In this document: one piece after another, positions 1 through 64,000 of the stretch
Position numbering within the stretch: position 1 is the first letter of the stretch
Layout of the letters: each line of letters begins with the position of its first letter
Origin: Kiritimatiellia bacterium
GTDB taxonomy: Bacteria; Verrucomicrobiota; Kiritimatiellia; RFP12; UBA3636
Reading direction: 5' to 3'
Assembly: GCA_045589455.1 (NCBI GenBank)
Contig: JAZNPC010000010.1
Coordinates: 149 to 64,148, forward strand
DNA: 64,000 nt
Position numbers and translations under genes: made by a program
The notes under the pieces: generated by a model
Told to the model about the DNA's origin: nothing
Database searches by the model: none
What the model saw: only the letters and a program-made list of their open reading frames with translations

Positions 1-98
1 GAAATCGCTAACGGAAATCATTTTTTGCTTGCAAAAATTACCGAAAAGGTGGAAAATTAAAGCATCTAAATTAAGTTATTTAAAAAAAGGATTTCAAA

Positions 99-1112
99 AT
101 GGCTGACATAGATTGGACAAAATTAGGCTTTGGTTATAGAGACACAAATTGTCATATTCGTTATACATGGAGAGACGGTAAGTGGGATAATGGCGAGCTT
201 GTGAAGGAGCCTTTTATCAATTTGCATATTGGTGCAGCATGCCTACACTACGGACAGGAAGCATTCGAGGGGATGAAGGCATTCCGTTGCAAGGACGGTA
301 AGGTGCGTATTTTTAGACCATTTGAAAATGCAAATCGTATGTTCCGTACAGCAAATCGTGCTTGCATGGCACCTGTTCCACCAGAGATGTTCGTTGATGC
401 AGTAAAGCGTGTAGTTCGAGCCAATGAAGAATTTGTTCCTCCATATGGTACAGGTGGCTCACTTTATATTCGCCCTCTATTGATTGGCTCTGGTATTCAG
501 ATTGGTGTTGCTCCTGCTAAGGAATACACATTTATCGTGATGGTAATGCCTGTTGGTGCATATTATAAGGGAGGTTTAAAGCCTGTCCGTGCAATTATTT
601 ATGATGAGTTCGATCGTGCAGCCCCTCTTGGAACTGGTGATATTAAGATTGGTGGCAACTATGCGGCAAGCCTTTATGCTCACGAAAAGGCAAAGGCAGC
701 TGGCTACCCAGTAGAGCTATACTTGGATTCAAAGAGCCATACATACGTAGAAGAGTTTGCTACATCAAACTTTTTGGGAATTAAGAAGGATGGAACTTAT
801 GTAACGCCAGATTCAACATCAGTATTGCCAAGTGTTACAAATCTAACACTAAAGCAGATTGCTGCCGACTCTGGGCGCAAGGTTGAGGTTCGCCCAATCC
901 CATTTACAGAGCTAGAAGATTTTGCTGAGATAGCAGCTTGTGGTACAGCTGTTGTTGTAACTCCAGTTTATGAGATAACACGCGGAGACAAGGTTATTAC
1001 ATTAGGTGATAGTGATTCTTGTGGTCCTGTTGTTCAGGAGTTATACGAAAAGGTACAAGCAATCCAGTATGGCGAAGCACCTGATATTTACGGTTGGTGC
1101 GAAGAAATTTAA
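99..1112 (+). CDS. ilvE: Branched-chain amino acid aminotransferase (class IV PLP enzyme)
   Basis: 337-aa ORF with full-length BCAT-like sequence (EGMKAFR, GGNYAASL, ACGTAVV segments). AAGGA Shine-Dalgarno lies just upstream of the ATG. Confidence 0.9.
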   Translation: MADIDWTKLGFGYRDTNCHIRYTWRDGKWDNGELVKEPFINLHIGAACLHYGQEAFEGMKAFRCKDGKVRIFRPFENANRMFRTANRACMAPVPPEMFVDAVKRVVRANEEFVPPYGTGGSLYIRPLLIGSGIQIGVAPAKEYTFIVMVMPVGAYYKGGLKPVRAIIYDEFDRAAPLGTGDIKIGGNYAASLYAHEKAKAAGYPVELYLDSKSHTYVEEFATSNFLGIKKDGTYVTPDSTSVLPSVTNLTLKQIAADSGRKVEVRPIPFTELEDFAEIAACGTAVVVTPVYEITRGDKVITLGDSDSCGPVVQELYEKVQAIQYGEAPDIYGWCEEI

Positions 1113-1189
1113 GTGCCAAGCTTTAACCTAAGATAATATATTTATTTCTTTACCCAGGAGGGTAGCGAAGCCACTCGGTGTTTCTAGGG

Positions 1190-2160
1190 AGAGAGACGCG
1201 AGACAATTAGACAGTGAAAAGCTAATTGTTGTTAGTCGCGTTGCTTATTGCTTTCGCCTAACACGGACACACATAGTGTGATTTTTACGGAGGACAATGG
1301 AGAATTGTACTAGCTTCCAATACTCCAAGAATCCCTCCGTGCCTCCTTACCTCTTTTTTCTCCGCGTTTCGCCGAAGGCTATAGCGAGAGCGCTTAAATA
1401 GTTGCACTTATTGCTTTCGCCTAACACGGAGGCTGGGGAGAACGGAGGCACGGAGAGGTTTGGGAAGATATTGGAGAAAGGGACTACAGCCCTTTGTGTG
1501 CTGACAGTATGACAGTTTGACAGAGCAGATGAGGGTGGCTTTGCCGCCCTAGACTCCCAACTGTCAAACTTTCCAACTCGCCCACTCGCAAACTGTCAAA
1601 CTTTCCAACACCTAAACAGTTCCATTTTTTTTGTATAGTTTGACAGTATGACAGTTTGATAGAGAAGATGAAGGTGGCTTTGCCGCCCTAGACCCCCAAC
1701 TGTCAAACTTTCCAACTCGCCCACTCGCAAACTGTCAAACTTTCCAAGCCTCAACACCTAAAAAGTTCCATTTTTTTATAGTTTGACAGTATGATAGTAT
1801 GACAGTTTGAGAGAGAAGATGAAGGTGGCTTTGCAGCCTCTCGCTTTCTCCCAAAACCCCATCACCCCTCCGTGCCTCCGTTCTCTTTATCCTCCGCGTT
1901 TCGCCGAAGGCTCAAGCGAGAGCGTTTAAATCGTTTCACTCATTGCTTTCGCCTAACACGGAGTACGGAGGTAAGGAGGAAAACTGCAAACAATAAAAAC
2001 CCCAGCAACTCTCCGTGTCTCCGTTCTCATGAAAATCACACTACGTGTGCTCCGCGTTTCGCCGAAGGCTATAGCGTCAGCTTGAAATCTGTCTTGTCGT
2101 CTAGCGTCTAACGTCACGATAGTCTTATCGTCTAATTGTCCTTGCGATAGTGCTTTAACA
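1190..2160. repeat. Mosaic of GC-rich intergenic repeat modules (left composite flanking the adhesin gene)
   Basis: Modules recur here and at 6561-7880 in the same order and orientation. Module A is 'tccgcgtttcgccgaaggct..agcgtttaaatcg..ttgctttcgcctaacacgga' (1361-1432, 1893-1963, partial 2049-2085). Module B is 'ggctggggagaacggag..tttgggaagatattggagaaaggg' (1431-1500). Module C is the 'tgacagtatgacagtttgacag...caactgtcaaactttccaac' units. ORFs in the track across this region are repeat-derived. Confidence 0.85.
1502..1850. repeat. Tandem array of a ~138-144-bp unit (about 2.3 copies) inside the mosaic
   Basis: Unit starts ('tgacagtatgacagttt') are at 1502, 1640 and 1784. Each unit contains TGACAG words and, downstream, their complements (ctgtcaaac), so it can fold into a long hairpin. 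It ends in a T7-8 run. Confidence 0.85.
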
Positions 2161-2359
2161 CCACGATTTAACATATTGCTTTTTCCCCCATGAGGGGGGC
2201 GACAATGACTCCGACTCTATAATGCTCTGTATTCTAGTTGCTTATCCAAGCACTTGTATGTGTTTAAGTGAAATTTCTTGACAAATATATGGTTGCTTAT
2301 GGTATTATTCAATCATAGTGAAATTTACTTTCTATATGATTATACTTGTGAGGTTAAAT

Positions 2360-5300
2360 ATGAAATTGTTAGAAAAATTTTTACTAGTTATACTTTGTTC
2401 CGTTAGTGTAATAACTCTTGCAGATACTACATATCGTGCTGGCTTACTCCAGAGTAAATTAAATCTTCAAAATAATGCAACTGGGGCTTTACCAACAGTA
2501 GACCTTGAACGCGTGCCTGGAACAGTAATGGCAAATATTTATGTCCCTAATGATAATGATGCTCCCAATGTTGGCTATTATAATGAATGGACTGGTAATA
2601 CAACATACTACAATACTCAAAATACGACCTTCGGTTATGCTGGACAAATGTGGTTTGTCAAAGATATCGAATATGTTTTTGGTAAGTATTTTGATGATTT
2701 CGGCTATGTGAAAATAGGTGATTCGGTAATCATTAACAACTCAAATTGGGAAGCTTTTGCTGTAGGTAATTTTACTCCAACTAGAACAGGATGGTATGAT
2801 GTAGAGTTTCGTGTTGGTGATGGAAATGGTGGTAAGGGCCCTAATGGTGGTGATTGGGGGCGCGATTTGGGTCTTGCTTGGAATACTAATGGTGTTACAA
2901 CTATGTCACCAAAGGATTCTTGGAATAAGATTGAAGACGATGGCTCAATGACATTTCTTCGCTGTATCACAGATGAAACCTTTGGAACACTAACTGATCT
3001 TAAACTAACAGATACAGGAGTTGATTTTTATATAACTGCTCCTGAAGTTTCAGATGTTTCTGCTACAATTTATTTTGGCTCAACAACGGGCATATTAGGC
3101 GATCCTTCCTCTTGGCAAAATGCATCCCAAACAGTAAATATTCCTGCTGGGGAAACGGGTGTCGTTGCCATTGAATGTACTGAAGGAGATTACCCTTTGT
3201 TTACAATATGTTGTTGTGGCGAATACAACGGAAATTTTGAACAATGGACTCCTGTTGTTTCCTCAGGAACATCTGCAACAGCTATTATTTCTGTAGCAGA
3301 TGTTCAATACACAAATGCAACTTGTGTGGTTACAATTGATAGCCTAGGAACTGGAGCAGAAATAGCAGATTTGTCTATAGAAATTAGTGAAACACCAGAT
3401 TTTGCTGGTGCTATACAATCAATTCCTTATGGTTCACAAATTTCAGATATTGGTCAATATTCTGTTGGGATTCCGAGCCTTTCAACTAATTGTATGTATT
3501 GGGCTCGTGCAGTTGTCGTAAATAATTTAGGTTCAACATTTCGTAGCAATCCAATCGATTTCAAGACTTTGTTGCCTGGTACACCTGTGTGTGGAATAGA
3601 GGCTCTTTCTAGAAGCTTTACTTCATTTACATTTGATCTGTCTGTCTCTGAATTTGGTGTAGGTGGAGAAAATGCAACAATTTCATTAGAGGTGTCAGAG
3701 ACAGAGGATTTCTCAGAAAAACTTACCTTTGGTGAAGCCTTTGTAACTAGTGCTCCTATAAAGAAATCAATTACGGCTACTAATTTGGACCCAGCTAAAA
3801 CCTATTATGTTCGAGGTAAGATTGTAAATTTCTGGGGAGTTGAGAATTTTTCTTTGACAGAAATTTTTTCCACAACAGATACTCCTGTAAAAATGTCTCA
3901 AATTTCATCAGTGTCTGGAGAAAATAATTCGGTTGTGCTCTCAATTAGTTCTATTGAGATGACTCCAGGCACAACCTATAATGTTGCATTCTATGTTGAC
4001 GGAAGGGTGATTGAAACTTTTGAGAATATGACTACACTTTCCTCTTTTTCTACAGAGTGGAGTGGTGCAAAAGGGTCTGAACATGAGTTAAAGATTGTTG
4101 TTGATTGCCTTTGGGGTGAAGAACAGTATTCTAATGAGTATTTGACAACCTTTATTGTTGGCTCATCAGTTGTCGGACTTGACTCAATCTCAAGCCTATC
4201 TACACAGGTATTGTTTGTTGGAGATAAAATAATGCTTCCAGAAGCAATAGGCACAGAGTTCTATAGCTGGAATACAAATTCAGTAATTAATGTTAATGGT
4301 AATGTTGTAAGTACATTAGAACCAGGCTGCAACATATTCAGACTTATAGCAAATGACAGTATAACAGGAGAAAGAACAGTAAAGGAAACTGGTATACTAA
4401 TTGTTGCTCCTGCACGAGAAACAATTAAAGGAGGTTTGTTCGTCCGTAGTGCTGATGGTAATTTTGATTGGAATAAGGCAGAGTCATGGGAGAGAATTTT
4501 AGGTACCAGCGACTATCCAAATAATCCAGACGATGTCGTTATGATTTATGGAGAGTTCTCTGGAGATAGAACAATCAATTTGAAGGAGGACATAACGATT
4601 GGATATTTGGGGGTAGGCGATTTGTCTACAAACAATAGAAAAGTAACACTTGGATCCTCTGGGTCACTAACGTTTAAAACCTCTGATGGAACAGCCTCGT
4701 GGATACGTTTGCCAGGAAAAATTAGTAATCCATGGATAGCATTTAATCGACCTGTTTCAATGGAGAATGATTTAGTTATTGATGGAATGTGTGGAGAAAG
4801 AATGCTTATTGATTTCTCGTCAACACTGACGGTTAATGAGTATCGTCTTTCCGCTACTCGTGTTGAGTGGTATGGTGGTGGGGCAGAATTTACTGATGGA
4901 CAATTTAGGCTTTATGGAGATGTTATTGGCTCTGGAATTATAGAAATTTATGCTAATACATTGATGACGCATAGAAATGTAAATACCAAATCATTCACAG
5001 GTATATGGAAAATTATGAATGGCCCTCATGATGGAAATTATGGTGGTGCAGGTCTATTTTTAGGTGGCACATATCTTTATAATGCAAAAGAATTGATAAT
5101 CGGCGGTGCATGGATGTCAAACAAAGAACGCCGTCTGGGTGCAAATGTTCAAACGGGTTGGCATAATGGATATCAATACGGAGCAATGACAAATGAGTGG
5201 AAAAATGTATTCCCTTCTCATGTTGTCATAGATGGAGGTAGGTTGCAGCTACTAAACGAAGGTCCTTTGGGCGGTGCTTCTTATAATGCGTATGTTGCAA

Positions 5301-6415
5301 CAGGTATTAGAGAGGATTATTTGGAAACAGATACATTGGAAATATCAAGTGGTCCAATGGGTAGCCTAGTCTCGAAGGTTGCAAAGCATCATCCTGGTAC
5401 ATATCCAAATGTAACTTCCACGATAACAAATCTTGTAGTAAGGAAGGGTGGTTCTGTTGCATTTGATATAAATACTATAGATAATGCTGGCTCTGCATAC
5501 CCTTTACTTACAAATTCAATGTATGTGGTTAATTCGCCAGAAGGTGTTTGGACTTCTCCCGATGGCTCCTATCAGGTGCTCCAATTCTTTAGCAAGAATA
5601 TTGAAGCAGAGACACATTATATTGCAATAAGAGATACTGCTACAGGAAAGATTAGCTTAACCAACTCCGTTACAACGAGGGGCTCATCGGGTAATTTCCG
5701 CGTTATTGATAAGTGGGACAATCCTAAAGAGGAAAGCTTCCCTGATGGGACAGAGTTTGTTTCCCTTTCTCTTTATCAAGAACGCAAGGTTGTTTTCTCT
5801 GAGCCAAATGCAACCATTAAGATTCTTTCTGGGTATTTGACAATGCCACATAATTCAGAATTTGGTAAATTGGATGATCCAAATACAGAAAGTGGAACTC
5901 TTGATTTTGGTGAAATAACTGGATATGTTTATTCAAGCTTCCAAAATAATTCTCCAGCAAAAATCGGGTGCAGAATTGTGGGCTCAAATGGATTGGTAAA
6001 ATCTGCTGGTGGAAAACTTGAATTATACCAACCATTGGATCAATTGTCTGGCGGTGTTTATGTAAATTGTGGTAGCCTAATTATGAAGAATGCCGCGACC
6101 TTTGGTGAAAATGATGTATATGTTTACGCAGGAGGAAAGGTAAGTATTTCTGGACAAAATCCGTTTAACACTAGAGCTACGCTTTATCTTGAAGAGCGTG
6201 ATTGGCTTCCTTGTTATAGTAAGCTTGATTTAGCAACAAGCGAGGAGGTAAAGGTTGGCAAGCTAATGGTAAATGGAACTTCTGTTCCTCGTGGTACTTA
6301 TGGTTCATCGCTCTCAAATGCAGAATTTGTAGATGACAATTTGTTTGAGGGTACAGGTGTAATAAAAGTATTAAGTGATGATTGCTTGCAACCAACTATT
6401 ATATTGATGAAGTAA
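2360..6415 (+). CDS. Large secreted surface/adhesin-like protein (signal peptide, PA14-like domain, Fn3/Ig-like repeats, beta-helix-type C-terminal half)
   Basis: ORF 2318-6415. I prefer the ATG at 2360 (GAGG upstream, then MKLLEKFLLVILCSVSVITLA signal-like N-terminus). There is a PA14-like stretch (GYVKIGDSVIINNSNWEAFAVGNFTPTRTGWYDVEFRVGDGNGG). Two ~100-aa repeats carry 'SETxDF...Y.(A/V)R..(V/I)VN' signatures. The C-terminal half has G/N-rich beta-strand repeats (GGKLELYQPLDQLSGGVYVNCGSLIMKN). Confidence 0.7.
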   Translation: MKLLEKFLLVILCSVSVITLADTTYRAGLLQSKLNLQNNATGALPTVDLERVPGTVMANIYVPNDNDAPNVGYYNEWTGNTTYYNTQNTTFGYAGQMWFVKDIEYVFGKYFDDFGYVKIGDSVIINNSNWEAFAVGNFTPTRTGWYDVEFRVGDGNGGKGPNGGDWGRDLGLAWNTNGVTTMSPKDSWNKIEDDGSMTFLRCITDETFGTLTDLKLTDTGVDFYITAPEVSDVSATIYFGSTTGILGDPSSWQNASQTVNIPAGETGVVAIECTEGDYPLFTICCCGEYNGNFEQWTPVVSSGTSATAIISVADVQYTNATCVVTIDSLGTGAEIADLSIEISETPDFAGAIQSIPYGSQISDIGQYSVGIPSLSTNCMYWARAVVVNNLGSTFRSNPIDFKTLLPGTPVCGIEALSRSFTSFTFDLSVSEFGVGGENATISLEVSETEDFSEKLTFGEAFVTSAPIKKSITATNLDPAKTYYVRGKIVNFWGVENFSLTEIFSTTDTPVKMSQISSVSGENNSVVLSISSIEMTPGTTYNVAFYVDGRVIETFENMTTLSSFSTEWSGAKGSEHELKIVVDCLWGEEQYSNEYLTTFIVGSSVVGLDSISSLSTQVLFVGDKIMLPEAIGTEFYSWNTNSVINVNGNVVSTLEPGCNIFRLIANDSITGERTVKETGILIVAPARETIKGGLFVRSADGNFDWNKAESWERILGTSDYPNNPDDVVMIYGEFSGDRTINLKEDITIGYLGVGDLSTNNRKVTLGSSGSLTFKTSDGTASWIRLPGKISNPWIAFNRPVSMENDLVIDGMCGERMLIDFSSTLTVNEYRLSATRVEWYGGGAEFTDGQFRLYGDVIGSGIIEIYANTLMTHRNVNTKSFTGIWKIMNGPHDGNYGGAGLFLGGTYLYNAKELIIGGAWMSNKERRLGANVQTGWHNGYQYGAMTNEWKNVFPSHVVIDGGRLQLLNEGPLGGASYNAYVATGIREDYLETDTLEISSGPMGSLVSKVAKHHPGTYPNVTSTITNLVVRKGGSVAFDINTIDNAGSAYPLLTNSMYVVNSPEGVWTSPDGSYQVLQFFSKNIEAETHYIAIRDTATGKISLTNSVTTRGSSGNFRVIDKWDNPKEESFPDGTEFVSLSLYQERKVVFSEPNATIKILSGYLTMPHNSEFGKLDDPNTESGTLDFGEITGYVYSSFQNNSPAKIGCRIVGSNGLVKSAGGKLELYQPLDQLSGGVYVNCGSLIMKNAATFGENDVYVYAGGKVSISGQNPFNTRATLYLEERDWLPCYSKLDLATSEEVKVGKLMVNGTSVPRGTYGSSLSNAEFVDDNLFEGTGVIKVLSDDCLQPTIILMK

Positions 6416-6515
6416 TAATCATATTATCCGTTTACAGCAAGCTAGTGCTATCGCACCAGAGCCGTAAACTAAACAGTGCTCTGCTTTTGCTATTGCAACT
6501 AGAGTGCCTCTCAAG

Positions 6516-6554
6516 GAGCCAATTCATTGACTGTGTCAGTTAATGAATTGGCTC
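6516..6554 (+). terminator. Stem-loop downstream of the adhesin gene (candidate intrinsic terminator)
   Basis: Perfect 13-bp inverted repeat gagccaattcatt / aatgaattggctc, followed by ttctcgtt, about 100 nt after the stop at 6415. Confidence 0.5.
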
Positions 6555-6560
6555 TTCTCG

Positions 6561-7880
6561 TTCCATGGGTGTCGGGTGATTGTCCTTGTGCTAGTGCTTT
6601 GTTGTGATGCGAGACTTTAGACGTTGAACGGACGCGAGACAATCAAACGTTGAAAGCTAATTGTCGTTAGTCGCGTTGCTTGTTGCTTTCGCCTAACACG
6701 GACACACATAGTGTGATTTTTACGGAGGACAAGGGAGCATTGTGCCAACAATCATTCCAGTACCCCAATCACCCCTCCGTGTCTCCGTTCCTCCAGAAAA
6801 CCACACTACGTGTGCTCCGTGTTTCGCCGATGGCTCAAGCGAGAGCGTTTAAATCGTTACACTTGTTGCTTACGCTCAACACGGAGTACGGAGGTAAATG
6901 GAGTACTATACTAACAATCATTATAATAACCCCAGCACCTCTCCGTGTCTCCGTTCTCTTAATCCTCCGCGTTTCGCCGAAGGCCACAGCGGGAGCGTTT
7001 AAATCGTTGCACTCGTTGCTTTCGCCTAACACGGAGACGCGGAGGCGCGGACAAAAGTGCTAGCAATCATTAACAACAACCCCATAACTCCCTCCGTGCC
7101 TCTGAGCCTCTTAATCCTCCGCGTTTCGCCGAAGGCTAGAGCGGGAGCGTTTAAATCGTTTCACTCATTGCTTACGCCTAACACGGAGGCTGGGGAGAAC
7201 GGAGACGCGGAGAGGTTTGGGAAGATATTGGAGAAAGGGGCTACAGCCCTTTGCGTGCTGACAGTATGACAGTTGGAGAGTGAAGATGAGGGTGGCTTGC
7301 CGCCCTAGACCCCCAACTGTCAAACTTTCCAACTCGCCCACTCGCAAACTGTCAAACTTTCCAACACCTAAACAGTTCCATTTTTTTATAGTTTGACAGT
7401 TTGACAGTATGATAGTATGACAGTTAGATAGTTGGAGAGAGAAGATGAAGGTGGCTTTGCCTCCTCTCGCTTTCTCCCCAAACCCCAGCACCTCTCCGTG
7501 TCTCCGTTCCTCCAGAAAACCACACTACGTGTGCTCCGCGTTTCGCCGAAGGCTAGAGCGCCAGCGACAAATCACTCAGCTGCGTACCCATCATCCGTGC
7601 AAATTTGTGCAAATTCGTGTTCGCGCCGCAGGCCTGAGCGTCAGCGTTTAAATCGTTGCACTCGTTGCTTTCGCTCAACACGGAGTACGGAGAAAAGGGC
7701 GCATTGTGCTAATCGTTTCACTCGTTGCTTTCGCTTAACACGGACACACATAGTGTGATTTTTACGGAGGTAAGGAGAATTGTGCTAGCAATCATTCCAA
7801 TACCCCAGAATATTCTCCGTGCCTCTGAGCCTCTTAATCCTCCGCGTTTCGCCGAAGGCTCAAGCGAGAGCGTTTAAATC
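6561..7880. repeat. Mosaic of GC-rich intergenic repeat modules (right composite flanking the adhesin gene)
   Basis: Same module set and order as 1190-2160. Module A copies lie at 6815-6886, 6965-7036 and 7117-7186, with partial or variant copies at 7535-7560, 7617-7690, 7700-7770 and 7841-7880. Module B is at 7189-7257. Module C units run 7258-7480. Confidence 0.85.
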
Positions 7881-8012
7881 AATCCTATCTGTGTTTCTGC
7901 GGGAGATAATATTGCGAAGCTCATTGTTATACAGAGTTGTTGACATACTATAATTTAAAGTGGTAACATATTGCCATATTCAATGTTAGATAGTTTTTTA
8001 AGGAAAGAAATT

Positions 8013-10397
8013 ATGAAAAAATTTATATTCTTGATTCTACTTGCTGTGGCAACGTGTTCTTTTGGCGCTTGGAGATATGTTGAAGATCCAGGCAAATGGA
8101 ATAATGCTGGCGATAAATCATATACCGGTTATATCACCGACGATACTACTTGGACTATCTACGTTCTTCAGCTATCTGATGGTACATGGCAGCTAGGTGC
8201 AGGTACATTTGGTGTTGACTATGGCTCTGGAGGTGGTTCTTGTAATGCAGGCAGACCAAGTGGTTCTTTAGAATCAAACCAAAAAACAGACACTGGTATA
8301 GGTTCTGGAGTCTTGGACCTTTGTGAGGCTTTTGACGATTTGCCAGATATGCAATTTACAGCAATCGGTCCTAGATGCTTCTATAATCATAAGCAAATTA
8401 CAGGAATTGTTATTCCTGCAGAAATTAAGGTGCTTAAAACCAGCGCATTTCAAGGCAGTTCTTTGACAAGTATAACATTTGAGGCAGGTTCTCAATTAAC
8501 AACTATTCAGGATTCTGTATTTAGAAGCGCACAAAGCATAAAGATACTTAATCTAAAGGACACAAAATTGGAAAGCATTGGATCTGGTTGCTTTGATGCT
8601 GCATTAGGTTTTAGAGAAATCTCTTTACCAAGCACCTTAACAACTCTTTCAAGCAGTGCTTTCTCTTACATTACAGACTCTGATATGGTATATCATTTCG
8701 CTGGTTCTATTCCAACAAGTATTGGCAGCTCTGCATTTCGTCCTAGAAGCTTAAGTGAAAAAATCAAATGGGCTTTTTACGTTGATGTAAATACAAAAGG
8801 AACTTGGCCAATCAGAACTGATGTTGCATTTGCAGATGCAACTCTTCCTATGGTAGATGGCGTTACTTTTGCCGAAGAAGATTATCTTGGTTATTTGTAT
8901 TTGTCAGATTTGCCTGGCAATAATATTAACAGCCCACAAAAGGTTTGGATATTTAAAGAAGGCGTATTAAGTGCTATAGTTCCTCCTTCTATCTCTGCAA
9001 TTACTCAGACAGGAAGAAAAGATGTTTCCATCGATTTGGCATTGGATATGGGAACTGCAGATGTAGCATCAATGGAAGTAACTCTGAATGATACAACAAT
9101 CACAAAAGAAGGAACAGAAGACGGTACTTACGATTTTTATTTTGATGAACTTTCCCTTGAAACAACATATTCATGGGTTGCAATTCTTAAGGATGCAAAT
9201 GGTGATATTGTTCAACAAATTGTTGGTTCAGCAACAACTCTTCCTCCAGATATTTCTCTAGGTAAAACTTCATATACACAGCCAGCTGATGGTCTTTCAG
9301 CAACTGTATATGTTGAGATTGTTGAATTAAAAGGAGAGTCAGCTGAGATTGCTTTTACCTTTGATGGGAATGACGCCGTGACACAAACAGTTACATCGGC
9401 AGGAAAATATGGTTTTGATGTTACCAATTTGACTTTAGGTGAAAAATATAATTATTCATTTGTGGTTACATCTTCTCAAAATTCAGATGTCGCTTCTATT
9501 AATGGTGTGCTTGAAGCAGATTATTATCATTGGGTTTATACTGCTGCACCGGCAGGAAGTATCCGTAATGGTATGCCATATACAGGTGAACTAACTGATA
9601 GAAATTGGCGTTTATATATCTATTGCCCAGACCCAGAGAAGCCAGATGAGTTTTGGCTAGGCTGTGGTGGTGCAGGAACGTCTGCCACAGACGCAAATGG
9701 TAGAGGTGCTCTTGATCTTACTGCTGTCTATGCTGATACGTTAGCAGCGGGCACACCTGTAAAGATTATAGATGTCAATAGCTTTGCATTTGTAAGTAAT
9801 CAAAATCTTGAGAAGCTTGTCTTGCCTCGATTCACTCAGAATATTAGATCATATACTTTTTATGGATGTAGATCGCTAACAAGTGTTGATTTGTCTAAGA
9901 CACAAATTACTAATATTTCTGCTCGTGCTTTCCAAGATAACTATGGCTGTACAGAGTACTACTTGCCTAGAACATTGGTTAGTGTTGGAGCATGTGCATT
10001 TGCATGGGGTCCAGCCAAGCGTGCAATTCATTTCTTGGGAGATGTCCCAACTGTTGAAATTACAACACAGGCTACAGGTACTGGTAATGTAGGTGGCGAT
10101 CAGTCTTTCTATTCTGGTAATAATAATAATCAATGGGCTTATTGTGTTGATGCAAAGACATATCCACGTTGGAAGACAGATGCGTCCACAATTCTTTATA
10201 CTGATGAGAATCCTTTCCCTGCTGCTAGTGAGCAGACATGGATCCCTGAGAGTGTTCAATATGGCAAAGTGGATGGTTATGCAAAGCCATTTGGTAATTC
10301 TACACTTGGGCGTGGTTGGGATTCCTCTGCATTTGGTCGTGCATATTTGATTCAAGAGAATTACTATAATCCAGCAACAGTATTGATGATATTTTAA
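8013..10397 (+). CDS. BspA-type leucine-rich-repeat surface protein (two LRR blocks separated by Ig-like repeats)
   Basis: ORF 7971-10397. I prefer the ATG at 8013 (AAGGAAAG upstream; MKKFIFLILLAVATCSFGAW signal peptide). LRR_5-like segments are present (AFQGSSLTSITFEAGSQLTTIQDSVF; YTFYGCRSLTSVDLSKTQITNISARAF). Confidence 0.7.
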   Translation: MKKFIFLILLAVATCSFGAWRYVEDPGKWNNAGDKSYTGYITDDTTWTIYVLQLSDGTWQLGAGTFGVDYGSGGGSCNAGRPSGSLESNQKTDTGIGSGVLDLCEAFDDLPDMQFTAIGPRCFYNHKQITGIVIPAEIKVLKTSAFQGSSLTSITFEAGSQLTTIQDSVFRSAQSIKILNLKDTKLESIGSGCFDAALGFREISLPSTLTTLSSSAFSYITDSDMVYHFAGSIPTSIGSSAFRPRSLSEKIKWAFYVDVNTKGTWPIRTDVAFADATLPMVDGVTFAEEDYLGYLYLSDLPGNNINSPQKVWIFKEGVLSAIVPPSISAITQTGRKDVSIDLALDMGTADVASMEVTLNDTTITKEGTEDGTYDFYFDELSLETTYSWVAILKDANGDIVQQIVGSATTLPPDISLGKTSYTQPADGLSATVYVEIVELKGESAEIAFTFDGNDAVTQTVTSAGKYGFDVTNLTLGEKYNYSFVVTSSQNSDVASINGVLEADYYHWVYTAAPAGSIRNGMPYTGELTDRNWRLYIYCPDPEKPDEFWLGCGGAGTSATDANGRGALDLTAVYADTLAAGTPVKIIDVNSFAFVSNQNLEKLVLPRFTQNIRSYTFYGCRSLTSVDLSKTQITNISARAFQDNYGCTEYYLPRTLVSVGACAFAWGPAKRAIHFLGDVPTVEITTQATGTGNVGGDQSFYSGNNNNQWAYCVDAKTYPRWKTDASTILYTDENPFPAASEQTWIPESVQYGKVDGYAKPFGNSTLGRGWDSSAFGRAYLIQENYYNPATVLMIF

Positions 10398-10493
10398 GCT
10401 AAGTGCGTATAATAAGTAATTAACGTTATGCTTCTACCTTATGCTTAATATGCGGGCATTCGTGGAGCATACGTTGATTTGCGTGAACTTTTT

Positions 10494-10526
10494 CGGAGTG
10501 TTGGGGATTCAGCCCCAAACACTCCG
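10494..10526 (+). terminator. Stem-loop about 100 nt downstream of the LRR gene (candidate terminator)
   Basis: cggagtgttgggg-attcag-ccccaaacactccg gives a 13-bp stem with one bulge, followed by tattgcttta. Confidence 0.45.
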
Positions 10527-10906
10527 TATTGCTTTATATACACCTACATACGCTATTGTGTCACCAGCACCACAATATAATCCACACAGGGCATTGCATT
10601 CTCTTAACACAGAGATGGTTGTAATTGCATTTGTGTAATTAAGTTATCCGTGTAAGTCATTCGTGTATGCACATTAGTGCAGTAAAACAGGATTAACAGG
10701 ATTGCTTGCGTTATAGCTTGAAGTGCGAGATTTTGTAATGTTTGGGGTTAGTCAGTGCTATCGCTTCAGGACTGAGCTATTCCGCTATATATTCCCTTAG
10801 TCTTTTAGAAAAATCGGTTGACTGCGGGGTGAGGGTATGGTAGAATCAAATGTGTTTTTTGCTAGTGTAAAGCAAAATGCTAATTTTTTCTAAAAAAGGA
10901 TTATAT

Positions 10907-12232
10907 ATGAAAACAAAGCTTGTAAAATTTATGTTTCTAATTAGTTGTTGTTGTCTAATGCCTACTCTATATGCAGCATGGACCCAGGATGGCTCCACTG
11001 CAACGGATGGAAATTGGATTTTAAGAATTGATACTAGTGATGGTGTTGTTAAAATTTTAGGGCCAAATGCTGGCTCAGGTGTTCTTGATATATCAACTAT
11101 CGCGAATGACTTGGGTTGCACTGGCGTGATTGTTGGAAATGAAGCTTTTATTGATAATAAAAATGTTACTGGATTGGTTCTCCCAGAAGACCTCATAGAG
11201 CTTTGTGATGGTGCATTTGAACGTTGCACAAATTTAGCTGGCGAGATCAGTACTACAGCAGCCTTCAAAATGTCTGGATATAATGCGTTTGATCGAACAG
11301 CAATTACCTCAGCTATCTTCCCGAATATGACAGGCTCTGTTGGTGCATGGGCATTTTATGAGTGTAAGCAACTAAAAACCGTTGTTCTTGGAGATGGGAT
11401 AACTTCTTTTGGAGAAAAAGCATTTTTCAGTTGTTCTGCACTTGAGTCTGTTTTGCCTAATACTTTGCAAAATGTTACTTTTATTGCTAACGAAGTATTC
11501 AAATATTGTTATGCATTAAAAAGTAGTATGTTTCTACCTAATGTTCGAGAAGTTAAATCTTTAGCATTTGAGGGTGTTGCTTGTGAAGAGATTTCTATGC
11601 CTTCTTGTACAAATATGGTGGGTGGTTGCTTTTATGGATCAAAGATTAAGAAAATTACTCATTCTCCTGATGTGCAGCTTAATGGAGATGTGTTCATTGG
11701 TTGTACTGAGTTAGAGGAGCTAGTTCCTGGAAAATTTAGGAATTTAAGTGTTATTCTAGATGGTACCTTTAAAAATTGCAATTCGCTAAAGAGTTTAGAT
11801 TTTACTGGTTGTACATTTACTTCTGTAAATATTAATTCAGCGCAGTATATGTATGAGATGAAGTATCTTGTGTTGCCAGAAACACTTACAGATATGGGAA
11901 ATTGGTCATTTGAGCGTATAAAGAATAGCGATGTTCTTTTCCGTGGCCCTAAACCAACAATTGGTGGCGGTAATGTTTTTGCTCATAATGGGAATAACCA
12001 AAAATTACGTAATAATATAATTTCTCTTGAAGAACATATTGCTTCATGGACAAATGCTAATTCTGGAGTAACTTTTACACCTCTAGCAAATGTCAGTGAT
12101 AATCAGAAGACAGATGACTATAAATATCCAACTACTAATATAGGGCGAGTTATTGGAACGGTTAACTTTGGTGCATCAACTCATTGGTTGTCTATTTTCA
12201 ATGAAATAGGCACAATTATATTTATAAGATAA
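10907..12232 (+). CDS. BspA-type leucine-rich-repeat surface protein
   Basis: ORF 10877-12232. I prefer the ATG at 10907 (MKTKLVKFMFLISCCCLMPTLYAAW signal-like). It contains repeated 'AF..C..L' LRR_5-like units and shares the N-terminal module with the 8013 gene. Confidence 0.7.
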   Translation: MKTKLVKFMFLISCCCLMPTLYAAWTQDGSTATDGNWILRIDTSDGVVKILGPNAGSGVLDISTIANDLGCTGVIVGNEAFIDNKNVTGLVLPEDLIELCDGAFERCTNLAGEISTTAAFKMSGYNAFDRTAITSAIFPNMTGSVGAWAFYECKQLKTVVLGDGITSFGEKAFFSCSALESVLPNTLQNVTFIANEVFKYCYALKSSMFLPNVREVKSLAFEGVACEEISMPSCTNMVGGCFYGSKIKKITHSPDVQLNGDVFIGCTELEELVPGKFRNLSVILDGTFKNCNSLKSLDFTGCTFTSVNINSAQYMYEMKYLVLPETLTDMGNWSFERIKNSDVLFRGPKPTIGGGNVFAHNGNNQKLRNNIISLEEHIASWTNANSGVTFTPLANVSDNQKTDDYKYPTTNIGRVIGTVNFGASTHWLSIFNEIGTIIFIR

Positions 12233-12236
12233 TAAT

Positions 12237-12288
12237 AAAAAAAAGGGGCTGTTGCAAAACTCAAAAGATTTGCAACAGCCCCTTTTTT
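12237..12288. terminator. Bidirectional intrinsic terminator between convergent genes
   Basis: A8 run, a perfect 14-bp stem ggggctgttgcaaa / tttgcaacagcccc, then a T6 run that overlaps the ptsP stop codon. Confidence 0.85.
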
Positions 12289-14593
12289 AGTCAGAGAAAA
12301 TCGCATCGGTAAATTCATCGATGCGGTTTTCTATGTCGGTAACAAGTGACATAGATAGCAAATCATTTGCATATTCTTCACATTGTTTAATTGTGAAGCG
12401 TGAAATTAATTCGCGAGCGCGTGGAATTTGAATTGCCTCTATACTGAAGTAGCGTAGGCCAATACCAATAAAGAATGGTATGTAGCGAGGGTCTCGACCC
12501 ATCTCACCACAAACAGATACATGCACTCCCTTGTCCTTTGCAACATCTGCAATTCTCTTTAAGCTCTTTAAAATTGCTGGATGATGTGGAAGATAGTAGG
12601 ATGCCACACTGTCATTTGTGCGGTCAACACCTAGTGTATATTGAATTAAATCGTTTGTTCCAATTGAGAAGAAGTCTGATTCCTCTGCAATTGTTTCTAG
12701 AACTGCGAGAATTGCCGGAATCTCAACCATTGTGCCAATGTTTGGAATGATAAGCTCTTTATCTCCTAGCTCAGCCTGAATGCTGTCTGCGCAGTCCCAT
12801 AGACGTTCTTTAGCCGCAATCATTTCCTCTACAGAAGAAATCATAGGGAACATAATGGAAGCGTTTTTACATTCTGTATATTGAATAGCACGTAGGATTG
12901 CGCGTAGCTGCTGATCCATTATATTTGTATAGCGTAGGGTAAAGCGCATTGAGCGTAAGCCCATCGCTGGATTCTCTTCCTTTGTCTTGTAAAGATATGG
13001 AAGAACCTTGTCGCCACCCGCATCAAGTGTTCTAAATGTAATAGGTTTACCATCTGCCTCTTGGATTAGGCGAGTGTAAATGTTTATCTGCTCAGCCTCT
13101 GTAGGGAGAGATTGGCGCATAATAAATGGAAATTCTGTTCTATATAAGCCAATGCCGTCAAAGTTTGCTTTGCGAGCATTCTGCACATCAGCAATTAGGT
13201 TGATGTTTGCCATTAGCATAATGCGTTCACCATCTAGGGTTACGGTTTCATTTGCATTGGCTAATTTATTTGTTGAAGCATTTAATTCATCAAGCTTTTG
13301 AGCCTGACTGCGGAGCTCAAAGTTGTAGCGACGCTCCTCGCTCGGGTTTACGTAAAGATAATCATTTGCACAATCAATAATTATTTGCTGACCCTTAGGA
13401 ATTCGGAGAAGGTCTAGCTCTTTAACAATGATTGTTGGAATGTCTAGTGAGCGAACAAGCAATGAAACATGTGCTGTAGCACCACCAGCGATTAAAGCAA
13501 TACCCTTAACATTGCCCTGAGCAATGCGTAGAATATCTGATGGAAGTAGCTTGTCGGCAATGATTATGTGTGGGCGAGTTAAAATACTATACTCTGGAGT
13601 TTCTTCAGAAACAGCTTCTAGAACTTGAAGAGTTAAATCCTCAACATCACGTGCCTTCTCCTGCATATACTCGTCATCACTTGACTCAAATAGCTTAATA
13701 AATTCGTTTCCTACCTCAACAATAGCTTGTGGGATAGAGTAGCCCTTTTCTGCAACAAGTGCCTTGATTTTCCCAAGGAAATTATCGTCGCGCATAATCA
13801 TTGCGCTAGATTCAAAAATCAAGGATGCTGCCTCTGGAAGGCGCTCATTTAGTGCTTCTGTGGATTCCTTAAGCTTTTTCTCAACAAGCTCAATTGCTTC
13901 ATCTATAGAGCGAACAGTTTCTGTTGGAAGCTGATTAGGATTTAAACGAGAATATTTTCGTGCAAATATGTGCGCCACGCCAATGCCCCAACCATGGGAT
14001 ACTGATGAACCACGATAGGATAGCTCCCCAGTAATCTCTAGAGGGCGCATACCACGCTCAATATCGCGCTTTGCAGATTCAATAGAAATCAATGCACTTG
14101 CATTCTGAATTGCGGAAACAACGTCGTTTGCATTCTCGCGGATGGAGCTAATTTCTTCTGCTAGGAATGGCTCACCAGTAGGACGAAGCAAAAGTATTGC
14201 ACCTACACGCTCCTTTCCCTGCAATAGAGGCACTGCTAGGTAGGTCTGGGTGTCATCATCTGGGAAATTGTGATGGCGAATATAGCCACGCATTGAAGAG
14301 GCACTTTCGGTATAGATTGTGCGACGTTCAGCAAGTGCTCTACCAATTAACCCCTCGCCAATCTTCAAAATGATTCGTGCTTTAGGGAACATTGGGAAGC
14401 CACATGCTGCCTTTTGCGTAAATTCACGGGTTACATTATCGTAGATAAAGATTGAGCCCTTAACAGCGCTATAGGTGTTTACAAAGTACTCTAACACATT
14501 TTGCAAAAATGCCTGAGTGCCATTGCTCTGGGAAATAATTTCCTTGAGCAATGGTTGGGCATTCTTTTGTTTTGTTAAAGTAAAATCAAACAT
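12287..14593 (-). CDS. ptsP: Phosphoenolpyruvate-protein phosphotransferase with N-terminal GAF domain (EI-Ntr type)
   Basis: 768 aa. It has an N-terminal GAF-like region followed by PEP-utilising enzyme regions (GGATAHVSLLVRSLDIPT phospho-His region; LYRTEFPF; SIGTNDLIQYT). Confidence 0.85.
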   Translation of the reverse strand: MFDFTLTKQKNAQPLLKEIISQSNGTQAFLQNVLEYFVNTYSAVKGSIFIYDNVTREFTQKAACGFPMFPKARIILKIGEGLIGRALAERRTIYTESASSMRGYIRHHNFPDDDTQTYLAVPLLQGKERVGAILLLRPTGEPFLAEEISSIRENANDVVSAIQNASALISIESAKRDIERGMRPLEITGELSYRGSSVSHGWGIGVAHIFARKYSRLNPNQLPTETVRSIDEAIELVEKKLKESTEALNERLPEAASLIFESSAMIMRDDNFLGKIKALVAEKGYSIPQAIVEVGNEFIKLFESSDDEYMQEKARDVEDLTLQVLEAVSEETPEYSILTRPHIIIADKLLPSDILRIAQGNVKGIALIAGGATAHVSLLVRSLDIPTIIVKELDLLRIPKGQQIIIDCANDYLYVNPSEERRYNFELRSQAQKLDELNASTNKLANANETVTLDGERIMLMANINLIADVQNARKANFDGIGLYRTEFPFIMRQSLPTEAEQINIYTRLIQEADGKPITFRTLDAGGDKVLPYLYKTKEENPAMGLRSMRFTLRYTNIMDQQLRAILRAIQYTECKNASIMFPMISSVEEMIAAKERLWDCADSIQAELGDKELIIPNIGTMVEIPAILAVLETIAEESDFFSIGTNDLIQYTLGVDRTNDSVASYYLPHHPAILKSLKRIADVAKDKGVHVSVCGEMGRDPRYIPFFIGIGLRYFSIEAIQIPRARELISRFTIKQCEEYANDLLSMSLVTDIENRIDEFTDAIFSD

Positions 14594-14633
14594 CTTTACA
14601 ATTTAAACGATATAACGACTATAAAATAATTAA

Positions 14634-15620
14634 TTATTTCTCAGATACAACAACCTCTTTGATGTTGTAAATTGGCTTGTTCTGTGATTCGTGGTATGTA
14701 CGAGTTGTTAACTCTGCAAGCAAACCAAGAACGATAAATTGTAAGCAGAAGCCTAGGAACATCAAAGGAGTGATAATCCAGAATGGGCGCTTTACCAAAA
14801 TTGCTCCACCAAACCAAGGAGCCTTAAATAGACCACAAGCTCCTCCTAGTGCTTCTACGCCAACAACACCAAGAAGAATCATTGCAAAAGCACCAAAGTA
14901 TAGACCAATTTTGCCGAATACTTGGATAGGACGTGTGCTATAGCTTAGTAAGAACTTAACGGTTAGAAGGTCTAGTACAACGCGAAGTGTGCGAGAAATT
15001 CCATATTTAGTTTTACCAAATTGGCGAGCATGGTGCTTAACTGGCATTTCTGTTACCTTGCCACCAACCCAGCTTGCATGAGCTGGAATAAAGCGGTGCA
15101 TCTCACCATAAAGATTTACTTGGCTAATAATCTCGCGGCGATAAGCCTTAAGAGAGCAGCCATTATCATGAATCTTTACGCCTGTCATTTTAGCGATTAG
15201 GCGATTTGCTATCATTGATGGTAGCTTGCGGTTTACAAAGGTGTCCTTGCGATATTTGCGCCAGCCACAAACAACATCATATCCTTCATCAAGCTTATCA
15301 AGCATAGCAGGAATATCTTCTGGATCATTTTGTAGGTCAGCATCAAGAGTAATTACTATTTCACCAGATGATTCCTTAATGCCTGCGCTCATAGCAGCTG
15401 TCTGACCAAAGTTTTTGCGGAACTTGATAAGCTTTAGGCATGGATACTTCTTTGCTTGCTCTAGTAATACATTCCAAGAGGAGTCTGTACTGCCATCGTC
15501 AACAAGAACAATCTCATAGGTCTTATTGAGCTTTGACAAAACATTGTGCAATTTTTCACAAAGAAATGGGATGCTTTCCTCTTCGTTATGAATTGGTGCT
15601 GTTACGCTAATGTCAATCAT
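14634..15620 (-). CDS. Family 2 glycosyltransferase, polyprenol-phosphate sugar transferase type (GtrB/ArnC-like) with C-terminal TM helices
   Basis: 328 aa with VLVDDGSTDSS and LDADLQNDPEDIP (DxD) motifs and a hydrophobic C-terminal third. Confidence 0.85.
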   Translation of the reverse strand: MIDISVTAPIHNEEESIPFLCEKLHNVLSKLNKTYEIVLVDDGSTDSSWNVLLEQAKKYPCLKLIKFRKNFGQTAAMSAGIKESSGEIVITLDADLQNDPEDIPAMLDKLDEGYDVVCGWRKYRKDTFVNRKLPSMIANRLIAKMTGVKIHDNGCSLKAYRREIISQVNLYGEMHRFIPAHASWVGGKVTEMPVKHHARQFGKTKYGISRTLRVVLDLLTVKFLLSYSTRPIQVFGKIGLYFGAFAMILLGVVGVEALGGACGLFKAPWFGGAILVKRPFWIITPLMFLGFCLQFIVLGLLAELTTRTYHESQNKPIYNIKEVVVSEK

Positions 15621-15666
15621 ATATTCCTCCTCTTGGAGTATTATAGGTGGTAGATATTAAATAAGC

Positions 15667-17277
15667 TTACTTGTTTGCTTTACGATAGCGCTCGATTAGA
15701 GCGTTTGTAGAAGAATCATGTGCAAGTGGTGAATCAGAAGCTAGCTCAGGAGCAATCTTTGCTGCGAGTAGCTTACCTAGCTGTACACCCCACTGATCAA
15801 ATGAGTAGATGTTCCATAGAACGCCTTGTGTGAATACCTTGTGCTCGTATAGAGCAACAAGAGCACCAAAGGTCTCAGGAGTTAGCTCGTCTGCTAGAAT
15901 TGTTGAAGTAGGGCGATTGCCATCAAATACCTTGTGAGGAACTAGCTCCTCGCTTGCACCCTCTGCGCGAACCTCGTCAGCTGTCTTACCAAAAGCAAGA
16001 GCCTCTGTCTGAGCGAAGAAGTTTGCCATTAGGTTGTCGTGGTGAGGAGGAATTGCATTGTGAGAGCGGCAGAAGCCGATGAAATCAGCAGGAATTAGCT
16101 TTGTGCCCTGGTGAATTAGCTGATAGAAAGCATGCTGTCCATTTGTACCTGGCTCACCCCAGATGATTGGACCAGTCTGGTAGCTTACGCGGTTGCCCTG
16201 CTTATCAACATACTTACCATTGCTCTCCATATCTAGCTGCTGCAAATATGCTGGGAAGCGGGCTAGGTATTGATCGTATGGAAGAACAGCGTGGCTCTGT
16301 GCATTGTGGATGTTATTGTAAACAATGCCGATTAGAGCCATGATTACAGGTAGATTCTGCTCATATGGAGCCTCAGCAAAGTGCTTGTCCATTGCATGGT
16401 AGCCATCTAGCATGCGATAGAAGTTTTCTGGACCAATTGAAAGCATTAGTGGTAGGCCAATTGCAGAAGGAAGAGAGTAGCGACCGCCAACCCAGTTCCA
16501 GAAGCCAAACATATTAGCTGTATCGATACCAAACTTTGATACCTCTTCTGCATTTGTGGAAACAGCAACAAAGTGCTTTGCAACTGCTTCGTCTGCCTTT
16601 AAAGCGTCTAGTAGCCATGCGCGTGCTGTATGAGCATTTGTCATTGTCTCAAGAGTTGTAAAGGTCTTAGATGCAACGATGAATAGAGTTTCCTCTGGAT
16701 CCTTGCCATAAACTGCCTCAGCGAAGTGTGTTGCATCAATGTTTGATACAAACTCAAATACTAGGTCGCGCTGAGCATATGGCTTTAGTGCCATAGTTGC
16801 CATTGCTGGGCCAAGATCAGAGCCACCGATACCGATATTGATGATGTTCTTAATCTTCTTGCCTGTGTAGCCCTTCCACTCACCAGAGCGAACGCGGTCA
16901 GCAAAGCCAGCCATCTTCTCTAGAACCTCATTTACGTCTGGCATTACATCCTTACCATCAACATAAATAGGTGTGTTGGAGCGATTACGTAAAGCGATGT
17001 GTAGTACTGGGCGACCCTCTGTTACGTTGATTTTCTCGCCGGAGTACATTGCCTTGATAGCCTCATCAAGCTTGCATGTGCGAGCCATAGCAAATAGCTC
17101 CTGCATCATCTTGCGAGAAACAAGGTTCTTTGAATAGTCAAGTGTTAGGCCTGCGCCTTCAACTGTCATGTCCTGTGCGCGTGCAGCATCCTCAGCAAAT
17201 AGCTGACGTAGGGTAGTAGACTTTAGCTGCTCAGCCTCTGCGCATACATTCTTCCACTCTGGTAAATCCTGAAACAT
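15667..17277 (-). CDS. pgi: Glucose-6-phosphate isomerase
   Basis: 536 aa with full-length PGI-like sequence ([29 protein letters not shown]). Confidence 0.95.
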
Positions 17278-17491
17278 GGTTTATAACCTTTCTATATCCT
17301 TATAATATATTACTCCGAATATGTTTTGGGGGCTATATATCTAGATTTGTGTAATTTAAATATTATTGTTTTTGTTTGTTTCTTTAAAATCGAAAAAAGG
17401 ACGCGTATTAAACCATTTTTCTGCCAAAAAAGCAAGATTAAACGAGTGTTTAAATTGAAAAGTTGGCAGAAAAATGATTTTTGCCTGTTTT

Positions 17492-18721
17492 TTAGGCTTC
17501 CATTGCGTCTGCAAGAGCTTGACCGAACTCACTGCACTTTAGCTCTGTAGCGCCATCCATTAGACGAGCAAAGTCATAGGTTACCTTCTTCTCAGAAATT
17601 ACCTTATCCATTGCCTTAATGATTAAATCAGCAGCCTCTGTCCAGCCCATATAGCGAAGCATCATCTCACCAGATAGGATTAGAGAGCCAGGATTTACCT
17701 TGTCTAGGTTTGCGTACTTTGGAGCAGTACCATGAGTTGCCTCAAATACAGCAGTACCTGTTGTGTAGTTGATGTTACCACCAGGAGCAATACCAATACC
17801 ACCTACGCATGCAGCAAGAGCATCAGATGCATAGTCACCATTTAGATTTAGAGTTGCGATCACGCTATACTCTGCAGGGCGAGTAAGAATCTGCTGCAAG
17901 AATGCATCGCAGATGCAATCCTTGATAACAATCTCTTTACCTGTCTTAGGATTCTTGAAGCTGCACCATGGACCATCACCGATTATCTCTGCACCAAACT
18001 CCTCACGAGCTAAAGCATAACCCCAATCACGGAAGCCACCCTCAGTGAACTTCATGATGTTGCCCTTGTGAACTAGAGTAACATTTGGTCTATCGTTCTC
18101 AATAGCGTAGTTGATAGCTGCGCGGATTAGACGCTCTGAGCCTTCCTTAGAAACTGGCTTAATACCAATAGAAGAAGTCTCTGGGAAGCGAATCTTCTTT
18201 ACGCCCATCTCGTTCTGTAGGAAATCGATTACCTTTTGTGCATTCTCTGTGCCCTGCATCCACTCAATACCAGCATAGATATCCTCTGTGTTTTCACGGA
18301 AGATAACCATGTCTGTTAGCTCTGGGTGCTTAACAGGAGAAGGAACACCTTGGAACCAGCGTACAGGACGCAAGCATACATACAAATCAAGCTCCTGTCG
18401 TAGAGCAACATTTAGAGAGCGGATACCGCCACCAACAGGAGTAGTTAGAGGACCCTTGATGCCAACTAGATACTTGCGAAATGCTTCAAGTGTCTCAGGT
18501 GGTAGCCAAATATCCTTGCCAGCTAGCTTGTTTGCTTTCTCGCCAGCATAAACCTCTAGCCAATCAATTTTACGCTTGCCGCCATATGCCTTCTCAACAG
18601 CTGCATTCCATACAACCATTGCTGCACGTGTGATGTCTGGACCAGTTCCGTCACCCTCAATAAATGGGATTGTTGGATTATCTGGTACATTTAATTTGCC
18701 GTCACAAATTGTAATTTGCAT
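17492..18721 (-). CDS. icd: NADP-dependent isocitrate dehydrogenase
   Basis: ORF 17492-18802 runs up to the neighbour's stop. I prefer the ATG at 18721 ([10 protein letters not shown]...; AAGGG upstream). IDH signatures are present ([23 protein letters not shown]). Confidence 0.93.
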
Positions 18722-18802
18722 TATGAACCCTTTGTTTTTTACTTTATTTTTGTTGCTGCGATGCTTCGATGGAAGCATCGTAGCGTTATTAAAATTAATC
18801 AA

Positions 18803-20692
18803 TTATAGATCGTTTGCAACAACCTTATCGAACTCATCAGTGATTTCCTTGCTTGGTGCCTTTGTTAGCAAGCTAATAACAACAATTGTGATGAGTGATA
18901 GAACAAAGCCAGGAACGATTTCGTATAGCTTGAAGATAGTTACATCAGGGAAGTTAGCTGCGAATACAAACTTCCAAACAATCGCTGTTACTGCACCAAC
19001 AACCATACCGGCTGCAGCACCAAAAATGTTTGTGCGCTTCCAGAATAGAGCAAGTAGAATTACAGGACCAAATGCAGCACCAAAGCCAGCCCATGCAAAT
19101 GAAACAATATCCATAACTTTGCTTAGGAATGTATTTGGTGTGTTTGAGCTAATCTCTTCTTTACCTTCATTTTTTAGCCCTTCTAGAATTTCTTTAGAAA
19201 CATTGATACTGGAAGCATTAGAATCTCTATATTTTGTACCGTTCCCTAGAGCAACAAACTCAATCACGTATTCTTTGTTTTCTATATCGAAGCAAACAGT
19301 AGAAAGAGATAAATTATCTTGATTTTCCACTTTTATTATTTTTTCTTCAATTGTTTGACGAATTTGCTTGCCGTTTTGTTGAGCTAGTTCGAATGTAGAT
19401 ATTTTATATTCTTTTACAACATTAGGATCAACCATCCAGTTCAAGGAAATTGAATTGTCCTCCATAAATTTACCATTGACTTTAGGTGCTTCATGCTTAC
19501 GTAAATCTTGGACTGTCATTGCTGCAGCAACTACTGCGATAACAGCAACAGACAAGCGGCTAACAAGAACAAGCTCCTTGTTGCTTGCGCCCTTGTGAAT
19601 CCACTTCTTGTAGATATCATTTGAGAAAGCAGAAGCAGATACAAGTAGCTGAGAGTCTGCTGTACTCATGATAGCAGCCAAAATTGCTGACATCATTACA
19701 CCAACGATTGCTGGGTGGAATAGCTGCTTAATCATATGCATAAAGATGTTCTCTGCATCTTTAACCTCAACACCGTGCTGGCTAGCAAAGATGTGACCTA
19801 GAACACCAACTGCGATTGCTGCAACTAGAGAAATAACAACCCATGTCATAGCGATGCGACGAGATTCTGTAATCTGGCGTGGGCTCTTGATAGCCATAAA
19901 GCGAACAAGAATGTGTGGCATACCAAAATAGCCAAGTCCCCAACCGATGTTAGAAATAATATCTGTTAGGAAGGAAACAGATTTGCCATTTTCTGCATTA
20001 GTAAATAGGTTCAAGTAGTAAGGATTTGCTGTGTTTAGATTATCAACAGTTGAAGCCCAACCACCAGCCTGGTAGATAACAAGAGCAGGAACAACAACAA
20101 TTGCAAAGAACATTAGAGTTCCCTGAATTAGGTCTGTCCAACAAACAGCCATGAAGCCACCTAGTAGTGTGTAGGAAACAATCACAATTGCACCAATAAT
20201 TAGAGCAACCATTGGAGAAATTCCAAAGGTTGTTGTGAATAGCTTTGTGCAAGCAACGAATCCAGATACTGTGTAGAATAGGAAGAATGTAAGAATGATT
20301 AGCGCTGCAACACCGCGTAGAACGCCTGAATTATCGTGGAAACGATTTGAGAAGAACTCAGGAATTGTCACAGAGTCATTACATGCGTGGGAATATGTGC
20401 GTAGGCGCTTTGCAACTATTTTCCAGTTAAGGTATGTGCCGATAACTAGACCAACACCGATCCAGGAAGCGCTTAGACCAGAGGCGTAGACTGCACCAGG
20501 AAGACCCATTAAAAGCCAACCACTCATATCTGATGCCTGAGCAGATAGAGCAACTACCCACTTATTCATTTTGCGGTCACCTAGATAGTAATCTCCAAGT
20601 GTTGATGATTTTTTACTGAATAGGAAACCAATTCCTAGCATGATGATTAGATAAACGACGAATGCGCCAATAATGTAATATTGATATTGCAT
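18803..20692 (-). CDS. putP: Sodium:solute symporter, PutP-like, with a ~130-aa inserted soluble domain
   Basis: 629 aa. PutP-type motifs are present (AQASDMSGWLLMGLPGAVY; SFAWAGFGAAFGPVILLALFWKRTN). A non-hydrophobic insertion (aa ~394-527, nt 19112-19513) sits between them. Confidence 0.8.
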   Translation of the reverse strand: MQYQYYIIGAFVVYLIIMLGIGFLFSKKSSTLGDYYLGDRKMNKWVVALSAQASDMSGWLLMGLPGAVYASGLSASWIGVGLVIGTYLNWKIVAKRLRTYSHACNDSVTIPEFFSNRFHDNSGVLRGVAALIILTFFLFYTVSGFVACTKLFTTTFGISPMVALIIGAIVIVSYTLLGGFMAVCWTDLIQGTLMFFAIVVVPALVIYQAGGWASTVDNLNTANPYYLNLFTNAENGKSVSFLTDIISNIGWGLGYFGMPHILVRFMAIKSPRQITESRRIAMTWVVISLVAAIAVGVLGHIFASQHGVEVKDAENIFMHMIKQLFHPAIVGVMMSAILAAIMSTADSQLLVSASAFSNDIYKKWIHKGASNKELVLVSRLSVAVIAVVAAAMTVQDLRKHEAPKVNGKFMEDNSISLNWMVDPNVVKEYKISTFELAQQNGKQIRQTIEEKIIKVENQDNLSLSTVCFDIENKEYVIEFVALGNGTKYRDSNASSINVSKEILEGLKNEGKEEISSNTPNTFLSKVMDIVSFAWAGFGAAFGPVILLALFWKRTNIFGAAAGMVVGAVTAIVWKFVFAANFPDVTIFKLYEIVPGFVLSLITIVVISLLTKAPSKEITDEFDKVVANDL

Positions 20693-20904
20693 TTCTTTTC
20701 TTTTCTTTCCCTATAAGTTATAATTTTTTATTTATTAAAAAAATGTGCGATTGAAAATACTATACCATTTATTATAGGGGTTATGCAAGGATTTTAGAAG
20801 GAAGCCACATGCAAAGCTCGTAAATGCGGGGAATGAACTAGAATCATAGAAGTAGAACTAAAAGGAAAATAAAAGCGCCCATATGGAGCGCTAGTGCTCG
20901 CTCT

Positions 20905-21015
20905 GCGCATCTCTATCTTCGGGAGAATCTCTCGTACTTCTAGCCATCCCACCCTCCCAAACTCCCAATATTCTTCAGACGAGAGCCAGCGTAGGATTAG
21001 CCGCCACGTGCATCA
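20905..21015. repeat. Copy of the dispersed GC-rich repeat family (reverse orientation)
   Basis: Contains 'agccagcgtaggattagcc' (20984-21002), the reverse complement of 'ggctaatcctacgctggct' at 24982 and 37192. It also contains 'acgtgcatcac' (reverse complement of 'gtgatgcacgt') and 'acttctagccatc'. Confidence 0.7.
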
Positions 21016-21067
21016 CATCAGTAGAATTAGTACCTAATTACTGAATTCAATACAGATAGGGTGAATA

Positions 21068-21138
21068 ACACAAATGCGCCAAAACACATTTGTGTACGAG
21101 TATTCTGATTGACAAAAGTGCTTCACAAAGGTTAGAAT
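21068..21138 (+). promoter_or_regulatory. Candidate sigma70-type promoter preceded by a 9-bp inverted repeat (possible operator) for the first MacAB-like operon
   Basis: TTGACA (21109-21114), an 18-nt spacer, then TAGAAT (21133-21138), about 53 nt upstream of the ATG at 21191. The inverted repeat acacaaatg-N10-catttgtgt lies at 21068-21095. Confidence 0.4.
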
Positions 21139-21190
21139 TATAGGAAAAATCCACATATAGGTGGCAATTAATAGTGATATCGGGGTAGAT

Positions 21191-22912
21191 ATGAAGAAAA
21201 AGGTAATTTTTGTTGCTTTGGTGATTGCAATTGCTGCAATTGGATTTGTTTTTTGGGGAAGAGAAAAAGCAAATCCACTTGAAAACGAGATTTTATATAC
21301 GGTTACTAATGGTCCGTTAGTTATTAATGTGACTGAAGCTGGTACAATTAAACCGCAAGAACAAATAATTTTAAAGAGTGCGGTTGAAGGCCGTAGGTCT
21401 ATTATTTATCTTATTCCAGAAGGTTCTTTTGTTAAAAAAGGTGATTTGCTTGTAGAGCTAGATGTTTCTGAGTTAGAAACAAAACGCGCAGACCAAGAAA
21501 TTATCGTTCAAAATGCTGAGACTGAGAAATTAATTAAGGCAGATGATCTAATTGTGGCTCAAAATCAAGCGAAGGCAGATATTGAGCTTGCAGAGCTAAA
21601 GGTACGCTTTGCTAGAGAAGATTTGCTTAAATATATTGAAGGTGAATATCCTAAAAACCTTTCAGAGGCAGAAGGAAGCATAAAGCTTGCTGAAGAAGAA
21701 TTAGAGCGTGCAAGAGATAAGATGGAATGGTCAAAAAGACTTTATGAAGAAAAATACCTTTCTGAAACAGAAATGCGTAGTGATGAGCTTTCTTGGAAGC
21801 GTGCAGAGCTAAATTTAAGAACAGCAAGAGGAAATTTAGATCTTTTACAGAATTACACCTATAAGCGTCAGGTTGCTCAGCTTGAGAGTGACCTTTCTCA
21901 AGCAGAAATGTCATTAGAGCGCACAAAGCGCAAAGCAAATGCAAGCGTAAGCTCTGCAGAAGCTACGCTTCGTGCAAAGGAGCTAGAGTATTCTCGCCAA
22001 CTTGAGCGATTAAAATATTATGAGAGACAAGTAGCTAATGCAAAAATTTATGCACCAATGGATGGTCTTGTAATATATGCTACAAGTGCAAATAATCGTT
22101 GGGGAAATAGAGAACCTTTATCCGAGGGTATTGAAGTCCACGAACGTAATGAGCTTATATATTTGCCAACAACAGCATCTTTTCAGGCAGAGATAGAGGT
22201 TCATGAAAGTAATTTAAGAAAGATAGTTCCTGGATTGCCTGTGCGAGTTCGTGTTGATGCAGTTGATAGAGCCTTTAATGGTGTTGTTTCTCAAGTATCT
22301 CCATTACCTGATGCCCAGAAGATGTGGCAAAATCCAGACCTCAAGGTTTATAAAACAATCATTAAGCTAGATGGAGGCGGGGATTTATTAAGATCTGGTA
22401 TGAATTGCGTTGCTGAAATCATTATTGAGCAATTTGTTGAAACACTTTATATTCCAATACAATGTGTTGTAATGGTAAATGGTGAAAGTGTTGTTTATGT
22501 TGTTGATTCTGAAGGAAATCTTGAGCAGAGAAAGGTTGAGCTTGGGCTAGATAATGGTCGTTTTGTTCAAGTAATTTCTGGACTTTCCGAGGGAGAAAGG
22601 GTTATGGAAAATCCTCCATTAGATGGTTCAGAGTCTGAAACAAGTAAAACCTTGGCCCATGAAGGAACTACACCTGTGAATGCTCCTAATGCTCCAATAG
22701 TGCCTGCATCTACAGCTATTCAAACACCTCCATCTCAAGCCACGCCTCAGCAAGAAGCAGCGGCACCAAATGCGAAGCCTACAGAACAAGCAAAGGCAGT
22801 AGAGGAGGCTGTTGAACAGCCTAGTGCTGCTTTAGATCAACCTATTGTGGAAGCACCTACAAATACAACTATTGAGGCAACTACTGTAGTAGCGACAGAT
22901 GTACAAGAATAG
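21191..22912 (+). CDS. Efflux periplasmic adaptor (HlyD/MacA family) with a long low-complexity C-terminal tail
   Basis: ORF 21161-22912. I prefer the ATG at 21191 (MKKKVIFVALVIAIAA anchor). It has a coiled-coil hairpin region and a beta-barrel region (IYAPMDGLVIY). The last ~90 aa are P/A/T/Q/E-rich. Confidence 0.8.
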   Translation: MKKKVIFVALVIAIAAIGFVFWGREKANPLENEILYTVTNGPLVINVTEAGTIKPQEQIILKSAVEGRRSIIYLIPEGSFVKKGDLLVELDVSELETKRADQEIIVQNAETEKLIKADDLIVAQNQAKADIELAELKVRFAREDLLKYIEGEYPKNLSEAEGSIKLAEEELERARDKMEWSKRLYEEKYLSETEMRSDELSWKRAELNLRTARGNLDLLQNYTYKRQVAQLESDLSQAEMSLERTKRKANASVSSAEATLRAKELEYSRQLERLKYYERQVANAKIYAPMDGLVIYATSANNRWGNREPLSEGIEVHERNELIYLPTTASFQAEIEVHESNLRKIVPGLPVRVRVDAVDRAFNGVVSQVSPLPDAQKMWQNPDLKVYKTIIKLDGGGDLLRSGMNCVAEIIIEQFVETLYIPIQCVVMVNGESVVYVVDSEGNLEQRKVELGLDNGRFVQVISGLSEGERVMENPPLDGSESETSKTLAHEGTTPVNAPNAPIVPASTAIQTPPSQATPQQEAAAPNAKPTEQAKAVEEAVEQPSAALDQPIVEAPTNTTIEATTVVATDVQE

Positions 22913-22915
22913 GCA

Positions 22916-23629
22916 ATGGAACAATCTACCATGATGAAAATAGATCCTTCGCGTACTTATGCTGTAAAGTTTGAAAATCTATCCAAGCATTATGATTTTG
23001 GTGGTCAGATTGTTCGCGCACTAGATGGAGTAACCGCTTGTTTTGAAAAGGGAAGCTTTTGGGCTATTATGGGTGCTAGCGGTTCTGGCAAAAGTACAAT
23101 GTTGAATATTCTAGGTTGCTTAGATAGACCTACAACAGGACAGTATTTCCTTGATGGGAAGGATGTTTCTAGATTAAATGATGATGATTTAAGTGATATT
23201 CGCTTAAATTACCTTGGATTTGTTTTTCAGAGTTTTAATTTGATTCCTCAATTGACTGTTGCAGAAAACATTGCTCTTCCTTTGTATTACAGGGGAGTTT
23301 CAGAGGAAGGGTGTTTAATTAAGGCAAAGGAAATGGCGGAGGTCGTGGGGCTCTCAAATCGATTAGAGCATAGACCAATGCAGCTTTCTGGTGGCCAACA
23401 GCAGCGTGTAGCAATTGCCCGAGCATTATCAACAGATCCAGTTGTTTTGCTTGCTGACGAGCCAACAGGCAACCTAGACTCTACCACAAGTGTAGAAATT
23501 ATGAAGCTTTTGGACGAAATGAACCGCTATGGTAAAACAGTAATTATGGTTACTCATGAGCCTGATATTGCTGAATTTGCACAGCATCGATTGATTATGA
23601 AGGATGGCAAAATAGATAGGATTAGTTAA
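22916..23629 (+). CDS. ABC transporter ATP-binding protein (MacB/LolD-type)
   Basis: Walker [10 protein letters not shown], signature [15 protein letters not shown], Walker [13 protein letters not shown]. Confidence 0.9.
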
Positions 23630-23630
23630 G

Positions 23631-24908
23631 ATGATTAATTTAAGCTATACTTCATTTAAGCGAAATGTTCGCCTAGGAATAAAGAATCTACTATTGCATA
23701 AGCTTCGCTCAATGCTGACGATGCTTGGCCTTGTTTTTGGTGTTGGTAGTGTTATTGCCATGTTAGCAATTGGTGAAGGAGCAAGTGAGGAGGCTCTAGA
23801 ACAAATCCGTATGCTAGGAAGTAAAAATATTATTATTACTTCAGTTAAGCCTGTAGAAGAAAATGCAAAACAAAATAATAATATCCGGCTCAGTGTTTAT
23901 GGATTGTTGTATAATGATTTTTATGCGATTAGTGAAACAATACCAACGGTTTCTTGTGTGGTGCCTGTAAAGGCCATGGAAAAGGTCGCAAGATATGAAG
24001 ATTCCTCAAGTAATTTAAGAATTGTTGGCACAACAAAGGATTGGTTTAAACTGGTTGATAGAGAAAAACTAATTGGCCGAGTTTTAACAGAGAATGATGT
24101 GGTAGAAAGCCGTTCTGTTGCTGTGTTAACGGAATCAGGAGTTCGTAAGCTATTGGCCAACGAAAATGCTGTAGGTGAATTTCTTCGAATTGGCGGAAAT
24201 TCGTATGAAATTGTTGGTGTTATTAAAACAGAAAAGCTAGCAGACTCTGGAATGCAAATGCCTGATAGAGAGGCAGATGTATATATACCAATATCAACAG
24301 TTCGACTACACTATGGAGATAGATATACTCAAAATAAGGAAGGCACTAGAATTAGTGAATTGGTTCAACTACACCAAATTATTGTTGAGGTAAGTGAAGA
24401 GAGTAAAGTAGAAGCAACTGCAAAAACTATAGAACGTTTGTTATCTATTTCACATTCTAAGAAGGATTATGAATTAAGTGTGCCATTGTCTTTGTTGCGC
24501 CAAGTAGAAGCCACTAAACGAACCTTTTCTATTGTATTGGGAGCCATTGCCGGAATTAGCCTTCTTGTAGGTGGTATTGGTATTATGAACATTATGCTTG
24601 CTACAGTTACAGAGCGCACTCGTGAAATCGGCATTCGAAGGGCAATTGGTGCAAAACGCAATCAAATTGTTATGCAATTTTTGATAGAAACACTTGTATT
24701 GTCAATTACTGGAGGTGTTATAGGTGTTTGTTTCGGTATTTTTATACCATATATGGTAACAATTTTTGCTGGCATGCCAACAGTTATAACAGTTTGGAAT
24801 TTAGTGCTATCGCTAGGAATAAGTACATTGACTGGTATTGTTTTTGGCCTTTATCCAGCAATTAGAGCCGCAAAGCTAGATCCAATTATCGCTTTGCGTC
24901 ATGAGTAG
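23631..24908 (+). CDS. ABC transporter permease (MacB/FtsX-type, 4 TM with periplasmic domain)
   Basis: 425 aa with an FtsX-like C-terminal region (GGIGIMNIMLATVTERTREIGIRRAIGA) and a LYPAIRAAKLDPIIALRHE end. Confidence 0.88.
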   Translation: MINLSYTSFKRNVRLGIKNLLLHKLRSMLTMLGLVFGVGSVIAMLAIGEGASEEALEQIRMLGSKNIIITSVKPVEENAKQNNNIRLSVYGLLYNDFYAISETIPTVSCVVPVKAMEKVARYEDSSSNLRIVGTTKDWFKLVDREKLIGRVLTENDVVESRSVAVLTESGVRKLLANENAVGEFLRIGGNSYEIVGVIKTEKLADSGMQMPDREADVYIPISTVRLHYGDRYTQNKEGTRISELVQLHQIIVEVSEESKVEATAKTIERLLSISHSKKDYELSVPLSLLRQVEATKRTFSIVLGAIAGISLLVGGIGIMNIMLATVTERTREIGIRRAIGAKRNQIVMQFLIETLVLSITGGVIGVCFGIFIPYMVTIFAGMPTVITVWNLVLSLGISTLTGIVFGLYPAIRAAKLDPIIALRHE

Positions 24909-24974
24909 CTTGGATAGCTATAAATTAGATAATTAGATTTTATATTTCTATCGGGGTGGCGTATGTGATGGCTA

Positions 24975-25340
24975 GGGCGACGGCTAATCCTACGCTGGCT
25001 CACGCGGAGACGCAGAGACGCAGAGCTAGCGTGATGCACGTGACGCCGAAGGGACGCAGAGACGCTGAGGGCGCGGAGGACGCGGGGCTGGTGTGATGGG
25101 TGTGGTGTTGGGGCGCGAATGCGCACATTACCGCTTGTTGTTGCCTTGTCTTATTGCGAAATCTAACGAAGCAATAAGGCAACTGCCAAGCGCTAATGTG
25201 TACGACCCACCAAGGCTTTTAAGACGAGGAGCGTGATGCACGTGATGGTGTTTTGGATGCACCAAGCTTGGTTGTGCGCTGCGCCGCGTGCGGCGCAGAG
25301 AACGCGCTTGTGTGATGGCTAGAAGTGCTAGTTTCAGCGG
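24975..25340. repeat. GC-rich repeat block including a ~200-bp element shared with 50301-50497
   Basis: 25025-25222 is near-identical to 50301-50497. It contains 'ggctaatcctacgctggct', 'gtgatgcacgtgacgccgaagggacgcagagacgc' and an internal hairpin cttattgc-N13-gcaataag (25150-25178). Confidence 0.85.
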
Positions 25341-25487
25341 GTGAACTACTCAGATGTATCTTTACTTAATATATTTAAAACCTATTGTTGAAAATAGGGG
25401 CGTTTTTTGCTAAAATTTATAGAAATAAATTTTTTATTTTTGTGTGAGTTTAAAGAATACTATAGATAAGAGATAAAGGATTAAAAG

Positions 25488-25880
25488 ATGAAGAAAATTC
25501 TAATGATTTGTTCTGTAGCCATGTCAGTCATGTTAATGGTAGTAATGTTGTCCGGGTGTGAATCTGCAGATGGTTATTCTATTGAGGTAAATGCTTCCTC
25601 ATATTCTGTAGGAAATGGTGGCACTGTCTATCTTTCGGCTTCTGGTTGGGATGATTATACTTGGTCGCTAAGTGATAACTCATTAGGTTATTTAAATAAG
25701 CTTAATGGTTCAAGTGTGATTTACACCTCACGTGCAGCATCTGGCACACAAAAGATAACTATTGTTGCACGTGGTTCTGGTGCCGTTGCAGAAACTCCAA
25801 CAGATAATAATTCAAGTAATAAGACACAAAAAGTCACCTCATCTCCTTTGGTTAGAACAATTGAGATTACACATAAATAA
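25488..25880 (+). CDS. Small lipoprotein of unknown function
   Basis: 130 aa with a signal peptide and lipobox-like LSGC (MKKILMICSVAMSVMLMVVMLSGCESADG). AAAGGA Shine-Dalgarno upstream. Confidence 0.6.
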   Translation: MKKILMICSVAMSVMLMVVMLSGCESADGYSIEVNASSYSVGNGGTVYLSASGWDDYTWSLSDNSLGYLNKLNGSSVIYTSRAASGTQKITIVARGSGAVAETPTDNNSSNKTQKVTSSPLVRTIEITHK

Positions 25881-25911
25881 TTTTGATAATTAAGATTAAG
25901 GATTTTTAAAT

Positions 25912-27933
25912 ATGGATAAAAGAAGAATTGTGGTAACCTCTGCGTTACCTTATGCAAATGGTGATATACATTTGGGCCATTTGGTAGAGTATCTACAGAC
26001 AGATTTTTGGGTTCGTTATCAGAAGCTTCGAGGCAATGAGTGCACATATGTTTGCGCTGATGATACACACGGCACACCAATTATGATTCGTGCAAAGAAG
26101 GATGGTATCACACCTGAAGAGCTAATTGCAGAGAGCTACAAGCGCCACACTGCAGATTTCTCTGAGTTTCAGATTAAATTTGATAATTTTTACTCTACAA
26201 ATTCTCCAGAGAACCTTGAGTTTTGTAAGCAGATTTATGCAAAGCTAAAGGAAAATAATGCGCTAGATTTCCGTAGTATTCCTCAGCTTTATTGCCCAAC
26301 AGATAAGATGTTCCTCCCAGATCGTTTTGTACGCGGCACTTGCCCTAAGTGCGGTGCAGAGGATCAGTATGGTGATTCCTGCGAGAAGTGTGGTGCAACT
26401 TATAACCCAACAGATTTGAAGGATGTTCACTGTTCTGTTTGTGGTGAGCGTAAGCTAGAAACTCGTGAGAGCGAGCACATCTTTTTCAATCTTGAGCAGT
26501 TTAAGGAATACCTACGCTCATGGTTAAAGGACCATACAGCAGAGGATGTTGCTAACAAGCTTTATGAGTGGTTTGATGAAGGTACAACTCTAATGCCATG
26601 GGATATTTCTCGTGATGCTCCATACTTTGGCTTTGAGATTCCTGATCATCCTGGCAAGTATTTCTATGTATGGCTAGATGCACCAGTAGGCTACATGGCT
26701 TCATTAAAGAATTGGTGTACCAAGAATAATGAGGATTTTGATGCTTGGTGGAATAATCCAGATGCAGAGCTTTATCATTTCATTGGTAAGGATATTGTCC
26801 GTTTCCACTGCTTGTTCTGGCCAGCAATGCTTCATGCAGCAGATTTTAAGGGCCCATCACAGGTATTTGTACATGGCTTCTTAACAGTTAACGGCAAGAA
26901 GATGAGTAAGTCACGCGGTACATTTATTAGTGCTCGTACATACTTGGATTGCCTAGACCCAGCATTCTTGCGTTACTACTATGCTTGCAAGCTAAATAAC
27001 ACAACTGATGACGTAGATTTAAATCTTGAGGATTTTGTACAGCGCGTAAATAGCGATCTTGTTGGTAAAATCACCAACCTCGCTTCACGTGGTGTTCAGA
27101 TGCTTAATAAGCGCCTAGACGATGGTATGGGTGTAATGGACGAAGAGGGCTTGAAGCTACGTGAGGAATTCTTGTCCCGTGCAGAGACTATAGCCGCTCA
27201 CTATGAAGCTCGCCGTTTCTCACAGGTTCCTGTTGAGGTATGTCGTCTAGCAGATTTGGCTAATGAATACTTTGATGCAAAGCAGCCATGGGCAACAATT
27301 AAGACAGACCCAGAGGCAACTCGCATTACATTGACCAACATCTTAAATCTCTTCCGCATAATGGCAATTTACCTCTCACCAATTCTTCCTGTTTATGCAG
27401 AGAAGGCAGCAGCGCTATTTGGTGAGCAGCCATATACATGGGATGATATCAATAAGAAGCTAGAAAATCAGAAGGTTGCTAAGTATGAATATTTGGCTTC
27501 TCGCGTACCACCTGAGAAGGTTGAAGAGATGGTAGAGAAGTCAAAGGTTCAGGCTGAAGCAGCAGCTGAGGCTCCTGCAGTACCTGCAATTCCTCTTAAG
27601 GCTGAGGTTGAATTCCCAGAATTTGATAAGGTAGATATGCGTGTGGCGCTAGTTGAGTCTGCAAGCTTTGTAGAAGGCTCAACAAAGCTACTTCAATTCA
27701 CCTTGGACCTTGGTCCTTTAGGTAAGCGCAATATCTTCTCTGGTATTCGTGCATACTATCCTGACCCACAGGTGTTGGTTGGCAAGAAGCTAATAGTTGC
27801 GGCTAATCTAAAGGCTCGTAAGATGCGCTTTGGCGTTTCTGAGGGTATGATTCTTTCTGCAGGCTCAGAGGAGAAGGGCTTCTCTGTTCTTACAGTTATG
27901 GATGATGCACAACCAGGTGATTTAGTTTCCTAA
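25912..27933 (+). CDS. metG: Methionine--tRNA ligase with C-terminal tRNA-binding (EMAP-like) domain
   Basis: 673 aa. HIGH-type motif (ANGDIHLGH), KMSKS motif, a Zn knuckle (CPKCGAEDQYGDSCEKCG) and a C-terminal VDMRVALV...KMRFGVSEGMIL domain. Confidence 0.95.
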   Translation: MDKRRIVVTSALPYANGDIHLGHLVEYLQTDFWVRYQKLRGNECTYVCADDTHGTPIMIRAKKDGITPEELIAESYKRHTADFSEFQIKFDNFYSTNSPENLEFCKQIYAKLKENNALDFRSIPQLYCPTDKMFLPDRFVRGTCPKCGAEDQYGDSCEKCGATYNPTDLKDVHCSVCGERKLETRESEHIFFNLEQFKEYLRSWLKDHTAEDVANKLYEWFDEGTTLMPWDISRDAPYFGFEIPDHPGKYFYVWLDAPVGYMASLKNWCTKNNEDFDAWWNNPDAELYHFIGKDIVRFHCLFWPAMLHAADFKGPSQVFVHGFLTVNGKKMSKSRGTFISARTYLDCLDPAFLRYYYACKLNNTTDDVDLNLEDFVQRVNSDLVGKITNLASRGVQMLNKRLDDGMGVMDEEGLKLREEFLSRAETIAAHYEARRFSQVPVEVCRLADLANEYFDAKQPWATIKTDPEATRITLTNILNLFRIMAIYLSPILPVYAEKAAALFGEQPYTWDDINKKLENQKVAKYEYLASRVPPEKVEEMVEKSKVQAEAAAEAPAVPAIPLKAEVEFPEFDKVDMRVALVESASFVEGSTKLLQFTLDLGPLGKRNIFSGIRAYYPDPQVLVGKKLIVAANLKARKMRFGVSEGMILSAGSEEKGFSVLTVMDDAQPGDLVS

Positions 27934-27955
27934 CAACTAATAGCCTAATAGCCAA

Positions 27956-28726
27956 ATGAAGCCTTATCCGCCACTTATTTTTGCACAATGGAAGCAGTCC
28001 TTATCGTTGCTACGAGAGGCACAGCAAAGCATTGGCACAGAGGGGCAGGATAAGGCTGTTTTGCGTGCGGCAGCATATATGCAGGCCTCAGCAGATGAGC
28101 ATTTACGGAGGCTTGCTGAGCTCTTGCATGTAGGGATGACTGGTGCCGAATTTCTTTGTGTGCTTGTGCCTGTGGAGCGTGTGGCTTCTCGAGACCATGT
28201 CACCGATGCTACTATGCTTGCAGAGGTAACGACAGACGATGCTGAGCAACCTTTAGCTCAGACTCTTCCTCTAATCGTTATTCTTGATAATTTACGCTCA
28301 GCTATCAATTTAGGCGGAATATTTCGTACCTCAGAATTTTTTGGTGTTTCAGAAATTTGGCTTTGTGGCTACACTGCCACACCAGAGCATGAGCATGTGG
28401 CAAAGTCAGCAATGGGAACAGACAAATTGGTCGCATGGCGCTATTTCGAAAATACATCAGAAGCAATTCTTGAAGCAAAGAAGCAGGGCTATCATTGCTA
28501 TGCTTTAGAAACCTCTCCAAATGCCAAAAATATAAATGAATTTAAATTTTCCTTCCCATGTGTGTTAGTTTTGGGTAATGAGAGATTTGGTGTCTCACAG
28601 GATGCATTAGCTTGCTGTGATGAGTTATTGGCAATACCGGGATTTGGTCGAAAGAATTCAATTAATGTAGCCAGTGCTTTTGCAATTGCAGCAAATCAAA
28701 TTAGTCATGCTTTTCGTAGTAGGTAG
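27956..28726 (+). CDS. TrmH/SpoU-family RNA 2'-O-methyltransferase with N-terminal extension
   Basis: SpoU motifs are present: NLGGIFRTSEFFG, LVLGNERFGVS, IPGFGRKNSINVASAF. Confidence 0.8.
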   Translation: MKPYPPLIFAQWKQSLSLLREAQQSIGTEGQDKAVLRAAAYMQASADEHLRRLAELLHVGMTGAEFLCVLVPVERVASRDHVTDATMLAEVTTDDAEQPLAQTLPLIVILDNLRSAINLGGIFRTSEFFGVSEIWLCGYTATPEHEHVAKSAMGTDKLVAWRYFENTSEAILEAKKQGYHCYALETSPNAKNINEFKFSFPCVLVLGNERFGVSQDALACCDELLAIPGFGRKNSINVASAFAIAANQISHAFRSR

Positions 28727-28731
28727 AATTT

Positions 28732-29352
28732 ATGGAACTCGGAGCAATTAAAAATCTAGCCTATGAGCTAATTGGCAATAAGGAAGAAGTTCCTCACGGA
28801 GTGGGATACCGCCTTGCTCATGGTTATAGAGTTGGTGCAATTGCAGAATGGATTGCACATGAGCTAGGAGAGAGCGATGAGCTACTTTTTGTTGCTGGCA
28901 TACTTCATGACATTGGTAAGGATAAGGCAGGACATCCAGAGGATGATGGAATAATGCATGGTCCGCGCGGAGCCGAGATTATTCGCAAGCAATTTATTCA
29001 TTTTATGAGCATAAATGAGCTTCAAAGAGTTGCTACAATGGTTGAAAATCATAATGCTCGCCCCAAAAGTAAGTGGTTTATCGATAAAGAGAAGCCACAG
29101 CATTCAACTGAGGTCTTAATACTTCAGGATGCAGATTTGCTAGATCATTTTGGTGAAGAAGGCATAAATATTACACTTAATTGGGGACGTTTTTTCAAAA
29201 AAACTCGCGAACAAATCCTTAAGGAATGGAAATATGGTGAGAGAGTAGCTCGAATGCATGAAGAGGTGCGCCGCTCTCTTAATTTTGATGTGTCAGTTCG
29301 TGAGTTTGATCGACGCCTAAAAATCATGCAGGATTACTTTTTAAAATTTTGA
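28732..29352 (+). CDS. HD-domain phosphohydrolase
   Basis: H...HD motif (AGILHDIGK) and a downstream LQDADLLDHFG. Confidence 0.75.
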   Translation: MELGAIKNLAYELIGNKEEVPHGVGYRLAHGYRVGAIAEWIAHELGESDELLFVAGILHDIGKDKAGHPEDDGIMHGPRGAEIIRKQFIHFMSINELQRVATMVENHNARPKSKWFIDKEKPQHSTEVLILQDADLLDHFGEEGINITLNWGRFFKKTREQILKEWKYGERVARMHEEVRRSLNFDVSVREFDRRLKIMQDYFLKF

Positions 29353-29483
29353 TTTGTCAGTTTTAGGGTTTTAATTACGTATTAATACTATAGCAGGATT
29401 GTTTTGCTAAATTTTGATTTGTCAGTTTTGGGGTTTTAATTACGTATTAATACTATAGCAGGATTGTTTTGCTAAATTTTGAT
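29346..29483. repeat. 65-bp tandem duplication (2 full copies plus an 8-bp start of a third)
   Basis: 'attttgat' recurs at 29346, 29411 and 29476. The two units differ by 1-2 nt (ttttagggtt vs ttttggggtt). The first unit starts in the last codons and stop of the HD gene. Confidence 0.9.
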
Positions 29484-29570
29484 GCTGTGTTTTAACGAAT
29501 AATAAGCACATACATATAGGCGATTTAGTAGTTTTGTTTTTTTGTTTTAAAAAAAGAAAGGGATATAATA

Positions 29571-30422
29571 ATGTTTACAATAGCATGTGGCAAATGTGGT
29601 CAGAATTATGAGGTTGATCAAGAGTATTGCGGTGCTTCATTTGAATGTGTTAGTTGTGGCGAGACAATAGTTGTGCCAATGCTGGAACAAGACAATAGCA
29701 AGGTATTTGTTCAACCTCAACCTCAACCTCGACCTCAGCAGCAGCCGTCACGGTTGAATTCTCAGCCGGTAGGAAATAGTTCTAAGTTAGTAATAAATAA
29801 AACAAGACCCCAAAGCCCTTCTAGAGTGTCTTCTACTTATTCTTCACCTTCCTCCTTCAAAAATCCATATTTATCCCAACGACCTAATCGTTCTAGCAAC
29901 ACATGGTTTAAACTAATATTTTTTATTATTGTTCTAGGATTAATAGGTGGTGGAGTTTACTTTTTTGTAAACGATTCAAAGAAGGATACTTCTACAAATG
30001 TTAGTGATAACAATGCTTCTGGGAAAAATAATGGAGGAGAAAGTAGAGATGATTCAACAATAGATATAAACGACTATAATGCACGTAAAAAATACGAGTC
30101 TAAGGATGCATCAAATGTTCCATTTAGAATTATGCAAGTGTTAAAAAGCGATGTAGAATCCGGCTTTACTTTTGTCTTGTGTGTACTACAGGAGCCAACA
30201 TCTGGAGGCAGATTTATGGATACAGAGGTCGTATTTGGTTTAATGTTTGACGGGAGTGACGTTTCGTCTATAAACTTTTCAAAAACATGGGTGGACGATC
30301 TGTATTGGGCGGGGTACTACACATATACAACTGTTGAAAATAAAGAAAACACGATTAAAATATTTACCGTTGATTTAGATCTATCGGTGGGGGCTTTGAA
30401 GGCACAAGGACTTCTTGATTAG
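29571..30422 (+). CDS. Zinc-ribbon membrane protein (N-terminal CxxC...CxxC, P/Q/S-rich linker, one TM, C-terminal domain)
   Basis: CGKCGQNYEV...CVSCGETIVVP, then the QPQPQPRPQQQP linker, then TM WFKLIFFIIVLGLIGGGVYFFV. AAAGGGA Shine-Dalgarno upstream. Confidence 0.6.
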   Translation: MFTIACGKCGQNYEVDQEYCGASFECVSCGETIVVPMLEQDNSKVFVQPQPQPRPQQQPSRLNSQPVGNSSKLVINKTRPQSPSRVSSTYSSPSSFKNPYLSQRPNRSSNTWFKLIFFIIVLGLIGGGVYFFVNDSKKDTSTNVSDNNASGKNNGGESRDDSTIDINDYNARKKYESKDASNVPFRIMQVLKSDVESGFTFVLCVLQEPTSGGRFMDTEVVFGLMFDGSDVSSINFSKTWVDDLYWAGYYTYTTVENKENTIKIFTVDLDLSVGALKAQGLLD

Positions 30423-30558
30423 TTATGTAATCACAAGACATATTGTAATCTATTTTAGAAATTCATTCTATTTTTTCTGGGGGAGGCAAAATGTATTTGG
30501 TTGTATTTGACTTATTTACCCATTAATACCCTGCATTTCTAACAATTAACCGTATTAC

Positions 30559-30654
30559 GCTCCTCATCTCAAAAATCTTGTGTGCGTACACACTGGCGCT
30601 TGGCAGTTGCCTTATTACTTCGAAGATTTCGTAATAGCAAGGCAATAACAAGCG
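30559..30654. repeat. Inverted partial copy of the ~200-bp repeat element
   Basis: Reverse complement of 25137-25231 / 50410-50500, with scattered substitutions. It retains the hairpin (cttattac-N13-gtaatagc here). Confidence 0.8.
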
Positions 30655-30713
30655 CCAGTGTTTTTGTCGTTGTATCCACCACGAGAGCTCTGCGCCCCAG
30701 CGTCTTCCCCGAC

Positions 30714-30808
30714 CACCATCCTGTCCACCGTCCTGTCCACCATCCTGTCCACCGTAGTTTTAACGTAGGTGGAAGTTTTAACGTAGGTGGAAGCCTTGGC
30801 GTAGGTGG
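30714..30808. repeat. Adjacent short tandem repeats: 12-bp x3.5 followed by 18-bp x3
   Basis: caccatcctgtc / caccgtcctgtc / caccatcctgtc / caccgt, then agttttaacgtaggtgga x2 plus agccttggcgtaggtgg. The 'ccacc' and 'ggtgg' cores are complementary. Confidence 0.85.
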
Positions 30809-30968
30809 TTGCGTCCTTTGGGCCCACGTAAGCCATCATTATAGCATTGCATCGAATTTAGGCCGATACTGCCCAATTAGCATTGAAACAGTAGTAAATC
30901 TATGGTAAAATAAAATTTCAAATTATGTAATAGAATTTCGTTAAAAATACAGTATTAAGGATAATAAA

Positions 30969-32210
30969 ATGGAAACAACAAAAAAGAATGTTGGTTTTAA
31001 TGGTAAGCAAATGATTATTTGGCTTGCTGCTCTAGTAATTGGTATCGTTGTAGGATTATGCTTTGCTTCAGATGGTGCAGTTATAAAGTTTTGTGACTTT
31101 ATAGCAGGTATCTATACTCGTTTATTTAAGTTTGTTGCTGTACCAACAATTGCACTTGTTATCACAACAACATTGGCTTCCCTAGGTGGTCAGAAGAATA
31201 CAGGTAAAATCTTTGGTTTTACAATTATGTATACAATTTTAACAACACTTGTTGCTTCAATTTTGGGAGCTGTTCTTTATGAGGTGATTGCTCCAAGATC
31301 AATCCCTCCGAAAATGATCGCTAGCAGTGCAGAGAAGGTTGCTAAGTATGAGGGTGATGTTTCTGGTGTGTATGAGCATATCCTAAATATTGTTCCAGAC
31401 AATGTAATCAATCCTTTTAGCAGTGGCAGTGTATTAAGCATCCTAATCATTGCTGCAGCTGTTGGTCTATCTCTAGCATTCATTAAGCGCACAGAAAATA
31501 CAGAGGCATTACTAAAGGGAATCAATGGTCTTCAGGAGGTTTTCTTTGCAATCATTCGTGCACTAGTATGGGCATTGCCACTAGGTATTATCGCGTTTGC
31601 TGCTCAGCTAGCAGTTCAGATGTCTGGCGAGATGGCTGTTGATTCAATTGGTAAGTATGTTGCTGTTGTTCTAGGTGGAAACCTAATTCAGTTCTTCATC
31701 ATTCTCCCATTGTTCCTACTAATCTCAGGTATCAATCCTCTACGCGTATTCAAGAATATGCTTCCAGCTGTATTGATGGCATTCTTTACAAAGAGCTCAA
31801 CAGCAACTCTTCCTGTAACAGTGGCTTCTGCAGAGAATAACATGAAGGCAAAGCCAGAGGTTGCTCGCTTTGTTCTACCTATGTGCTGCACAATCAATAT
31901 GAATGGCTGCGCTGCATTTATTCTTGTTACATCTCTATTTGTAATGCAGAATGGCGGCATTGAGTTGTCTATTGCAACAATAGCTATTTGGGTGTTGATT
32001 TCTGTTATTTCAGCAATTGGTAATGCTGGTGTGCCAATGGGTTGCTTCTTCCTAACACTATCCTTGATGTCAAGTGTTGAAGGAGCTCCTCTAGGTGTGC
32101 TAGGTGTAATTCTACCAATCTATGCAATTATTGATATGGTTGAGACAGGCGTTAACGTATGGTCTGACTCCTGCGTTTGCGCTATGGTAAATAAAAAGCT
32201 AGATAAATAA
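30969..32210 (+). CDS. Dicarboxylate/amino acid:cation symporter (DAACS family)
   Basis: 413 aa, polytopic, with family motifs (FFTKSSTATLPVT; CTINMNGCA). AAGGA Shine-Dalgarno upstream. Confidence 0.85.
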   Translation: METTKKNVGFNGKQMIIWLAALVIGIVVGLCFASDGAVIKFCDFIAGIYTRLFKFVAVPTIALVITTTLASLGGQKNTGKIFGFTIMYTILTTLVASILGAVLYEVIAPRSIPPKMIASSAEKVAKYEGDVSGVYEHILNIVPDNVINPFSSGSVLSILIIAAAVGLSLAFIKRTENTEALLKGINGLQEVFFAIIRALVWALPLGIIAFAAQLAVQMSGEMAVDSIGKYVAVVLGGNLIQFFIILPLFLLISGINPLRVFKNMLPAVLMAFFTKSSTATLPVTVASAENNMKAKPEVARFVLPMCCTINMNGCAAFILVTSLFVMQNGGIELSIATIAIWVLISVISAIGNAGVPMGCFFLTLSLMSSVEGAPLGVLGVILPIYAIIDMVETGVNVWSDSCVCAMVNKKLDK

Positions 32211-32235
32211 CTAAATTTCTATAGGGGAGGTATCT

Positions 32236-32697
32236 ATGATTAAAGACAAAATTTCAAATTCAGCACTTTATTTAAATGCACATCCTTTATTTGCAAAGGC
32301 ATTTGAATGGCTTAAAGAATTTGGGGCAACAGCACCAGATGGTAAGGTCTTTATCGAGGGCGAGGATTTAATTGCTATCCCTCAGCATTATACCTCTCAT
32401 CCATATACTGATGATAAGTATGAAACCCACAAGCGCTACATCGATATTCAGGTAGTGCTAGAGGGTGAGGAGCTTGTTTATTTAGGTAATCCAGATCAGA
32501 TGCCAGTAAATATACCATTCGATGTAGAGAAGGATATTGATTTTCGTACTGGCTTTGGAGAGCCTACAACCCTAAGTGCTGGTGAGTTTATGGTTATCTA
32601 TCCACATGAGGCACATGAGCCTGGTGTTTCAACTGCAGCTGGAGATAAGCTTGTTCACAAGATTATCTTCAAGGTTGCTGTTAGTCGCCTAAAGTAA
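32236..32697 (+). CDS. YhcH/YjgK/YiaL-family (DUF386) cupin-like protein
   Basis: 153 aa with the family-typical core HKRYIDIQVVLEGEE...IYPHEAHEPG. Confidence 0.7.
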   Translation: MIKDKISNSALYLNAHPLFAKAFEWLKEFGATAPDGKVFIEGEDLIAIPQHYTSHPYTDDKYETHKRYIDIQVVLEGEELVYLGNPDQMPVNIPFDVEKDIDFRTGFGEPTTLSAGEFMVIYPHEAHEPGVSTAAGDKLVHKIIFKVAVSRLK

Positions 32698-32706
32698 AGC
32701 GCAACT

Positions 32707-33597
32707 ATGGAAGGCTGTTGTAATTGTAATCACAGCCATGTGCATACACATGGCACAAATGATTCGCATACTAGCGCAATAAGTAAAATTGCTGTGCAGG
32801 ATTGTGCAGTTTGTGTCCGTGATGTATGCTTTTCATATCAAGGACCTGAAGTGCTGCACAATGTGTCTTTTGAGATTCCAAAGAAATCGCTAGTAGCAGT
32901 AATTGGTCCTAACGGAGGAGGTAAGACAACCTTGCTTCGCCTTTTACTTGGCGATTTAAAGCCTCGCTACGGAAGGATTGAGATATTTGGAAAAGAGCCT
33001 AGCTCCCAACGCACACGCATAGGACTTGTTCCTCAACAAATTAATTTTGATAATCAATTTCCTATTTCTGTTCTTGAAGCAGTAATGACAGGCTGCATTG
33101 GTTCAAAAGTTTTCGGTGGCTTCTCTAATGCTGATAAAAAAGCTGCTCTTGGTGCAATCAAGAAGGTAGGACTAGAGGGCTTTGAAAAGAAGCGCTTTTC
33201 AGAGCTATCCGGAGGTCAACGTCAGCGTGTCATAATAGCACGAGCGCTTTCAAATAATCCTGATTTATTATTCCTTGATGAGCCTACAGCAAATGTAGAC
33301 TCTGCCACAGAGCTCGAGTTGTTTAAATTGTTTCAGGAGCTCGCAAAGGAAAAAACGCTTATAATGGTTTCCCATAATGTACGCGTTGTTATTTCCCACG
33401 CTACACATTTGCTATGTGTAAACCATACTGCACATCTACACGATTTGGTTGAGGGAATTAATGTTGATACAGAGCTGATACCTCTAAATAAAATTGGAGA
33501 TTTAAAGAGCTTTGTTCATGAGCATACCCCATCTCATGTTCAGCATTTGATGGAGGCTTTATATAAGCCACATAATGCTGAAAAGCAGAGTGATTAG
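32707..33597 (+). CDS. Metal-type ABC transporter ATP-binding protein (ZnuC-like) with Cys/His-rich N-terminus
   Basis: Walker A GPNGGGKTT, signature LSGGQRQRVIIARAL, Walker B LLFLDEPTANVD. The N-terminus is MEGCCNCNHSHVHTHGTNDSH. Confidence 0.8.
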   Translation: MEGCCNCNHSHVHTHGTNDSHTSAISKIAVQDCAVCVRDVCFSYQGPEVLHNVSFEIPKKSLVAVIGPNGGGKTTLLRLLLGDLKPRYGRIEIFGKEPSSQRTRIGLVPQQINFDNQFPISVLEAVMTGCIGSKVFGGFSNADKKAALGAIKKVGLEGFEKKRFSELSGGQRQRVIIARALSNNPDLLFLDEPTANVDSATELELFKLFQELAKEKTLIMVSHNVRVVISHATHLLCVNHTAHLHDLVEGINVDTELIPLNKIGDLKSFVHEHTPSHVQHLMEALYKPHNAEKQSD

Positions 33598-33618
33598 ATT
33601 TTGTTTTAAGGAGCTTTT

Positions 33619-35622
33619 ATGCAGCTAGCACAGCTAAAGGATGATATGGCATTACAACCTTATATGCCAAAATTAAAGGAACGTAAGCAGCGCCTTGCAG
33701 CATTAAAGAAGAAGCTTGCCCCAAAAGGGAAGCTTGCAAGCTTTGCTTGCGGTCATGAATATTATGGTTTACACCATTTGAAGGGCGGAGGCTGGTGCTT
33801 TCGAGAGCTTGCCCCTAATGCGACAGGTATGTGGTTAGTGGGTGATTTTTCCAATTGGGAGCGTCAGCCTACCTATGAAGTAAAGCGCATTAATGATGAA
33901 GGTGTTTGGGAGTTAAATCTTCCTGAGGAGGCCATTCACCATGGACAGCACTATCAGCTTCAGCTTACTTGGAATGGCGGAGAAGGACAGCGCTTGCCAA
34001 GCTATGTAAGGCGCGTGGTACAAGACGTTGCCACAAACATTTTTTCTGCTCAAGTTTGGGCTCCAGAGCAGCAATATATTTGGAAAAATCCAAAATTTAA
34101 AATTACCTTTAAAACACCATTAATCTATGAGAGCCATATTGGCATGGCTCAGGAGGAGATGCGTGTTGGCACATACAATGAATTTAGAGAGCACACCCTG
34201 CCACGAATAGCAAAGGCGGGCTATAATACCGTTCAGCTGATGGCTATTATGGAGCACCCGTACTATGGCTCCTTTGGTTATCAGGTGGCTAATTTCTTTG
34301 CTTGCTCTTCACGTTTTGGAACTCCAGAAGAATTGAAGCAGCTTATTGATGAAGCACATAGCATGGGAATTGCCGTGATTATGGATATTATCCATTCTCA
34401 CTCTGTGCGCAATGAAAATGATGGCTTGGCACGCTTCGATGGCACAGATTACCTCTATTTCCATGGAGGAGAGCGTGGTCATCACCCAGTGTGGGACTCA
34501 TCATGCTTTGATTATGGCAGACTATCAACACTTCATTTACTTCTATCAAATTGCCGCTATTGGCTAGATGAATTCCATTTTGATGGCTTCCGCTTTGATG
34601 GTGTTACAAGTATGCTTTATTTGCACCATGGCTTAGGTGTAGATTTTGTTAGCTATGACCAATACTTTGATAGCCAAGTAGACGAAGATGCTTATACTTA
34701 TCTTGGTCTAGCAAATCAGGTGATTCATGAGGTTCGCCCTGATGCAATAACAATTGCTGAGGATGTTAGTGGAATGCCAGGGCTTGGTGCTCCTCAAAAG
34801 GATGGTGGTGCAGGGTTTGATTATCGCCTTGCAATGGGTATTACAGAGGCATGGGGTAAGCTAGCACGTGAGGTTAAGGATGAGGATTGGTACATCCCAT
34901 GGCTATGGCATGAGCTAACAAATCGTCGTGCTGATGAAAAGACGATTAGTTACGTGGAGTGTCACGATCAGGCTCTTGTTGGTGGTAAAACACTTTTCTT
35001 TGAAATGACAGGTCCAGCAATCTATGATTCAATGCATAAGCGCTCCGGCAATCTAACGATTGAGCGCGCAGTTGCATTGCATAAGCTTGCACGCCTAGCC
35101 ACGCTTGCTACTGCGGGTCATGGCTATCTCAATTTTATGGGCAACGAATTTGGTCATCCAGAGTGGATTGATTTTCCTCGTGAAGGAAATAATTTCTCAT
35201 ACAAGCATGCTCGTCGTCAGTGGAGTATCCGTGATAATCCATTGCTTCAGTTCTCTGTACTCGCAGACTTTGATGAGGCAATGCTAAAGCTATTTAATGA
35301 AAATAGCGAGGCGCTTACAGAGATTCCACGTCAGCTTTATGCTAGCGGGGAAGAGAAGCTACTTGCATTTTCACGCGGAGAGCTATTCTTTATCTTTAAT
35401 TTCCACCCAACGCAATCCTACACCGATTGGAAGCTTATGGTTCCTCCAGGAGATTATAAGCTAATGCTTACAACTGATTCAGTAAGATTTGGTGGACATG
35501 AAAGAGTATCTCTTCCGCAGACATATTTTACAATGCCATCACTTTGGGGTAATGAACAGGTGCTTCATATAAGCATGTATGTTCCATCTCGCTGTGCATT
35601 GGTATTAAAGCGCAATGATTAA
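33619..35622 (+). CDS. glgB: 1,4-alpha-glucan branching enzyme, GH13 (eukaryote-like subfamily-8 type)
   Basis: 667 aa with GH13 regions (DIIHSHS; FDGFRFDGVTSMLY; IAEDVSG; ECHDQ) and the GNEFGHPEWIDFPREGNNFSY motif typical of GBE1-like enzymes. Confidence 0.88.
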   Translation: MQLAQLKDDMALQPYMPKLKERKQRLAALKKKLAPKGKLASFACGHEYYGLHHLKGGGWCFRELAPNATGMWLVGDFSNWERQPTYEVKRINDEGVWELNLPEEAIHHGQHYQLQLTWNGGEGQRLPSYVRRVVQDVATNIFSAQVWAPEQQYIWKNPKFKITFKTPLIYESHIGMAQEEMRVGTYNEFREHTLPRIAKAGYNTVQLMAIMEHPYYGSFGYQVANFFACSSRFGTPEELKQLIDEAHSMGIAVIMDIIHSHSVRNENDGLARFDGTDYLYFHGGERGHHPVWDSSCFDYGRLSTLHLLLSNCRYWLDEFHFDGFRFDGVTSMLYLHHGLGVDFVSYDQYFDSQVDEDAYTYLGLANQVIHEVRPDAITIAEDVSGMPGLGAPQKDGGAGFDYRLAMGITEAWGKLAREVKDEDWYIPWLWHELTNRRADEKTISYVECHDQALVGGKTLFFEMTGPAIYDSMHKRSGNLTIERAVALHKLARLATLATAGHGYLNFMGNEFGHPEWIDFPREGNNFSYKHARRQWSIRDNPLLQFSVLADFDEAMLKLFNENSEALTEIPRQLYASGEEKLLAFSRGELFFIFNFHPTQSYTDWKLMVPPGDYKLMLTTDSVRFGGHERVSLPQTYFTMPSLWGNEQVLHISMYVPSRCALVLKRND

Positions 35623-36387
35623 GTGATGACAAAGCTAATAATTTTTGATTTAGATGGCACCGTGTATCTAGGTGAAAAAGAGGTGCCTGGTGCAGCAGCG
35701 TATATTAAGGATTGCCATGCCAAGGGGATTCGCACGATGTTTGTAACAAATCGTTCTAATCGTGTGCCGGAGCTTGTTCTGGAGCAACTACAGGGTTATG
35801 GTATACCATGTGAACTTTCCGATGTAATGACTACAGCACTTGCATCTGCCGCTTATATAAAAGAGCCATCTAAGGTCTATATTATCGGTGAGGCAGGCTT
35901 ACGCATTGCTTTAGAAAATGCTGGTCACACAGTGGTAGAGGATGAGCAACCAGACTACGTTGTAGTAAGTATAGATCGCGAATTTACTTATGCAAAGCTT
36001 GCTAAGGCTGCAGATTATATTCTTAAGGGCGCAAAATTTATTGCAACAAATCCAGACCATCGCTTGCACCTAAATGGGCGCGTATGCCCAGGCTCAGGTA
36101 CAATCGTTGCAGCAGTCGAGACAGCAACAGATGTTAAACCAATTATGCTTGGCAAACCAGAGCGTGCTTTAATTGATGCAGCACTTGAGGCTGCTGGAGT
36201 TTCTTCAGATGAGGCGATTGCAATTGGAGACAATTTAGAGACAGATATTCCAGCTGCTGCCACTGCCGGTGTGCGTAGTGTGCTTATTCTAACAGGCTAT
36301 TCGAAGCGCGAGGACTGTGCCACAGCAAGGTTTAAGCCAGATTACATTGTGGAGGATTATTCAGAGCTATCACAGCTAGCATTATAA
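35623..36387 (+). CDS. HAD-IIA family phosphatase (NagD-like)
   Basis: DxD motif IFDLDGTVY, VTNRS and GDNLETDI. The start is GTG 35623 or ATG 35626, immediately after the glgB stop. Confidence 0.8.
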   Translation: MMTKLIIFDLDGTVYLGEKEVPGAAAYIKDCHAKGIRTMFVTNRSNRVPELVLEQLQGYGIPCELSDVMTTALASAAYIKEPSKVYIIGEAGLRIALENAGHTVVEDEQPDYVVVSIDREFTYAKLAKAADYILKGAKFIATNPDHRLHLNGRVCPGSGTIVAAVETATDVKPIMLGKPERALIDAALEAAGVSSDEAIAIGDNLETDIPAAATAGVRSVLILTGYSKREDCATARFKPDYIVEDYSELSQLAL

Positions 36388-36426
36388 GGTCTATCACAGC
36401 TTAGCGCGTAAGAAATAGAGGTGAAT

Positions 36427-37134
36427 ATGTTTGATTTTAAGGATAAGGTAGTTGTAATTACTGGTGGAGCAAGAGGTATTGGAAAACAAATTCGTAAGTC
36501 CTTTGAAGAAGCCGGTGCTAAGGTTTGTATTGTTGACCTTTTAGAAAACGACTATTTTGTTGGTGATATATCAGATAAGGCAACCCTAGAGCGCTTTGCA
36601 GAAAAGGTAATTGCTGATTATGGTAAGGTTGATTTCTTAATCAACAATGCAGCGCCTAAAATGTGTGGCATTACAGAGGGAAGCTACGAGGATTTTGAGA
36701 ATGCTTTGAGTGTAGGTGTAGTTGCACCATTTTACCTTTCAAAGCTATTTGCTCCACATTTTGTTGAAGGTGCAAGTATAGTTAATATATCCTCTTCCCG
36801 TGATCGTATGAGTCAGCCAGAAACAGAGAGCTACACTGCTGCAAAAGGCGGAATACATGCATTAACTCATGCGCTTGCTGTAAGCTTGGCAGGTAAGGTG
36901 CGTGTAAATTCAATTTCTCCTGGCTGGATTGATACTAATTTTGTTACATATGAAGGCCCAGATGCTGTTCAACAGCCAGCGGGAAGGGTAGGTAATCCAA
37001 ATGATATAGCCAATATGGTGTTGTATCTCTGCTCTGATATGTCTGGCTTTATTACAGGTGAAAACATTTGCATTGATGGTGGAATGACCAAGCAAATGAT
37101 TTACCACGGCGATTATGGTTGGACACTGAAATAG
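36427..37134 (+). CDS. Short-chain dehydrogenase/reductase (SDR)
   Basis: TGGARGIG cofactor motif, NNAA, and the catalytic YTAAKGG (YxxxK). The ATG at 36427 has GAGG upstream (the ORF track starts at GTG 36421). Confidence 0.85.
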   Translation: MFDFKDKVVVITGGARGIGKQIRKSFEEAGAKVCIVDLLENDYFVGDISDKATLERFAEKVIADYGKVDFLINNAAPKMCGITEGSYEDFENALSVGVVAPFYLSKLFAPHFVEGASIVNISSSRDRMSQPETESYTAAKGGIHALTHALAVSLAGKVRVNSISPGWIDTNFVTYEGPDAVQQPAGRVGNPNDIANMVLYLCSDMSGFITGENICIDGGMTKQMIYHGDYGWTLK

Positions 37135-37184
37135 GTGCGATTTTTTCGACAGAATTCTCTAGATTTCTGCGGATGCTGTGCCGT

Positions 37185-37245
37185 GCGTGATGGCTAATCC
37201 TACGCTGGCTCCCGCCTAAGGGAAGATTGGGAGCTTGCCTCATGC
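37185..37245. repeat. Copy of the dispersed GC-rich repeat module
   Basis: 'gtgcgtgatggctaatcctacgctggctc...gattgggag' matches 24975-25000 and the reverse complement of 20950-21010. Confidence 0.7.
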
Positions 37246-37379
37246 TAACCATCATAAGGTTTTGGTGAACAATTCAAATGTTTTTCACTTCCTAAATTTA
37301 GAAAAAAGTGTGGTAATATCTTGGTTTTTTTTGTATAATCTTTACTTATTTTGTTACAACCTTATATGAAAGAATTTAT

Positions 37380-38390
37380 ATGAAACTAAATCCAGCATTG
37401 AAAAAGCGCTCCCTAATGTCTCTAAATGACTTTTCTGATGCAGAAATGCTTGAGCTTATTGATTTAGCAATTGCTCTTAAAGAGCGTCGTGACAACGGTA
37501 TACGTGGAGAATTGTTGAAGCGAAAGAATTTTGCATTAATATTTGAAAAAAGCTCAACGCGTACTCGTTGTTCAGCAACAATTGCTGCTCAGGATGAAGG
37601 TGGCTATGCTACCTACCTAAATGGGAATGATATCCATCTTGGTGCAAAGGAATCTGTGAAGGATACAGCTCGCGTTCTTGGCCGCATGTTTGATGGTATT
37701 ATGTTCCGTGGTTTTGCTCAGGATACAGTTGAGCAGCTACGCGAATTTTCTGGCATTCCTGTATGGAATGGCTTGACAGATGATTACCATCCGACACAGA
37801 TTCTTGCTGATTTAATGACAATGAAGCAGTGCTTTGGCTCAGTAAAGGGTAAGAAGCTTGTTTACATTGGCGATGGTAGAAATAATGTTGCAAACTCTCT
37901 AATGCTTGGTTGTGCTAAGGCTGGTGTTAACTATGTTAACTGTACACCACCTGAGCTAAATCCACTTCCTGAGTTAGTTGAACACGCTCGCGAAATTGCT
38001 GCTAGAAATGGCTCAACAGTTGAGGTGATGCATGACCCAGAGGAGGCTGTTGTTGGTGCAAATGCTCTTTATACAGACGTTTGGGTGTCTATGGGTGAGG
38101 AAGCAAAGAAGGCAGAGCGCCTAAAGCTACTTGCTCCATACCAAATTACTATGGATTTGATGAAAAAGACGGGTAATGCAGATGGAGAACTAATATTCCT
38201 ACATTGCTTGCCAGCATTCCATGATAATCAAACAACTGCGTCAAAGGATACTGGTGCTCTTGAAGTGACTGATGAGGTTTTTGAATCAAAATACTCAAAG
38301 GTATTTGATGAGGCAGAAAATCGCATGCATACAATCAAGGCATTGTTTGTTTCCTCATTAACATCAGCAGACGAATTTGAGACTAAGTAA
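37380..38390 (+). CDS. argF: Ornithine carbamoyltransferase
   Basis: 336 aa with STRTRCS, HPTQILAD, DVWVSMGEE and HCLPAFH motifs. Anabolic and catabolic roles are not distinguishable from sequence. Confidence 0.88.
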   Translation: MKLNPALKKRSLMSLNDFSDAEMLELIDLAIALKERRDNGIRGELLKRKNFALIFEKSSTRTRCSATIAAQDEGGYATYLNGNDIHLGAKESVKDTARVLGRMFDGIMFRGFAQDTVEQLREFSGIPVWNGLTDDYHPTQILADLMTMKQCFGSVKGKKLVYIGDGRNNVANSLMLGCAKAGVNYVNCTPPELNPLPELVEHAREIAARNGSTVEVMHDPEEAVVGANALYTDVWVSMGEEAKKAERLKLLAPYQITMDLMKKTGNADGELIFLHCLPAFHDNQTTASKDTGALEVTDEVFESKYSKVFDEAENRMHTIKALFVSSLTSADEFETK

Positions 38391-38414
38391 GCATTTGGAA
38401 GGGACTAAATTATT

Positions 38415-39485
38415 ATGAATTTAACAGATTATACATGGGAAGAATTTAGTCAACTACCAATGCCTACTAAGGTTGAATGCTTTAAAAGAGAGGATGGGTT
38501 TCCTGCCCATACTCTTTTTGCGCAGCAATTTGACCGTGAGACATTGGATAGACTTTGTGATTTAGCAACAAAAATCCGTAAGATTGCAAAGAAGCGCGAC
38601 GGAATGCTTTTCCTAAATAGCCTTTTGGCTCATAAACGCGCAATGCTATATTTCTCTCAGCCTAGTTCACGTACATTCTTGTCCTTCTATTCTGCTTGCC
38701 AGATTATGGGCTTAAAGGTTGCTGAAGTGCGTGATGCAGCAACATCATCAGAATTTAAGGGTGAATCAAAGGAGGATTCAATTCGTACCTTTAGTTCATA
38801 CTTTGATTTGATTATTATGCGTACACAGGAGAAGGGACTTGCAGAGCATATGGCATGGACGTTATCCAATTCAGAGCGTCCTTTACCAATCATTAATGCG
38901 GGCTCTGGAAAGGATCAGCACCCAACTCAAGCACTTCTTGATATCTACACTCTAAAGCGTAGCTTTGAGGATAATGGAGGTCTGAAGAATCGCGCTATTA
39001 TGTATGTAGGTGATTTGCTACGTGGTCGTACAGTTCGCTCGCTTTCCAATTTACTTATGAATTACGAAGGTATTGAGCATATATTTGTTGCTCCAAAAGA
39101 GCTACAAATTAAGCAAGATATTCTAGATATGCTAGAAGCAAAAGGTTCGAAGTATTCTGTGCTTACAGATATGCGTGAGCGCCTTGCTGATGTTGATGCT
39201 GTCTATATGACACGTATTCAGGATGAGTGGGATAAAACAAAGGGAGAGAGCGCAAGCATTGATATTTCTGCATATAAGATTGGTAAGGCAGAAATGGACA
39301 TGATGAAGCCAACCTCTGTACTTCTACACCCATTGCCACGCCGCGATGAAATTTCTACTGATTGCGATCATGATCCTCGTGCCATGTACTGGCGTCAGAT
39401 GCGCAATGGTATGTGGATACGTGCTGCTCTCATTGCTGCAACCTTTGGTTTAACAAAAACAATTCTAGCTTATGATGCTGAATAG
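38415..39485 (+). CDS. pyrB: Aspartate carbamoyltransferase-like transcarbamylase (divergent, N-terminally extended)
   Basis: 356 aa with an ATCase-type layout: SSRTFLSF (in place of STRTRxSF), KGESKEDS, IIMRT, HPTQALLD, GDLLRGRTVRS, MTRIQDEW and HPLPRRDE. Confidence 0.6.
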   Translation: MNLTDYTWEEFSQLPMPTKVECFKREDGFPAHTLFAQQFDRETLDRLCDLATKIRKIAKKRDGMLFLNSLLAHKRAMLYFSQPSSRTFLSFYSACQIMGLKVAEVRDAATSSEFKGESKEDSIRTFSSYFDLIIMRTQEKGLAEHMAWTLSNSERPLPIINAGSGKDQHPTQALLDIYTLKRSFEDNGGLKNRAIMYVGDLLRGRTVRSLSNLLMNYEGIEHIFVAPKELQIKQDILDMLEAKGSKYSVLTDMRERLADVDAVYMTRIQDEWDKTKGESASIDISAYKIGKAEMDMMKPTSVLLHPLPRRDEISTDCDHDPRAMYWRQMRNGMWIRAALIAATFGLTKTILAYDAE

Positions 39486-39554
39486 GTATCAGCAAGCATA
39501 GTGGTATTGCATTAGTATAATTTAATTAAAAATTCAGTTTTAGAGAAATAATAA

Positions 39555-40379
39555 ATGGAAACTTTTTTTTGTGGATTACCAGTTGTTGATGCATTTATGA
39601 CATCAGATTGGATGGGAAAATTTATCGTTATATTATTAATAATTTTCTCTAGCTATAGCTTTGTGAAGATAGTTGTTCGTTACTCAATTTATAAAGCTAC
39701 AGATGCAGAACATCAAAGGCTAATGTCAATTTATAGACAGTATAAGCATCCAGCCGGAATAATTTATGAAGGCTTAGTTAAGGGTATTTGTAATGTTGAA
39801 ATCTATAGAACTGTGATGCTTGAGCTTGTTCCAAAGCTAGAGCAACATGGGATATCTTCTGAGCAGCTTCGTCGCTGGAAGGGTGACACGCCATTGCCAA
39901 GCCTATCCATTCAAGAATTGTCAAAAATTAAGGTTATTGCTGAGAGTGAATTGGCTAAACAGCTTCGTTACCTTGAAAATGATTTAAGCACAATTGGAAC
40001 AATTTCTGTGATTGCTCCATCATTAGGCTTGTTTGGCACTGTTTGGGGTGTGCTACTTTCCTTTATGAGCATGGCTGATGGTTCTGGTGCTGCTATCATT
40101 ACAAACGTTGCACCTGGTATCGGTGGTGCATTGTTGACAACAGTGGCAGGCTTGGTTGTGTCTATCCCAACAACTCTTGTATATAATATTCTTTGTACTA
40201 AGCTACGCATATATACAGGTCAGGCAGAGAGCTTTGTTGATAGATTGATTGCAGACATATATTTATATCATTCACCAAAGGAGAATTTGGTTCAGATTGC
40301 CCAGTTATCAGCAATTCCACAGCAGCCTCAATATACAGCAGCAGAAAATTATGAAGTAGGAGGCAAGTATAATGCCTAG
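39555..40379 (+). CDS. exbB: MotA/TolQ/ExbB-family proton channel
   Basis: 274 aa with 3 TM segments and the conserved C-terminal region (LGLFGTVWGVLLSF...ALLTTVAGLVVSIP). Confidence 0.8.
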   Translation: METFFCGLPVVDAFMTSDWMGKFIVILLIIFSSYSFVKIVVRYSIYKATDAEHQRLMSIYRQYKHPAGIIYEGLVKGICNVEIYRTVMLELVPKLEQHGISSEQLRRWKGDTPLPSLSIQELSKIKVIAESELAKQLRYLENDLSTIGTISVIAPSLGLFGTVWGVLLSFMSMADGSGAAIITNVAPGIGGALLTTVAGLVVSIPTTLVYNILCTKLRIYTGQAESFVDRLIADIYLYHSPKENLVQIAQLSAIPQQPQYTAAENYEVGGKYNA

Positions 40380-40773
40380 ACGCCATAAGGCTGGCTATAA
40401 GCCAGTAGCGGAAATGAATCTCACCCCGCTTATGGATTTGACCTTCATTCTGCTAATAACATTTATCATTACGTTCCCTTTAATAGAAAACGGGATACCT
40501 ATCAAATTACCTCAAGGGAAGTCTAAGCCAATTGATGTGTCTCAAAAATCAGTTTCTATTACGGTTGATAAGGAAGGGCGTTATTTTATCGGAGATGAGA
40601 TTGTTTCGATTGATGAACTAAGAGCAAATTTGCAAAATCAAAAAGCAGAGAGTCCAGATTTACGTGTTATAATTCGCGGAGATGTTAAGGCTGAGTATGG
40701 TTCAATTGCTGAGATTGCAAAGCTATTAAGTGAAATGGGAATTAAAAATACATCTCTTGCTTTACAGGAGTAG
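40372..40773 (+). CDS. exbD: ExbD/TolR-family biopolymer transport protein
   Basis: 133 aa with MNLTPLMDLTFILLITFII, and an 8-nt overlap with the exbB end. Confidence 0.85.
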   Translation: MPRRHKAGYKPVAEMNLTPLMDLTFILLITFIITFPLIENGIPIKLPQGKSKPIDVSQKSVSITVDKEGRYFIGDEIVSIDELRANLQNQKAESPDLRVIIRGDVKAEYGSIAEIAKLLSEMGIKNTSLALQE

Positions 40774-40779
40774 ATATAA

Positions 40780-41559
40780 ATGAATATTAAGCAGGTAGAA
40801 AAAAAAGCCTACATAATTTCATTTATTGTACATGCAGTACTAATAGTGGGGCTTGTTGTGGCTTCGATAATTAACGAGTTTTCTTGTACTCAAGAGCCCG
40901 TTGATGATGCCATGCCAATAGAGTTCACTGTTGACGTATCTTCTTTTGAGCAACAAGACGAACCAGTGGGAGATTTAATTGATGATTTAGAGCCCGAACC
41001 AGAACCCGAGCCAGAGCCAGAGCCAGAACCCGAGCCAGAGCCTGAGCCAGAGCCAGACCCTGATGCAGTGTCTGAGCCAGAGCCAGAGCCTCAACCTGAA
41101 AGACCTAGGCGCAAGCCTATTCAGACTTCTGATAAGGTTGTTATGATTAACCAGCCAAATATTCAACCACCTCCTTCTACACCTTCTCCAAGGGAAAGAA
41201 GTGATGATCTTACAGAAGAAGAGGTTAAGAAGCTTCTTGAAATTGGAGCAACAGCATCGGATCATACTTCGGTCCCTGGCGAACGTGAGCGTTGCCTTGC
41301 ATTGGTGTATAAGAAATTCTATGAAGCATGGCGTCGTCCAAGTCTCGCACCAACAGATGTTGCACGTGGTGCTGAGTTGACAATTTGGTTGGGCGATAAT
41401 GGTAGTATAAAAAAATATGAGCTTACTCGTTCTTCCGGTAATCGTCAGCTTGATGCTTCTGTTAAAGATGCTGCTCGTGTTGTTCGCCGTATACCAGGAT
41501 TAACATCAGGATTTATTAGAGATAATAGGACTTTAACAATCGAATTTAACCTCGAATAA
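40780..41559 (+). CDS. tonB: TonB-like energy transducer with (EP)n spacer
   Basis: N-terminal TM, an EPEPEPEP... run (nt ~40990-41100) and a C-terminal TonB/TolA-like domain (TRSSGNRQLDASVKDAARVV). Confidence 0.7.
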   Translation: MNIKQVEKKAYIISFIVHAVLIVGLVVASIINEFSCTQEPVDDAMPIEFTVDVSSFEQQDEPVGDLIDDLEPEPEPEPEPEPEPEPEPEPEPDPDAVSEPEPEPQPERPRRKPIQTSDKVVMINQPNIQPPPSTPSPRERSDDLTEEEVKKLLEIGATASDHTSVPGERERCLALVYKKFYEAWRRPSLAPTDVARGAELTIWLGDNGSIKKYELTRSSGNRQLDASVKDAARVVRRIPGLTSGFIRDNRTLTIEFNLE

Positions 41560-41573
41560 GGATAAGATGATTT

Positions 41574-42380
41574 ATGAAATCGAGCTATATAAAATTTACA
41601 ATTGCTTTAATTGCATTTACATCTTCATTGCTATTTTCATATGCCAAGCAGCCTCCAGCAAATATTTCTTCTGATGCAGCTACTTATGAGGAAAATCTCT
41701 TAACAAACGAGCAGCGTGACACTCTACAGGTCGAAATGATAAGCCTTCAGCGTGATATTATTGCTGCAAATAGAGCTATAGATGAGATTCCTGAAGTTAA
41801 AGCAGCAAAGGAAGAAATGTATCGTTTAACAAAGGAAAAGGCTCCAAAATCTGAGATTGTTGCAGCAAGAGCAAGATATAATGAGCTAAGGTTTGCAGAG
41901 CAAAAAAAAGATCCAATACTTGTGAAAAAACTTGAGCGTTATGAATATATCGCGTCATTGCTTGAATATGACAAGCTTAGAAATAAGGTTGCAAGAGCGC
42001 GTATGCCAGCAGAGGATGTGGCGGCAGAGAGACCTGTTGTTCAGATGGCTCGACCAGCATACGAGGTTCAAGTGGCACGCGAGTTGGAGGAACAAAAGCA
42101 AGGTGCAGAAGAGGCTTTAGACGAAGATATAACAACTTCAGAAAATGAGTTGCCACATAATGTTGTAAAATTATTTGAGAATAATGAGGTGCATATAGCA
42201 GGCAAAATTGTCCAATGGGATGAATTGGCAGTTGCATTTGAAGAATTATATAAGCAAGAGCCTGAGCTTGAACTCCAAATGGATGGTGAGGTAGAGACAC
42301 CTGTTTCAAAGCTAATGGAAATGATGAGGCTTGCACGAGAAGCAGGCTTTAAGGATGTATCTATTCGGAGACTATTTTAA
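41574..42380 (+). CDS. Secreted/anchored coiled-coil protein with ExbD-like C-terminal region
   Basis: 268 aa with a signal-like N-terminus. The C-terminus (VHIAGKIVQWDELAVAFEELY...LQMDGEVETPVSKLMEMMRLAREAGFKDVSI) resembles the periplasmic domain pattern of ExbD/TolR. Confidence 0.45.
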   Translation: MKSSYIKFTIALIAFTSSLLFSYAKQPPANISSDAATYEENLLTNEQRDTLQVEMISLQRDIIAANRAIDEIPEVKAAKEEMYRLTKEKAPKSEIVAARARYNELRFAEQKKDPILVKKLERYEYIASLLEYDKLRNKVARARMPAEDVAAERPVVQMARPAYEVQVARELEEQKQGAEEALDEDITTSENELPHNVVKLFENNEVHIAGKIVQWDELAVAFEELYKQEPELELQMDGEVETPVSKLMEMMRLAREAGFKDVSIRRLF

Positions 42381-42397
42381 TTGTAGGAAGGGATAAA

Positions 42398-42790
42398 ATG
42401 TTTCAGAGTAAATTATCTATAGAGCAACAGGAGTTTCGCTTTAAGGAAGCTTTAAAAGCAATACCTGTAAAGAATACTCAAGCTCGTATTGTGGAAAAGG
42501 ACGAGGTTACAGGAGAACTTCATATAAAGGTTGTTCTTGTTTATAAAGGAACAATCATGAACTTCCTTCGTAGAATTTTAAAAGCAAATACTGAGAAAAC
42601 CTATGTTTTAGACTCAATAGGTACTCAGGTTTATGAAATGATAGACAATAAGAGTACATTTGAGCAATTAATTGACAAATTCTGTGAAAAGGAAAAGCTA
42701 ACCTTTTTAGAGGCTAGAGCATTGCTAGGACAATATTTCCAAACTCTTACCCGTCGAGGTATAATTGTTCCTATGGTTCCTAAAAAATAG
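42398..42790 (+). CDS. PqqD-family (RRE-like) small protein
   Basis: 130 aa. The C-terminal half (YVLDSIGTQVYEMIDNKSTFEQLIDKFCEKEKLTFLEARALLGQYFQTLTRRGII) fits the PqqD winged-helix pattern. Confidence 0.5.
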   Translation: MFQSKLSIEQQEFRFKEALKAIPVKNTQARIVEKDEVTGELHIKVVLVYKGTIMNFLRRILKANTEKTYVLDSIGTQVYEMIDNKSTFEQLIDKFCEKEKLTFLEARALLGQYFQTLTRRGIIVPMVPKK

Positions 42791-42816
42791 CTAGAGCAAT
42801 TTAAGTTTTATATAGA

Positions 42817-43746
42817 ATGATAGAAGAGAAATATCTTGTTGAGCCTTTTGAAGGTAAATCTCCTAGAGCGGATGCTTGGCTAGCTAAGACAAGTGAACAC
42901 TCACGTTCTCGCATTCAAAAGCTTTTTGAGCAAGGAAATATATTGTGTAATGGTGTTCCTTTGGATACATTGTCACATAGATTACAATTTGGCGAATGCT
43001 ATACAATAACTATTCCAGATGCAGCACCTACAGGAATTCAGCCAGAAAATATACCTTTAGACATCTTGTATGAGGATGATGCAATTGTTGTTGTGAATAA
43101 GCCACCTCAGCTTGTTGTTCACCCAGCACCAGGTCATGAGAGTGGAACGCTTGTTAATGCATTGCTTTATCATTATCCAGGAATCTTTTCTATAGGAGGA
43201 GAGGATCGTCCAGGAATTGTGCATCGCCTAGATCAGGACACCTCTGGAGCTTTAATTGTTGTCAAGACGGATAAAGCAATTGTAGCTCTTCAAGAGGCTT
43301 TCCAAAAAAATGAAGTAAAAAAGACTTATAAAGCCTTGGTTCATGGAGTGCCTTATCCAATAGCAGGTCGCATAGAGACCAATATAGGGCGCAACCCACA
43401 GGATCGAAAAAAGATGTGTGTATTGCAGGAGCATGGTAGAAATGCTATTACTGAGTACACAACTGAGCGCGACTTTGGTAATGCTTCTCTTGTAAGCGTA
43501 AATATTGAGACGGGACGCACGCATCAGATCCGTGTGCACATGAACTATTTGGGCAATCCGGTAATAGGCGATCAGACCTATGGTAGCTTCCGTAGGGATA
43601 TGCGTATGCCAATAAAGCTAAAGCGTCAGATGCTTCATGCAGCTAAGCTAGAGTTTATGCATCCTGTGCGCAAGCGAGAGCGAGTAGTGGTAGAGGCCCC
43701 GCTTCCAGCAGATATGCTTGAGCTAATCGAAGCATTAAAGGCGTAG
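42817..43746 (+). CDS. rluD: RluA-family 23S rRNA pseudouridine synthase (RluD-like)
   Basis: S4-like N-terminus, the catalytic HRLDQDTSG motif and GRTHQIRVH. Confidence 0.88.
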   Translation: MIEEKYLVEPFEGKSPRADAWLAKTSEHSRSRIQKLFEQGNILCNGVPLDTLSHRLQFGECYTITIPDAAPTGIQPENIPLDILYEDDAIVVVNKPPQLVVHPAPGHESGTLVNALLYHYPGIFSIGGEDRPGIVHRLDQDTSGALIVVKTDKAIVALQEAFQKNEVKKTYKALVHGVPYPIAGRIETNIGRNPQDRKKMCVLQEHGRNAITEYTTERDFGNASLVSVNIETGRTHQIRVHMNYLGNPVIGDQTYGSFRRDMRMPIKLKRQMLHAAKLEFMHPVRKRERVVVEAPLPADMLELIEALKA

Positions 43747-43800
43747 TGTGGCGCACGTGACGCTAAAGGGACGCCTTGCACACCAAGTGCGCACTCATTT
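43747..43800. repeat. Short copy of the 'cacgtgacgc..aagggacgc' repeat module between convergent genes
   Basis: 'gtggcgcacgtgacgctaaagggacgcc' resembles 'gtgatgcacgtgacgccgaagggacgca' at 25030, 50254 and 50306. Confidence 0.6.
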
Positions 43801-43821
43801 TAAGAAATCCTATGCTTTTTG

Positions 43822-45228
43822 TTATTCCTGCGAGTTATCGTCAATTGGATTTCCACCAAAGGCGGTGAATATTTCTACTGCATATGCTGAAAGTGCTTGA
43901 TTGTGTAAAATAATTGCTTTTTCTGCGTTTAAATAGTTGCGCTGATGAGTTAGTACGGTAACAAAATCACATTCTCCTTGCTCATAAAGTAGCTGTGATG
44001 CAGTAACACATTCTTCATAATATTTTAGTGCTTCCTCAAGCTTTTCCTCACGCTCATATTCGTGCCGGTAATTACTTAGAGCAGTCTCTGCCTCAGTTAC
44101 AGCATTAATAACAGTCTCCTCATATCTAAGTAGAGCTTCATTTGCTTTTTCCTCTGCTGCCTCTTGTGCTGCCTTTAGTTTTCCTCCTTCAAACAAAGGT
44201 ATACTAATGCGCGGGCCAAATCCTGCTGTACGTAGTCCATCAGACCAGCTAGACAACGAATCTGCAGCTGCACCTATGCTTGCACTAATAGAAATCTGAG
44301 GGAAACGATTTGCCTTTGCCACACCAATTCGTGCTGTTGCAGCATTAAGCGCTTCCTCCGCTTGGCGAATGTCTGGCCTACGTTCAAGTAGTGCTGCAGG
44401 AGTGGAAGCTGGGAATAAGCCATTTCGAGGAATTGGTGCCTTCTCTTCCAATAGCTCTGTATATTCACCAGGATATTTCCCAAGCAGCTGCTCAATCAAG
44501 TATTGCTGTGCATTAAGCTTTGCTCTCATATTAGGTAGCTCGGCTTCTGCTGTGCGAACCTGAGCTTCTGCGGCAATAACATCAATTCCTGTTGTAAAAC
44601 CAGCCTCACCCTTAGCCCTAGAAATTTCTAAAGACTGCTTTTGAAGCTCAAGGTTTTTTTCTGCAATTTCATATTGAGCTTGTAGTGAACGATAGCTGAA
44701 ATAGGCTTGAGCAACCTCAGCGCATAGAATTAGCTTTGCATCTCTTACAGAATAACCAGCTGCATTTAGCTCTGCTGTTGCTGCTTCAATAGAGCGACGA
44801 TTTGCTCCAAAGAAATCTAGTACCCATGAAGCAGAAACACCAACAGAGTAGTTCCCTCCAGAGGAATCTGGATTCCAACGCTTCTCTTCAGAGCCACTTC
44901 CAGTTGCAGAAATAGAAGGGTAGAGCGATGCCCCAGTTTGTTGAAGTGTTAGCTCTGCTTGCTTAAAGCGTGAAACAGCTTGCTGCAATGATAAATTGCT
45001 ATCAATTGCTTCCTTCATCAGCTGCACAAGAATCGGATCATTAAAGCTTTCCCAAAAATTGATAGAAAGTAGAACGTTTTCATCCTCCTCGTTAGTAGGA
45101 TTGAGAGAAAGGTTTTCATAATTTTCTGGATGATTTTTTAGTGTCGGTCTTACAGCATTTGGTCCAAGAAGACAACCAGAGGTAAGTAATGCAGGTAAAA
45201 CGATTGCAAATAATGATAACTTTTTCAT
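43822..45228 (-). CDS. Outer-membrane efflux lipoprotein (NodT/TolC family)
   Basis: ORF 43822-45267. I prefer the ATG at 45228 (MKKLSLFAIVLPALLTSGC lipobox), which removes the overlap with the upstream permease. It shows the typical two-repeat OMF sequence. Confidence 0.85.
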   Translation of the reverse strand: MKKLSLFAIVLPALLTSGCLLGPNAVRPTLKNHPENYENLSLNPTNEEDENVLLSINFWESFNDPILVQLMKEAIDSNLSLQQAVSRFKQAELTLQQTGASLYPSISATGSGSEEKRWNPDSSGGNYSVGVSASWVLDFFGANRRSIEAATAELNAAGYSVRDAKLILCAEVAQAYFSYRSLQAQYEIAEKNLELQKQSLEISRAKGEAGFTTGIDVIAAEAQVRTAEAELPNMRAKLNAQQYLIEQLLGKYPGEYTELLEEKAPIPRNGLFPASTPAALLERRPDIRQAEEALNAATARIGVAKANRFPQISISASIGAAADSLSSWSDGLRTAGFGPRISIPLFEGGKLKAAQEAAEEKANEALLRYEETVINAVTEAETALSNYRHEYEREEKLEEALKYYEECVTASQLLYEQGECDFVTVLTHQRNYLNAEKAIILHNQALSAYAVEIFTAFGGNPIDDNSQE

Positions 45229-45244
45229 AATAAATCTCCTTTCC

Positions 45245-46603
45245 TTATTCATAGCGAAGTGCATCAATTGGATTTAGACGCGCTGCACGCCATGCTGGGT
45301 AAAAACCAAAGCATACACCGATAGTGGCAGACACTGCCACAGCCATTGCTATTGCGCCAATAGATGGAGCAACTGGCCAGCCATTCATGCTTGAAACAAT
45401 TGTAGAACAAAGTCTTCCACCCAAAATTCCTAGCAAACCTCCAAGTAAGCAAAGTATCAATGATTCTACAAGAAATTGTATTAGAATATCCTTGCCCTTT
45501 GCTCCAACTGCCATTCTTAATCCAATTTCACGTGTGCGTTCAGTAACAGAAACAAGCATAATATTCATGATACCAACGCCACCCACAATTAGAGAAATAA
45601 GTGCAACAATTAACAATAGACTTGTCATTAACTCTGAGGTTTGAGTAAATGTGTTAAGAAGCTCAGTCATATCGCGAATTTCAAAGTCATTAGGCTCATC
45701 ATCAGCAAGCTTGTGACGTCTCCGCAATAGCTCTGTTATTTCATCAACAGCGCTTTGAATTGAGCTGGCATCTGTTGCAGCAACCATAATTTGATTGATG
45801 TTATTAAAGCGAATAGGCATTAGGTAGTTTTTGGATTGGGTAGCATCGCGAGTAGGATACAATTGTACAGCTTTTGTTGGGTAGCGATCTCCTCGAGAAT
45901 AACTACTAGAGCTTGATGAAGCTGTTGCTGCCATTCCTCCACCACGAGAAAGTCTGTTTCGCATAGTGGTCCATGGGATGACGATTAAATCATTTTGGTC
46001 CATGCCCATGAGATTAGCGCCTTTAGGAGCTAGTGTGCCACGTACGGTAAATATTACATTGTTCAAGCGGATGGTTTGTCCAATAGGTGAATCTTCTCCA
46101 AATAACTCTTTAACTACAGTTTGACCTAGCATACAAACACAGGCTGCTGTATTAACATCTAGTGCTGTGAAAAATTCTCCCTCAGCAAGCTCCCATTCAT
46201 TAACATCAAAATATTGCTCATTACCAGATGCAATCTGTCCTGGAGTCCAGTTTTTATTTCCATAAACTGCTTGAACCGTTGCTCCACGTACAACAGGTGT
46301 TGCTGCTTTAACAGATGGACACTCACGAATGATTGCATCGCAGTCTGCACTAGTAAGTGTAATGCCAGTGCCTGAACCAGTACTAACACCTCCAGTACGT
46401 ATCGATGTAGGGGAAATCATGAGCATATTTGAACCCATATTTGAAATTGAGGTTTCAATTTGCCCTTTAACACCAGAGCCGATTTCCATCATCGTAATTA
46501 CGGCTGCAATACCAATTACAATGCCTAACATTGTAAGGATAGATCTTGTTATATTTCTACGCAATGCCTTGATTGCTGTTATAAAGGGTTGTGTAATATT
46601 CAT
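45245..46603 (-). CDS. ABC transporter permease (MacB/FtsX-type)
   Basis: 452 aa with GGVGIMNIMLVSVTERTREIGLRMAVGA and a FYPAWRAARLNPIDALRYE end. Confidence 0.88.
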   Translation of the reverse strand: MNITQPFITAIKALRRNITRSILTMLGIVIGIAAVITMMEIGSGVKGQIETSISNMGSNMLMISPTSIRTGGVSTGSGTGITLTSADCDAIIRECPSVKAATPVVRGATVQAVYGNKNWTPGQIASGNEQYFDVNEWELAEGEFFTALDVNTAACVCMLGQTVVKELFGEDSPIGQTIRLNNVIFTVRGTLAPKGANLMGMDQNDLIVIPWTTMRNRLSRGGGMAATASSSSSSYSRGDRYPTKAVQLYPTRDATQSKNYLMPIRFNNINQIMVAATDASSIQSAVDEITELLRRRHKLADDEPNDFEIRDMTELLNTFTQTSELMTSLLLIVALISLIVGGVGIMNIMLVSVTERTREIGLRMAVGAKGKDILIQFLVESLILCLLGGLLGILGGRLCSTIVSSMNGWPVAPSIGAIAMAVAVSATIGVCFGFYPAWRAARLNPIDALRYE

Positions 46604-46604
46604 T

Positions 46605-47306
46605 TTACACCTCCTTTATTAAATCGCTATTAGCGATAAGTCCATCCTTGATATGAATTGTGGTTTTTGTATAATCACAAACCTCAGCATCATGTGTTAC
46701 AAGAATAATTGTAATATTATCCTCTTTATTGAGCTGCTGAAACATTCTTAAAATTTCATCGGTTGTAACAGAATCAAGATTTCCAGTTGGCTCATCAGCA
46801 AAAAGAATTTTTGGTCGATTAATCAGTGCTCGGGCTATTGCAACACGCTGCTGCTGTCCACCGGAAAGCTGAGCAGGGTGATGGTGCATTCGTTCCTTTA
46901 GACCAAGCCTTATTAATAGCTCTTCTGCCCATTCTTTGTTTTCCTTCTTGCTTGCTCTTGTTTTGCTATATTCGAGTGGCATTAGCACATTTTGGAGCGC
47001 AGATGTACGAGAAAGCAAATTGAAGTTTTGAAATACAAAACCAATTCTGCCAGAACGAAGCTCAGCACGCTCATTTGCGGAAATGTTAGCCACATTTTTA
47101 CCATCTAACCAATATTCGCCAGAGGTTGGGTTGTCAAGAAAACCAAGAATATTCATAAGAGTTGATTTTCCAGATCCAGAGGCACCCATAAGAGCAACTA
47201 GATCGCCCTGTGCAATGCTAAGGGAAATTCCTTTTAGAACAGGAACTTCTAGCCCACCATTAAGCTTATAGGTTTTTGTAAGGTTTTTTAACTCAATTAA
47301 ACTCAT
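46605..47306 (-). CDS. ABC transporter ATP-binding protein (MacB-type)
   Basis: Walker [25 protein letters not shown] and [12 protein letters not shown]. Confidence 0.9.
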
Positions 47307-47373
47307 ATTTTCCTCCTTTCCAAATTAATGCAAAGGCTTATTAATGATAGTAGTGTATATACTATTACTATTG

Positions 47374-48654
47374 TTAGCGGCGAGGAGAACTACCTGAGCC
47401 TCTCTTAGGCTTTGGCATATTTGGCATAAATGGATTCTTTGTTTCAGATTTACTATCATCTTCAGATATTACTTTTGATGATGTAATGATTTCCATTCCT
47501 TCAACAAGCTCAGGCGATTCAATCGCTGCCATTGTGCCATTATTGAGTATTACATTAACCTTAATTGGGCGGATGTTGCCATTTGCTTCTTTAATATGAA
47601 CAATTGCTTCATTTGGGGCTATATCTGGTAAAGGAGCTCCAGCAGGTCTCCATCTAATAGCTCTAGCAGGGATGATTAGAGCATCTTCTGCCTTTTCAAT
47701 TTCAAAAAGAACATTAGCTGTTAGATAAGGTATTAGTTCCATATTTGCATTGTCCACATCAATCTCAACGATGTAGGTAACAACATTGGAGGTTATTGTT
47801 GCATTGTAGCGTATACGTTTAACTGTTCCCTCATATACTTTTCCTGGGAATGAGTCAACAGAGAAAGAAACAGACATGCCTTCTTTTATGCTACCTACAT
47901 CTGCCTCATTTACAGCAGCCCAAATTTGCATTTTATCTAATTCTTTTGCTACTAAAAACATTGATGATACAGACATACTAGAGACAACGGTTTGTCCTAG
48001 GTTTACTCTACGATCAATAACAACACCATCAACGGGAGATGATATTGTGCAATAAGCAAGATTTCTTTCTGCCTTTTCTACATTTGCCCTAGCTTGCACC
48101 ACCTGAGCTTCAGCTTGAAGAATTTTGGCTTCAGCTGAAATTTTGTCAGCAACAGCAATTTTATAGCTTGCTTCATATGCATCATATGAGCTTTGTGAAA
48201 GAGCAGGGCCAACACCAATCTTTTGTGCTCTATTCCAATCCTTTTCTGCTTGCCATAAACGAGCCTCTGCTTGTTGAACAGCAGCCTGTGCAGCTGTAAC
48301 ATTTGCTAGTGCATTACTATATGAAGCTTGAGCAACTTCAAAATCTGCTAGATATGTCACATCATCAAGTTTGGCAAGAATCATTCCATTTGTAACAGTA
48401 GAACGATAATCTATTGTGTTGCCATTTGTATCCGTACCAAATGATATAATTTGTCCAGAAACTTGAGCACCCACGTCAATTAGTTCCTCTGGTTCTAGAG
48501 TGCCAGATGCAGAGATAGTTGTCGCTATTGTACCGCGAGATAGCTTCTCTGTTGTATAAACTGTTACTTCTTCGTTACCTTTGAGTAGTACAGGTAGCGT
48601 AATTGCTCCTATTATAGCAATCCCTAATATTATAAATATAACCTTCTTTTTCAT
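47374..48654 (-). CDS. Efflux periplasmic adaptor (MacA/HlyD family)
   Basis: 426 aa with a membrane anchor, a coiled-coil hairpin, ISSPVDGVVIDRRVNLGQTV and a basic C-terminal tail. Confidence 0.85.
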   Translation of the reverse strand: MKKKVIFIILGIAIIGAITLPVLLKGNEEVTVYTTEKLSRGTIATTISASGTLEPEELIDVGAQVSGQIISFGTDTNGNTIDYRSTVTNGMILAKLDDVTYLADFEVAQASYSNALANVTAAQAAVQQAEARLWQAEKDWNRAQKIGVGPALSQSSYDAYEASYKIAVADKISAEAKILQAEAQVVQARANVEKAERNLAYCTISSPVDGVVIDRRVNLGQTVVSSMSVSSMFLVAKELDKMQIWAAVNEADVGSIKEGMSVSFSVDSFPGKVYEGTVKRIRYNATITSNVVTYIVEIDVDNANMELIPYLTANVLFEIEKAEDALIIPARAIRWRPAGAPLPDIAPNEAIVHIKEANGNIRPIKVNVILNNGTMAAIESPELVEGMEIITSSKVISEDDSKSETKNPFMPNMPKPKRGSGSSPRR

Positions 48655-48674
48655 ATTGCTTCTCCTCGTTTATT

Positions 48675-48708
48675 TGAATTTGCATTCATAATAGTGAATT
48701 TATATTCA
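48675..48708. promoter_or_regulatory. Two 14-bp palindromes TGAAT-N4-ATTCA spaced 20 bp apart (candidate operator pair) upstream of the macA-like operon
   Basis: tgaatttgcattca (48675-48688) and tgaatttatattca (48695-48708), 21-54 nt upstream of the minus-strand start at 48654. Confidence 0.35.
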
Positions 48709-48916
48709 TTTGTCAAGTGGCTTTTTTTATTTTTTTTCTATGTTTTGTTAAGCATCAAAGTTGTTTGCCATTTAAACCTAGCACTTTTAGCCACCACGTG
48801 CCATGGTATTGATTGCGAGGTTTAGATGTATTCTGTTGATAATTGAGAGCCCCATAAGTATGTTGATAGTAAATTGATAATTTGATAAAATGATTCTAAT
48901 AAATAGGGGAATAAAT

Positions 48917-50239
48917 ATGAAAAAGTTTTTACTCTTTGTTGTTTTATTAGCACTTTCAGTGAATGTATTTGCTGAAAATAAATTTAGTCCTGAAACAGTA
49001 GCCGCGCAAGAGGCTTTTATAAATGATGGTTTTGGTATTTTTATTCATTGGGGTATTTATGCAATTCATGGGAAGGGCGAGTGGTGGCTTAATAAATCAA
49101 AAATGCCTTTAGAGGAATATGAGGCTGTAGCATCTCAATTTAATCCAACAAATTTTGATGCAAATGCTTGGGCTGAAGCTTTTGCTGATGCTGGTGCACG
49201 CTATGTAACAATTACCTCACGCCACCATGATGGCTTTTCTATGTTCGCTACCACAAATACAACCTACGATATTGTGGATGCAACACCATATAAGCGCGAT
49301 CCGATGGCTGAGCTTGCTACAGCATGTAAGAAGCATAACTTGAAGCTAGGCTTCTATTATTCTCTCCTTGATTGGCGCCGAGAGGATTTTCCTCATTATA
49401 AAGGCCGCGGAGATTATGATTCATATTATGCCTTTATGAAGGGGCAGCTGGGAGAGCTCTTAACTAATTATGGACCAATTAATTGCATATGGTTTGATGG
49501 GCAATGGGCGCGCACTGACGCTGGCTTTGATTGGCGCTTGCCTGAGCTATTTGATTATGTTCGCTCAATTCAACCATCCTGCTTAGTTGGTAATAATTCA
49601 CATGTATCACTTCAGCCTGGTGAGGATTTCCAAATTTGGGAAATTAATTATCCAGGAGGTCACACAGGTCACATGAATGATAAGCAAACCATTGCAACAA
49701 ATGTACCTTTGGAATGCTGCTGGTCAATGACCTCTGATGCATGGGGATATCAGCCTAATGATTTGATGGAAAAGAATCCATCAAAGGAGCTCATTCGAAA
49801 GCTAGTGCGCACTCGTTTTCTTGGCGCAAATCTTCTACTAAATGTTGCTCCTGCTCCAGATGGATCCATTCCTGAACCCGCATTAGAGCGTCTCAAGGAT
49901 ATTGGAGAGTGGATGGATAAGTATGGCGATACCATTATAGATGCAAAGCCTGGTCATATTTATTTGGGAGGTCACAAGGAGTTCTCTAATGTAATTTCTA
50001 CTATCTCTGAGGATGGTAAAACAATACATTTGCATATTTTAACAGATGGCAAGAAGGATTTTGGATTATGGATCCCATTCCCAGATACAATTGTAGCAAT
50101 CACCAATCGCATGACAGGTGCTGAGCTACCATTTGTGCAGAAAATGCATCATTCAAAGCGCTACTTATCTCTACACCTAGATTTAGAGGCTGATGTGCCA
50201 GACACAATTCTCGACATCACTATCGACCCTTCAAACTAA
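48917..50239 (+). CDS. Alpha-L-fucosidase (GH29), secreted
   Basis: ORF 48890-50239. I prefer the ATG at 48917 (AGGGGA upstream; MKKFLLFVVLLALSVNVFA signal). GH29-type segments are FGIFIHWG, TSRHHDGFSMF and WFDGQW. Confidence 0.85.
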   Translation: MKKFLLFVVLLALSVNVFAENKFSPETVAAQEAFINDGFGIFIHWGIYAIHGKGEWWLNKSKMPLEEYEAVASQFNPTNFDANAWAEAFADAGARYVTITSRHHDGFSMFATTNTTYDIVDATPYKRDPMAELATACKKHNLKLGFYYSLLDWRREDFPHYKGRGDYDSYYAFMKGQLGELLTNYGPINCIWFDGQWARTDAGFDWRLPELFDYVRSIQPSCLVGNNSHVSLQPGEDFQIWEINYPGGHTGHMNDKQTIATNVPLECCWSMTSDAWGYQPNDLMEKNPSKELIRKLVRTRFLGANLLLNVAPAPDGSIPEPALERLKDIGEWMDKYGDTIIDAKPGHIYLGGHKEFSNVISTISEDGKTIHLHILTDGKKDFGLWIPFPDTIVAITNRMTGAELPFVQKMHHSKRYLSLHLDLEADVPDTILDITIDPSN

Positions 50240-50248
50240 TCTCTAGCA

Positions 50249-50700
50249 GCTAGCGTGATGCACGTGACGCCGAAGGGACGCAGAGACGCAGAGACGCAGA
50301 GCTAGCGTGATGCACGTGACGCCGAAGGGACGCAGAGACGCAGAGGGCGCGGAGGACGCGGGGCTGGTGTGATGGGTGTGGTGTGGGGCGCGAATGCGCA
50401 CATTCCCGCTTGTTGTTGCCTGGGTTTATTGCGAAATCTAACGAAGCAATAAGGCAACTGCCAAGCGCTAATGTGTATGACCCACCAAGGCTTTTGAGGT
50501 TGGGGGCGTGAAAAACAATCAACAATCAACAGTCTACTGCCAACAATGGAGTCTTAACGTCTAATGTCGTTCAATTGTCTATCGTCTAATTGTCACATAG
50601 GAACACCCGTTTGGTGAAGGCAACCCGCCTACTAGCTCAGGAGAAATATAGTCTATCTCCACATCTTCCTTAGGCGTGAGCCATCGCAGACGCCATCTCC
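50249..50700. repeat. GC-rich repeat block: 52-bp tandem duplication, the ~200-bp element, and 'cgtctaa' modules
   Basis: 'gctagcgtgatgcacgtgacgccgaagggacgcagagacgcagag' starts at 50249 and again at 50301. 50301-50497 matches 25025-25222. 50550-50600 ('cgtctaatgtcgttcaattgtctatcgtctaattgtc') resembles 2090-2140. Confidence 0.85.
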
Positions 50701-50810
50701 GCTCGAGATGTAAAATCTATAATTGATAATTCTTGAATTATCATTTTATAAGTGATAATATATCGCTACAAAATGTTAAAAGATTGATTTTATACGCTTA
50801 GCGTAATTCG

Positions 50811-50957
50811 TCTTCGTGAAAATCGCCAAATTTAAACGAGTATGGACGGACAAGCGCGTGCAAGGTGTATTGTACCATTTGCGCGTCTCTATGTTTGCTC
50901 ATACAAGGTGTTTGGCGATACCTCACGGAGGCAAATTTTAGGGACGCGTTTTTTTAT
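50811..50957 (+). other. Inverted-repeat-bounded ~120-nt element ending near a T7 run (candidate structured RNA or recombination-site remnant)
   Basis: 'ttcgtgaaaatcgccaaa' (50813-50830) pairs with 'tttggcgatacctcacggag' (50911-50930). There is an internal hairpin gcaaggt..accatttgc. 'acgcgttttttt' ends at 50957. Confidence 0.3.
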
Positions 50958-51082
50958 TCTCTAAAATAGGCTTCCATGCTAAGAAATAAAAATTATATCT
51001 ATTGGCATAAGTTTTTTATTACTAAATAGGAATAAATATAGAAATCGGTATCTGTTTGTAGAGTTAAACATAGGAGAAAATT

Positions 51083-51504
51083 ATGCGTGACGATATAAAT
51101 TTTGATGAAGAAAAGCTAAAAAAGAGCAGTCCAAGTATGCCCCAAAGGATGAGAATGAGATTAAAGAGAAGGTTTTAAATAAAGAAGAAAAGTTGAATAG
51201 CAAGTTTTCTACAATAGAAAAGTTAAAGCCTTATTGGGACGATTTTAAAACAATTTTCTCTATGATTAAGGATTGCGTTACTGGAAAGTATAAAGAAACA
51301 CCATTTACAACAATTGCTAGCTTAGCTGGTGTATTAATTTATGTTCTTTCTCCAATTGATTTAATGGCTGATTTCATTCCACTTCTAGGATATGTGGATG
51401 ATGCTGCAATCTTGGGTCTTGCCATTAAACTAGCTGCTGCAGATATTGAAAAATATCGTCAGTGGAAAAAGACAATAGATGTAGAAGAAAAGCAGGTCAA
51501 CTAA
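51083..51504 (+). CDS. DUF1232/YkvA-family membrane protein; full-length product requires a -1 frameshift at 51118-51124 (otherwise TTG start at 51193)
   Basis: AGGAG lies 7 nt upstream of ATG 51083, opening a 31-codon ORF. The DUF1232 frame (..YVLSPIDLMADFIPLLGYVDDAAILGLAI..) is open from 51109 and is reached by a -1 slip on A AAA AAG. Confidence 0.55.
51118..51124 (+). other. Candidate -1 ribosomal frameshift heptamer A AAA AAG (or homopolymer indel site)
   Basis: In the ATG-51083 frame the codons read cta-aaa-aag. X XXY YYZ = A AAA AAG, the same heptamer as the E. coli dnaX site. Confidence 0.35.
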
Positions 51505-51517
51505 TTTTCCCCAAAGA

Positions 51518-51551
51518 GCAAATCTAGCCTAGATTTCTTAGCTAGATTTGC
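51518..51551 (+). other. Intergenic stem-loop between the DUF1232 gene and the next ORF
   Basis: Perfect 11-bp inverted repeat gcaaatctagc / gctagatttgc with a 12-nt loop, followed by tttcccc. It starts 14 nt after the stop at 51504. Confidence 0.35.
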
Positions 51552-51584
51552 TTTCCCCATAAATATATTCAAGAAATTGTAATT

Positions 51585-52172
51585 ATGAATAACATAGATA
51601 CTGGCCACGGAGCTGAAATTGCAGTAGGCTTAAGGAGTTGCTCTTCGATTATCCTTGTCCCTATTATTGCAATATGCTCAGGCATTATCATTGGTAAAGA
51701 GTACGGAACAGTTGTTGGTATTCTTGGTGGTATTGTTTGTAGCTCTATCTTTTTTAAGCTTTACCATAGGTTTATCGCTACGCAGATTAAAGGACTTACA
51801 GTACTAGACTGCTTGATTCCGTTTTTAGTTTCACTCGTTTCTGGTGTCATTTTTGCTCCAGTGTCACTTTTTTCAGCTAGTGTCTTTTCAATAGCCACAT
51901 GTATTTACTCTGGAGTACTATTGTCAGCAACACTATTCTTGTATAAGGCACAAAAAGTGTCTGTAGGATACCTTGTATTCCCATTTCTAGTCTTTATGTA
52001 TGAAATATTACCTATAGAGCTACCAACGGATCTAGATAACATATTTGCGCTTTCTGGTAATACAGTTCATCAGTTTATTGCATTAACTGCAGCTAAGATG
52101 AAAAAATCGCTCTCTAATGATTCTCCTACCTCAACAGATGACGAGACCATTATTGATGTCGACCCAGAGTAG
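51585..52172 (+). CDS. Polytopic membrane protein of unknown function (about 5 TM, acidic C-terminal tail)
   Basis: 195 aa with successive hydrophobic, G/S-rich segments. The tail is SNDSPTSTDDETIIDVDPE. Confidence 0.55.
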   Translation: MNNIDTGHGAEIAVGLRSCSSIILVPIIAICSGIIIGKEYGTVVGILGGIVCSSIFFKLYHRFIATQIKGLTVLDCLIPFLVSLVSGVIFAPVSLFSASVFSIATCIYSGVLLSATLFLYKAQKVSVGYLVFPFLVFMYEILPIELPTDLDNIFALSGNTVHQFIALTAAKMKKSLSNDSPTSTDDETIIDVDPE

Positions 52173-52248
52173 AAGCATATTTGGTAAATATATTTTATTT
52201 TGCATAGTATCATTTCTATGATGTAATAAAGAAATAAAGAAAGTTTTT

Positions 52249-53868
52249 ATGTGTTTATGGATTGTTGTTGGTTCTATTTTAGCATTTATTATAACAATAT
52301 GTATTATGTATTGGAATGTTGTTAAAATTTTATTAATTATAGTTGCTATAATTTATGTGCTATCTTTATTAGTCAGCTTAATTAAAAAAGTAATTAAAAA
52401 GGTTGAGCATGAAAATGAGTTGAAATTATTTGCTATAAATGAAGAGAATAAAACCGAAGAAAAAAAACAAAACATAAATTTCAAAAAGTTGTCAAATATA
52501 CTTTTTGTATCAACAATAGATTTAAGAGAGCATCCATTAAAAAACGAAAAGTATAAAAAACGTAAACAATATTTTGAAGTATTAATGTTTCTAATTAATA
52601 ATTCAGTGATTTCAGAAAAATTGAAAGATTTTACTGAAGGTCGTTTATCTATGTATTTTGATTGTTTGTTGCCTGAATTGATGTCTGAAAAGAGTGAAAT
52701 ATTAAATCAAAAAATAGAAGAAAAGGTTTTTATAAAAAAATTAATGCCTTTGTTTTATTTTGCTAATGTAAAGTATTCATATATATTTCTGTCAGATTTG
52801 TGTTTGTTTCTTCAAGAAGAATCGCTAATTTCATATGCAATAGTTGTATTAAAACGATATCTACCCAAATTTATGTGGGCAAAAATAGATAAAAAATATT
52901 ATAGAATTAAAAATTTATCAGTAATATCTGAAAAATATAAGCAGATTGCTGTTTTAATAGAGCAATATAAAACCAATATTGAATTTTTTGCTAGAAAGGA
53001 AAAAAGGGTAATTGTTACAGCTCTTGTTAGTGCAGGAAAATCAACACTAATTAATTCTTTAATTGGAGAAAGATTAACTAGAACAAAATCGGAAATTTGT
53101 ACAAGTAATTTGGCATACATATATAATAAAGCCTATAATGATGGGACCCTTCATTTTTATCAAAATGATAATAAAAAATCTTCTATAAACCAATGTGTGT
53201 GCTTTAATGCAAGTGAAGATGACATAAATACTTATGATATAAATGAAAAAATAAATGTTTCTGCATCGTTTTTAGGTGTTTACTCAAATTGGTCTAGAAT
53301 TTGTTTAATAGATACACCAGGGGTTGATGCTGCTATTAATGTGGAACATGGGGAGTGTACAAAAAAAGCTCTTTTAAATGAGTGTTATGATATGATTCTT
53401 TATGTGGTAAGTCCAAATCAAATAAGTACGGATTCACAAAAAGAATATTTAAAATGGATATTAAATAATCTTCCTAAAAAAAAGATAGTTTTCGTTATTA
53501 ATAAATTAGATACATTAAAACCTAAAGAAGATAGTATAGCTGATACAATATTTAATTTTTATAAAGATTTATGTGATATCGGTTTTAAGAATCCTACTAT
53601 TTGTCCAATATCTTCTTATTTTTCTTTCTTATTAAAGCAAAAAATATCAGGAAAAGACTTTTCCGAAGATGAAATTGACGATTTTAGGTTTTATAGTAGT
53701 AGGTTTTCTAAACCATTTTATAATTTATCAGGATATTATAACGAAGAATTAGAAGATATTAATCTTGAAATAAATGATTTATTGCAATTAAGCAAACGTT
53801 GTGGTTTATATGGTATTGAAAAAATAATAAATGAGGAAATAAATGAAAAAAATATTTATAAAATATAA
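52249..53868 (+). CDS. Membrane-anchored dynamin-like GTPase (LeoB/C-like)
   Basis: 539 aa with N-terminal TM helices (aa 1-45). G1 is ALVSAGKST (53020-53046), G3 is DTPG (53311-53322) and G4 is NKLD (53500-53511). Confidence 0.75.
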   Translation: MCLWIVVGSILAFIITICIMYWNVVKILLIIVAIIYVLSLLVSLIKKVIKKVEHENELKLFAINEENKTEEKKQNINFKKLSNILFVSTIDLREHPLKNEKYKKRKQYFEVLMFLINNSVISEKLKDFTEGRLSMYFDCLLPELMSEKSEILNQKIEEKVFIKKLMPLFYFANVKYSYIFLSDLCLFLQEESLISYAIVVLKRYLPKFMWAKIDKKYYRIKNLSVISEKYKQIAVLIEQYKTNIEFFARKEKRVIVTALVSAGKSTLINSLIGERLTRTKSEICTSNLAYIYNKAYNDGTLHFYQNDNKKSSINQCVCFNASEDDINTYDINEKINVSASFLGVYSNWSRICLIDTPGVDAAINVEHGECTKKALLNECYDMILYVVSPNQISTDSQKEYLKWILNNLPKKKIVFVINKLDTLKPKEDSIADTIFNFYKDLCDIGFKNPTICPISSYFSFLLKQKISGKDFSEDEIDDFRFYSSRFSKPFYNLSGYYNEELEDINLEINDLLQLSKRCGLYGIEKIINEEINEKNIYKI

Positions 53869-56134
53869 CCCTTATTATTTGGAAACAAAATTTACTATAG
53901 ATGGTAAATCTCTTCCTACAAATAGTGAAATTAATGCACGTATTAATCAACCTGATGTGCGTCTACAAGAGTGGATAGAAGATTTACCTCAGCTTTTGAT
54001 TGATGAATGTAACGATAAGAAGTTTGACATTCAATTTCATGGTACTATATTAGATTACGAAGATGTTAAAGAGGTGTTTGAATGTGCTTCTAATGAAGAA
54101 AAGTTAGAGGTGAAGCTAGATAGAATACCTGCAAAAGAAACATCTGAAAAGGAATCTTTAATTGAAGATGTATTTAAAGAAATACAAAATGGACCTATTG
54201 ATGAACTACGTGATGAGAAAATAATTAATGCATTTAATAATGCAAAAAATAGTGAGTTTGAAATTTGTGTTGTAGCTACAATGAGTGCAGGTAAGTCTAC
54301 ATTGATAAATTCAATGCTTGGAGACAAAATGATGCCTTCAAGTCAAGAGGCTTGCACGGCCATTATTACTAGAATTAAAGATGTTGATTCAAATGTTAAT
54401 TGGCATGCTAAAGTATTTGGAAAAGATAACGAACTATTAGAATCAGTTGAAAGTCTTACATATGAAGAGATGGATAGATTTAATAGAGATTCTAAAGTAT
54501 CTTTAATACAAGCCGAAGGTAATATTCCTTTTGTAACCTCACAAAAAACTTCACTAGTTTTAATTGATACTCCTGGTCCAAATAATTCTAGAGATAAAGA
54601 ACATGAAAAAGTTCAAAGTAGATTTTTAGGTAAGTCGTCTAAAGCACTTGTCCTTTATATTATGGAAGGGACATATGGAAATAATGACGACAATGAATTG
54701 CTTCGTAAGGTTGCAGAGAGTATGAAGTCAGGCGGAAAGCAATCTAAAGACCGTTTCCTTTTTGTTATAAATAAGGTTGATGATCGTAAGCAAGAAGATA
54801 GTAAAATGGAGGATATGCTTTTAAGAATTAAGGACTATTTACAAATACATGGAGTTAAAAATCCAAATTTATATCCTGCAGCAGCTTTACCCGCACTTAA
54901 CATAAGATTAATGCAATCACATAATGACATTCTTGATGAAGACATTCTTGATGAAACAGAATTTAAAGTTAAAAAGTTAAATAGAAATGTTGATTTGCAT
55001 TTAGAAAAGTATTCTTCATTACCATTAAGCCTTAGAAGAAAAATTGATTCTGATTTAGAAATTGCTAAAAATAATGGAGATGTGTTTACACAGGCCTTAA
55101 TTCATACAGGAATAGTTTCTGTTGAGACGGCGATTCGTCAATATGTTGAAAAATATGCAAAAACAGCGAAAATTAAAAATATTGTAGATACTTTTAAAGG
55201 AAAATTAGAGGCTGTTTCTTATGAACAAGAAATGAAGAAAGAGATTGCTAAAAATGAAGAAGAGTGTGAAAAGATTACTGCACAAATAAGTTCGATAGAG
55301 AGTCAAATTAAAGACGGAAAAAATGCTCAAGTATTTAAAAAAGAAGTTTCAAAAGCATTGAAAAAAGTTAAAAAAGAAATAGAGGAAAAGATTAATCAAA
55401 ATGTAGAAGAGTTTCAAAATGAATTATTGGAAATAATTAACACATATGGGAATGATGATATTCCCGTTGAAAAAATCTCTTCAATTTTGTCTCAGGTAAG
55501 TAAAAAGGTAAAGTCAATCGAAGCAAATTTTCAAGTTGCTTTAGAGGGATCAATCAATACTGGATTAATATCAACAAGTAAATATCTTTTAGAAGAGTAT
55601 AAAACAAAACTATCATCGTTAACAAAAGATATAGATTTGAAAAACCTTTCAGGAGTTTTTATTGACCCATTGAAGTTAATGTCAGGTAGTGTTCCAAGTA
55701 TAGATAGCTTAAATATTGATGTAGAAGAAAAAGAAGAGGTAGTAGGTGAAGAATGGATTGAAAATACAAACAAAAAATGGTGGAAGTTTTGGACTTGGTT
55801 TGATGATCCTGGTCATTATATAACAAAGTATAAAACTGTAAAATATGTTTTAGGTAGCGAATTAGCTCAAGAAATGCTCGCACCTATAGAGGATACATTA
55901 ATTCAAAACGGAGAATCTGCATTAAAACAAGCGTTATATCAATCTCAAAGAATAGCGGAAAAATATGAGAAAGAGTTTGTTCGTTTAGATGATGTATTGA
56001 CAAAAAAATTGCGTGAGTTAAAACAAATTACTTCTGATAAAACAAACAAAGAGAAGTTGATTAACGATGCACAAGGAAAATTAAATTGGTTAGATAATAT
56101 TAAGAAAAGAGTTGATTCGATTCTTGAAATATAA
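53843..56134 (+). CDS. Large dynamin-like GTPase with helical stalk (LeoA/DynA-like)
   Basis: 763 aa. G1 is ATMSAGKST (54275-54301), G3 is DTPG (54566-54577) and G4 is NKVD (54770-54781). The C-terminal ~360 aa are K/E-rich and helical, with a Trp-rich patch WIENTNKKWWKFWTWF (55754-55801). The start overlaps the previous ORF by 26 nt; GAGGA Shine-Dalgarno upstream. Confidence 0.8.
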   Translation: MKKIFIKYNPYYLETKFTIDGKSLPTNSEINARINQPDVRLQEWIEDLPQLLIDECNDKKFDIQFHGTILDYEDVKEVFECASNEEKLEVKLDRIPAKETSEKESLIEDVFKEIQNGPIDELRDEKIINAFNNAKNSEFEICVVATMSAGKSTLINSMLGDKMMPSSQEACTAIITRIKDVDSNVNWHAKVFGKDNELLESVESLTYEEMDRFNRDSKVSLIQAEGNIPFVTSQKTSLVLIDTPGPNNSRDKEHEKVQSRFLGKSSKALVLYIMEGTYGNNDDNELLRKVAESMKSGGKQSKDRFLFVINKVDDRKQEDSKMEDMLLRIKDYLQIHGVKNPNLYPAAALPALNIRLMQSHNDILDEDILDETEFKVKKLNRNVDLHLEKYSSLPLSLRRKIDSDLEIAKNNGDVFTQALIHTGIVSVETAIRQYVEKYAKTAKIKNIVDTFKGKLEAVSYEQEMKKEIAKNEEECEKITAQISSIESQIKDGKNAQVFKKEVSKALKKVKKEIEEKINQNVEEFQNELLEIINTYGNDDIPVEKISSILSQVSKKVKSIEANFQVALEGSINTGLISTSKYLLEEYKTKLSSLTKDIDLKNLSGVFIDPLKLMSGSVPSIDSLNIDVEEKEEVVGEEWIENTNKKWWKFWTWFDDPGHYITKYKTVKYVLGSELAQEMLAPIEDTLIQNGESALKQALYQSQRIAEKYEKEFVRLDDVLTKKLRELKQITSDKTNKEKLINDAQGKLNWLDNIKKRVDSILEI

Positions 56135-56145
56135 AGGAGTATATT

Positions 56146-56664
56146 ATGCCTTTAACTAAAGCATTTTATGAAGCAATAAGAACAAAAAATGTTCGTCGAG
56201 TTAGAATAATGTTAAAAAATAGCCTTGTTGTTGATCCATCCTTTTCTGAATATAAATCAATGATTGATATTGCATCTAATTTAGAAGGATTGTTTGATGA
56301 GCATGATGGAAAGATTTTTAATAATGAAAAAAGTTTTTGGAACGATGAATATGTAAGTAAAGAAATGGCAAGACTTATTTCTAATTTTTCTAAGGAAAGA
56401 ATTGATCATTTAAAGGATGTTATTCGTTTCTTGAATCCGATGAATACTAATCAACAAAAGCATTATGGTAAATCCAAAAGGTTTTCACATCAAAAGAGAA
56501 AAATAATTACAGGAGCAGTTGTTGGTGCTACAATTGGTGCATTGTTAGGTAATGTAATAAATGACGAGAATGGAATTGTGTCAGTATTATTCGGAGTTGC
56601 AGGAGCTATAGCTGGTAGTGTTGTTGTGAATTGTATCTCTAATGAGGATAAAGGAAATGAGTGA
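56146..56664 (+). CDS. Glycine-zipper two-TM membrane protein of unknown function
   Basis: 172 aa with AAGGAG Shine-Dalgarno upstream. The C-terminus is ITGAVVGATIGALLGNVI...VSVLFGVAGAIAGSVVVNCI (nt 56503-56637). Confidence 0.6.
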   Translation: MPLTKAFYEAIRTKNVRRVRIMLKNSLVVDPSFSEYKSMIDIASNLEGLFDEHDGKIFNNEKSFWNDEYVSKEMARLISNFSKERIDHLKDVIRFLNPMNTNQQKHYGKSKRFSHQKRKIITGAVVGATIGALLGNVINDENGIVSVLFGVAGAIAGSVVVNCISNEDKGNE

Positions 56665-59600
56665 TAGAGTTGTTTTGGTCAAAGACCATAATTTGAACAA
56701 TTCAATTTTGACGGATGATAATCTTATTGGACAAGGAGAGGGTAAATTTCCTTCGATAACTAAATTGGAGTCAAATTTAAAAGAATCAAGTAAGCTTGTA
56801 CAAGATATTGTTTTGAAAAATTATTTACACAAGTTAAAAGATTTAGAAGTTGTTCCTTTGCCCAATGAATTCAAAGATATAAATAAGCTTCGAATTTTTG
56901 AAATAAACGAAATGGTTTATCAAAAGGATGAATATTCAACCTATAAATTTGCTTCTGTTTTTAGCTCTTTACAAAGCTTAGATTGTGGAGTGTTTATTAT
57001 TGTCAATAGCAATGGAGAAAAAACAGATTTTTATATGGGAGTTCGTTCTAAAGATAATAATCGTACTACTAAATCTTTAAAAGATACTTTGAAAAATGCT
57101 TTGATTGGGCATTTCCCTGGTGTTAAAGTGAAAGATATGTTAGACCCAGAAGTAGAGGATTTTTTATCTGAAATTTCAAAAAATAATGTATCTTCAGTAT
57201 CATGTATTGCTAATAATAAAGATGAAGATTTTAAGAATAATGATAATTTTATCCAAGGTCTTGAAAAATTGGCTTTAGCAATGCAAGGGAAAAAATATAC
57301 TGCTATAGTGCTAGCAAACTCTATTAATAATAGTCAAATTTCGGATGTTCGGAGTGCTTATGAAACCATTTACACTCAGATATCTCCTTTTGCTAATATG
57401 CAACTTTCATATGGGACGAATACTGCTTTAAGTATTTCTGATGCTTTGTCTAAAGGAGCTACAACAGGAAGTTCTTATTCTAAAAATATAGGTACTTCTA
57501 GAGGAACTTCAACATCAAGTGGGGATACATATTCCGAATCAGCTTCAAAGCCTGACATTTTATCTTCTGGATTAAAGATTGCGGGGGCTGCTATTTTAGG
57601 AGCCGCTGCTATAGCTACTGCTATTCCTACAGGAGGGGTTAGTTTAGCAGTAGCTGGAGCAGCTATAGTGAATTCAATTCCAATGGTAACCAAAACCAAA
57701 GGTCGTTCTCACTCAAAAAACAAATCTCAAAGTGTAACATCTAACGAAGGTGAAACATTTGGAGAAAATTCTAGTACTTCTGAAAATGCTACCCATACTA
57801 TAGGAGAAACCATTGGAAAAACAGAAAATATGCAGTTAACAATGCAAAATAAAACATTGTTAAATACATTGGAGAAAATAGATTGTCAGTTACAACGTCT
57901 TAATGAGTGTGAAAGTTTAGGGATGTGGGAATGTGCTGCGTATTTTATGTCAGATAGTTTAGAAACTGTTGAGATGGCCGCAGGAACATATAAGGCTTTA
58001 ATGAAAGGCTCTAAATCAGGTGTTGAAACATCCGCAATTAATACTTGGGGATGGTATGAAAAAAATAAAATTCCAATATTATGTGAATATATTACAAATT
58101 TTATACACCCAATATTTGCCTACCCTACAGATGGAGAATTTATCCCAGTGACTCCAGCATCAATGGTAAGTAGTAATGAGCTTGCAATTCAAATGGGGTT
58201 GCCTAGGAAATCTGTATGTGGTTTTCCTGTTGTTGAACATGCTGAATTTGGAAAAGAGGTTGTTTCTAACTTAGACATTAAATCCTCAAGAACTATTCCT
58301 ATTGGGAATATTTTTTCTATGGGTTCAGAAACAAAAACACCAGTTAAATTAAGTATAGATTCATTGACAATGCATACATTTGTGACTGGTTCAACAGGTT
58401 CAGGTAAGAGTAATACATTATATGAGATTTTGTATCAATTGCATAATTTCAATAATGTCCCTTTTCTAGTAATAGAACCAGCAAAAGGTGAGTATAAAAA
58501 CATTTTTGGAAATTCTCATAATGTGTCAGTATATGGAACGAATGCAAAGAAAACTGAGGTCTTAAAAATAAACCCTTTTAGTTTCCCAGATGATATTCAT
58601 GTATTAGAGCATTTGGATAGACTAGTAGAAATATTTAATGTATGTTGGCCAATGTATGCTGCGATGCCCGCAATTTTGAAGGAAGCAATTGAAAAGGCAT
58701 ATATTTCTGTTGGTTGGGATTTGATTGATTCAATAAATGTCAATGGAAATATATTCCCAAATTTCACTGATGTTTTAGAACAAATTGAGATTGTTATTAA
58801 TGAGTCTCAATATTCAAAAGATTGTAAAGGAGATTATTCTGGTGCTTTAACAACGAGAATTCGCTCTATGACAACAGGTTTAAATCGTCTTATTTTTACA
58901 CAAAATGAAATTTCTAATTCTGATTTATTTGATAAAAGTGTTATTGTTGATTTAAGTAGAGTTGGATCTACAGAAGAGAAAGCTTTAATTATGGGAGTTC
59001 TTGTAATGAAGCTGAATGAATATAGAATGACATCAGGGAAGATAAATAGCTCATTGTCTCACATAACAGTTTTGGAAGAAGCACATAATTTGTTGAAGCG
59101 TACATCAACAGAACAAAGCTCAGAGAGTTCAAACCTTCTTGGTAAATCAGTAGAAATGCTCTCAAATTCTATCGCAGAAATGCGTACATATGGAGAGGGA
59201 TTTATTATTGCTGATCAAGCACCAGGTTTGTTAGACATGTCTGTAATACGAAATACAAATACAAAAATTATACTTCGTTTGCCAGAGAAAAGTGATAGAG
59301 AATTAGTTGGTTATGCTGCTTGTTTAAAGGATAATCAGTTAGATGAAATCTCTAAGCTGCATAGAGGCGTTGCGGTAATATATCAAAATGATTGGATAGA
59401 GCCAGTTCTTGTACAGATTAGAAAATGCAATTTAGAAGAGAATTCTTATTCATACAACCCGCCATCAAAACAAACATCAAAACCGAATGTCTTGAAGCAA
59501 TTGATAAATTTTTTAATATGTAATAATGTTAGGGAAAAATTAGATTTCTCTATTGCAGATATAGAGCAAGGAATAGATTTTTTAGCTTTGTCTTCGTCAA

Positions 59601-59950
59601 ATTTAAATTTTATTAAAAAACTACTTGGAGAATATAAAAAGTTTAATTCATTAGAAATATGGAGTAACCATAAATATAATTCACTTGCTTTAAATATAGT
59701 GAATATTCTTAATCTTAGAAATAAAATTGAGCAATTAGTTTTAAATTCATCTAATAACTCATCGTTAACACATGATTTAAAAGAAATTGTTTTAGATATA
59801 TTCCCAAAATCTTCTGAATCATTTATTATGACTTTAATACATTTGTTTATGAAGGACTTTAGTTTAAGTCGAGAGGAAAATGAACAACGTACTAAAATAT
59901 ATTTAAATTGGTTAAGTTATATTACAAAATATGGAGTAAAAAATGATTAA
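56657..59950 (+). CDS. Membrane-embedded HerA/FtsK-superfamily P-loop ATPase (N-terminal domain, S/T/G-rich segments, 2 TM, DUF87/HerA-like ATPase, C-terminal helical domain)
   Basis: ORF 56642-59950. I prefer the ATG at 56657 (GGATAAAGGAA upstream; ATGAGTGA overlap with the previous stop). Walker A is GSTGSGKS (58388-58411) and Walker B is ITVLEEAH (59063-59086). IIADQAPGLLD...NTNTKIILRL follows. The TM pair LKIAGAAILGAAAIATAIPTGGVSLAVAGAAIVNSIPMV spans nt 57563-57685. Confidence 0.75.
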   Translation: MSDRVVLVKDHNLNNSILTDDNLIGQGEGKFPSITKLESNLKESSKLVQDIVLKNYLHKLKDLEVVPLPNEFKDINKLRIFEINEMVYQKDEYSTYKFASVFSSLQSLDCGVFIIVNSNGEKTDFYMGVRSKDNNRTTKSLKDTLKNALIGHFPGVKVKDMLDPEVEDFLSEISKNNVSSVSCIANNKDEDFKNNDNFIQGLEKLALAMQGKKYTAIVLANSINNSQISDVRSAYETIYTQISPFANMQLSYGTNTALSISDALSKGATTGSSYSKNIGTSRGTSTSSGDTYSESASKPDILSSGLKIAGAAILGAAAIATAIPTGGVSLAVAGAAIVNSIPMVTKTKGRSHSKNKSQSVTSNEGETFGENSSTSENATHTIGETIGKTENMQLTMQNKTLLNTLEKIDCQLQRLNECESLGMWECAAYFMSDSLETVEMAAGTYKALMKGSKSGVETSAINTWGWYEKNKIPILCEYITNFIHPIFAYPTDGEFIPVTPASMVSSNELAIQMGLPRKSVCGFPVVEHAEFGKEVVSNLDIKSSRTIPIGNIFSMGSETKTPVKLSIDSLTMHTFVTGSTGSGKSNTLYEILYQLHNFNNVPFLVIEPAKGEYKNIFGNSHNVSVYGTNAKKTEVLKINPFSFPDDIHVLEHLDRLVEIFNVCWPMYAAMPAILKEAIEKAYISVGWDLIDSINVNGNIFPNFTDVLEQIEIVINESQYSKDCKGDYSGALTTRIRSMTTGLNRLIFTQNEISNSDLFDKSVIVDLSRVGSTEEKALIMGVLVMKLNEYRMTSGKINSSLSHITVLEEAHNLLKRTSTEQSSESSNLLGKSVEMLSNSIAEMRTYGEGFIIADQAPGLLDMSVIRNTNTKIILRLPEKSDRELVGYAACLKDNQLDEISKLHRGVAVIYQNDWIEPVLVQIRKCNLEENSYSYNPPSKQTSKPNVLKQLINFLICNNVREKLDFSIADIEQGIDFLALSSSNLNFIKKLLGEYKKFNSLEIWSNHKYNSLALNIVNILNLRNKIEQLVLNSSNNSSLTHDLKEIVLDIFPKSSESFIMTLIHLFMKDFSLSREENEQRTKIYLNWLSYITKYGVKND

Positions 59951-60896
59951 TAATTTTGACATTAGTAATATCAATAAATTTAACAATGAACTAAAGGATT
60001 GTAATTTATATAAGCAGATTGAAGGAGAAGATAAAAAAAAATCAGGAATAGAAAAATCTCTGGATAATGTTTGTACTCAAGAAACAAATCCAAGTGTTGA
60101 TGAACAAGGACATGTATATAGAAAAGAGAATGGAGATTTGCTCCCTAATAATAATTTCGTGATGGGTGAAAATACATTTAAAACAGATGATAATGGCAAA
60201 ATCTACGCTATAGATGGAAAACTTGTTCCAGAAAATAAGTATGAATTAAATTGTGCTTCGTATGAAACAGACGAATTGGGACGTATTAGAAAAGTAGTTG
60301 CTCAAGACTTAAAGATAACACCAGAAAACTTAAGAGATTCCACAGCACAAACTTTAGTTGGCGGCAAAGATAGATTGCTAGGAGATAATGGCGGTCATTT
60401 GGTTGCTCGTATACATGGGGGCGATGCTGGTATTGGAAATCAAGTAGCTGTTCGCGACGTAATTAATAAAGGTGATTGGAAGATTGATGAGAATACAATA
60501 AGTGATTTAATAAAAAAAGGTAAAAATGTCAGGACGGAAGCGGAAATTTTTTATGATGGTAATTCTGAGCGACCATCTAAAATAGAGATTTCAATCTATT
60601 CTAATGGAGAAAAAATAAGCGAAGCTGTTTATGATAACAATATTGGATCGAAGGATTTATTAGGATTGGAAAAACTTAAAGATATATTAAGCCCTAGTGA
60701 TTATCAAAACCTTTGCGATGAAATTTCTCAATTAGAAAAAAATGGAGATAAGGTTAGTATTACTTCTGTAACATTTAAGTCAGGAGAAGATCCTTCAATA
60801 GCAGTGAGAAATGAAACAACGGAAAAAACTTGTTATTGGCCATGGAATACACGCAATGAAGGAAAAACATTGAGTGATGTATTTCACAATTCATAA
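59943..60896 (+). CDS. His-Me finger nuclease, Endonuclease_NS_2-like (EsaD/YeeF-type toxin domain)
   Basis: 317 aa. The start overlaps the ATPase stop (ATGATTAA). The pre-toxin pattern YETDELGRIRKV is present. Catalytic pattern: GDNGGHLVARIHGG (60381-60407) ..GNQVAV..INKGDWKIDEN..NVRTEAEIFYDGNSERPSKIEISIY. There is no signal peptide or TM. Confidence 0.7.
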   Translation: MINNFDISNINKFNNELKDCNLYKQIEGEDKKKSGIEKSLDNVCTQETNPSVDEQGHVYRKENGDLLPNNNFVMGENTFKTDDNGKIYAIDGKLVPENKYELNCASYETDELGRIRKVVAQDLKITPENLRDSTAQTLVGGKDRLLGDNGGHLVARIHGGDAGIGNQVAVRDVINKGDWKIDENTISDLIKKGKNVRTEAEIFYDGNSERPSKIEISIYSNGEKISEAVYDNNIGSKDLLGLEKLKDILSPSDYQNLCDEISQLEKNGDKVSITSVTFKSGEDPSIAVRNETTEKTCYWPWNTRNEGKTLSDVFHNS

Positions 60897-60916
60897 ACAA
60901 CAGGTAGGTGTAAATA

Positions 60917-61309
60917 ATGGAAATAACTATAACCTATGAAGAGGTTTCTAATATAATAAAAACCAAATCTAATGTAAATGCGACATTTACAATGATTGAC
61001 AGCGAATCAATAAGTGTTAAAGTTAAACCTGGATTGCTTATTCCTGCGGTTAATATAACCTTAAAATTAGAAAAAGATGCTAAAGAGTATAAAATTCGTT
61101 ATGGCTCTGGTGTTGTGTCTCTTCTAGTAACAAAAATAGTAAATTTGTTCGTAAATGATAAACTACCTGAATTTGTCAGATTAGATACATCGAATAATAC
61201 TTTATCTTTTGATTCTACAATTAAGCATAATGGGATTGTTGTAGATATTAAGGATATTACATTTTTAGAAGAAAAAATTTCAATATCTTTATTTTTAAAA
61301 GATTTGTAA
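60917..61309 (+). CDS. Small beta-rich protein, candidate cognate immunity/inhibitor of the upstream nuclease
   Basis: 130 aa, 20 nt after the nuclease stop, with AGGTAGGTG Shine-Dalgarno upstream. The role is inferred from position only; I recognise no motif. Confidence 0.4.
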   Translation: MEITITYEEVSNIIKTKSNVNATFTMIDSESISVKVKPGLLIPAVNITLKLEKDAKEYKIRYGSGVVSLLVTKIVNLFVNDKLPEFVRLDTSNNTLSFDSTIKHNGIVVDIKDITFLEEKISISLFLKDL

Positions 61310-61734
61310 AATTATCAGTCATCTCATATTGCTCAACCTAAATTCGGTGTTGCGCATCTGAGTTATTCACCAGATTATTCTAATGTCAAAATCATCACTT
61401 AACAAAATCAATGACCGGCTTTAATTATGCTACAATGAAGGGTTAAAAAAAGCAACAATCAAAGCATTGTCTCCTAAGTATTATGTATTTGTAGAAGTTT
61501 GATAGGTTTTTGGAATAAAAATCATTGTCTATTTTATTAGAGTTAGTATTGTGATTTGTAAGCATTTGTAGTTGTATTTTTGTTCCACCTTCCATAAGAT
61601 TTATTCGTCAAATGAGGAATAAACAAATGTAGGCGGGATGTGCTGCTAGGGTTCCGTGAAATCGCCAAGGCCGTATTTCGGCAATATGATGAATGACCTA
61701 ACACCATTCCGCTTACTTCTTTTAAGGAGATTAT

Positions 61735-62451
61735 ATGAACGAAAACATTTTGCAAGCAAAACTAGATAAATTGTTTGATAATTGGAAGGCAGCAATAGAT
61801 GCTTGTCCAGAAATTCCTGCAGAAATTAAGGAATGCTTCGTGCGCGATGGCTTCTATCCAGGCTACCTAAACCAAAAGTGTAAGGTGCTGTTTGTGGCTC
61901 GCGAATCACTTAGTGTTGAAGGAGATTATATAAAAGAGGTTTTTGATGCATATAAAAGTAAACGTGTTGGTGGCAAAAATATCAATCAGTATCAATTCCA
62001 TGCGTTAATGATGTATATAGCATATGCTCTAAATAATAATTGCTTTGATTGGAATAGCATTCCTTGGGCAGAAAAGCTCTGCGAGACATTTGGTACGCCT
62101 GGCGGACTTAGCTTCGCTTTTATGAATTTGTCTAAATTCAGTAATTGGTCGAAATCTAGTTGGCAAAGTAATTGGAATTTGATAAATTCTTCTCTAAATG
62201 TTAGTGGCAACGATTCTTTCATCAAACAGGAAATTGAATTGCTAGACCCAGATGTAATTATTACTATGAATTTAGATGGTAATTTAAGTTACTTGGGTGA
62301 AATGCGCAAGATTGTTAATACCACCGATATCAATAAATATGCTTACAAGATCAATGGTAAGGAAATACCTCTCTACGATATGTGGCATTTTTCTGCCCCA
62401 AGTAAGTCGCCAAGAGGAAATTATTTGGAGCCACTTAGTAAATTAGTTTAA
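61735..62451 (+). CDS. Hypothetical protein, possibly uracil-DNA-glycosylase-fold
   Basis: 238 aa with AAGGAG Shine-Dalgarno upstream. It loosely resembles UDG-superfamily motif positions (KVLFVARES ... LDPDVIITMN ... WHFSAPS). Composition is closer to the core genome. Confidence 0.3.
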   Translation: MNENILQAKLDKLFDNWKAAIDACPEIPAEIKECFVRDGFYPGYLNQKCKVLFVARESLSVEGDYIKEVFDAYKSKRVGGKNINQYQFHALMMYIAYALNNNCFDWNSIPWAEKLCETFGTPGGLSFAFMNLSKFSNWSKSSWQSNWNLINSSLNVSGNDSFIKQEIELLDPDVIITMNLDGNLSYLGEMRKIVNTTDINKYAYKINGKEIPLYDMWHFSAPSKSPRGNYLEPLSKLV

Positions 62452-62465
62452 AAGGGAGAAAAAAC

Positions 62466-62666
62466 ATGGCAAAGCAACGTGTTGATTTGACAGATAAGAA
62501 GTGTGCTACCTGTCGTTGGTGGCAAGGTGATCGTGAGGTGATATTTTGGTCTCGTAAGCCATTTAAAGTCGAGTGCGATGCACAAGGTATGTGTCCATCC
62601 TGCAAGCAAAATAAGACCTATAGCTTTAGCTGCAGAAATTGGGTTCCATGGGAAAAGCTTCCATAA
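62466..62666 (+). CDS. Small Cys-rich protein (CxxC ... C ... CxxC ... C)
   Basis: 66 aa with GGGAGAAAAAAC upstream. Cysteines occur in CATCRWW, ECDAQGMCPSC and FSC. Confidence 0.4.
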   Translation: MAKQRVDLTDKKCATCRWWQGDREVIFWSRKPFKVECDAQGMCPSCKQNKTYSFSCRNWVPWEKLP

Positions 62667-62748
62667 TGCTACGTTTGACAGTTAATTACTGAATTTAGAT
62701 TAAAAATATAAATGAGGTTTTATAACTTAAAGTAAGGAAAAAAGTAAT

Positions 62749-64000
62749 ATGAGAAGTTGTCTAACTGTGTTTTTAGGAATCGTTATTATTGGTGCTATTC
62801 TTCTGATATATTTCTTTTGGGAAGCAATAATAGCGTTATTATTAGCGTTGTTACAAATAGTTTTGACATTTATTGCAATAGTGGTGGGAATTGTGGTAAT
62901 GATTGCTGTAGTAAGTTATTTTAGGAAAAGAAAAATAAAAGAATTAGCACGCTTAGAGCGGGAAAGAAATGCTACATTAGAAAATAGAATTCGAGAAGAA
63001 GTTTATATACCGGTTCCTGAATATGCAGTTACATCTAACAATTATTATGAATGCTTACACATTCTTGAAGAAGCTGCAGATTATAAAAGAAGGATTGAAA
63101 ATGCTTCATCAAAGCTTGAAAAGAGCCAATTAAAAAATGAGTTGTCTAATTTCAGGCTTAAATCATTCTATGTTATTTCTCTACGTCATGAAGTTGATGA
63201 AGAAAAATGGGCGTCTTATGAAACAAAGATTAATAATATTTTATCTAAAAATGGTGATTGGAATTTGCTAAGAATAGAAGATAATGAAAAATCATTAGTT
63301 ACTGGAAAATACGAAGCTAAAGTAAAAAATAATTTAGGTAATATAACATTGAGGCTTGAGGATAATAATATCGATGATGTCATTAAAAGAGTTGATTTGA
63401 TTAAAGATTTTGATACATCAGGTATTTTTACAACGCACAGTTTGACTAAGCTTAATGATAAAACAGAACAAATGACTAAATGTTATGATTCTATTGAGAA
63501 GAGGTATAAAGAGCTATCGGATGTGGGTGAAATAACTAATAAGATTTTGGTAGAAGCTCGTGGTGCTGCATATCGGAATATTTTCTTAGGTGTAGAACTT
63601 TTGAATTATATTAGAGATAATTCTGGAGGAACGGGGCTAAAGGTTCAACATGATTCGGTTGATATGCAAGAAATTAATCTTTCAACAGATATTCCATTAA
63701 GTAGTTTGAATATTGATTTTGGAGAAGTTTTGAAAGTGGGTTTGTTTAACAAAGAAGGCACTAAAGCTATTTCAAGAATTTTGAAAAATCCTAAGAGTAT
63801 TGGTTACAATAGTGCTTTAATTGGCATTTCTGTTGCAAAAGAACTTTTAAAAGCACGTAATAAAGCAATTCAGGCAAATATAAAACAACAAAAGGAACTG
63901 ATAAAATGTATTGACGATGCTTGTAAAAATTATACAAATACTCGTGCTCAAATGTTTAGAGCAATTGAAATAGTTAAAGCGATTGTTCATTCAAATGCAG
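62749..64000 (+). CDS. Membrane-anchored coiled-coil protein of unknown function (3'-truncated by the window end; absent from the ORF track)
   Basis: I translated it by hand. ATG 62749 has AAGGAAAAAAG upstream, and the frame stays open for 417 codons to 64000. The N-terminus MRSCLTVFLGIVIIGAILLIYFFWEAIIALLLALLQIVLTFIAIVVGIVVMIAVV gives two or more TM segments, followed by K/E-rich helical sequence. The region is AT-rich. Confidence 0.6.
   Translation, partial: MRSCLTVFLGIVIIGAILLIYFFWEAIIALLLALLQIVLTFIAIVVGIVVMIAVVSYFRKRKIKELARLERERNATLENRIREEVYIPVPEYAVTSNNYYECLHILEEAADYKRRIENASSKLEKSQLKNELSNFRLKSFYVISLRHEVDEEKWASYETKINNILSKNGDWNLLRIEDNEKSLVTGKYEAKVKNNLGNITLRLEDNNIDDVIKRVDLIKDFDTSGIFTTHSLTKLNDKTEQMTKCYDSIEKRYKELSDVGEITNKILVEARGAAYRNIFLGVELLNYIRDNSGGTGLKVQHDSVDMQEINLSTDIPLSSLNIDFGEVLKVGLFNKEGTKAISRILKNPKSIGYNSALIGISVAKELLKARNKAIQANIKQQKELIKCIDDACKNYTNTRAQMFRAIEIVKAIVHSNA

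Follow-up and report, generated by a model that had tools for sequence, protein, structure and literature searches.

Two overlapping genes in the window (the whole stretch of 64,000 nucleotides analysed) code for two paralogous dynamin-like proteins that form a heterotypic pair, the short, mitofusin-minimal DLP1 and the long, BDLP/IniA-like DLP2. The pair is the leading module of a horizontally mobile and self-contained operon at 52249-61309, which encodes DLP1, DLP2, a glycine-zipper protein, a HerA-type ATPase, a toxin, and an immunity-like ORF (Table 1). A larger operon around the pair had been proposed before; this was correct but under-read, as the two genes form just one module of a polymorphic-toxin cassette of six to seven conserved genes. 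The cassette is widespread, mobile, and apparently undescribed, with no published description found in the literature. Its composition and conservation are very probably as described here. As for its function, export of the toxin against competitors is the reading that we prefer, tentatively.

Table 1. Features of the operon and of the island bearing it (positions in the window)
Feature	Position	Strand	Basis or remark
Low-GC island bearing the cassette	52173..64000	.	GC 0.26-0.32 vs ~0.40 in flank; right end past the window
DLP1, short dynamin-like GTPase, 539 aa	52249..53868	+	ATG start; Pfam Dynamin_N 58.9 bits, E 8e-16
Predicted TM segment(s) of DLP1, aa ~3-47	52255..52389	+	Kyte-Doolittle mean 3.23 at aa 27-45
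DLP2, long BDLP/IniA-like dynamin-like GTPase, 763 aa	53843..56134	+	ATG start; Pfam Dynamin_N 61.5 bits, E 1e-16
DLP2 N-terminal alpha/beta domain, aa 1-97	53843..54133	+	Confident in AF2, block pLDDT 82-93
Trp/Lys-rich tip motif WIENTNKKWWKFWTWF, DLP2 aa 638-653, candidate membrane-binding paddle	55754..55801	+	In loop 598-668
Small membrane protein, 172 aa: soluble N-terminal part and C-terminal two-helix glycine-zipper hairpin	56146..56664	+	Hydrophobic aa 120-138, 143-161
HerA-type (DUF87) P-loop ATPase, 1102 aa	56642..59950	+	Pfam DUF87 55.8 bits
Polymorphic toxin, 317 aa: ~60-aa leader and Endonuclease_NS_2 DNase/RNase domain aa 99-220	59943..60896	+	Pfam Endonuclea_NS_2 E 1e-20
Putative immunity protein, 130 aa	60917..61309	+	Assigned by position only

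The dynamin-like pair

Both proteins have the ordered G1, G3, and G4 motifs of the original prediction (A258..SAGKST266, DTPG355-358, and NKLD418-421 in DLP1; A145..SAGKST153, DTPG242-245, and NKVD310-313 in DLP2). These residues and the switch-I Thr (T285 and T172, respectively) are invariant in 60 homologues of DLP1 and 86 of DLP2. The motifs are well beyond chance, as is clear from the E-values of Pfam Dynamin_N, which passes its gathering score for DLP1 as well as DLP2. Superfamily membership is also borne out by fold, with BDLP, IniA, SynDLP, the Campylobacter DLP pair, and mitofusins as the best matching solved structures. Pairwise comparison gave 24% identity between the GTPase domains (E 3e-17), and the 26-nt overlap of the reading frames was confirmed at 53843-53868. 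DLP1-DLP2 fusion proteins were found among relatives; because such fused forms exist and both proteins co-evolve, the two are true partners.

The AF2 model of DLP1 (pLDDT 89.2) has a helical bundle at aa 102-248, the GTPase at aa 251-466, and only short C-terminal helices after it, in agreement with the prediction of almost no stalk. Truncated mitofusins and Fzo1 are the best fold matches in Foldseek, followed by BDLP and IniA, and DLP1 is a mini-mitofusin-like protein of helical bundle and GTPase. Homologues of DLP1 lie directly 5' of DLP2 in essentially all related loci. They are typically ~435 aa long, do not have the first ~85 residues, and cover only aa ~90-539. The claimed TM anchor holds as a hydrophobic segment at aa 27-45, but not as a family trait: N-terminal TM extensions occur in only 3 of 120 homologues and the three are mutually unrelated in sequence (unrelated ones among the homologues are those of P0162 and P0226 only), while the extension of DLP1 itself was not found in 73 locus homologues. 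Read directly from the sequence, it consists of ~80 further open codons in DNA of 26% GC, and it is a rare lineage-specific addition.

Homologues of DLP2 number 3521 representatives, 636 of them at E<=1e-30. Its AF2 model (pLDDT 79.4, pTM 0.73) comprises the alpha/beta domain, helices 100-135, the GTPase at 138-360, and a helical region at 366-760, and Foldseek matched it to BDLP (2j69, E 1.7e-13) and IniA (6j72, TM 0.67). In the N-terminal domain N9, P10, R40, Q42, W44, G67, D71, and D74 do not vary among 30 diverse sequences; no Pfam match and no significant profile match in PDB were found for it. The region described as K/E-rich and helical is helical, but the enrichment is merely modest (K+E 25-30% vs 22% in the whole protein). 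A long helical hairpin stalk is present in the model, with a low-confidence loop between antiparallel helices 542-592 and 671-731. The patch proposed as paddle-like is a conserved Trp/Lys motif at the turn of this hairpin, in the topological position of the BDLP paddle. Five of the eight Trp of DLP2 are inside WIENTNKKWWKFWTWF, 68-72 of 86 homologues retain aromatics at positions 646, 647, 650, and 652, and the family consensus is [KR][KR]-W-[YFW]-K-P-W-T-W-F.

The cassette and its relatives

To the left of the island are diderm housekeeping genes (OEP/TolC-like, MacB, HlyD, TonB, ExbD, and fucosidase). Genes along the operon overlap by 26 nt, 23 nt, and 8 nt, the last between the ATPase stop and the toxin start. 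The small protein has weak Pfam matches to Glycine zipper 2TM and SLATT_1. In nearly all loci one or two homologues of it separate DLP2 from the ATPase, and 76 of 92 keep the C-terminal hairpin. Of all cassette proteins the HerA-type ATPase is the best conserved. Its conserved N-terminal domain is followed by a Ser/Thr-rich region around a hydrophobic Gly/Ala-rich hairpin (aa ~306-349), the ATPase domain (aa ~545-935), and then a variable tail. Both Walker motifs (A, GSGKS583-590; B, EEAH812-815) are invariant among homologues. In PDB the ATPase profile matched only HerA-type chains, including those of Sir2-HerA and DUF87 defence complexes; the NCBIfam CedD, HerA, and serine-rich protein models were all under cut-off, and FtsK_SpoIIIE reached 22.2 vs a gathering score of 24. 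Judged by sequence, the ATPase domain groups with HerA/DUF87 DNA-handling ATPases and not with EssC, FtsK, or VirD4, and the protein is predicted to be membrane-anchored by its hydrophobic hairpin. The leader HMM matched the toxin ORF (E 5e-7) and no other ORF within the window. The immunity-like ORF had no family match in Pfam, PADLOC, and NCBIfam scans.

The four-gene core is retained in 79 related loci and three plasmids, in many phyla. Essentially every complete locus among the 79 has the order DLP1, DLP2, small protein, HerA, as do the Lactococcus, E. coli, and Treponema plasmids. The Lactococcus cassette is on pB26B and one of E. coli on pTW10590_133. Toxin domains of the gene after the ATPase (n=53) were Colicin-DNase/WHH in 30 cases, LHH in seven, Endonuclea_NS_2 in six, and Gln deamidase and SprT-like in one each. 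Unrelated warheads share the ~60-aa leader (70% identity over the first 64 aa between loci L001 and L018, E 4e-28). There is a single leader-bearing ORF per locus, invariably after the ATPase, and a second one in L064 only. The next ORF belongs to DUF6985 in 17, SUKH/SMI1_KNR4 in 14, and YezG-like proteins in two of 48 relatives scanned. As the leader is constant while warhead and cognate immunity gene swap together, this is a polymorphic toxin system. The core proteins co-evolve (Spearman 0.64-0.92; warhead 0.15-0.2), and the leader co-varies only weakly with the tail of the ATPase (partial r 0.27).

Besides mobilisable islands, conjugative plasmids of Lactococcus and E. coli carry the cassette, which also occurs next to a MobA/MobL relaxase and serine recombinase; at many loci no mobility genes were found within 10 kb. 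In ~40 of ~74 loci a gene for a WYL-WCX regulator (BrxR/CapW-like) immediately precedes the cassette. The gene set is identical in monoderms and diderms, and no outer-membrane component was found in either. No signal peptide or TM segment was found in the toxins, no clear defence-island enrichment in the flanks, and no cassette in the phage collection searched. None of the PADLOC/NCBIfam defence models reached full length or cut-off on the cassette proteins.

Possible functions

For outward delivery, the HerA-type hexamer would sit at the cytoplasmic membrane, anchored through Gly/Ala hairpins, both its own and the small protein's, bind the toxin leader, remove the immunity protein, and push the toxin from the producer cell. 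Attached to the membrane via the Trp-rich DLP2 tip, and in this locus via the DLP1 TM extension too, the DLP1-DLP2 pair would spend GTP on remodelling, tethering, fusing, or resealing the membrane where export takes place, e.g., by forming vesicles or tubes. The DNase would thereby get into competitors without the immunity gene. Conserved membrane features in the small protein and ATPase argue for this, as do polymorphic warheads behind a shared leader with SUKH/DUF6985/YezG-like immunity families. Among type VIIb substrates, an NS_2 nuclease is paired with YezG/EsaG-type immunity in YeeF-YezG and EsaD-EsaG. Export is a proposal, and the toxins without signal peptide or TM segment speak against it, as do the weak co-variation of leader and ATPase tail and a single gene set for monoderms and diderms without an outer-membrane component. 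The HerA/DUF87 grouping of the ATPase, with HerA chains only in PDB, the warheads that are almost all DNases, the WYL-WCX regulator before about half of the cassettes, and the known anti-phage roles of DLPs (DynA, PMC8844932; the two-gene dynamin system) weigh on the same side.

These latter points also favour a realistic if somewhat doubtful alternative, intracellular, membrane-coupled degradation of phage or plasmid DNA. Here the DLP pair would sense or stabilise membrane disturbed by DNA injection, the anchored HerA-type DNA translocase, leader-loaded with an exchangeable DNase, would shred entering DNA or kill the cell, the immunity protein would shield the chromosome from free nuclease, and the WYL repressor would hold the operon off pending a signal. 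BrxR/CapW-like WYL regulators are typical of phage-defence operons (PMC9122601), and DynA protects B. subtilis against phage (PMC8844932). The ATPase is nearest to HerA and DNA-translocating models and to the HerA chains of Sir2-HerA and DUF87 complexes; one effector per system, gene sets alike in monoderms and diderms, and carriage by conjugative plasmids and mobilisable islands fit as well. Dedicated SUKH/YezG/DUF6985 immunity and fine-scale warhead swapping behind a fixed leader are, however, the hallmark of secreted polymorphic toxins (PMC3482391). The defence models that miss full length or cut-off and the flanks without clear defence-island enrichment count against this alternative too, and absence from the phage collection is neutral. 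Dedicated immunity genes are not known from any defence system built on HerA or DLPs.

It is improbable that the cassette is a selfish element, with the toxin-immunity pair as an addiction or exclusion module and the DLP and HerA proteins working for the DNA traffic or entry exclusion of the element itself. HerA/FtsK-type ATPases pump DNA, and the conjugative plasmids, the neighbouring relaxase and recombinase, and the low-GC island here would suit such an element. Addiction, however, would need far less than four large, conserved genes with a docking leader, many loci are without mobility genes within 10 kb, and the cassette moves as a unit between unrelated contexts.

That the DLP pair is an independent Eleos/LeoABC-type or housekeeping system beside an unrelated ATPase-toxin module is very improbable. 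Tandem arrangement is the norm for bacterial DLP genes (PMC6104087) and weak PADLOC matches to LeoA and LeoBC exist, but the DLP, small-protein, and HerA genes are in constant order in essentially all loci of many phyla, their frames overlap along the operon, and divergence of their proteins is correlated. The suggested likeness to LeoA and LeoBC found no specific match: NCBIfam LeoA scored 38.7 bits vs a cut-off of 325, and the PADLOC profiles align with only ~80 residues of the GTPase core. Eleos membership was rejected on these scores. P-loops of a non-dynamin TRAFAC family (Era/EngA-like), with the helical regions as unrelated coiled coils, have a negligible probability and are refuted by Pfam scores and Foldseek folds. 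Secondary matches to MMR_HSR1, Era, and EngA models occur, but Dynamin_N outscores MMR_HSR1 in both, the Era/EngA models reach only 30-36 bits vs cut-offs of 237-307, and full-length fold matches are BDLP, IniA, and mitofusin.

Comparison with known systems

Eleos (LeoA and LeoBC) is a two-gene anti-phage system (Millman et al., bioRxiv 10.1101/2022.05.11.491447) and may share with the cassette a part in conflict with phages. Unlike the larger cassette, it stands alone, and LeoA (4aur) is just 13th among the fold matches of DLP2. BDLP of Nostoc punctiforme (2j68/2j69) and IniA of Mycobacterium (6j72) resemble DLP2 in overall fold, with a GTPase and then a neck and trunk hairpin of helices whose tip has a membrane-binding element (a candidate in DLP2). 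Sequence identity is only 11-13%, however, DLP2 has the additional ~97-aa N-terminal domain and a wholly different genomic context, and its tip is the conserved Trp/Lys motif and not the BDLP paddle sequence. Campylobacter jejuni DLP1/DLP2 (5owv/5oxf) are likewise tandem paralogous DLPs with structural matches to the pair, and some cassette relatives are head-to-tail DLP1-DLP2 fusions like DynA of B. subtilis. In contrast to both, one cassette partner is a minimal GTPase and bundle resembling a truncated mitofusin, and the pair is tied to a HerA-type ATPase and toxin module; the NCBIfam DynA model gave 41 bits vs a cut-off of 1600.

Polymorphic toxins likewise have a constant N-terminal trafficking region and exchangeable WHH, LHH, Colicin-DNase, and Endonuclease_NS_2 nuclease domains, and dynamins are not mentioned in the papers describing them (PMC3482391, PMC3113570). 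SUKH or YezG-type immunity genes right after the toxin and a membrane ATPase of the FtsK-HerA superfamily are further likenesses, shared with type VIIb systems. Their EsaD-EsaG and YeeF-YezG pairs belong to the toxin-immunity families compared here. Unlike type VIIb, the cassette lacks WXG100 and LXG domains, a multi-domain ATPase of the EssC type, and any other T7SS gene, its leader is ~60 aa, and its machinery has two dynamins and glycine-zipper proteins. Archaeal HerA-NurA and two bacterial defence systems, Sir2-HerA and DUF4297-HerA, also have a HerA/DUF87 ATPase with intact Walker motifs, translationally coupled to an adjoining nuclease. NCBIfam HerA_antiphage gave 60 vs a cut-off of 800 on the cassette ATPase, which differs in being twice as long, with the conserved N-terminal domain, Ser/Thr-rich region, and Gly/Ala hairpin, and the cassette effector is polymorphic and accompanied by an immunity protein (putative here).

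Architecture of the dynamin-like GTPases

Two dynamin-like proteins, designated DLP1 and DLP2, are encoded on the same strand by genes with a 26-nt overlap, as in the original prediction. The ordered G1, G3, and G4 motifs claimed for both are there, namely SAGKST261-266, DTPG355, and NKLD418 in DLP1, and SAGKST148-153, DTPG242, and NKVD310 in DLP2. Together with the switch-I (G2) Thr, these residues are invariant in 60 homologues of DLP1 and 86 homologues of DLP2. Dynamin_N (PF00350) was recognized as the best Pfam family, with 58.9 bits for DLP1 and 61.5 bits for DLP2 (curated gathering score 27), and it scored above MMR_HSR1 in both proteins. BDLP and mitofusins were the solved structures matched by sequence. 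Era/EngA identity of the P-loops was rejected, as the Era, EngA, and MMR_HSR1 models scored lower and far under their cut-offs. Membership in the dynamin superfamily is confirmed by the Dynamin_N scores, the ordered motifs, and the BDLP/mitofusin-like fold. The two GTPase domains are 24% identical (E 3e-17) and, as judged from this similarity, paralogous.

The AlphaFold2 model of DLP1, computed from a 60-sequence alignment (mean pLDDT 89), has a helical bundle at residues 102-248, then the GTPase domain (251-466), and ends in short helices. Its top fold matches are Fzo1 and the truncated "mini" mitofusins, and BDLP and IniA come next. DLP1 was said to have almost no stalk, and the model agrees: there is one neck-like helical bundle and the trunk is absent, as in truncated mitofusins. 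It is modelled as a minimal mitofusin-like member of the superfamily. The TM anchor claimed for this protein is present in the ORF as called (Kyte-Doolittle mean 3.23 at residues 27-45), but it is not a feature of the family. Typical DLP1 homologues have ~435 aa and start at residue ~85-90 of the window protein; a comparable N-terminal TM segment is present in 0 of 73 homologues in related loci, and an N-terminal TM extension in only 3 of 120 database homologues, with mutually unrelated sequences. We read the segment as an occasional membrane anchor, acquired independently. Some 80 extra open codons in DNA of 26% GC suggest that the extension is translated. In a relative with 93% identity (L083), the contig begins inside DLP1 and holds no upstream sequence for comparison of the extension.

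The model of DLP2 (86 sequences, pLDDT 79, pTM 0.73) consists of a confidently predicted N-terminal alpha/beta domain, helices at residues 100-135, the GTPase domain at 138-360, and a helical region at 366-760 with very long helices (424-470, 472-490, 493-535, 542-592, 671-731, and 736-760). Antiparallel helices 542-592 and 671-731 are joined at their turn by a loop of low confidence (598-668), which includes the Trp/Lys-rich tip motif WIENTNKKWWKFWTWF, a patch with five of the eight Trp of the protein. The family consensus of the motif is [KR][KR]-W-[YFW]-K-P-W-T-W-F, and aromatics at four positions are retained in 68-72 of the 86 sequences, with overall identity of just 27-59%. BDLP (E 1.7e-13), IniA (TM 0.67), SynDLP, the Campylobacter DLP pair, and mitofusins were matched by the full-length fold, and LeoA was ranked 13th. 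The model places DLP2 in the BDLP/IniA branch of the superfamily. The long stalk with a Trp-rich paddle, as originally proposed, is supported as a stalk-plus-tip architecture by the model, the fold matches, and the conserved aromatics; membrane insertion by the tip is putative. The conserved tip motif of DLP2 and the TM extension of DLP1 suggest that the pair may self-assemble in a GTP-dependent way and bind or remodel membranes.

Eight residues are invariant in the N-terminal domain of DLP2 (N9, P10, R40, Q42, W44, G67, D71, and D74). No Pfam family matched this domain, and no significant match was obtained in a profile search against PDB. The domain marks out this DLP2 family and may serve in docking. 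One DLP2 relative of 1101 aa (P0095) has its GTPase domain twice, with a nearly identical copy in front of the DLP2-like part; this reflects either a recent duplication within the protein or an error of assembly.

Genes of the cassette and their distribution

The pair was predicted to be embedded in a larger operon, and four more tightly packed genes were indeed found 3' of DLP2 on the same strand.

Features of the dynamin-like protein cassette and its surroundings (window positions)
Feature	Position	Strand	Description
DUF1232 membrane protein	51193-51504		103 aa; host-like GC; just left of island
195-aa protein	51585-52172		about six hydrophobic segments; host-like GC; just left of island
Low-GC island	52173-64000		GC 0.26-0.32 vs ~0.40 to left; right border beyond window
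DLP1	52249-53868	+	539 aa; dynamin-like GTPase
DLP2	53843-56134	+	763 aa; dynamin-like GTPase
DLP2 N-terminal alpha/beta domain	53843-54133	+	aa 1-97; confidently modelled
Small membrane protein	56146-56664	+	172 aa; C-terminal two-helix glycine-zipper hairpin
HerA/DUF87 ATPase	56642-59950	+	1102 aa; 23-nt overlap with preceding gene
ATPase Ser/Thr/Gly-rich region	57400-57850	+	aa ~255-400; two-residue periodicity
Toxin	59943-60896	+	317 aa; Endonuclease_NS_2; 8-nt overlap with ATPase gene
Immunity-like ORF	60917-61309	+	130 aa; no family match; position as in relatives' immunity genes
238-aa protein	61735-62451	+	no Pfam match; no homologue in related loci
66-aa Cys-rich protein	62466-62666	+	no Pfam match
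>417-aa protein	62749-63999	+	N-terminal TM segment, long helical region; runs off window; no Pfam match

In the ATPase, both Walker motifs (A and B) are invariant, the N-terminal domain is conserved, and there is a single DUF87 domain; FtsK_SpoIIIE reached 22.2 against a gathering score of 24. Only HerA-type chains were matched when its profile was compared with PDB, and the HerA, CedD, and "serine-rich protein" models of NCBIfam and PADLOC gave partial matches under their cut-offs. Its Ser/Thr-rich region encloses a Gly/Ala-rich hydrophobic hairpin of ~40 aa, flanked by stretches with a small polar residue at every second position. This periodicity is kept in 44 homologues, and some fragments match Pfam Gly-zipper models. 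The region is a candidate disordered linker, beta-hairpin stem, or channel element.

The small protein is present in two paralogous copies in some loci (L032, L033, L034, L037-L039, L043, L046, L051, L052, L061, L062, L076, and L081). The first copy in these loci is without the C-terminal glycine-zipper hairpin and may be a soluble adaptor. In L021, L054, and L055, the small protein is enlarged to 300-344 aa. A Pfam search with the small proteins and their TM-less paralogues gave no informative match.

The gene following the ATPase was compared in 53 loci, and it encodes Colicin-DNase/WHH (30), LHH (7), Endonuclea_NS_2 (6), glutamine deamidase (1), SprT-like peptidase (1), or, in the rest, domains without assignment. 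The C-terminal parts of these toxins (warheads) form eight unrelated clusters, and the first ~60 residues (the leader) are common to all, with motifs F-x-[DE]-x-x-E, F-[AE]-[DE]-S-P-L-G-K, and D-K-P-[LI]. Across clusters, identity between an NS_2 toxin and one of the Colicin-DNase type is 70% over residues 1-64 (E 4e-28). A leader HMM has exactly one match per locus, always 3' of the ATPase, with L064 as the sole exception; in the window it matches the toxin ORF with E 5e-7. Locus L064 is the only one with two tandem leader-bearing ORFs after the ATPase (16112-16978 and 17251-17895), and the second suggests a second toxin cassette. The small ORF next to the toxin, scanned in 48 loci, belongs to DUF6985 (17), SUKH/SMI1_KNR4 (14), or YezG-like (2) families. 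Polymorphic toxin systems are defined by a constant N-terminus, swapped toxin domains, and an immunity gene (PMC3482391, PMC3113570). The related loci show this in the constant leader, the swapped warheads, and the known immunity families encoded downstream; the window has an ORF at the corresponding position (60917-61309), for which no family match was obtained.

When genomes were scanned with DLP2 alone, no relatives were found, the patterns being too specific; the 79 related loci come from an alignment-based scan. They span Clostridia, Bacilli, Negativicutes, Synergistota, one Planctomycetota MAG, Proteobacteria, and Bacteroidota MAGs. Searched against a library clustered at 50% identity, DLP2 matched 3521 representative sequences as homologues, and E ≤ 1e-30 was reached by 636. 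In many, DLP1 and DLP2 form DynA-like, two-headed single proteins of 1170-1460 aa (L009:7328-10951, P0003, P0241, P0243, P0250, and P0276 are examples), some with an additional N-terminal extension of ~200 aa. Essentially every complete locus has the gene order DLP1, DLP2, small protein (one or two copies), and ATPase of ~1100 aa. These four core genes co-evolve (Spearman 0.64-0.92 between pairwise identities), and warhead similarity is uncorrelated with that of the machinery (0.15-0.2). Co-variation of the leader with ATPase segments is weak (partial r ≤ 0.27) and was not used as evidence.

Plasmid searches added three further cassettes, all complete: on the conjugative plasmid pB26B of Lactococcus cremoris (L084, NZ_CP032437, 40013-50518), on a conjugative IncI plasmid of the enterotoxigenic E. 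coli (ETEC) strain TW10590 (L085, NZ_CP035852, 49932-58331), where it adjoins the etpBA adhesin genes, and on the non-mobilizable pTS2 of Treponema saccharophilum (L086). The plasmid annotation goes no further than [quoted passage not shown]. Among 5426 complete E. coli genomes, a single one has the cassette, and no match was obtained in the phage collection. A WYL or WYL-WCX regulator gene lies directly upstream on the same strand in ~40 of ~74 loci; a tblastn search of the window for it found none. In 61 loci the flanking genes are heterogeneous, and no defence island or secretion genes stand out among them.

The GC content of the window falls at ~52.1 kb and stays low until the window end. 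The genes left of this point are typical of a diderm (TolC-like OEP, MacB, HlyD, TonB, ExbD, and alpha-L-fucosidase). Given this GC drop beside diderm housekeeping genes, the cassette probably lies in a foreign island and was acquired horizontally; the host is probably Bacteroidota-like. A tRNA scan of the window identified no tRNA gene as an integration site. The counts from a promoter and terminator scan equalled the shuffled expectation and were uninformative; the host probably makes no use of sigma-70-type promoters. Three ORFs following the cassette share its strand and low-GC island. The two genes just left of the island do not accompany the cassette in other loci; they are probably host genes unconnected with it.

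Possible function of the cassette

There is very little doubt that the DLP pair is a module of a conserved mobile cassette with, as its output, an exchangeable DNase that bears the leader and is paired with a cognate immunity protein. Because conserved membrane features occur in three components, the machine is expected to act at the cytoplasmic membrane. No signal peptide or TM segment was found in the toxin, and export, if it occurs, would have to use the cassette's own machinery.

Outward delivery of the toxin is the reading that we tentatively prefer, on the grounds of the leader logic and of the families to which toxin and immunity protein belong. The HerA-type hexamer would recognize the toxin leader, remove the immunity protein, and export the toxin, and the dynamin pair would remodel or reseal the membrane at the export site. 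Against this stands a possible inward role in defence, only somewhat less credible, in which a membrane-anchored, DNA-translocating HerA loaded with the DNase would destroy incoming DNA, and the dynamins would sense or stabilize the perturbed membrane. The WYL regulator, the affinity of the ATPase to HerA and not to EssC or FtsK, the bias of effectors to DNases, the single effector per system, and a gene set that does not differ between monoderms and diderms all favour such a role. Anti-phage roles are also known for DynA (PMC8844932) and for a two-gene dynamin system. Outward delivery taken further, as a new protein secretion system, is doubtful; here a membrane-embedded HerA-type hexamer would recognize the ~60-aa leader, remove the immunity protein, and export the exchangeable DNase, and the mitofusin/BDLP-like dynamin pair would provide GTP-driven membrane fusion, fission, or tubulation to carry the toxin from the producer or into a neighbouring cell. 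A role in addiction or exclusion for the carrying element is improbable.

Most bacterial dynamin-like proteins are still without a defined job, and a pair genetically locked to an ATPase, a leader-bearing toxin, and an immunity protein offers a direct, testable read-out of dynamin role. If the toxin is exported, this would be a new mode of polymorphic-toxin trafficking in gut and rumen Clostridia, on lactococcal dairy plasmids, and on an ETEC plasmid; if the delivery reading is true, it would be the first dynamin-built route of bacterial toxin delivery, carried by plasmids among monoderm as well as diderm phyla. Acting inward, the cassette would represent a new defence architecture with dynamin membrane surveillance coupled to local DNA destruction. 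Either way, the family is mobile and large (636 clusters at the stated identity and E value), and it is present in tractable, cultivable hosts with Lactococcus cremoris pB26B and E. coli pTW10590_133.

Relationship to known systems

The original prediction was right in its observation of the gene pair, and its interpretation is only partly supported, as the kinship to LeoA and LeoBC (Eleos) did not hold. The NCBIfam model NF041922 (LeoA), with a cut-off of 325, gave 38.7 bits, PADLOC LeoA scored 49 bits over aa 347-427 only, and PADLOC LeoBC scored 25 and 16 bits. Eleos is a two-gene dynamin operon, whereas here a small membrane protein and a HerA-type ATPase follow the pair in essentially all complete loci; membership in Eleos was rejected on both grounds. 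Equivalence to DynA was rejected too (NF052648, 41.3 bits against a cut-off of 1600). DynA is a two-headed fused protein and the DLPs of the window are separate, yet fused relatives exist. Tandem and fused DLP pairs are the norm in bacteria (PMC6104087).

The cassette does not belong to T7SSb, as it has no EssC/YueA-type ATPase, FtsK_SpoIIIE is under its gathering score, and the PDB matches are to HerA only. WXG and LXG families are absent from the toxins and from the commonest flank families. For the known HerA-effector anti-phage systems, the anti-phage HerA equivalog (NF042943, cut-off 800) gave 60 bits, and the PADLOC HerA models matched partially; this assignment was rejected as well. Those systems have a fixed Sir2 or DUF4297 effector, in contrast to the polymorphic toxin of the cassette.

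No cassette protein attains the cut-off of any NCBIfam model, and PADLOC-DB 2.0 does not include the cassette. The papers on polymorphic toxins (PMC3482391, PMC3113570) have no dynamins and no such neighbourhood. No published dynamin-HerA-toxin cassette was found in the literature searched, the coverage of which is incomplete, and a description elsewhere is possible. The object found is an apparently undescribed dynamin-HerA polymorphic-toxin cassette, larger than a Leo-like dynamin pair, and is classed as a polymorphic toxin or conflict system with new machinery.

Follow-up and report, generated by a model that had tools for sequence, protein, structure and literature searches.

A stretch of 64,000 nucleotides from a Kiritimatiellia contig (hereafter the window) contains a conserved and horizontally mobile conflict cassette, in which two dynamin-like GTPases, a small glycine-zipper membrane protein and a large P-loop ATPase are encoded ahead of a toxin and its putative immunity protein. 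In the ATPase, a VirB4-type N-terminal domain precedes a core of the HerA/VirB4 clade and a variable helical C-terminal domain, and we see about an even chance that it serves as the motor of a putative, undescribed apparatus for the export or delivery of polymorphic toxins. No description of a dynamin–ATPase–toxin–immunity cassette was found in the literature. In the window, the cassette comprises:

52249..53868, + strand: dynamin-like GTPase 1 (539 aa; Pfam Dynamin_N, 8.3e-16)
53843..56134, + strand: dynamin-like GTPase 2 (763 aa; Pfam Dynamin_N, 1.3e-16)
56146..56664, + strand: small protein (172 aa; conserved N-domain of ~100 aa, glycine-zipper hydrophobic hairpin at the C-terminus)
56657..59950, + strand: VirB4-like/HerA-clade ATPase (1097 aa, counted from the true start)
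59943..60896, + strand: toxin (317 aa; Pfam Endonuclea_NS_2, E 1e-20)
59943-60077, + strand: N-terminal leader of the toxin (aa 1 to about 45)
60237-60602, + strand: Endonuclea_NS_2 nuclease domain of the toxin (aa 99-220)
60917..61309, + strand: putative cognate immunity protein (130 aa; assigned by position only)

Profiling of phyletic distribution and neighbourhood, as proposed in the initial annotation, located the cassette in at least 344 species, with the conserved order (WYL regulator), dynamin-like GTPase 1, dynamin-like GTPase 2, small glycine-zipper protein, ATPase, toxin and immunity. This order is identical in C. perfringens, Paenibacillus, Lacrimispora and Oscillospiraceae. Counts were taken from 80 genome loci, with denominators of 66 for upstream genes, 70 for downstream genes and 79 for toxins. 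Upstream of the ATPase gene, GTPase 2 is encoded in 61/66 loci, GTPase 1 in 55/66, the small protein in 54/66 and the WYL regulator in 31/66, while a toxin-sized gene abuts the ATPase gene in all 70 loci and is followed by a small gene in 67 of them. The cassette forms a low-GC island within the Kiritimatiellia contig, and copies are carried by conjugative plasmids of Lactococcus and E. coli. Several copies adjoin Abi, TA or restriction-like genes. Plasmid pB26B, for example, encodes an Abi protein together with an Fst toxin, the C. perfringens copy is accompanied by a helicase-HNH gene as well as an NTP_transf_2 gene pair, and the one in Paenibacillus by an AAA_21 gene.

The start of the GTPase 2 gene overlaps the end of the GTPase 1 gene, and both are fused in loci L011, L068 and L074. 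The nearest solved relatives of GTPase 2 are BDLP (2j68) and mitofusin. GTPase 1, which weakly matches the PADLOC LeoA model, carries an N-terminal extension with two TM helices in the window that is not seen in GTPase 1 of 55 other loci. Both are dynamin GTPases of the fusion type, occur as a pair or as a fusion and have intact G motifs; in this they resemble BDLP, DynA and LeoABC/Eleos, but in contrast to these they are invariably linked to an ATPase–toxin–immunity module. A full-length match to the two-gene LeoA/LeoBC system was not found, as LeoA covers only aa 347-427 (9.6e-14) and LeoBC reaches 1.3e-3; the NCBIfam LeoA model gives 38.7 bits (cut-off 325). The small protein shows weak Pfam glycine-zipper matches at aa 122-160, and its hairpin has Hessa sums of +1.0 and +1.95. 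Its family contains 95 members of 122-205 aa (mostly ~165-193), none of which bears a functional name; the E. coli member has one C-terminal TM.

The complete ATPase ORF extends from 56642 to 59950 on the + strand (1102 aa), and residue numbers are counted along this ORF. All homologues begin at the second Met (MSD..., nt 56657), which is preceded by AAGGA, in agreement with the start chosen in the initial annotation; this start overlaps the stop of the small-protein gene by 8 nt. The assignment to HerA/DUF87 made at the same time also holds. The Walker A motif GSTGSGKSNT (aa 583-592, nt 58388-58417), the Walker B motif VLEEAH (aa 810-815, nt 59069-59086) and the segment IIADQAPG...NTNTKIILRL are present, and Pfam DUF87/HerA matches aa 553-788 (E 8.8e-15; 55.8 bits, cut-off 23.2). 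G583, G588, K589, E812, E813, H815 and D858 are invariant in 89 diverse relatives, and the core is a HerA/VirB4-clade ATPase with its catalytic residues intact. Confident AF2 models revealed the following architecture:

56756..57427, + strand: N-terminal domain, first half (aa 39-262)
57428..57814, + strand: S/T/G/N-rich low-complexity insert (aa 263-391; pLDDT about 30; 49% S/T/G/N)
57569..57688, + strand: Ala/Gly-rich hydrophobic hairpin with a P-T-G-G turn in the middle of the insert (aa 310-349; KD19 1.5-1.8)
57815..58246, + strand: N-terminal domain, second half (aa 392-535; pLDDT above 90)
58292..59419, + strand: RecA-like ATPase core with Walker A and B (aa 551-926)
59480..59935, + strand: C-terminal all-helical domain (aa 947-1098; eight helices, pLDDT about 90)

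The separate N-terminal domain of ~300 aa that had been proposed does not appear in this form: it is the front half of a single domain, which continues from aa 392 onwards. In the AF2 model (pTM 0.71), aa 392-535 pack against aa 39-262, and strands 252-262 and 392-402, each with an NMQL motif, pair with each other. The P-loop is preceded by this VirB4-NTD-like alpha/beta domain and then by two strands at aa 551-571. The modelled N-domain shows a VirB4-type fold, TrwK chains constitute 10 of the best 11 Foldseek matches, and the core has the fold of a VirB4-type C-terminal ATPase; alignments with HerA structures extend over no more than about 340 residues. The C-terminal helical domain is the least conserved part of the protein and has no family match in Pfam or NCBIfam.

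These folds, together with the presence of some cassette copies on conjugative plasmids, would be in line with an ordinary VirB4 of a conjugative T4SS (TraC/TcpF/PrgJ type), which would power DNA transfer and have no relation to the adjacent nuclease. This identity is effectively refuted by the gene context, and we consider it exceedingly unlikely. Four contexts annotated with Pfam contain no genes for VirB3/6/8, VirD4, a relaxase or a cell-wall hydrolase within 10 kb, and plasmid pB26B contains its own complete VirB4/PrgI/VirD4/CHAP module about 30 kb from the cassette. No VirB4/TraC/CagE/TcpA model of Pfam or NCBIfam matches the ATPase at E<=0.1, its family profile retrieves no VirB4 chain from the PDB at E<=1, and hhalign gives a probability of 12% against the genuine Gram-positive VirB4 of pB26B. 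Membership in the known VirB4/TraC/TcpA group, considered at the outset, does not apply: the fold is VirB4-like, but the ATPase is not a VirB4 of conjugation. In comparison to VirB4 (TrwK of R388), the ATPase contains an S/T-rich N-domain loop of ~130 aa with a hydrophobic hairpin and an extra helical C-terminal domain, and its constant partners are two dynamins and a toxin–immunity pair instead of T4SS genes.

This loop is located at a beta-hairpin tip of the N-domain. All 89 relatives possess an S/T-rich insert here, 65-229 aa long when extracted with the windows aa 250-400 and 255-398, and it is probably flexible or disordered, judging from the model. The Ala/Gly-rich hydrophobic pair between S/T/G/N-rich tracts was correctly recognised in the initial annotation; the pair (GLKIAGAAILGAAAIATAI-PTGG-VSLAVAGAAIVNSIPMV, aa ~310-349) is flanked by tracts with 49% S/T/G/N, compared to 28% elsewhere in the ATPase, and has a Lys/Arg-rich flank on its C-terminal side. 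The hairpin, including an invariant K312 and a P-x-TGG turn, is kept in 18/18 close homologues and is therefore not a chance feature; among distant relatives, it is found in 34/71 and absent from 37/71. The suggestion that the pair forms TM helices was sustained only in part. Because the insert exits and re-enters between the paired strands 252-262 and 392-402, both ends of the hairpin lie on the same side. Membrane spanning is not confidently predicted, because the summed Hessa ΔG_app values are +2.8 and +5.3 kcal/mol, pLDDT is about 30 and the hairpin is missing in the 37 distant relatives; the clear TM helices of GTPase 1 sum to -5.4 and -3.5. The pair is only marginally hydrophobic, and unaided spanning is not predicted. 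This, and the absence of the hairpin from about half of the distant relatives, speaks against an export function.

Downstream, the overlap between the ATPase stop and the start of a nuclease gene, already observed in the initial annotation, amounts to 8 nt. In 62/79 loci, the toxin start is found at -3 or 0 with respect to the ATPase stop, and translation of the toxin gene is coupled to that of the ATPase gene. The nearest solved relative of the window's nuclease is the T7SS toxin EssD (2.2e-18). The toxin classes among the 79 loci include WHH/Colicin-DNase (28), NS_2 (18), LHH (9), REase-like (8), other HNH (8) and HExxH (4). The interchangeable nuclease or peptidase domains follow a common leader of ~45 aa (consensus M-i..FKeVtE...nRFAeSPLGKqlEG..fD.....yDkpL), whose profile matches 54/79 toxins across at least seven classes, and locus L032 encodes two unlike leader-bearing toxin–immunity pairs after one ATPase. 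None of the 79 toxins has a signal-peptide-like N-terminus or Sec signal, and the toxins are small (most 160-340 aa), with no recognisable receptor-binding or translocation domain, which counts against delivery into target cells. The gene after the toxin covaries 1:1 with the toxin class; all seven multi-member immunity clusters are each confined to one class (26/26, 17/17, 8/8, 7/7, 5/5, 2/2 and 2/2). Known immunity families occur at this position, with 12/34 belonging to SMI1/KNR4 (SUKH), 3 being YezG-like and 6 containing DUF6985, and the E. coli copy is annotated as HNH/ENDO VII followed by SMI1/KNR4. The putative immunity protein of the window has no family match, which also counts against the export reading, and in a comparison of 68 it clusters with none of the others.

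Polymorphic toxins are characterised by a conserved trafficking N-terminus, swappable toxin domains and a covarying immunity gene (Zhang et al. 2012, PMC3482391). The cassette likewise combines a conserved N-terminal part and swappable C-termini with a covarying downstream immunity gene, and it shares the WHH, LHH, NS_2, REase and HExxH domains, SUKH and YezG immunity and tandem cassettes with these systems. However, a dynamin pair, small protein and VirB4-like ATPase are not among the trafficking modes in PMC3482391, and the cassette toxins are unusually short and lack repeats or filamentous parts.

The best sequence matches of the ATPase core are to HerA (DUF87; PADLOC HerA; 8wiv, 4d2i, 9c1m, 8yho), and an effector gene adjoins the ATPase gene in HerA-NurA, Sir2-HerA/Nezha and DUF4297-HerA as well. 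Still, a HerA-NurA-like helicase–nuclease pair for DNA end processing or repair is scarcely conceivable. It is contradicted by the toxin polymorphism, as no fewer than six unrelated nuclease families, and also HExxH peptidases, occur at the nuclease position, with SUKH or YezG immunity genes coming next, while NurA, Mre11 and Rad50 genes are absent from four annotated cassette contexts. The ATPase is also about twice the size of HerA, its N-terminal region is VirB4-like rather than HerA-like, and NCBIfam HerA equivalogs score 43-60 bits, far below their cut-offs of 800-970. A second comparison leads to EssC, to which the initial annotation had drawn a parallel. The functional side of this parallel is strengthened, because the nuclease is EssD-like (2e-18) and sits in a polymorphic toxin–immunity arrangement: as in EssC/EccC with EssD-EsaG, an ATPase of the FtsK/HerA superfamily is linked to an NS_2 nuclease of the exported type and to immunity, the toxin has an N-terminal targeting region and hydrophobic segments precede the ATPase core. 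YezG-like immunity proteins fit as well. That the cassette is itself an EssC-like T7SS variant, with a membrane-embedded FtsK-type coupling ATPase exporting WXG/LXG-type substrates, is nevertheless very unlikely. As initially noted, the ATPase has a single ATPase domain and no FHA domain. EssC/EccC have two or three tandem FtsK-like domains, and Pfam gives no FHA match to the ATPase, whose N-domain is VirB4-like. T7SS component families such as WXG100 are absent from the precomputed Pfam families of four annotated neighbourhoods, LXG does not appear in the families reported for 47 toxins, and the cassette leader is a different motif.

Anti-phage defence is well known to involve ATPases of the HerA family, dynamin pairs (Eleos) and WYL regulators, and an abortive-infection or anti-phage system is a possible, though doubtful, alternative. 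The dynamins or the ATPase would sense phage-induced membrane or DNA events, and a HerA-type hexamer would activate the toxin inside the producer, e.g., by stripping the immunity protein or antitoxin, so that the infected cell dies or stops growing. By sequence, the core is nearest to defence-type HerAs (PADLOC HerA models down to 8e-20; PDB chains 8wiv, 9c1m, 8xau, 8yho and 8j4u). The weak LeoA and LeoBC matches, the upstream WYL regulator, the defence-type neighbours and toxins that lack a target-cell entry domain point in the same direction. Yet no PADLOC system model fits the whole cassette, and Sir2 and DUF4297 are both absent. The HerA defence systems (Sir2-HerA, DUF4297-HerA) are not known to contain an immunity gene, in contrast to the cassette. 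WHH, LHH, NS_2/EssD, SUKH and YezG are families of exported polymorphic toxins and their immunity proteins, a common leader on swappable toxins and tandem toxin–immunity pairs are typical of secretion substrates, and the N-domain has the fold of a secretion ATPase.

For toxin export or delivery, the ATPase would assemble into a hexamer on the cytoplasmic side of the membrane, where the small protein may anchor it in the place that VirB3 holds beside VirB4; in this clade, its own glycine-zipper hairpin could act as an additional anchor. The ATPase would bind the toxin leader and use ATP to drive export or hand-over of the toxin for delivery to competitors, while the immunity protein would shield the producing cell and its kin. 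The two fusion-type dynamins may remodel or reseal the membrane at the transfer site. Dynamins work on the cytoplasmic side, which is not easily reconciled with an outward transfer. The dynamin–toxin cassette looks like a new bacterial way of deploying toxins.

The ATPase gene lies in a low-GC block (GC 0.26-0.32 vs ~0.40) that begins at about 52000 and takes up the rest of the window, and belongs to a cassette with the order WYL regulator (in some copies), two dynamin-like proteins (dyn1 and dyn2), small glycine-zipper protein, ATPase, toxin and immunity protein. The window copy and its flanks comprise:

51193-51504: DUF1232 protein, upstream of the cassette at the edge of the low-GC block
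51585-52172: 195-aa multi-TM protein, likewise upstream at the edge of the block
52249-53868, forward strand: dyn1
53843-56134, forward strand: dyn2
56146-56664, forward strand: small glycine-zipper protein
56642-59950, forward strand: ATPase ORF as called; the homologues' start is the second Met, at 56657
59943-60896, forward strand: nuclease toxin
60917-61309, forward strand: putative immunity protein
61735-62451: 238-aa ORF downstream of the cassette, without significant match in Pfam, NCBIfam, PADLOC or PHROGs; its sole match, to UDG family 4, is very weak (E 0.08)

Gene order was counted over 66 loci with enough upstream flank and 70 with enough downstream flank. The ATPase gene is preceded by dyn2 in 61/66, dyn1 in 55/66 (sometimes fused to dyn2), the small protein in 54/66 and the WYL regulator in 31/66; the window copy has no WYL regulator in its upstream flank (50250-52249), where the DUF1232 and multi-TM proteins are encoded instead. 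Downstream, a toxin-sized gene (114-328 aa, most being given as 160-340) abuts the ATPase gene in all 70 loci and is followed by a 50-200-aa gene in 67 of them, and the toxin start is found at -3 or 0 relative to the ATPase stop in 62 of 79 loci. The dynamin pair is of the fusion type, closest to BDLP and mitofusin. In three loci (L011, L068 and L074) both genes form a single fused ORF of 1100-1290 aa, recalling the two-headed DynA of B. subtilis. The dyn1 of the window carries an N-terminal extension (52249-52400, aa 1-50) with two strongly hydrophobic helices (Hessa sums -5.4 and -3.5), which is absent from dyn1 of 55 other loci and may be a lineage-specific membrane anchor of the Kiritimatiellia copy.

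The two genes downstream of the ATPase encode a polymorphic toxin and its immunity protein. Over 79 loci, the toxins divide into WHH/Colicin-DNase (28), NS_2 (18), LHH (9), restriction-endonuclease-like (8), other HNH types (8), HExxH peptidase (4) and other proteins (4), and Pfam confirms these classes on 47 representatives. A common N-terminal leader, M-i..FKeVtE...nRFAeSPLGKqlEG..fD.....yDkpL, is detected in 54/79, and a [YL]DKP[LI] motif is still recognisable in the E. coli copy, distant as it is; a signal-peptide-like N-terminus is found in none of the 79 toxins. Each cluster of next-gene products maps to one toxin class (26/26, 17/17, 8/8, 7/7, 5/5, 2/2 and 2/2), and 34 representatives include SMI1/KNR4 (SUKH) proteins (12), DUF6985 (6) and 'Immunity protein YezG-like' (3). 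For the window nuclease, the closest solved relative is EssD (2e-18), a nuclease toxin that is exported by the T7SS of S. aureus. The 130-aa protein encoded next to it has no family match and is, by position only, a putative immunity protein. One locus (L032, 13300-15283) contains two different leader-bearing toxin-immunity pairs in tandem behind a single ATPase gene: the first consists of a HExxH peptidase and a 103-aa protein, the second of a WHH nuclease (from about 14322) and a 125-aa protein that belongs to the immunity cluster associated with WHH.

The ATPase ORF is confirmed as initially annotated. The start at 56657 is borne out by the homologues, which all begin with MSD at the second Met; it is preceded by AAGGA and shares 8 nt with the end of the gene before it. 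Residue numbers count from 56642. The Walker A (GSTGSGKSNT, aa 583-592) and Walker B (VLEEAH, aa 810-815) motifs and the IIADQ.PG...NTNTKI segment are present as claimed, with key residues invariant in 89 diverse relatives, and the proposed HerA/DUF87-like nature agrees with a Pfam DUF87/HerA match at aa 553-788 (55.8 bits, cut-off 23.2). The hydrophobic pair with its S/T/G/N-rich flanks is likewise found, at aa ~310-349, within an insert in which these four residues make up 49%, compared to 28% in the rest of the protein. The ATPase stop overlaps the start of the nuclease gene, as noted before, and the latter encodes 317 aa of the Endonuclea_NS_2 family.

AlphaFold2 models based on an 89-sequence alignment are confident throughout, save aa 1-35 and aa 258-397 (aa 1-560, pTM 0.71; full length, mean pLDDT 82 and pTM 0.76). 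They do not support the separate N-terminal domain of ~300 aa that had been proposed, as aa 39-262 and aa 392-535 are predicted to form one compact unit. The strands 252-262 and 392-402, each bearing an NMQL motif, pair with each other, and in the model the tract-hairpin-tract segment is a ~130-aa loop out of this β-hairpin. An additional eight-helix domain at aa 947-1098 is seen in the full-length model and is poorly conserved in the alignment.

Ten of the 11 top Foldseek matches are TrwK chains (7o41, 7o42, 8rtb, 8rtd; probability 0.84-1.00), and fold-search scores are ~21 for defence-type HerAs, ~17 for FtsK and TrwB and 12-17 for EccC/EssC. Sequence searches detect only HerA-type proteins, and neither sequence models nor a comparison of the family profile with the PDB match VirB4. 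In hhalign, the family profile matches the genuine Gram-positive VirB4 of the Lactococcus plasmid pB26B with 12% probability, a comparison of low power because the template is a single sequence; a link to VirB4 at the sequence level was rejected, as both profile comparisons failed. With a VirB4-like fold and HerA-only sequence matches, the ATPase thus has a VirB4-like plan and a HerA-like core sequence and belongs to neither curated family. No curated family covers it; only NCBIfam NF033849 ('serine-rich protein') partly sees its architecture, far below its cut-off. PADLOC returns generic HerA, mad8 and weak LeoA/LeoBC matches only. A phage origin was rejected, as matches are confined to one PHROGs family of unknown function, a weak terminase P-loop and a single unannotated 7-kb record in the phage database.

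The S/T-rich insert is universal among relatives (65-229 aa). The hairpin within it is kept by 18/18 close homologues, in which K312 is invariant and the turn reads P-x-TGG, but by only 34/71 distant representatives; a KD19 of at least 1.2 is reached by 52/89 inserts in both the aa 1-560 (A2) and the full-length (A4) alignment. In most of the 37 members without the hairpin, the rest of the protein is likewise free of strongly hydrophobic segments. Position-independent Hessa sums are +2.8 and +5.3 kcal/mol for the two helices, in comparison to -5.4 and -3.5 for the TM helices of the neighbouring dynamin and +5.7 for a buried N-domain strand. With these counts and Hessa sums, an obligate TM hairpin was rejected as a family-defining feature. 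Both hairpin ends must lie on one side of the membrane, and the C-terminal flank is rich in K/R. The topology of the initial annotation, with both large domains facing the cytoplasm, holds if the hairpin inserts, but autonomous spanning is not established at such marginal hydrophobicity. The small protein always ends in a glycine-zipper hairpin more hydrophobic than that of the ATPase, with a single TM in E. coli. It is likely to be the constant anchor in the membrane; the hairpin of the ATPase would be a glycine-zipper element confined to its clade and might pack with the small protein.

A word-indexed search gave >1,500 hits; the best 120 are almost all about 1100 aa long and 60-68% identical, with no names beyond 'ATP-binding' or 'DUF87'. 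The N-domain alone retrieves 824 clusters at 50% identity, and 73 of its best 150 matches are at least 990 aa long; the shorter ones are probably fragments. One protein from this search (P0229, 1766 aa) has 12 separate matches to aa 149-229 of the N-domain and may be a repeat protein derived from an N-domain sub-element or a low-complexity artefact. The genomes of at least 344 species contain relatives; most of these species are Clostridia, Bacilli and Negativicutes, and relatives also occur in Synergistota, Prevotella, Porphyromonadaceae, Succinivibrio and one betaproteobacterium. The probable host lineage of the window copy is a PVC-group diderm, and the cassette is otherwise typical of Firmicutes; the methionyl-tRNA synthetase of the window (25912-27933) clusters at ≥90% identity with proteins of Kiritimatiellia MAGs.

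The cassette is present in 1/5426 complete E. coli genomes. This distant copy (about 29% identity; L088, 4778-13177) is located on the ETEC IncI plasmid pTW10590_133 of strain TW10590 and adjoins an IS66 transposase. It is annotated in the order dynamin, dynamin, hypothetical, ATP-binding, HNH/ENDO VII nuclease and SMI1/KNR4; the toxin is of the LHH class and the immunity protein SMI1/KNR4. Its dyn1 is only 324 aa long, its small protein (290 aa) has the N-domain in duplicate and ends in a single TM, and its ATPase insert contains no hydrophobic hairpin. The Lactococcus plasmid pB26B (L089, 9765-15867) carries, besides the cassette, a complete Gram-positive conjugation module (VirB4-like CD1110 family, PrgI, VirD4-like, CHAP hydrolase and relaxase), a bacteriocin-immunity pair and an Abi gene.

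The catalytically intact, HerA-clade ATPase of VirB4 plan is thus translationally coupled to a leader-bearing toxin with cognate immunity, and constantly linked to a small membrane protein and a fusion-type dynamin pair. The cassette is best regarded as a polymorphic toxin system driven by a motor of the FtsK/HerA/VirB4 superfamily. There is an even chance that the ATPase acts as a membrane-associated hexamer, which recognises the toxin by its leader and either exports it or passes it on for deployment against competitors. The small protein would then have a VirB3-like anchoring role, and the dynamins would reshape the membrane or reseal it. The chief weakness of this reading is that the toxins are short, with no visible means of entering target cells, and that dynamins work from the cytoplasmic side. 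There is a substantial, if somewhat smaller, chance that the cassette is a delivery system of a new kind, in which a VirB4-like hexamer, tethered to the membrane by its glycine-zipper partner and its own inserted hairpin, would recognise leaders of ~45 aa and export interchangeable nuclease or peptidase toxins, and the dynamin pair would remodel the membrane for delivery, serving vesicle formation, cell-cell bridging or resealing.

The main rival, an abortive-infection system, is rather unlikely: defence has HerA-type motors, dynamins (Eleos) and WYL regulators among its hallmarks, and several cassette copies lie amid Abi, TA or restriction-like genes, but the immunity families, common leader, tandem pairs and secretion-ATPase N-domain speak against it. 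A conjugative VirB4 is contradicted by a cassette without T4SS genes, which on pB26B coexists with a complete module of the plasmid's own. Toxin polymorphism contradicts a HerA-NurA-like repair pair. A T7SS variant is contradicted by the single ATPase domain, by the absence of FHA, and by the absence of WXG from four Pfam-annotated neighbourhoods and of LXG from the families of 47 toxins.

The apparatus differs from the known routes, which include T1, T2, T4-T7SS, PVC and TcdB/TcaC. A 2012 survey of polymorphic toxins mentions HerA only for the T7SS ATPase YueA (PMC3482391). PADLOC contains no system-level match, and no description was found in the full-text literature; most subscription journals lay outside this scope, so an earlier description is possible.

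These findings place a VirB4-type N-domain at work outside conjugation and type IV secretion, which bears on the diversification of HerA/VirB4/FtsK motors. The cassette would also bear on the number of routes by which bacteria deploy polymorphic toxins. In hundreds of species, a toxin-immunity module and a secretion-type ATPase are found in fixed genetic linkage with a dynamin pair, which bears on what bacterial dynamin-like proteins are for. Through its copies on a Lactococcus dairy plasmid and on an ETEC plasmid, the system is open to direct tests in tractable hosts. If the cassette serves phage defence instead, it would be a new multi-gene class uniting dynamins, a HerA-clade motor and toxin-antitoxin logic. 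If the delivery reading is true, a new secretion or delivery type would exist in several hundred Firmicutes species and would have reached Bacteroidota, Synergistota, Kiritimatiellia and E. coli by horizontal transfer, and bacterial dynamin pairs would gain a defined job.
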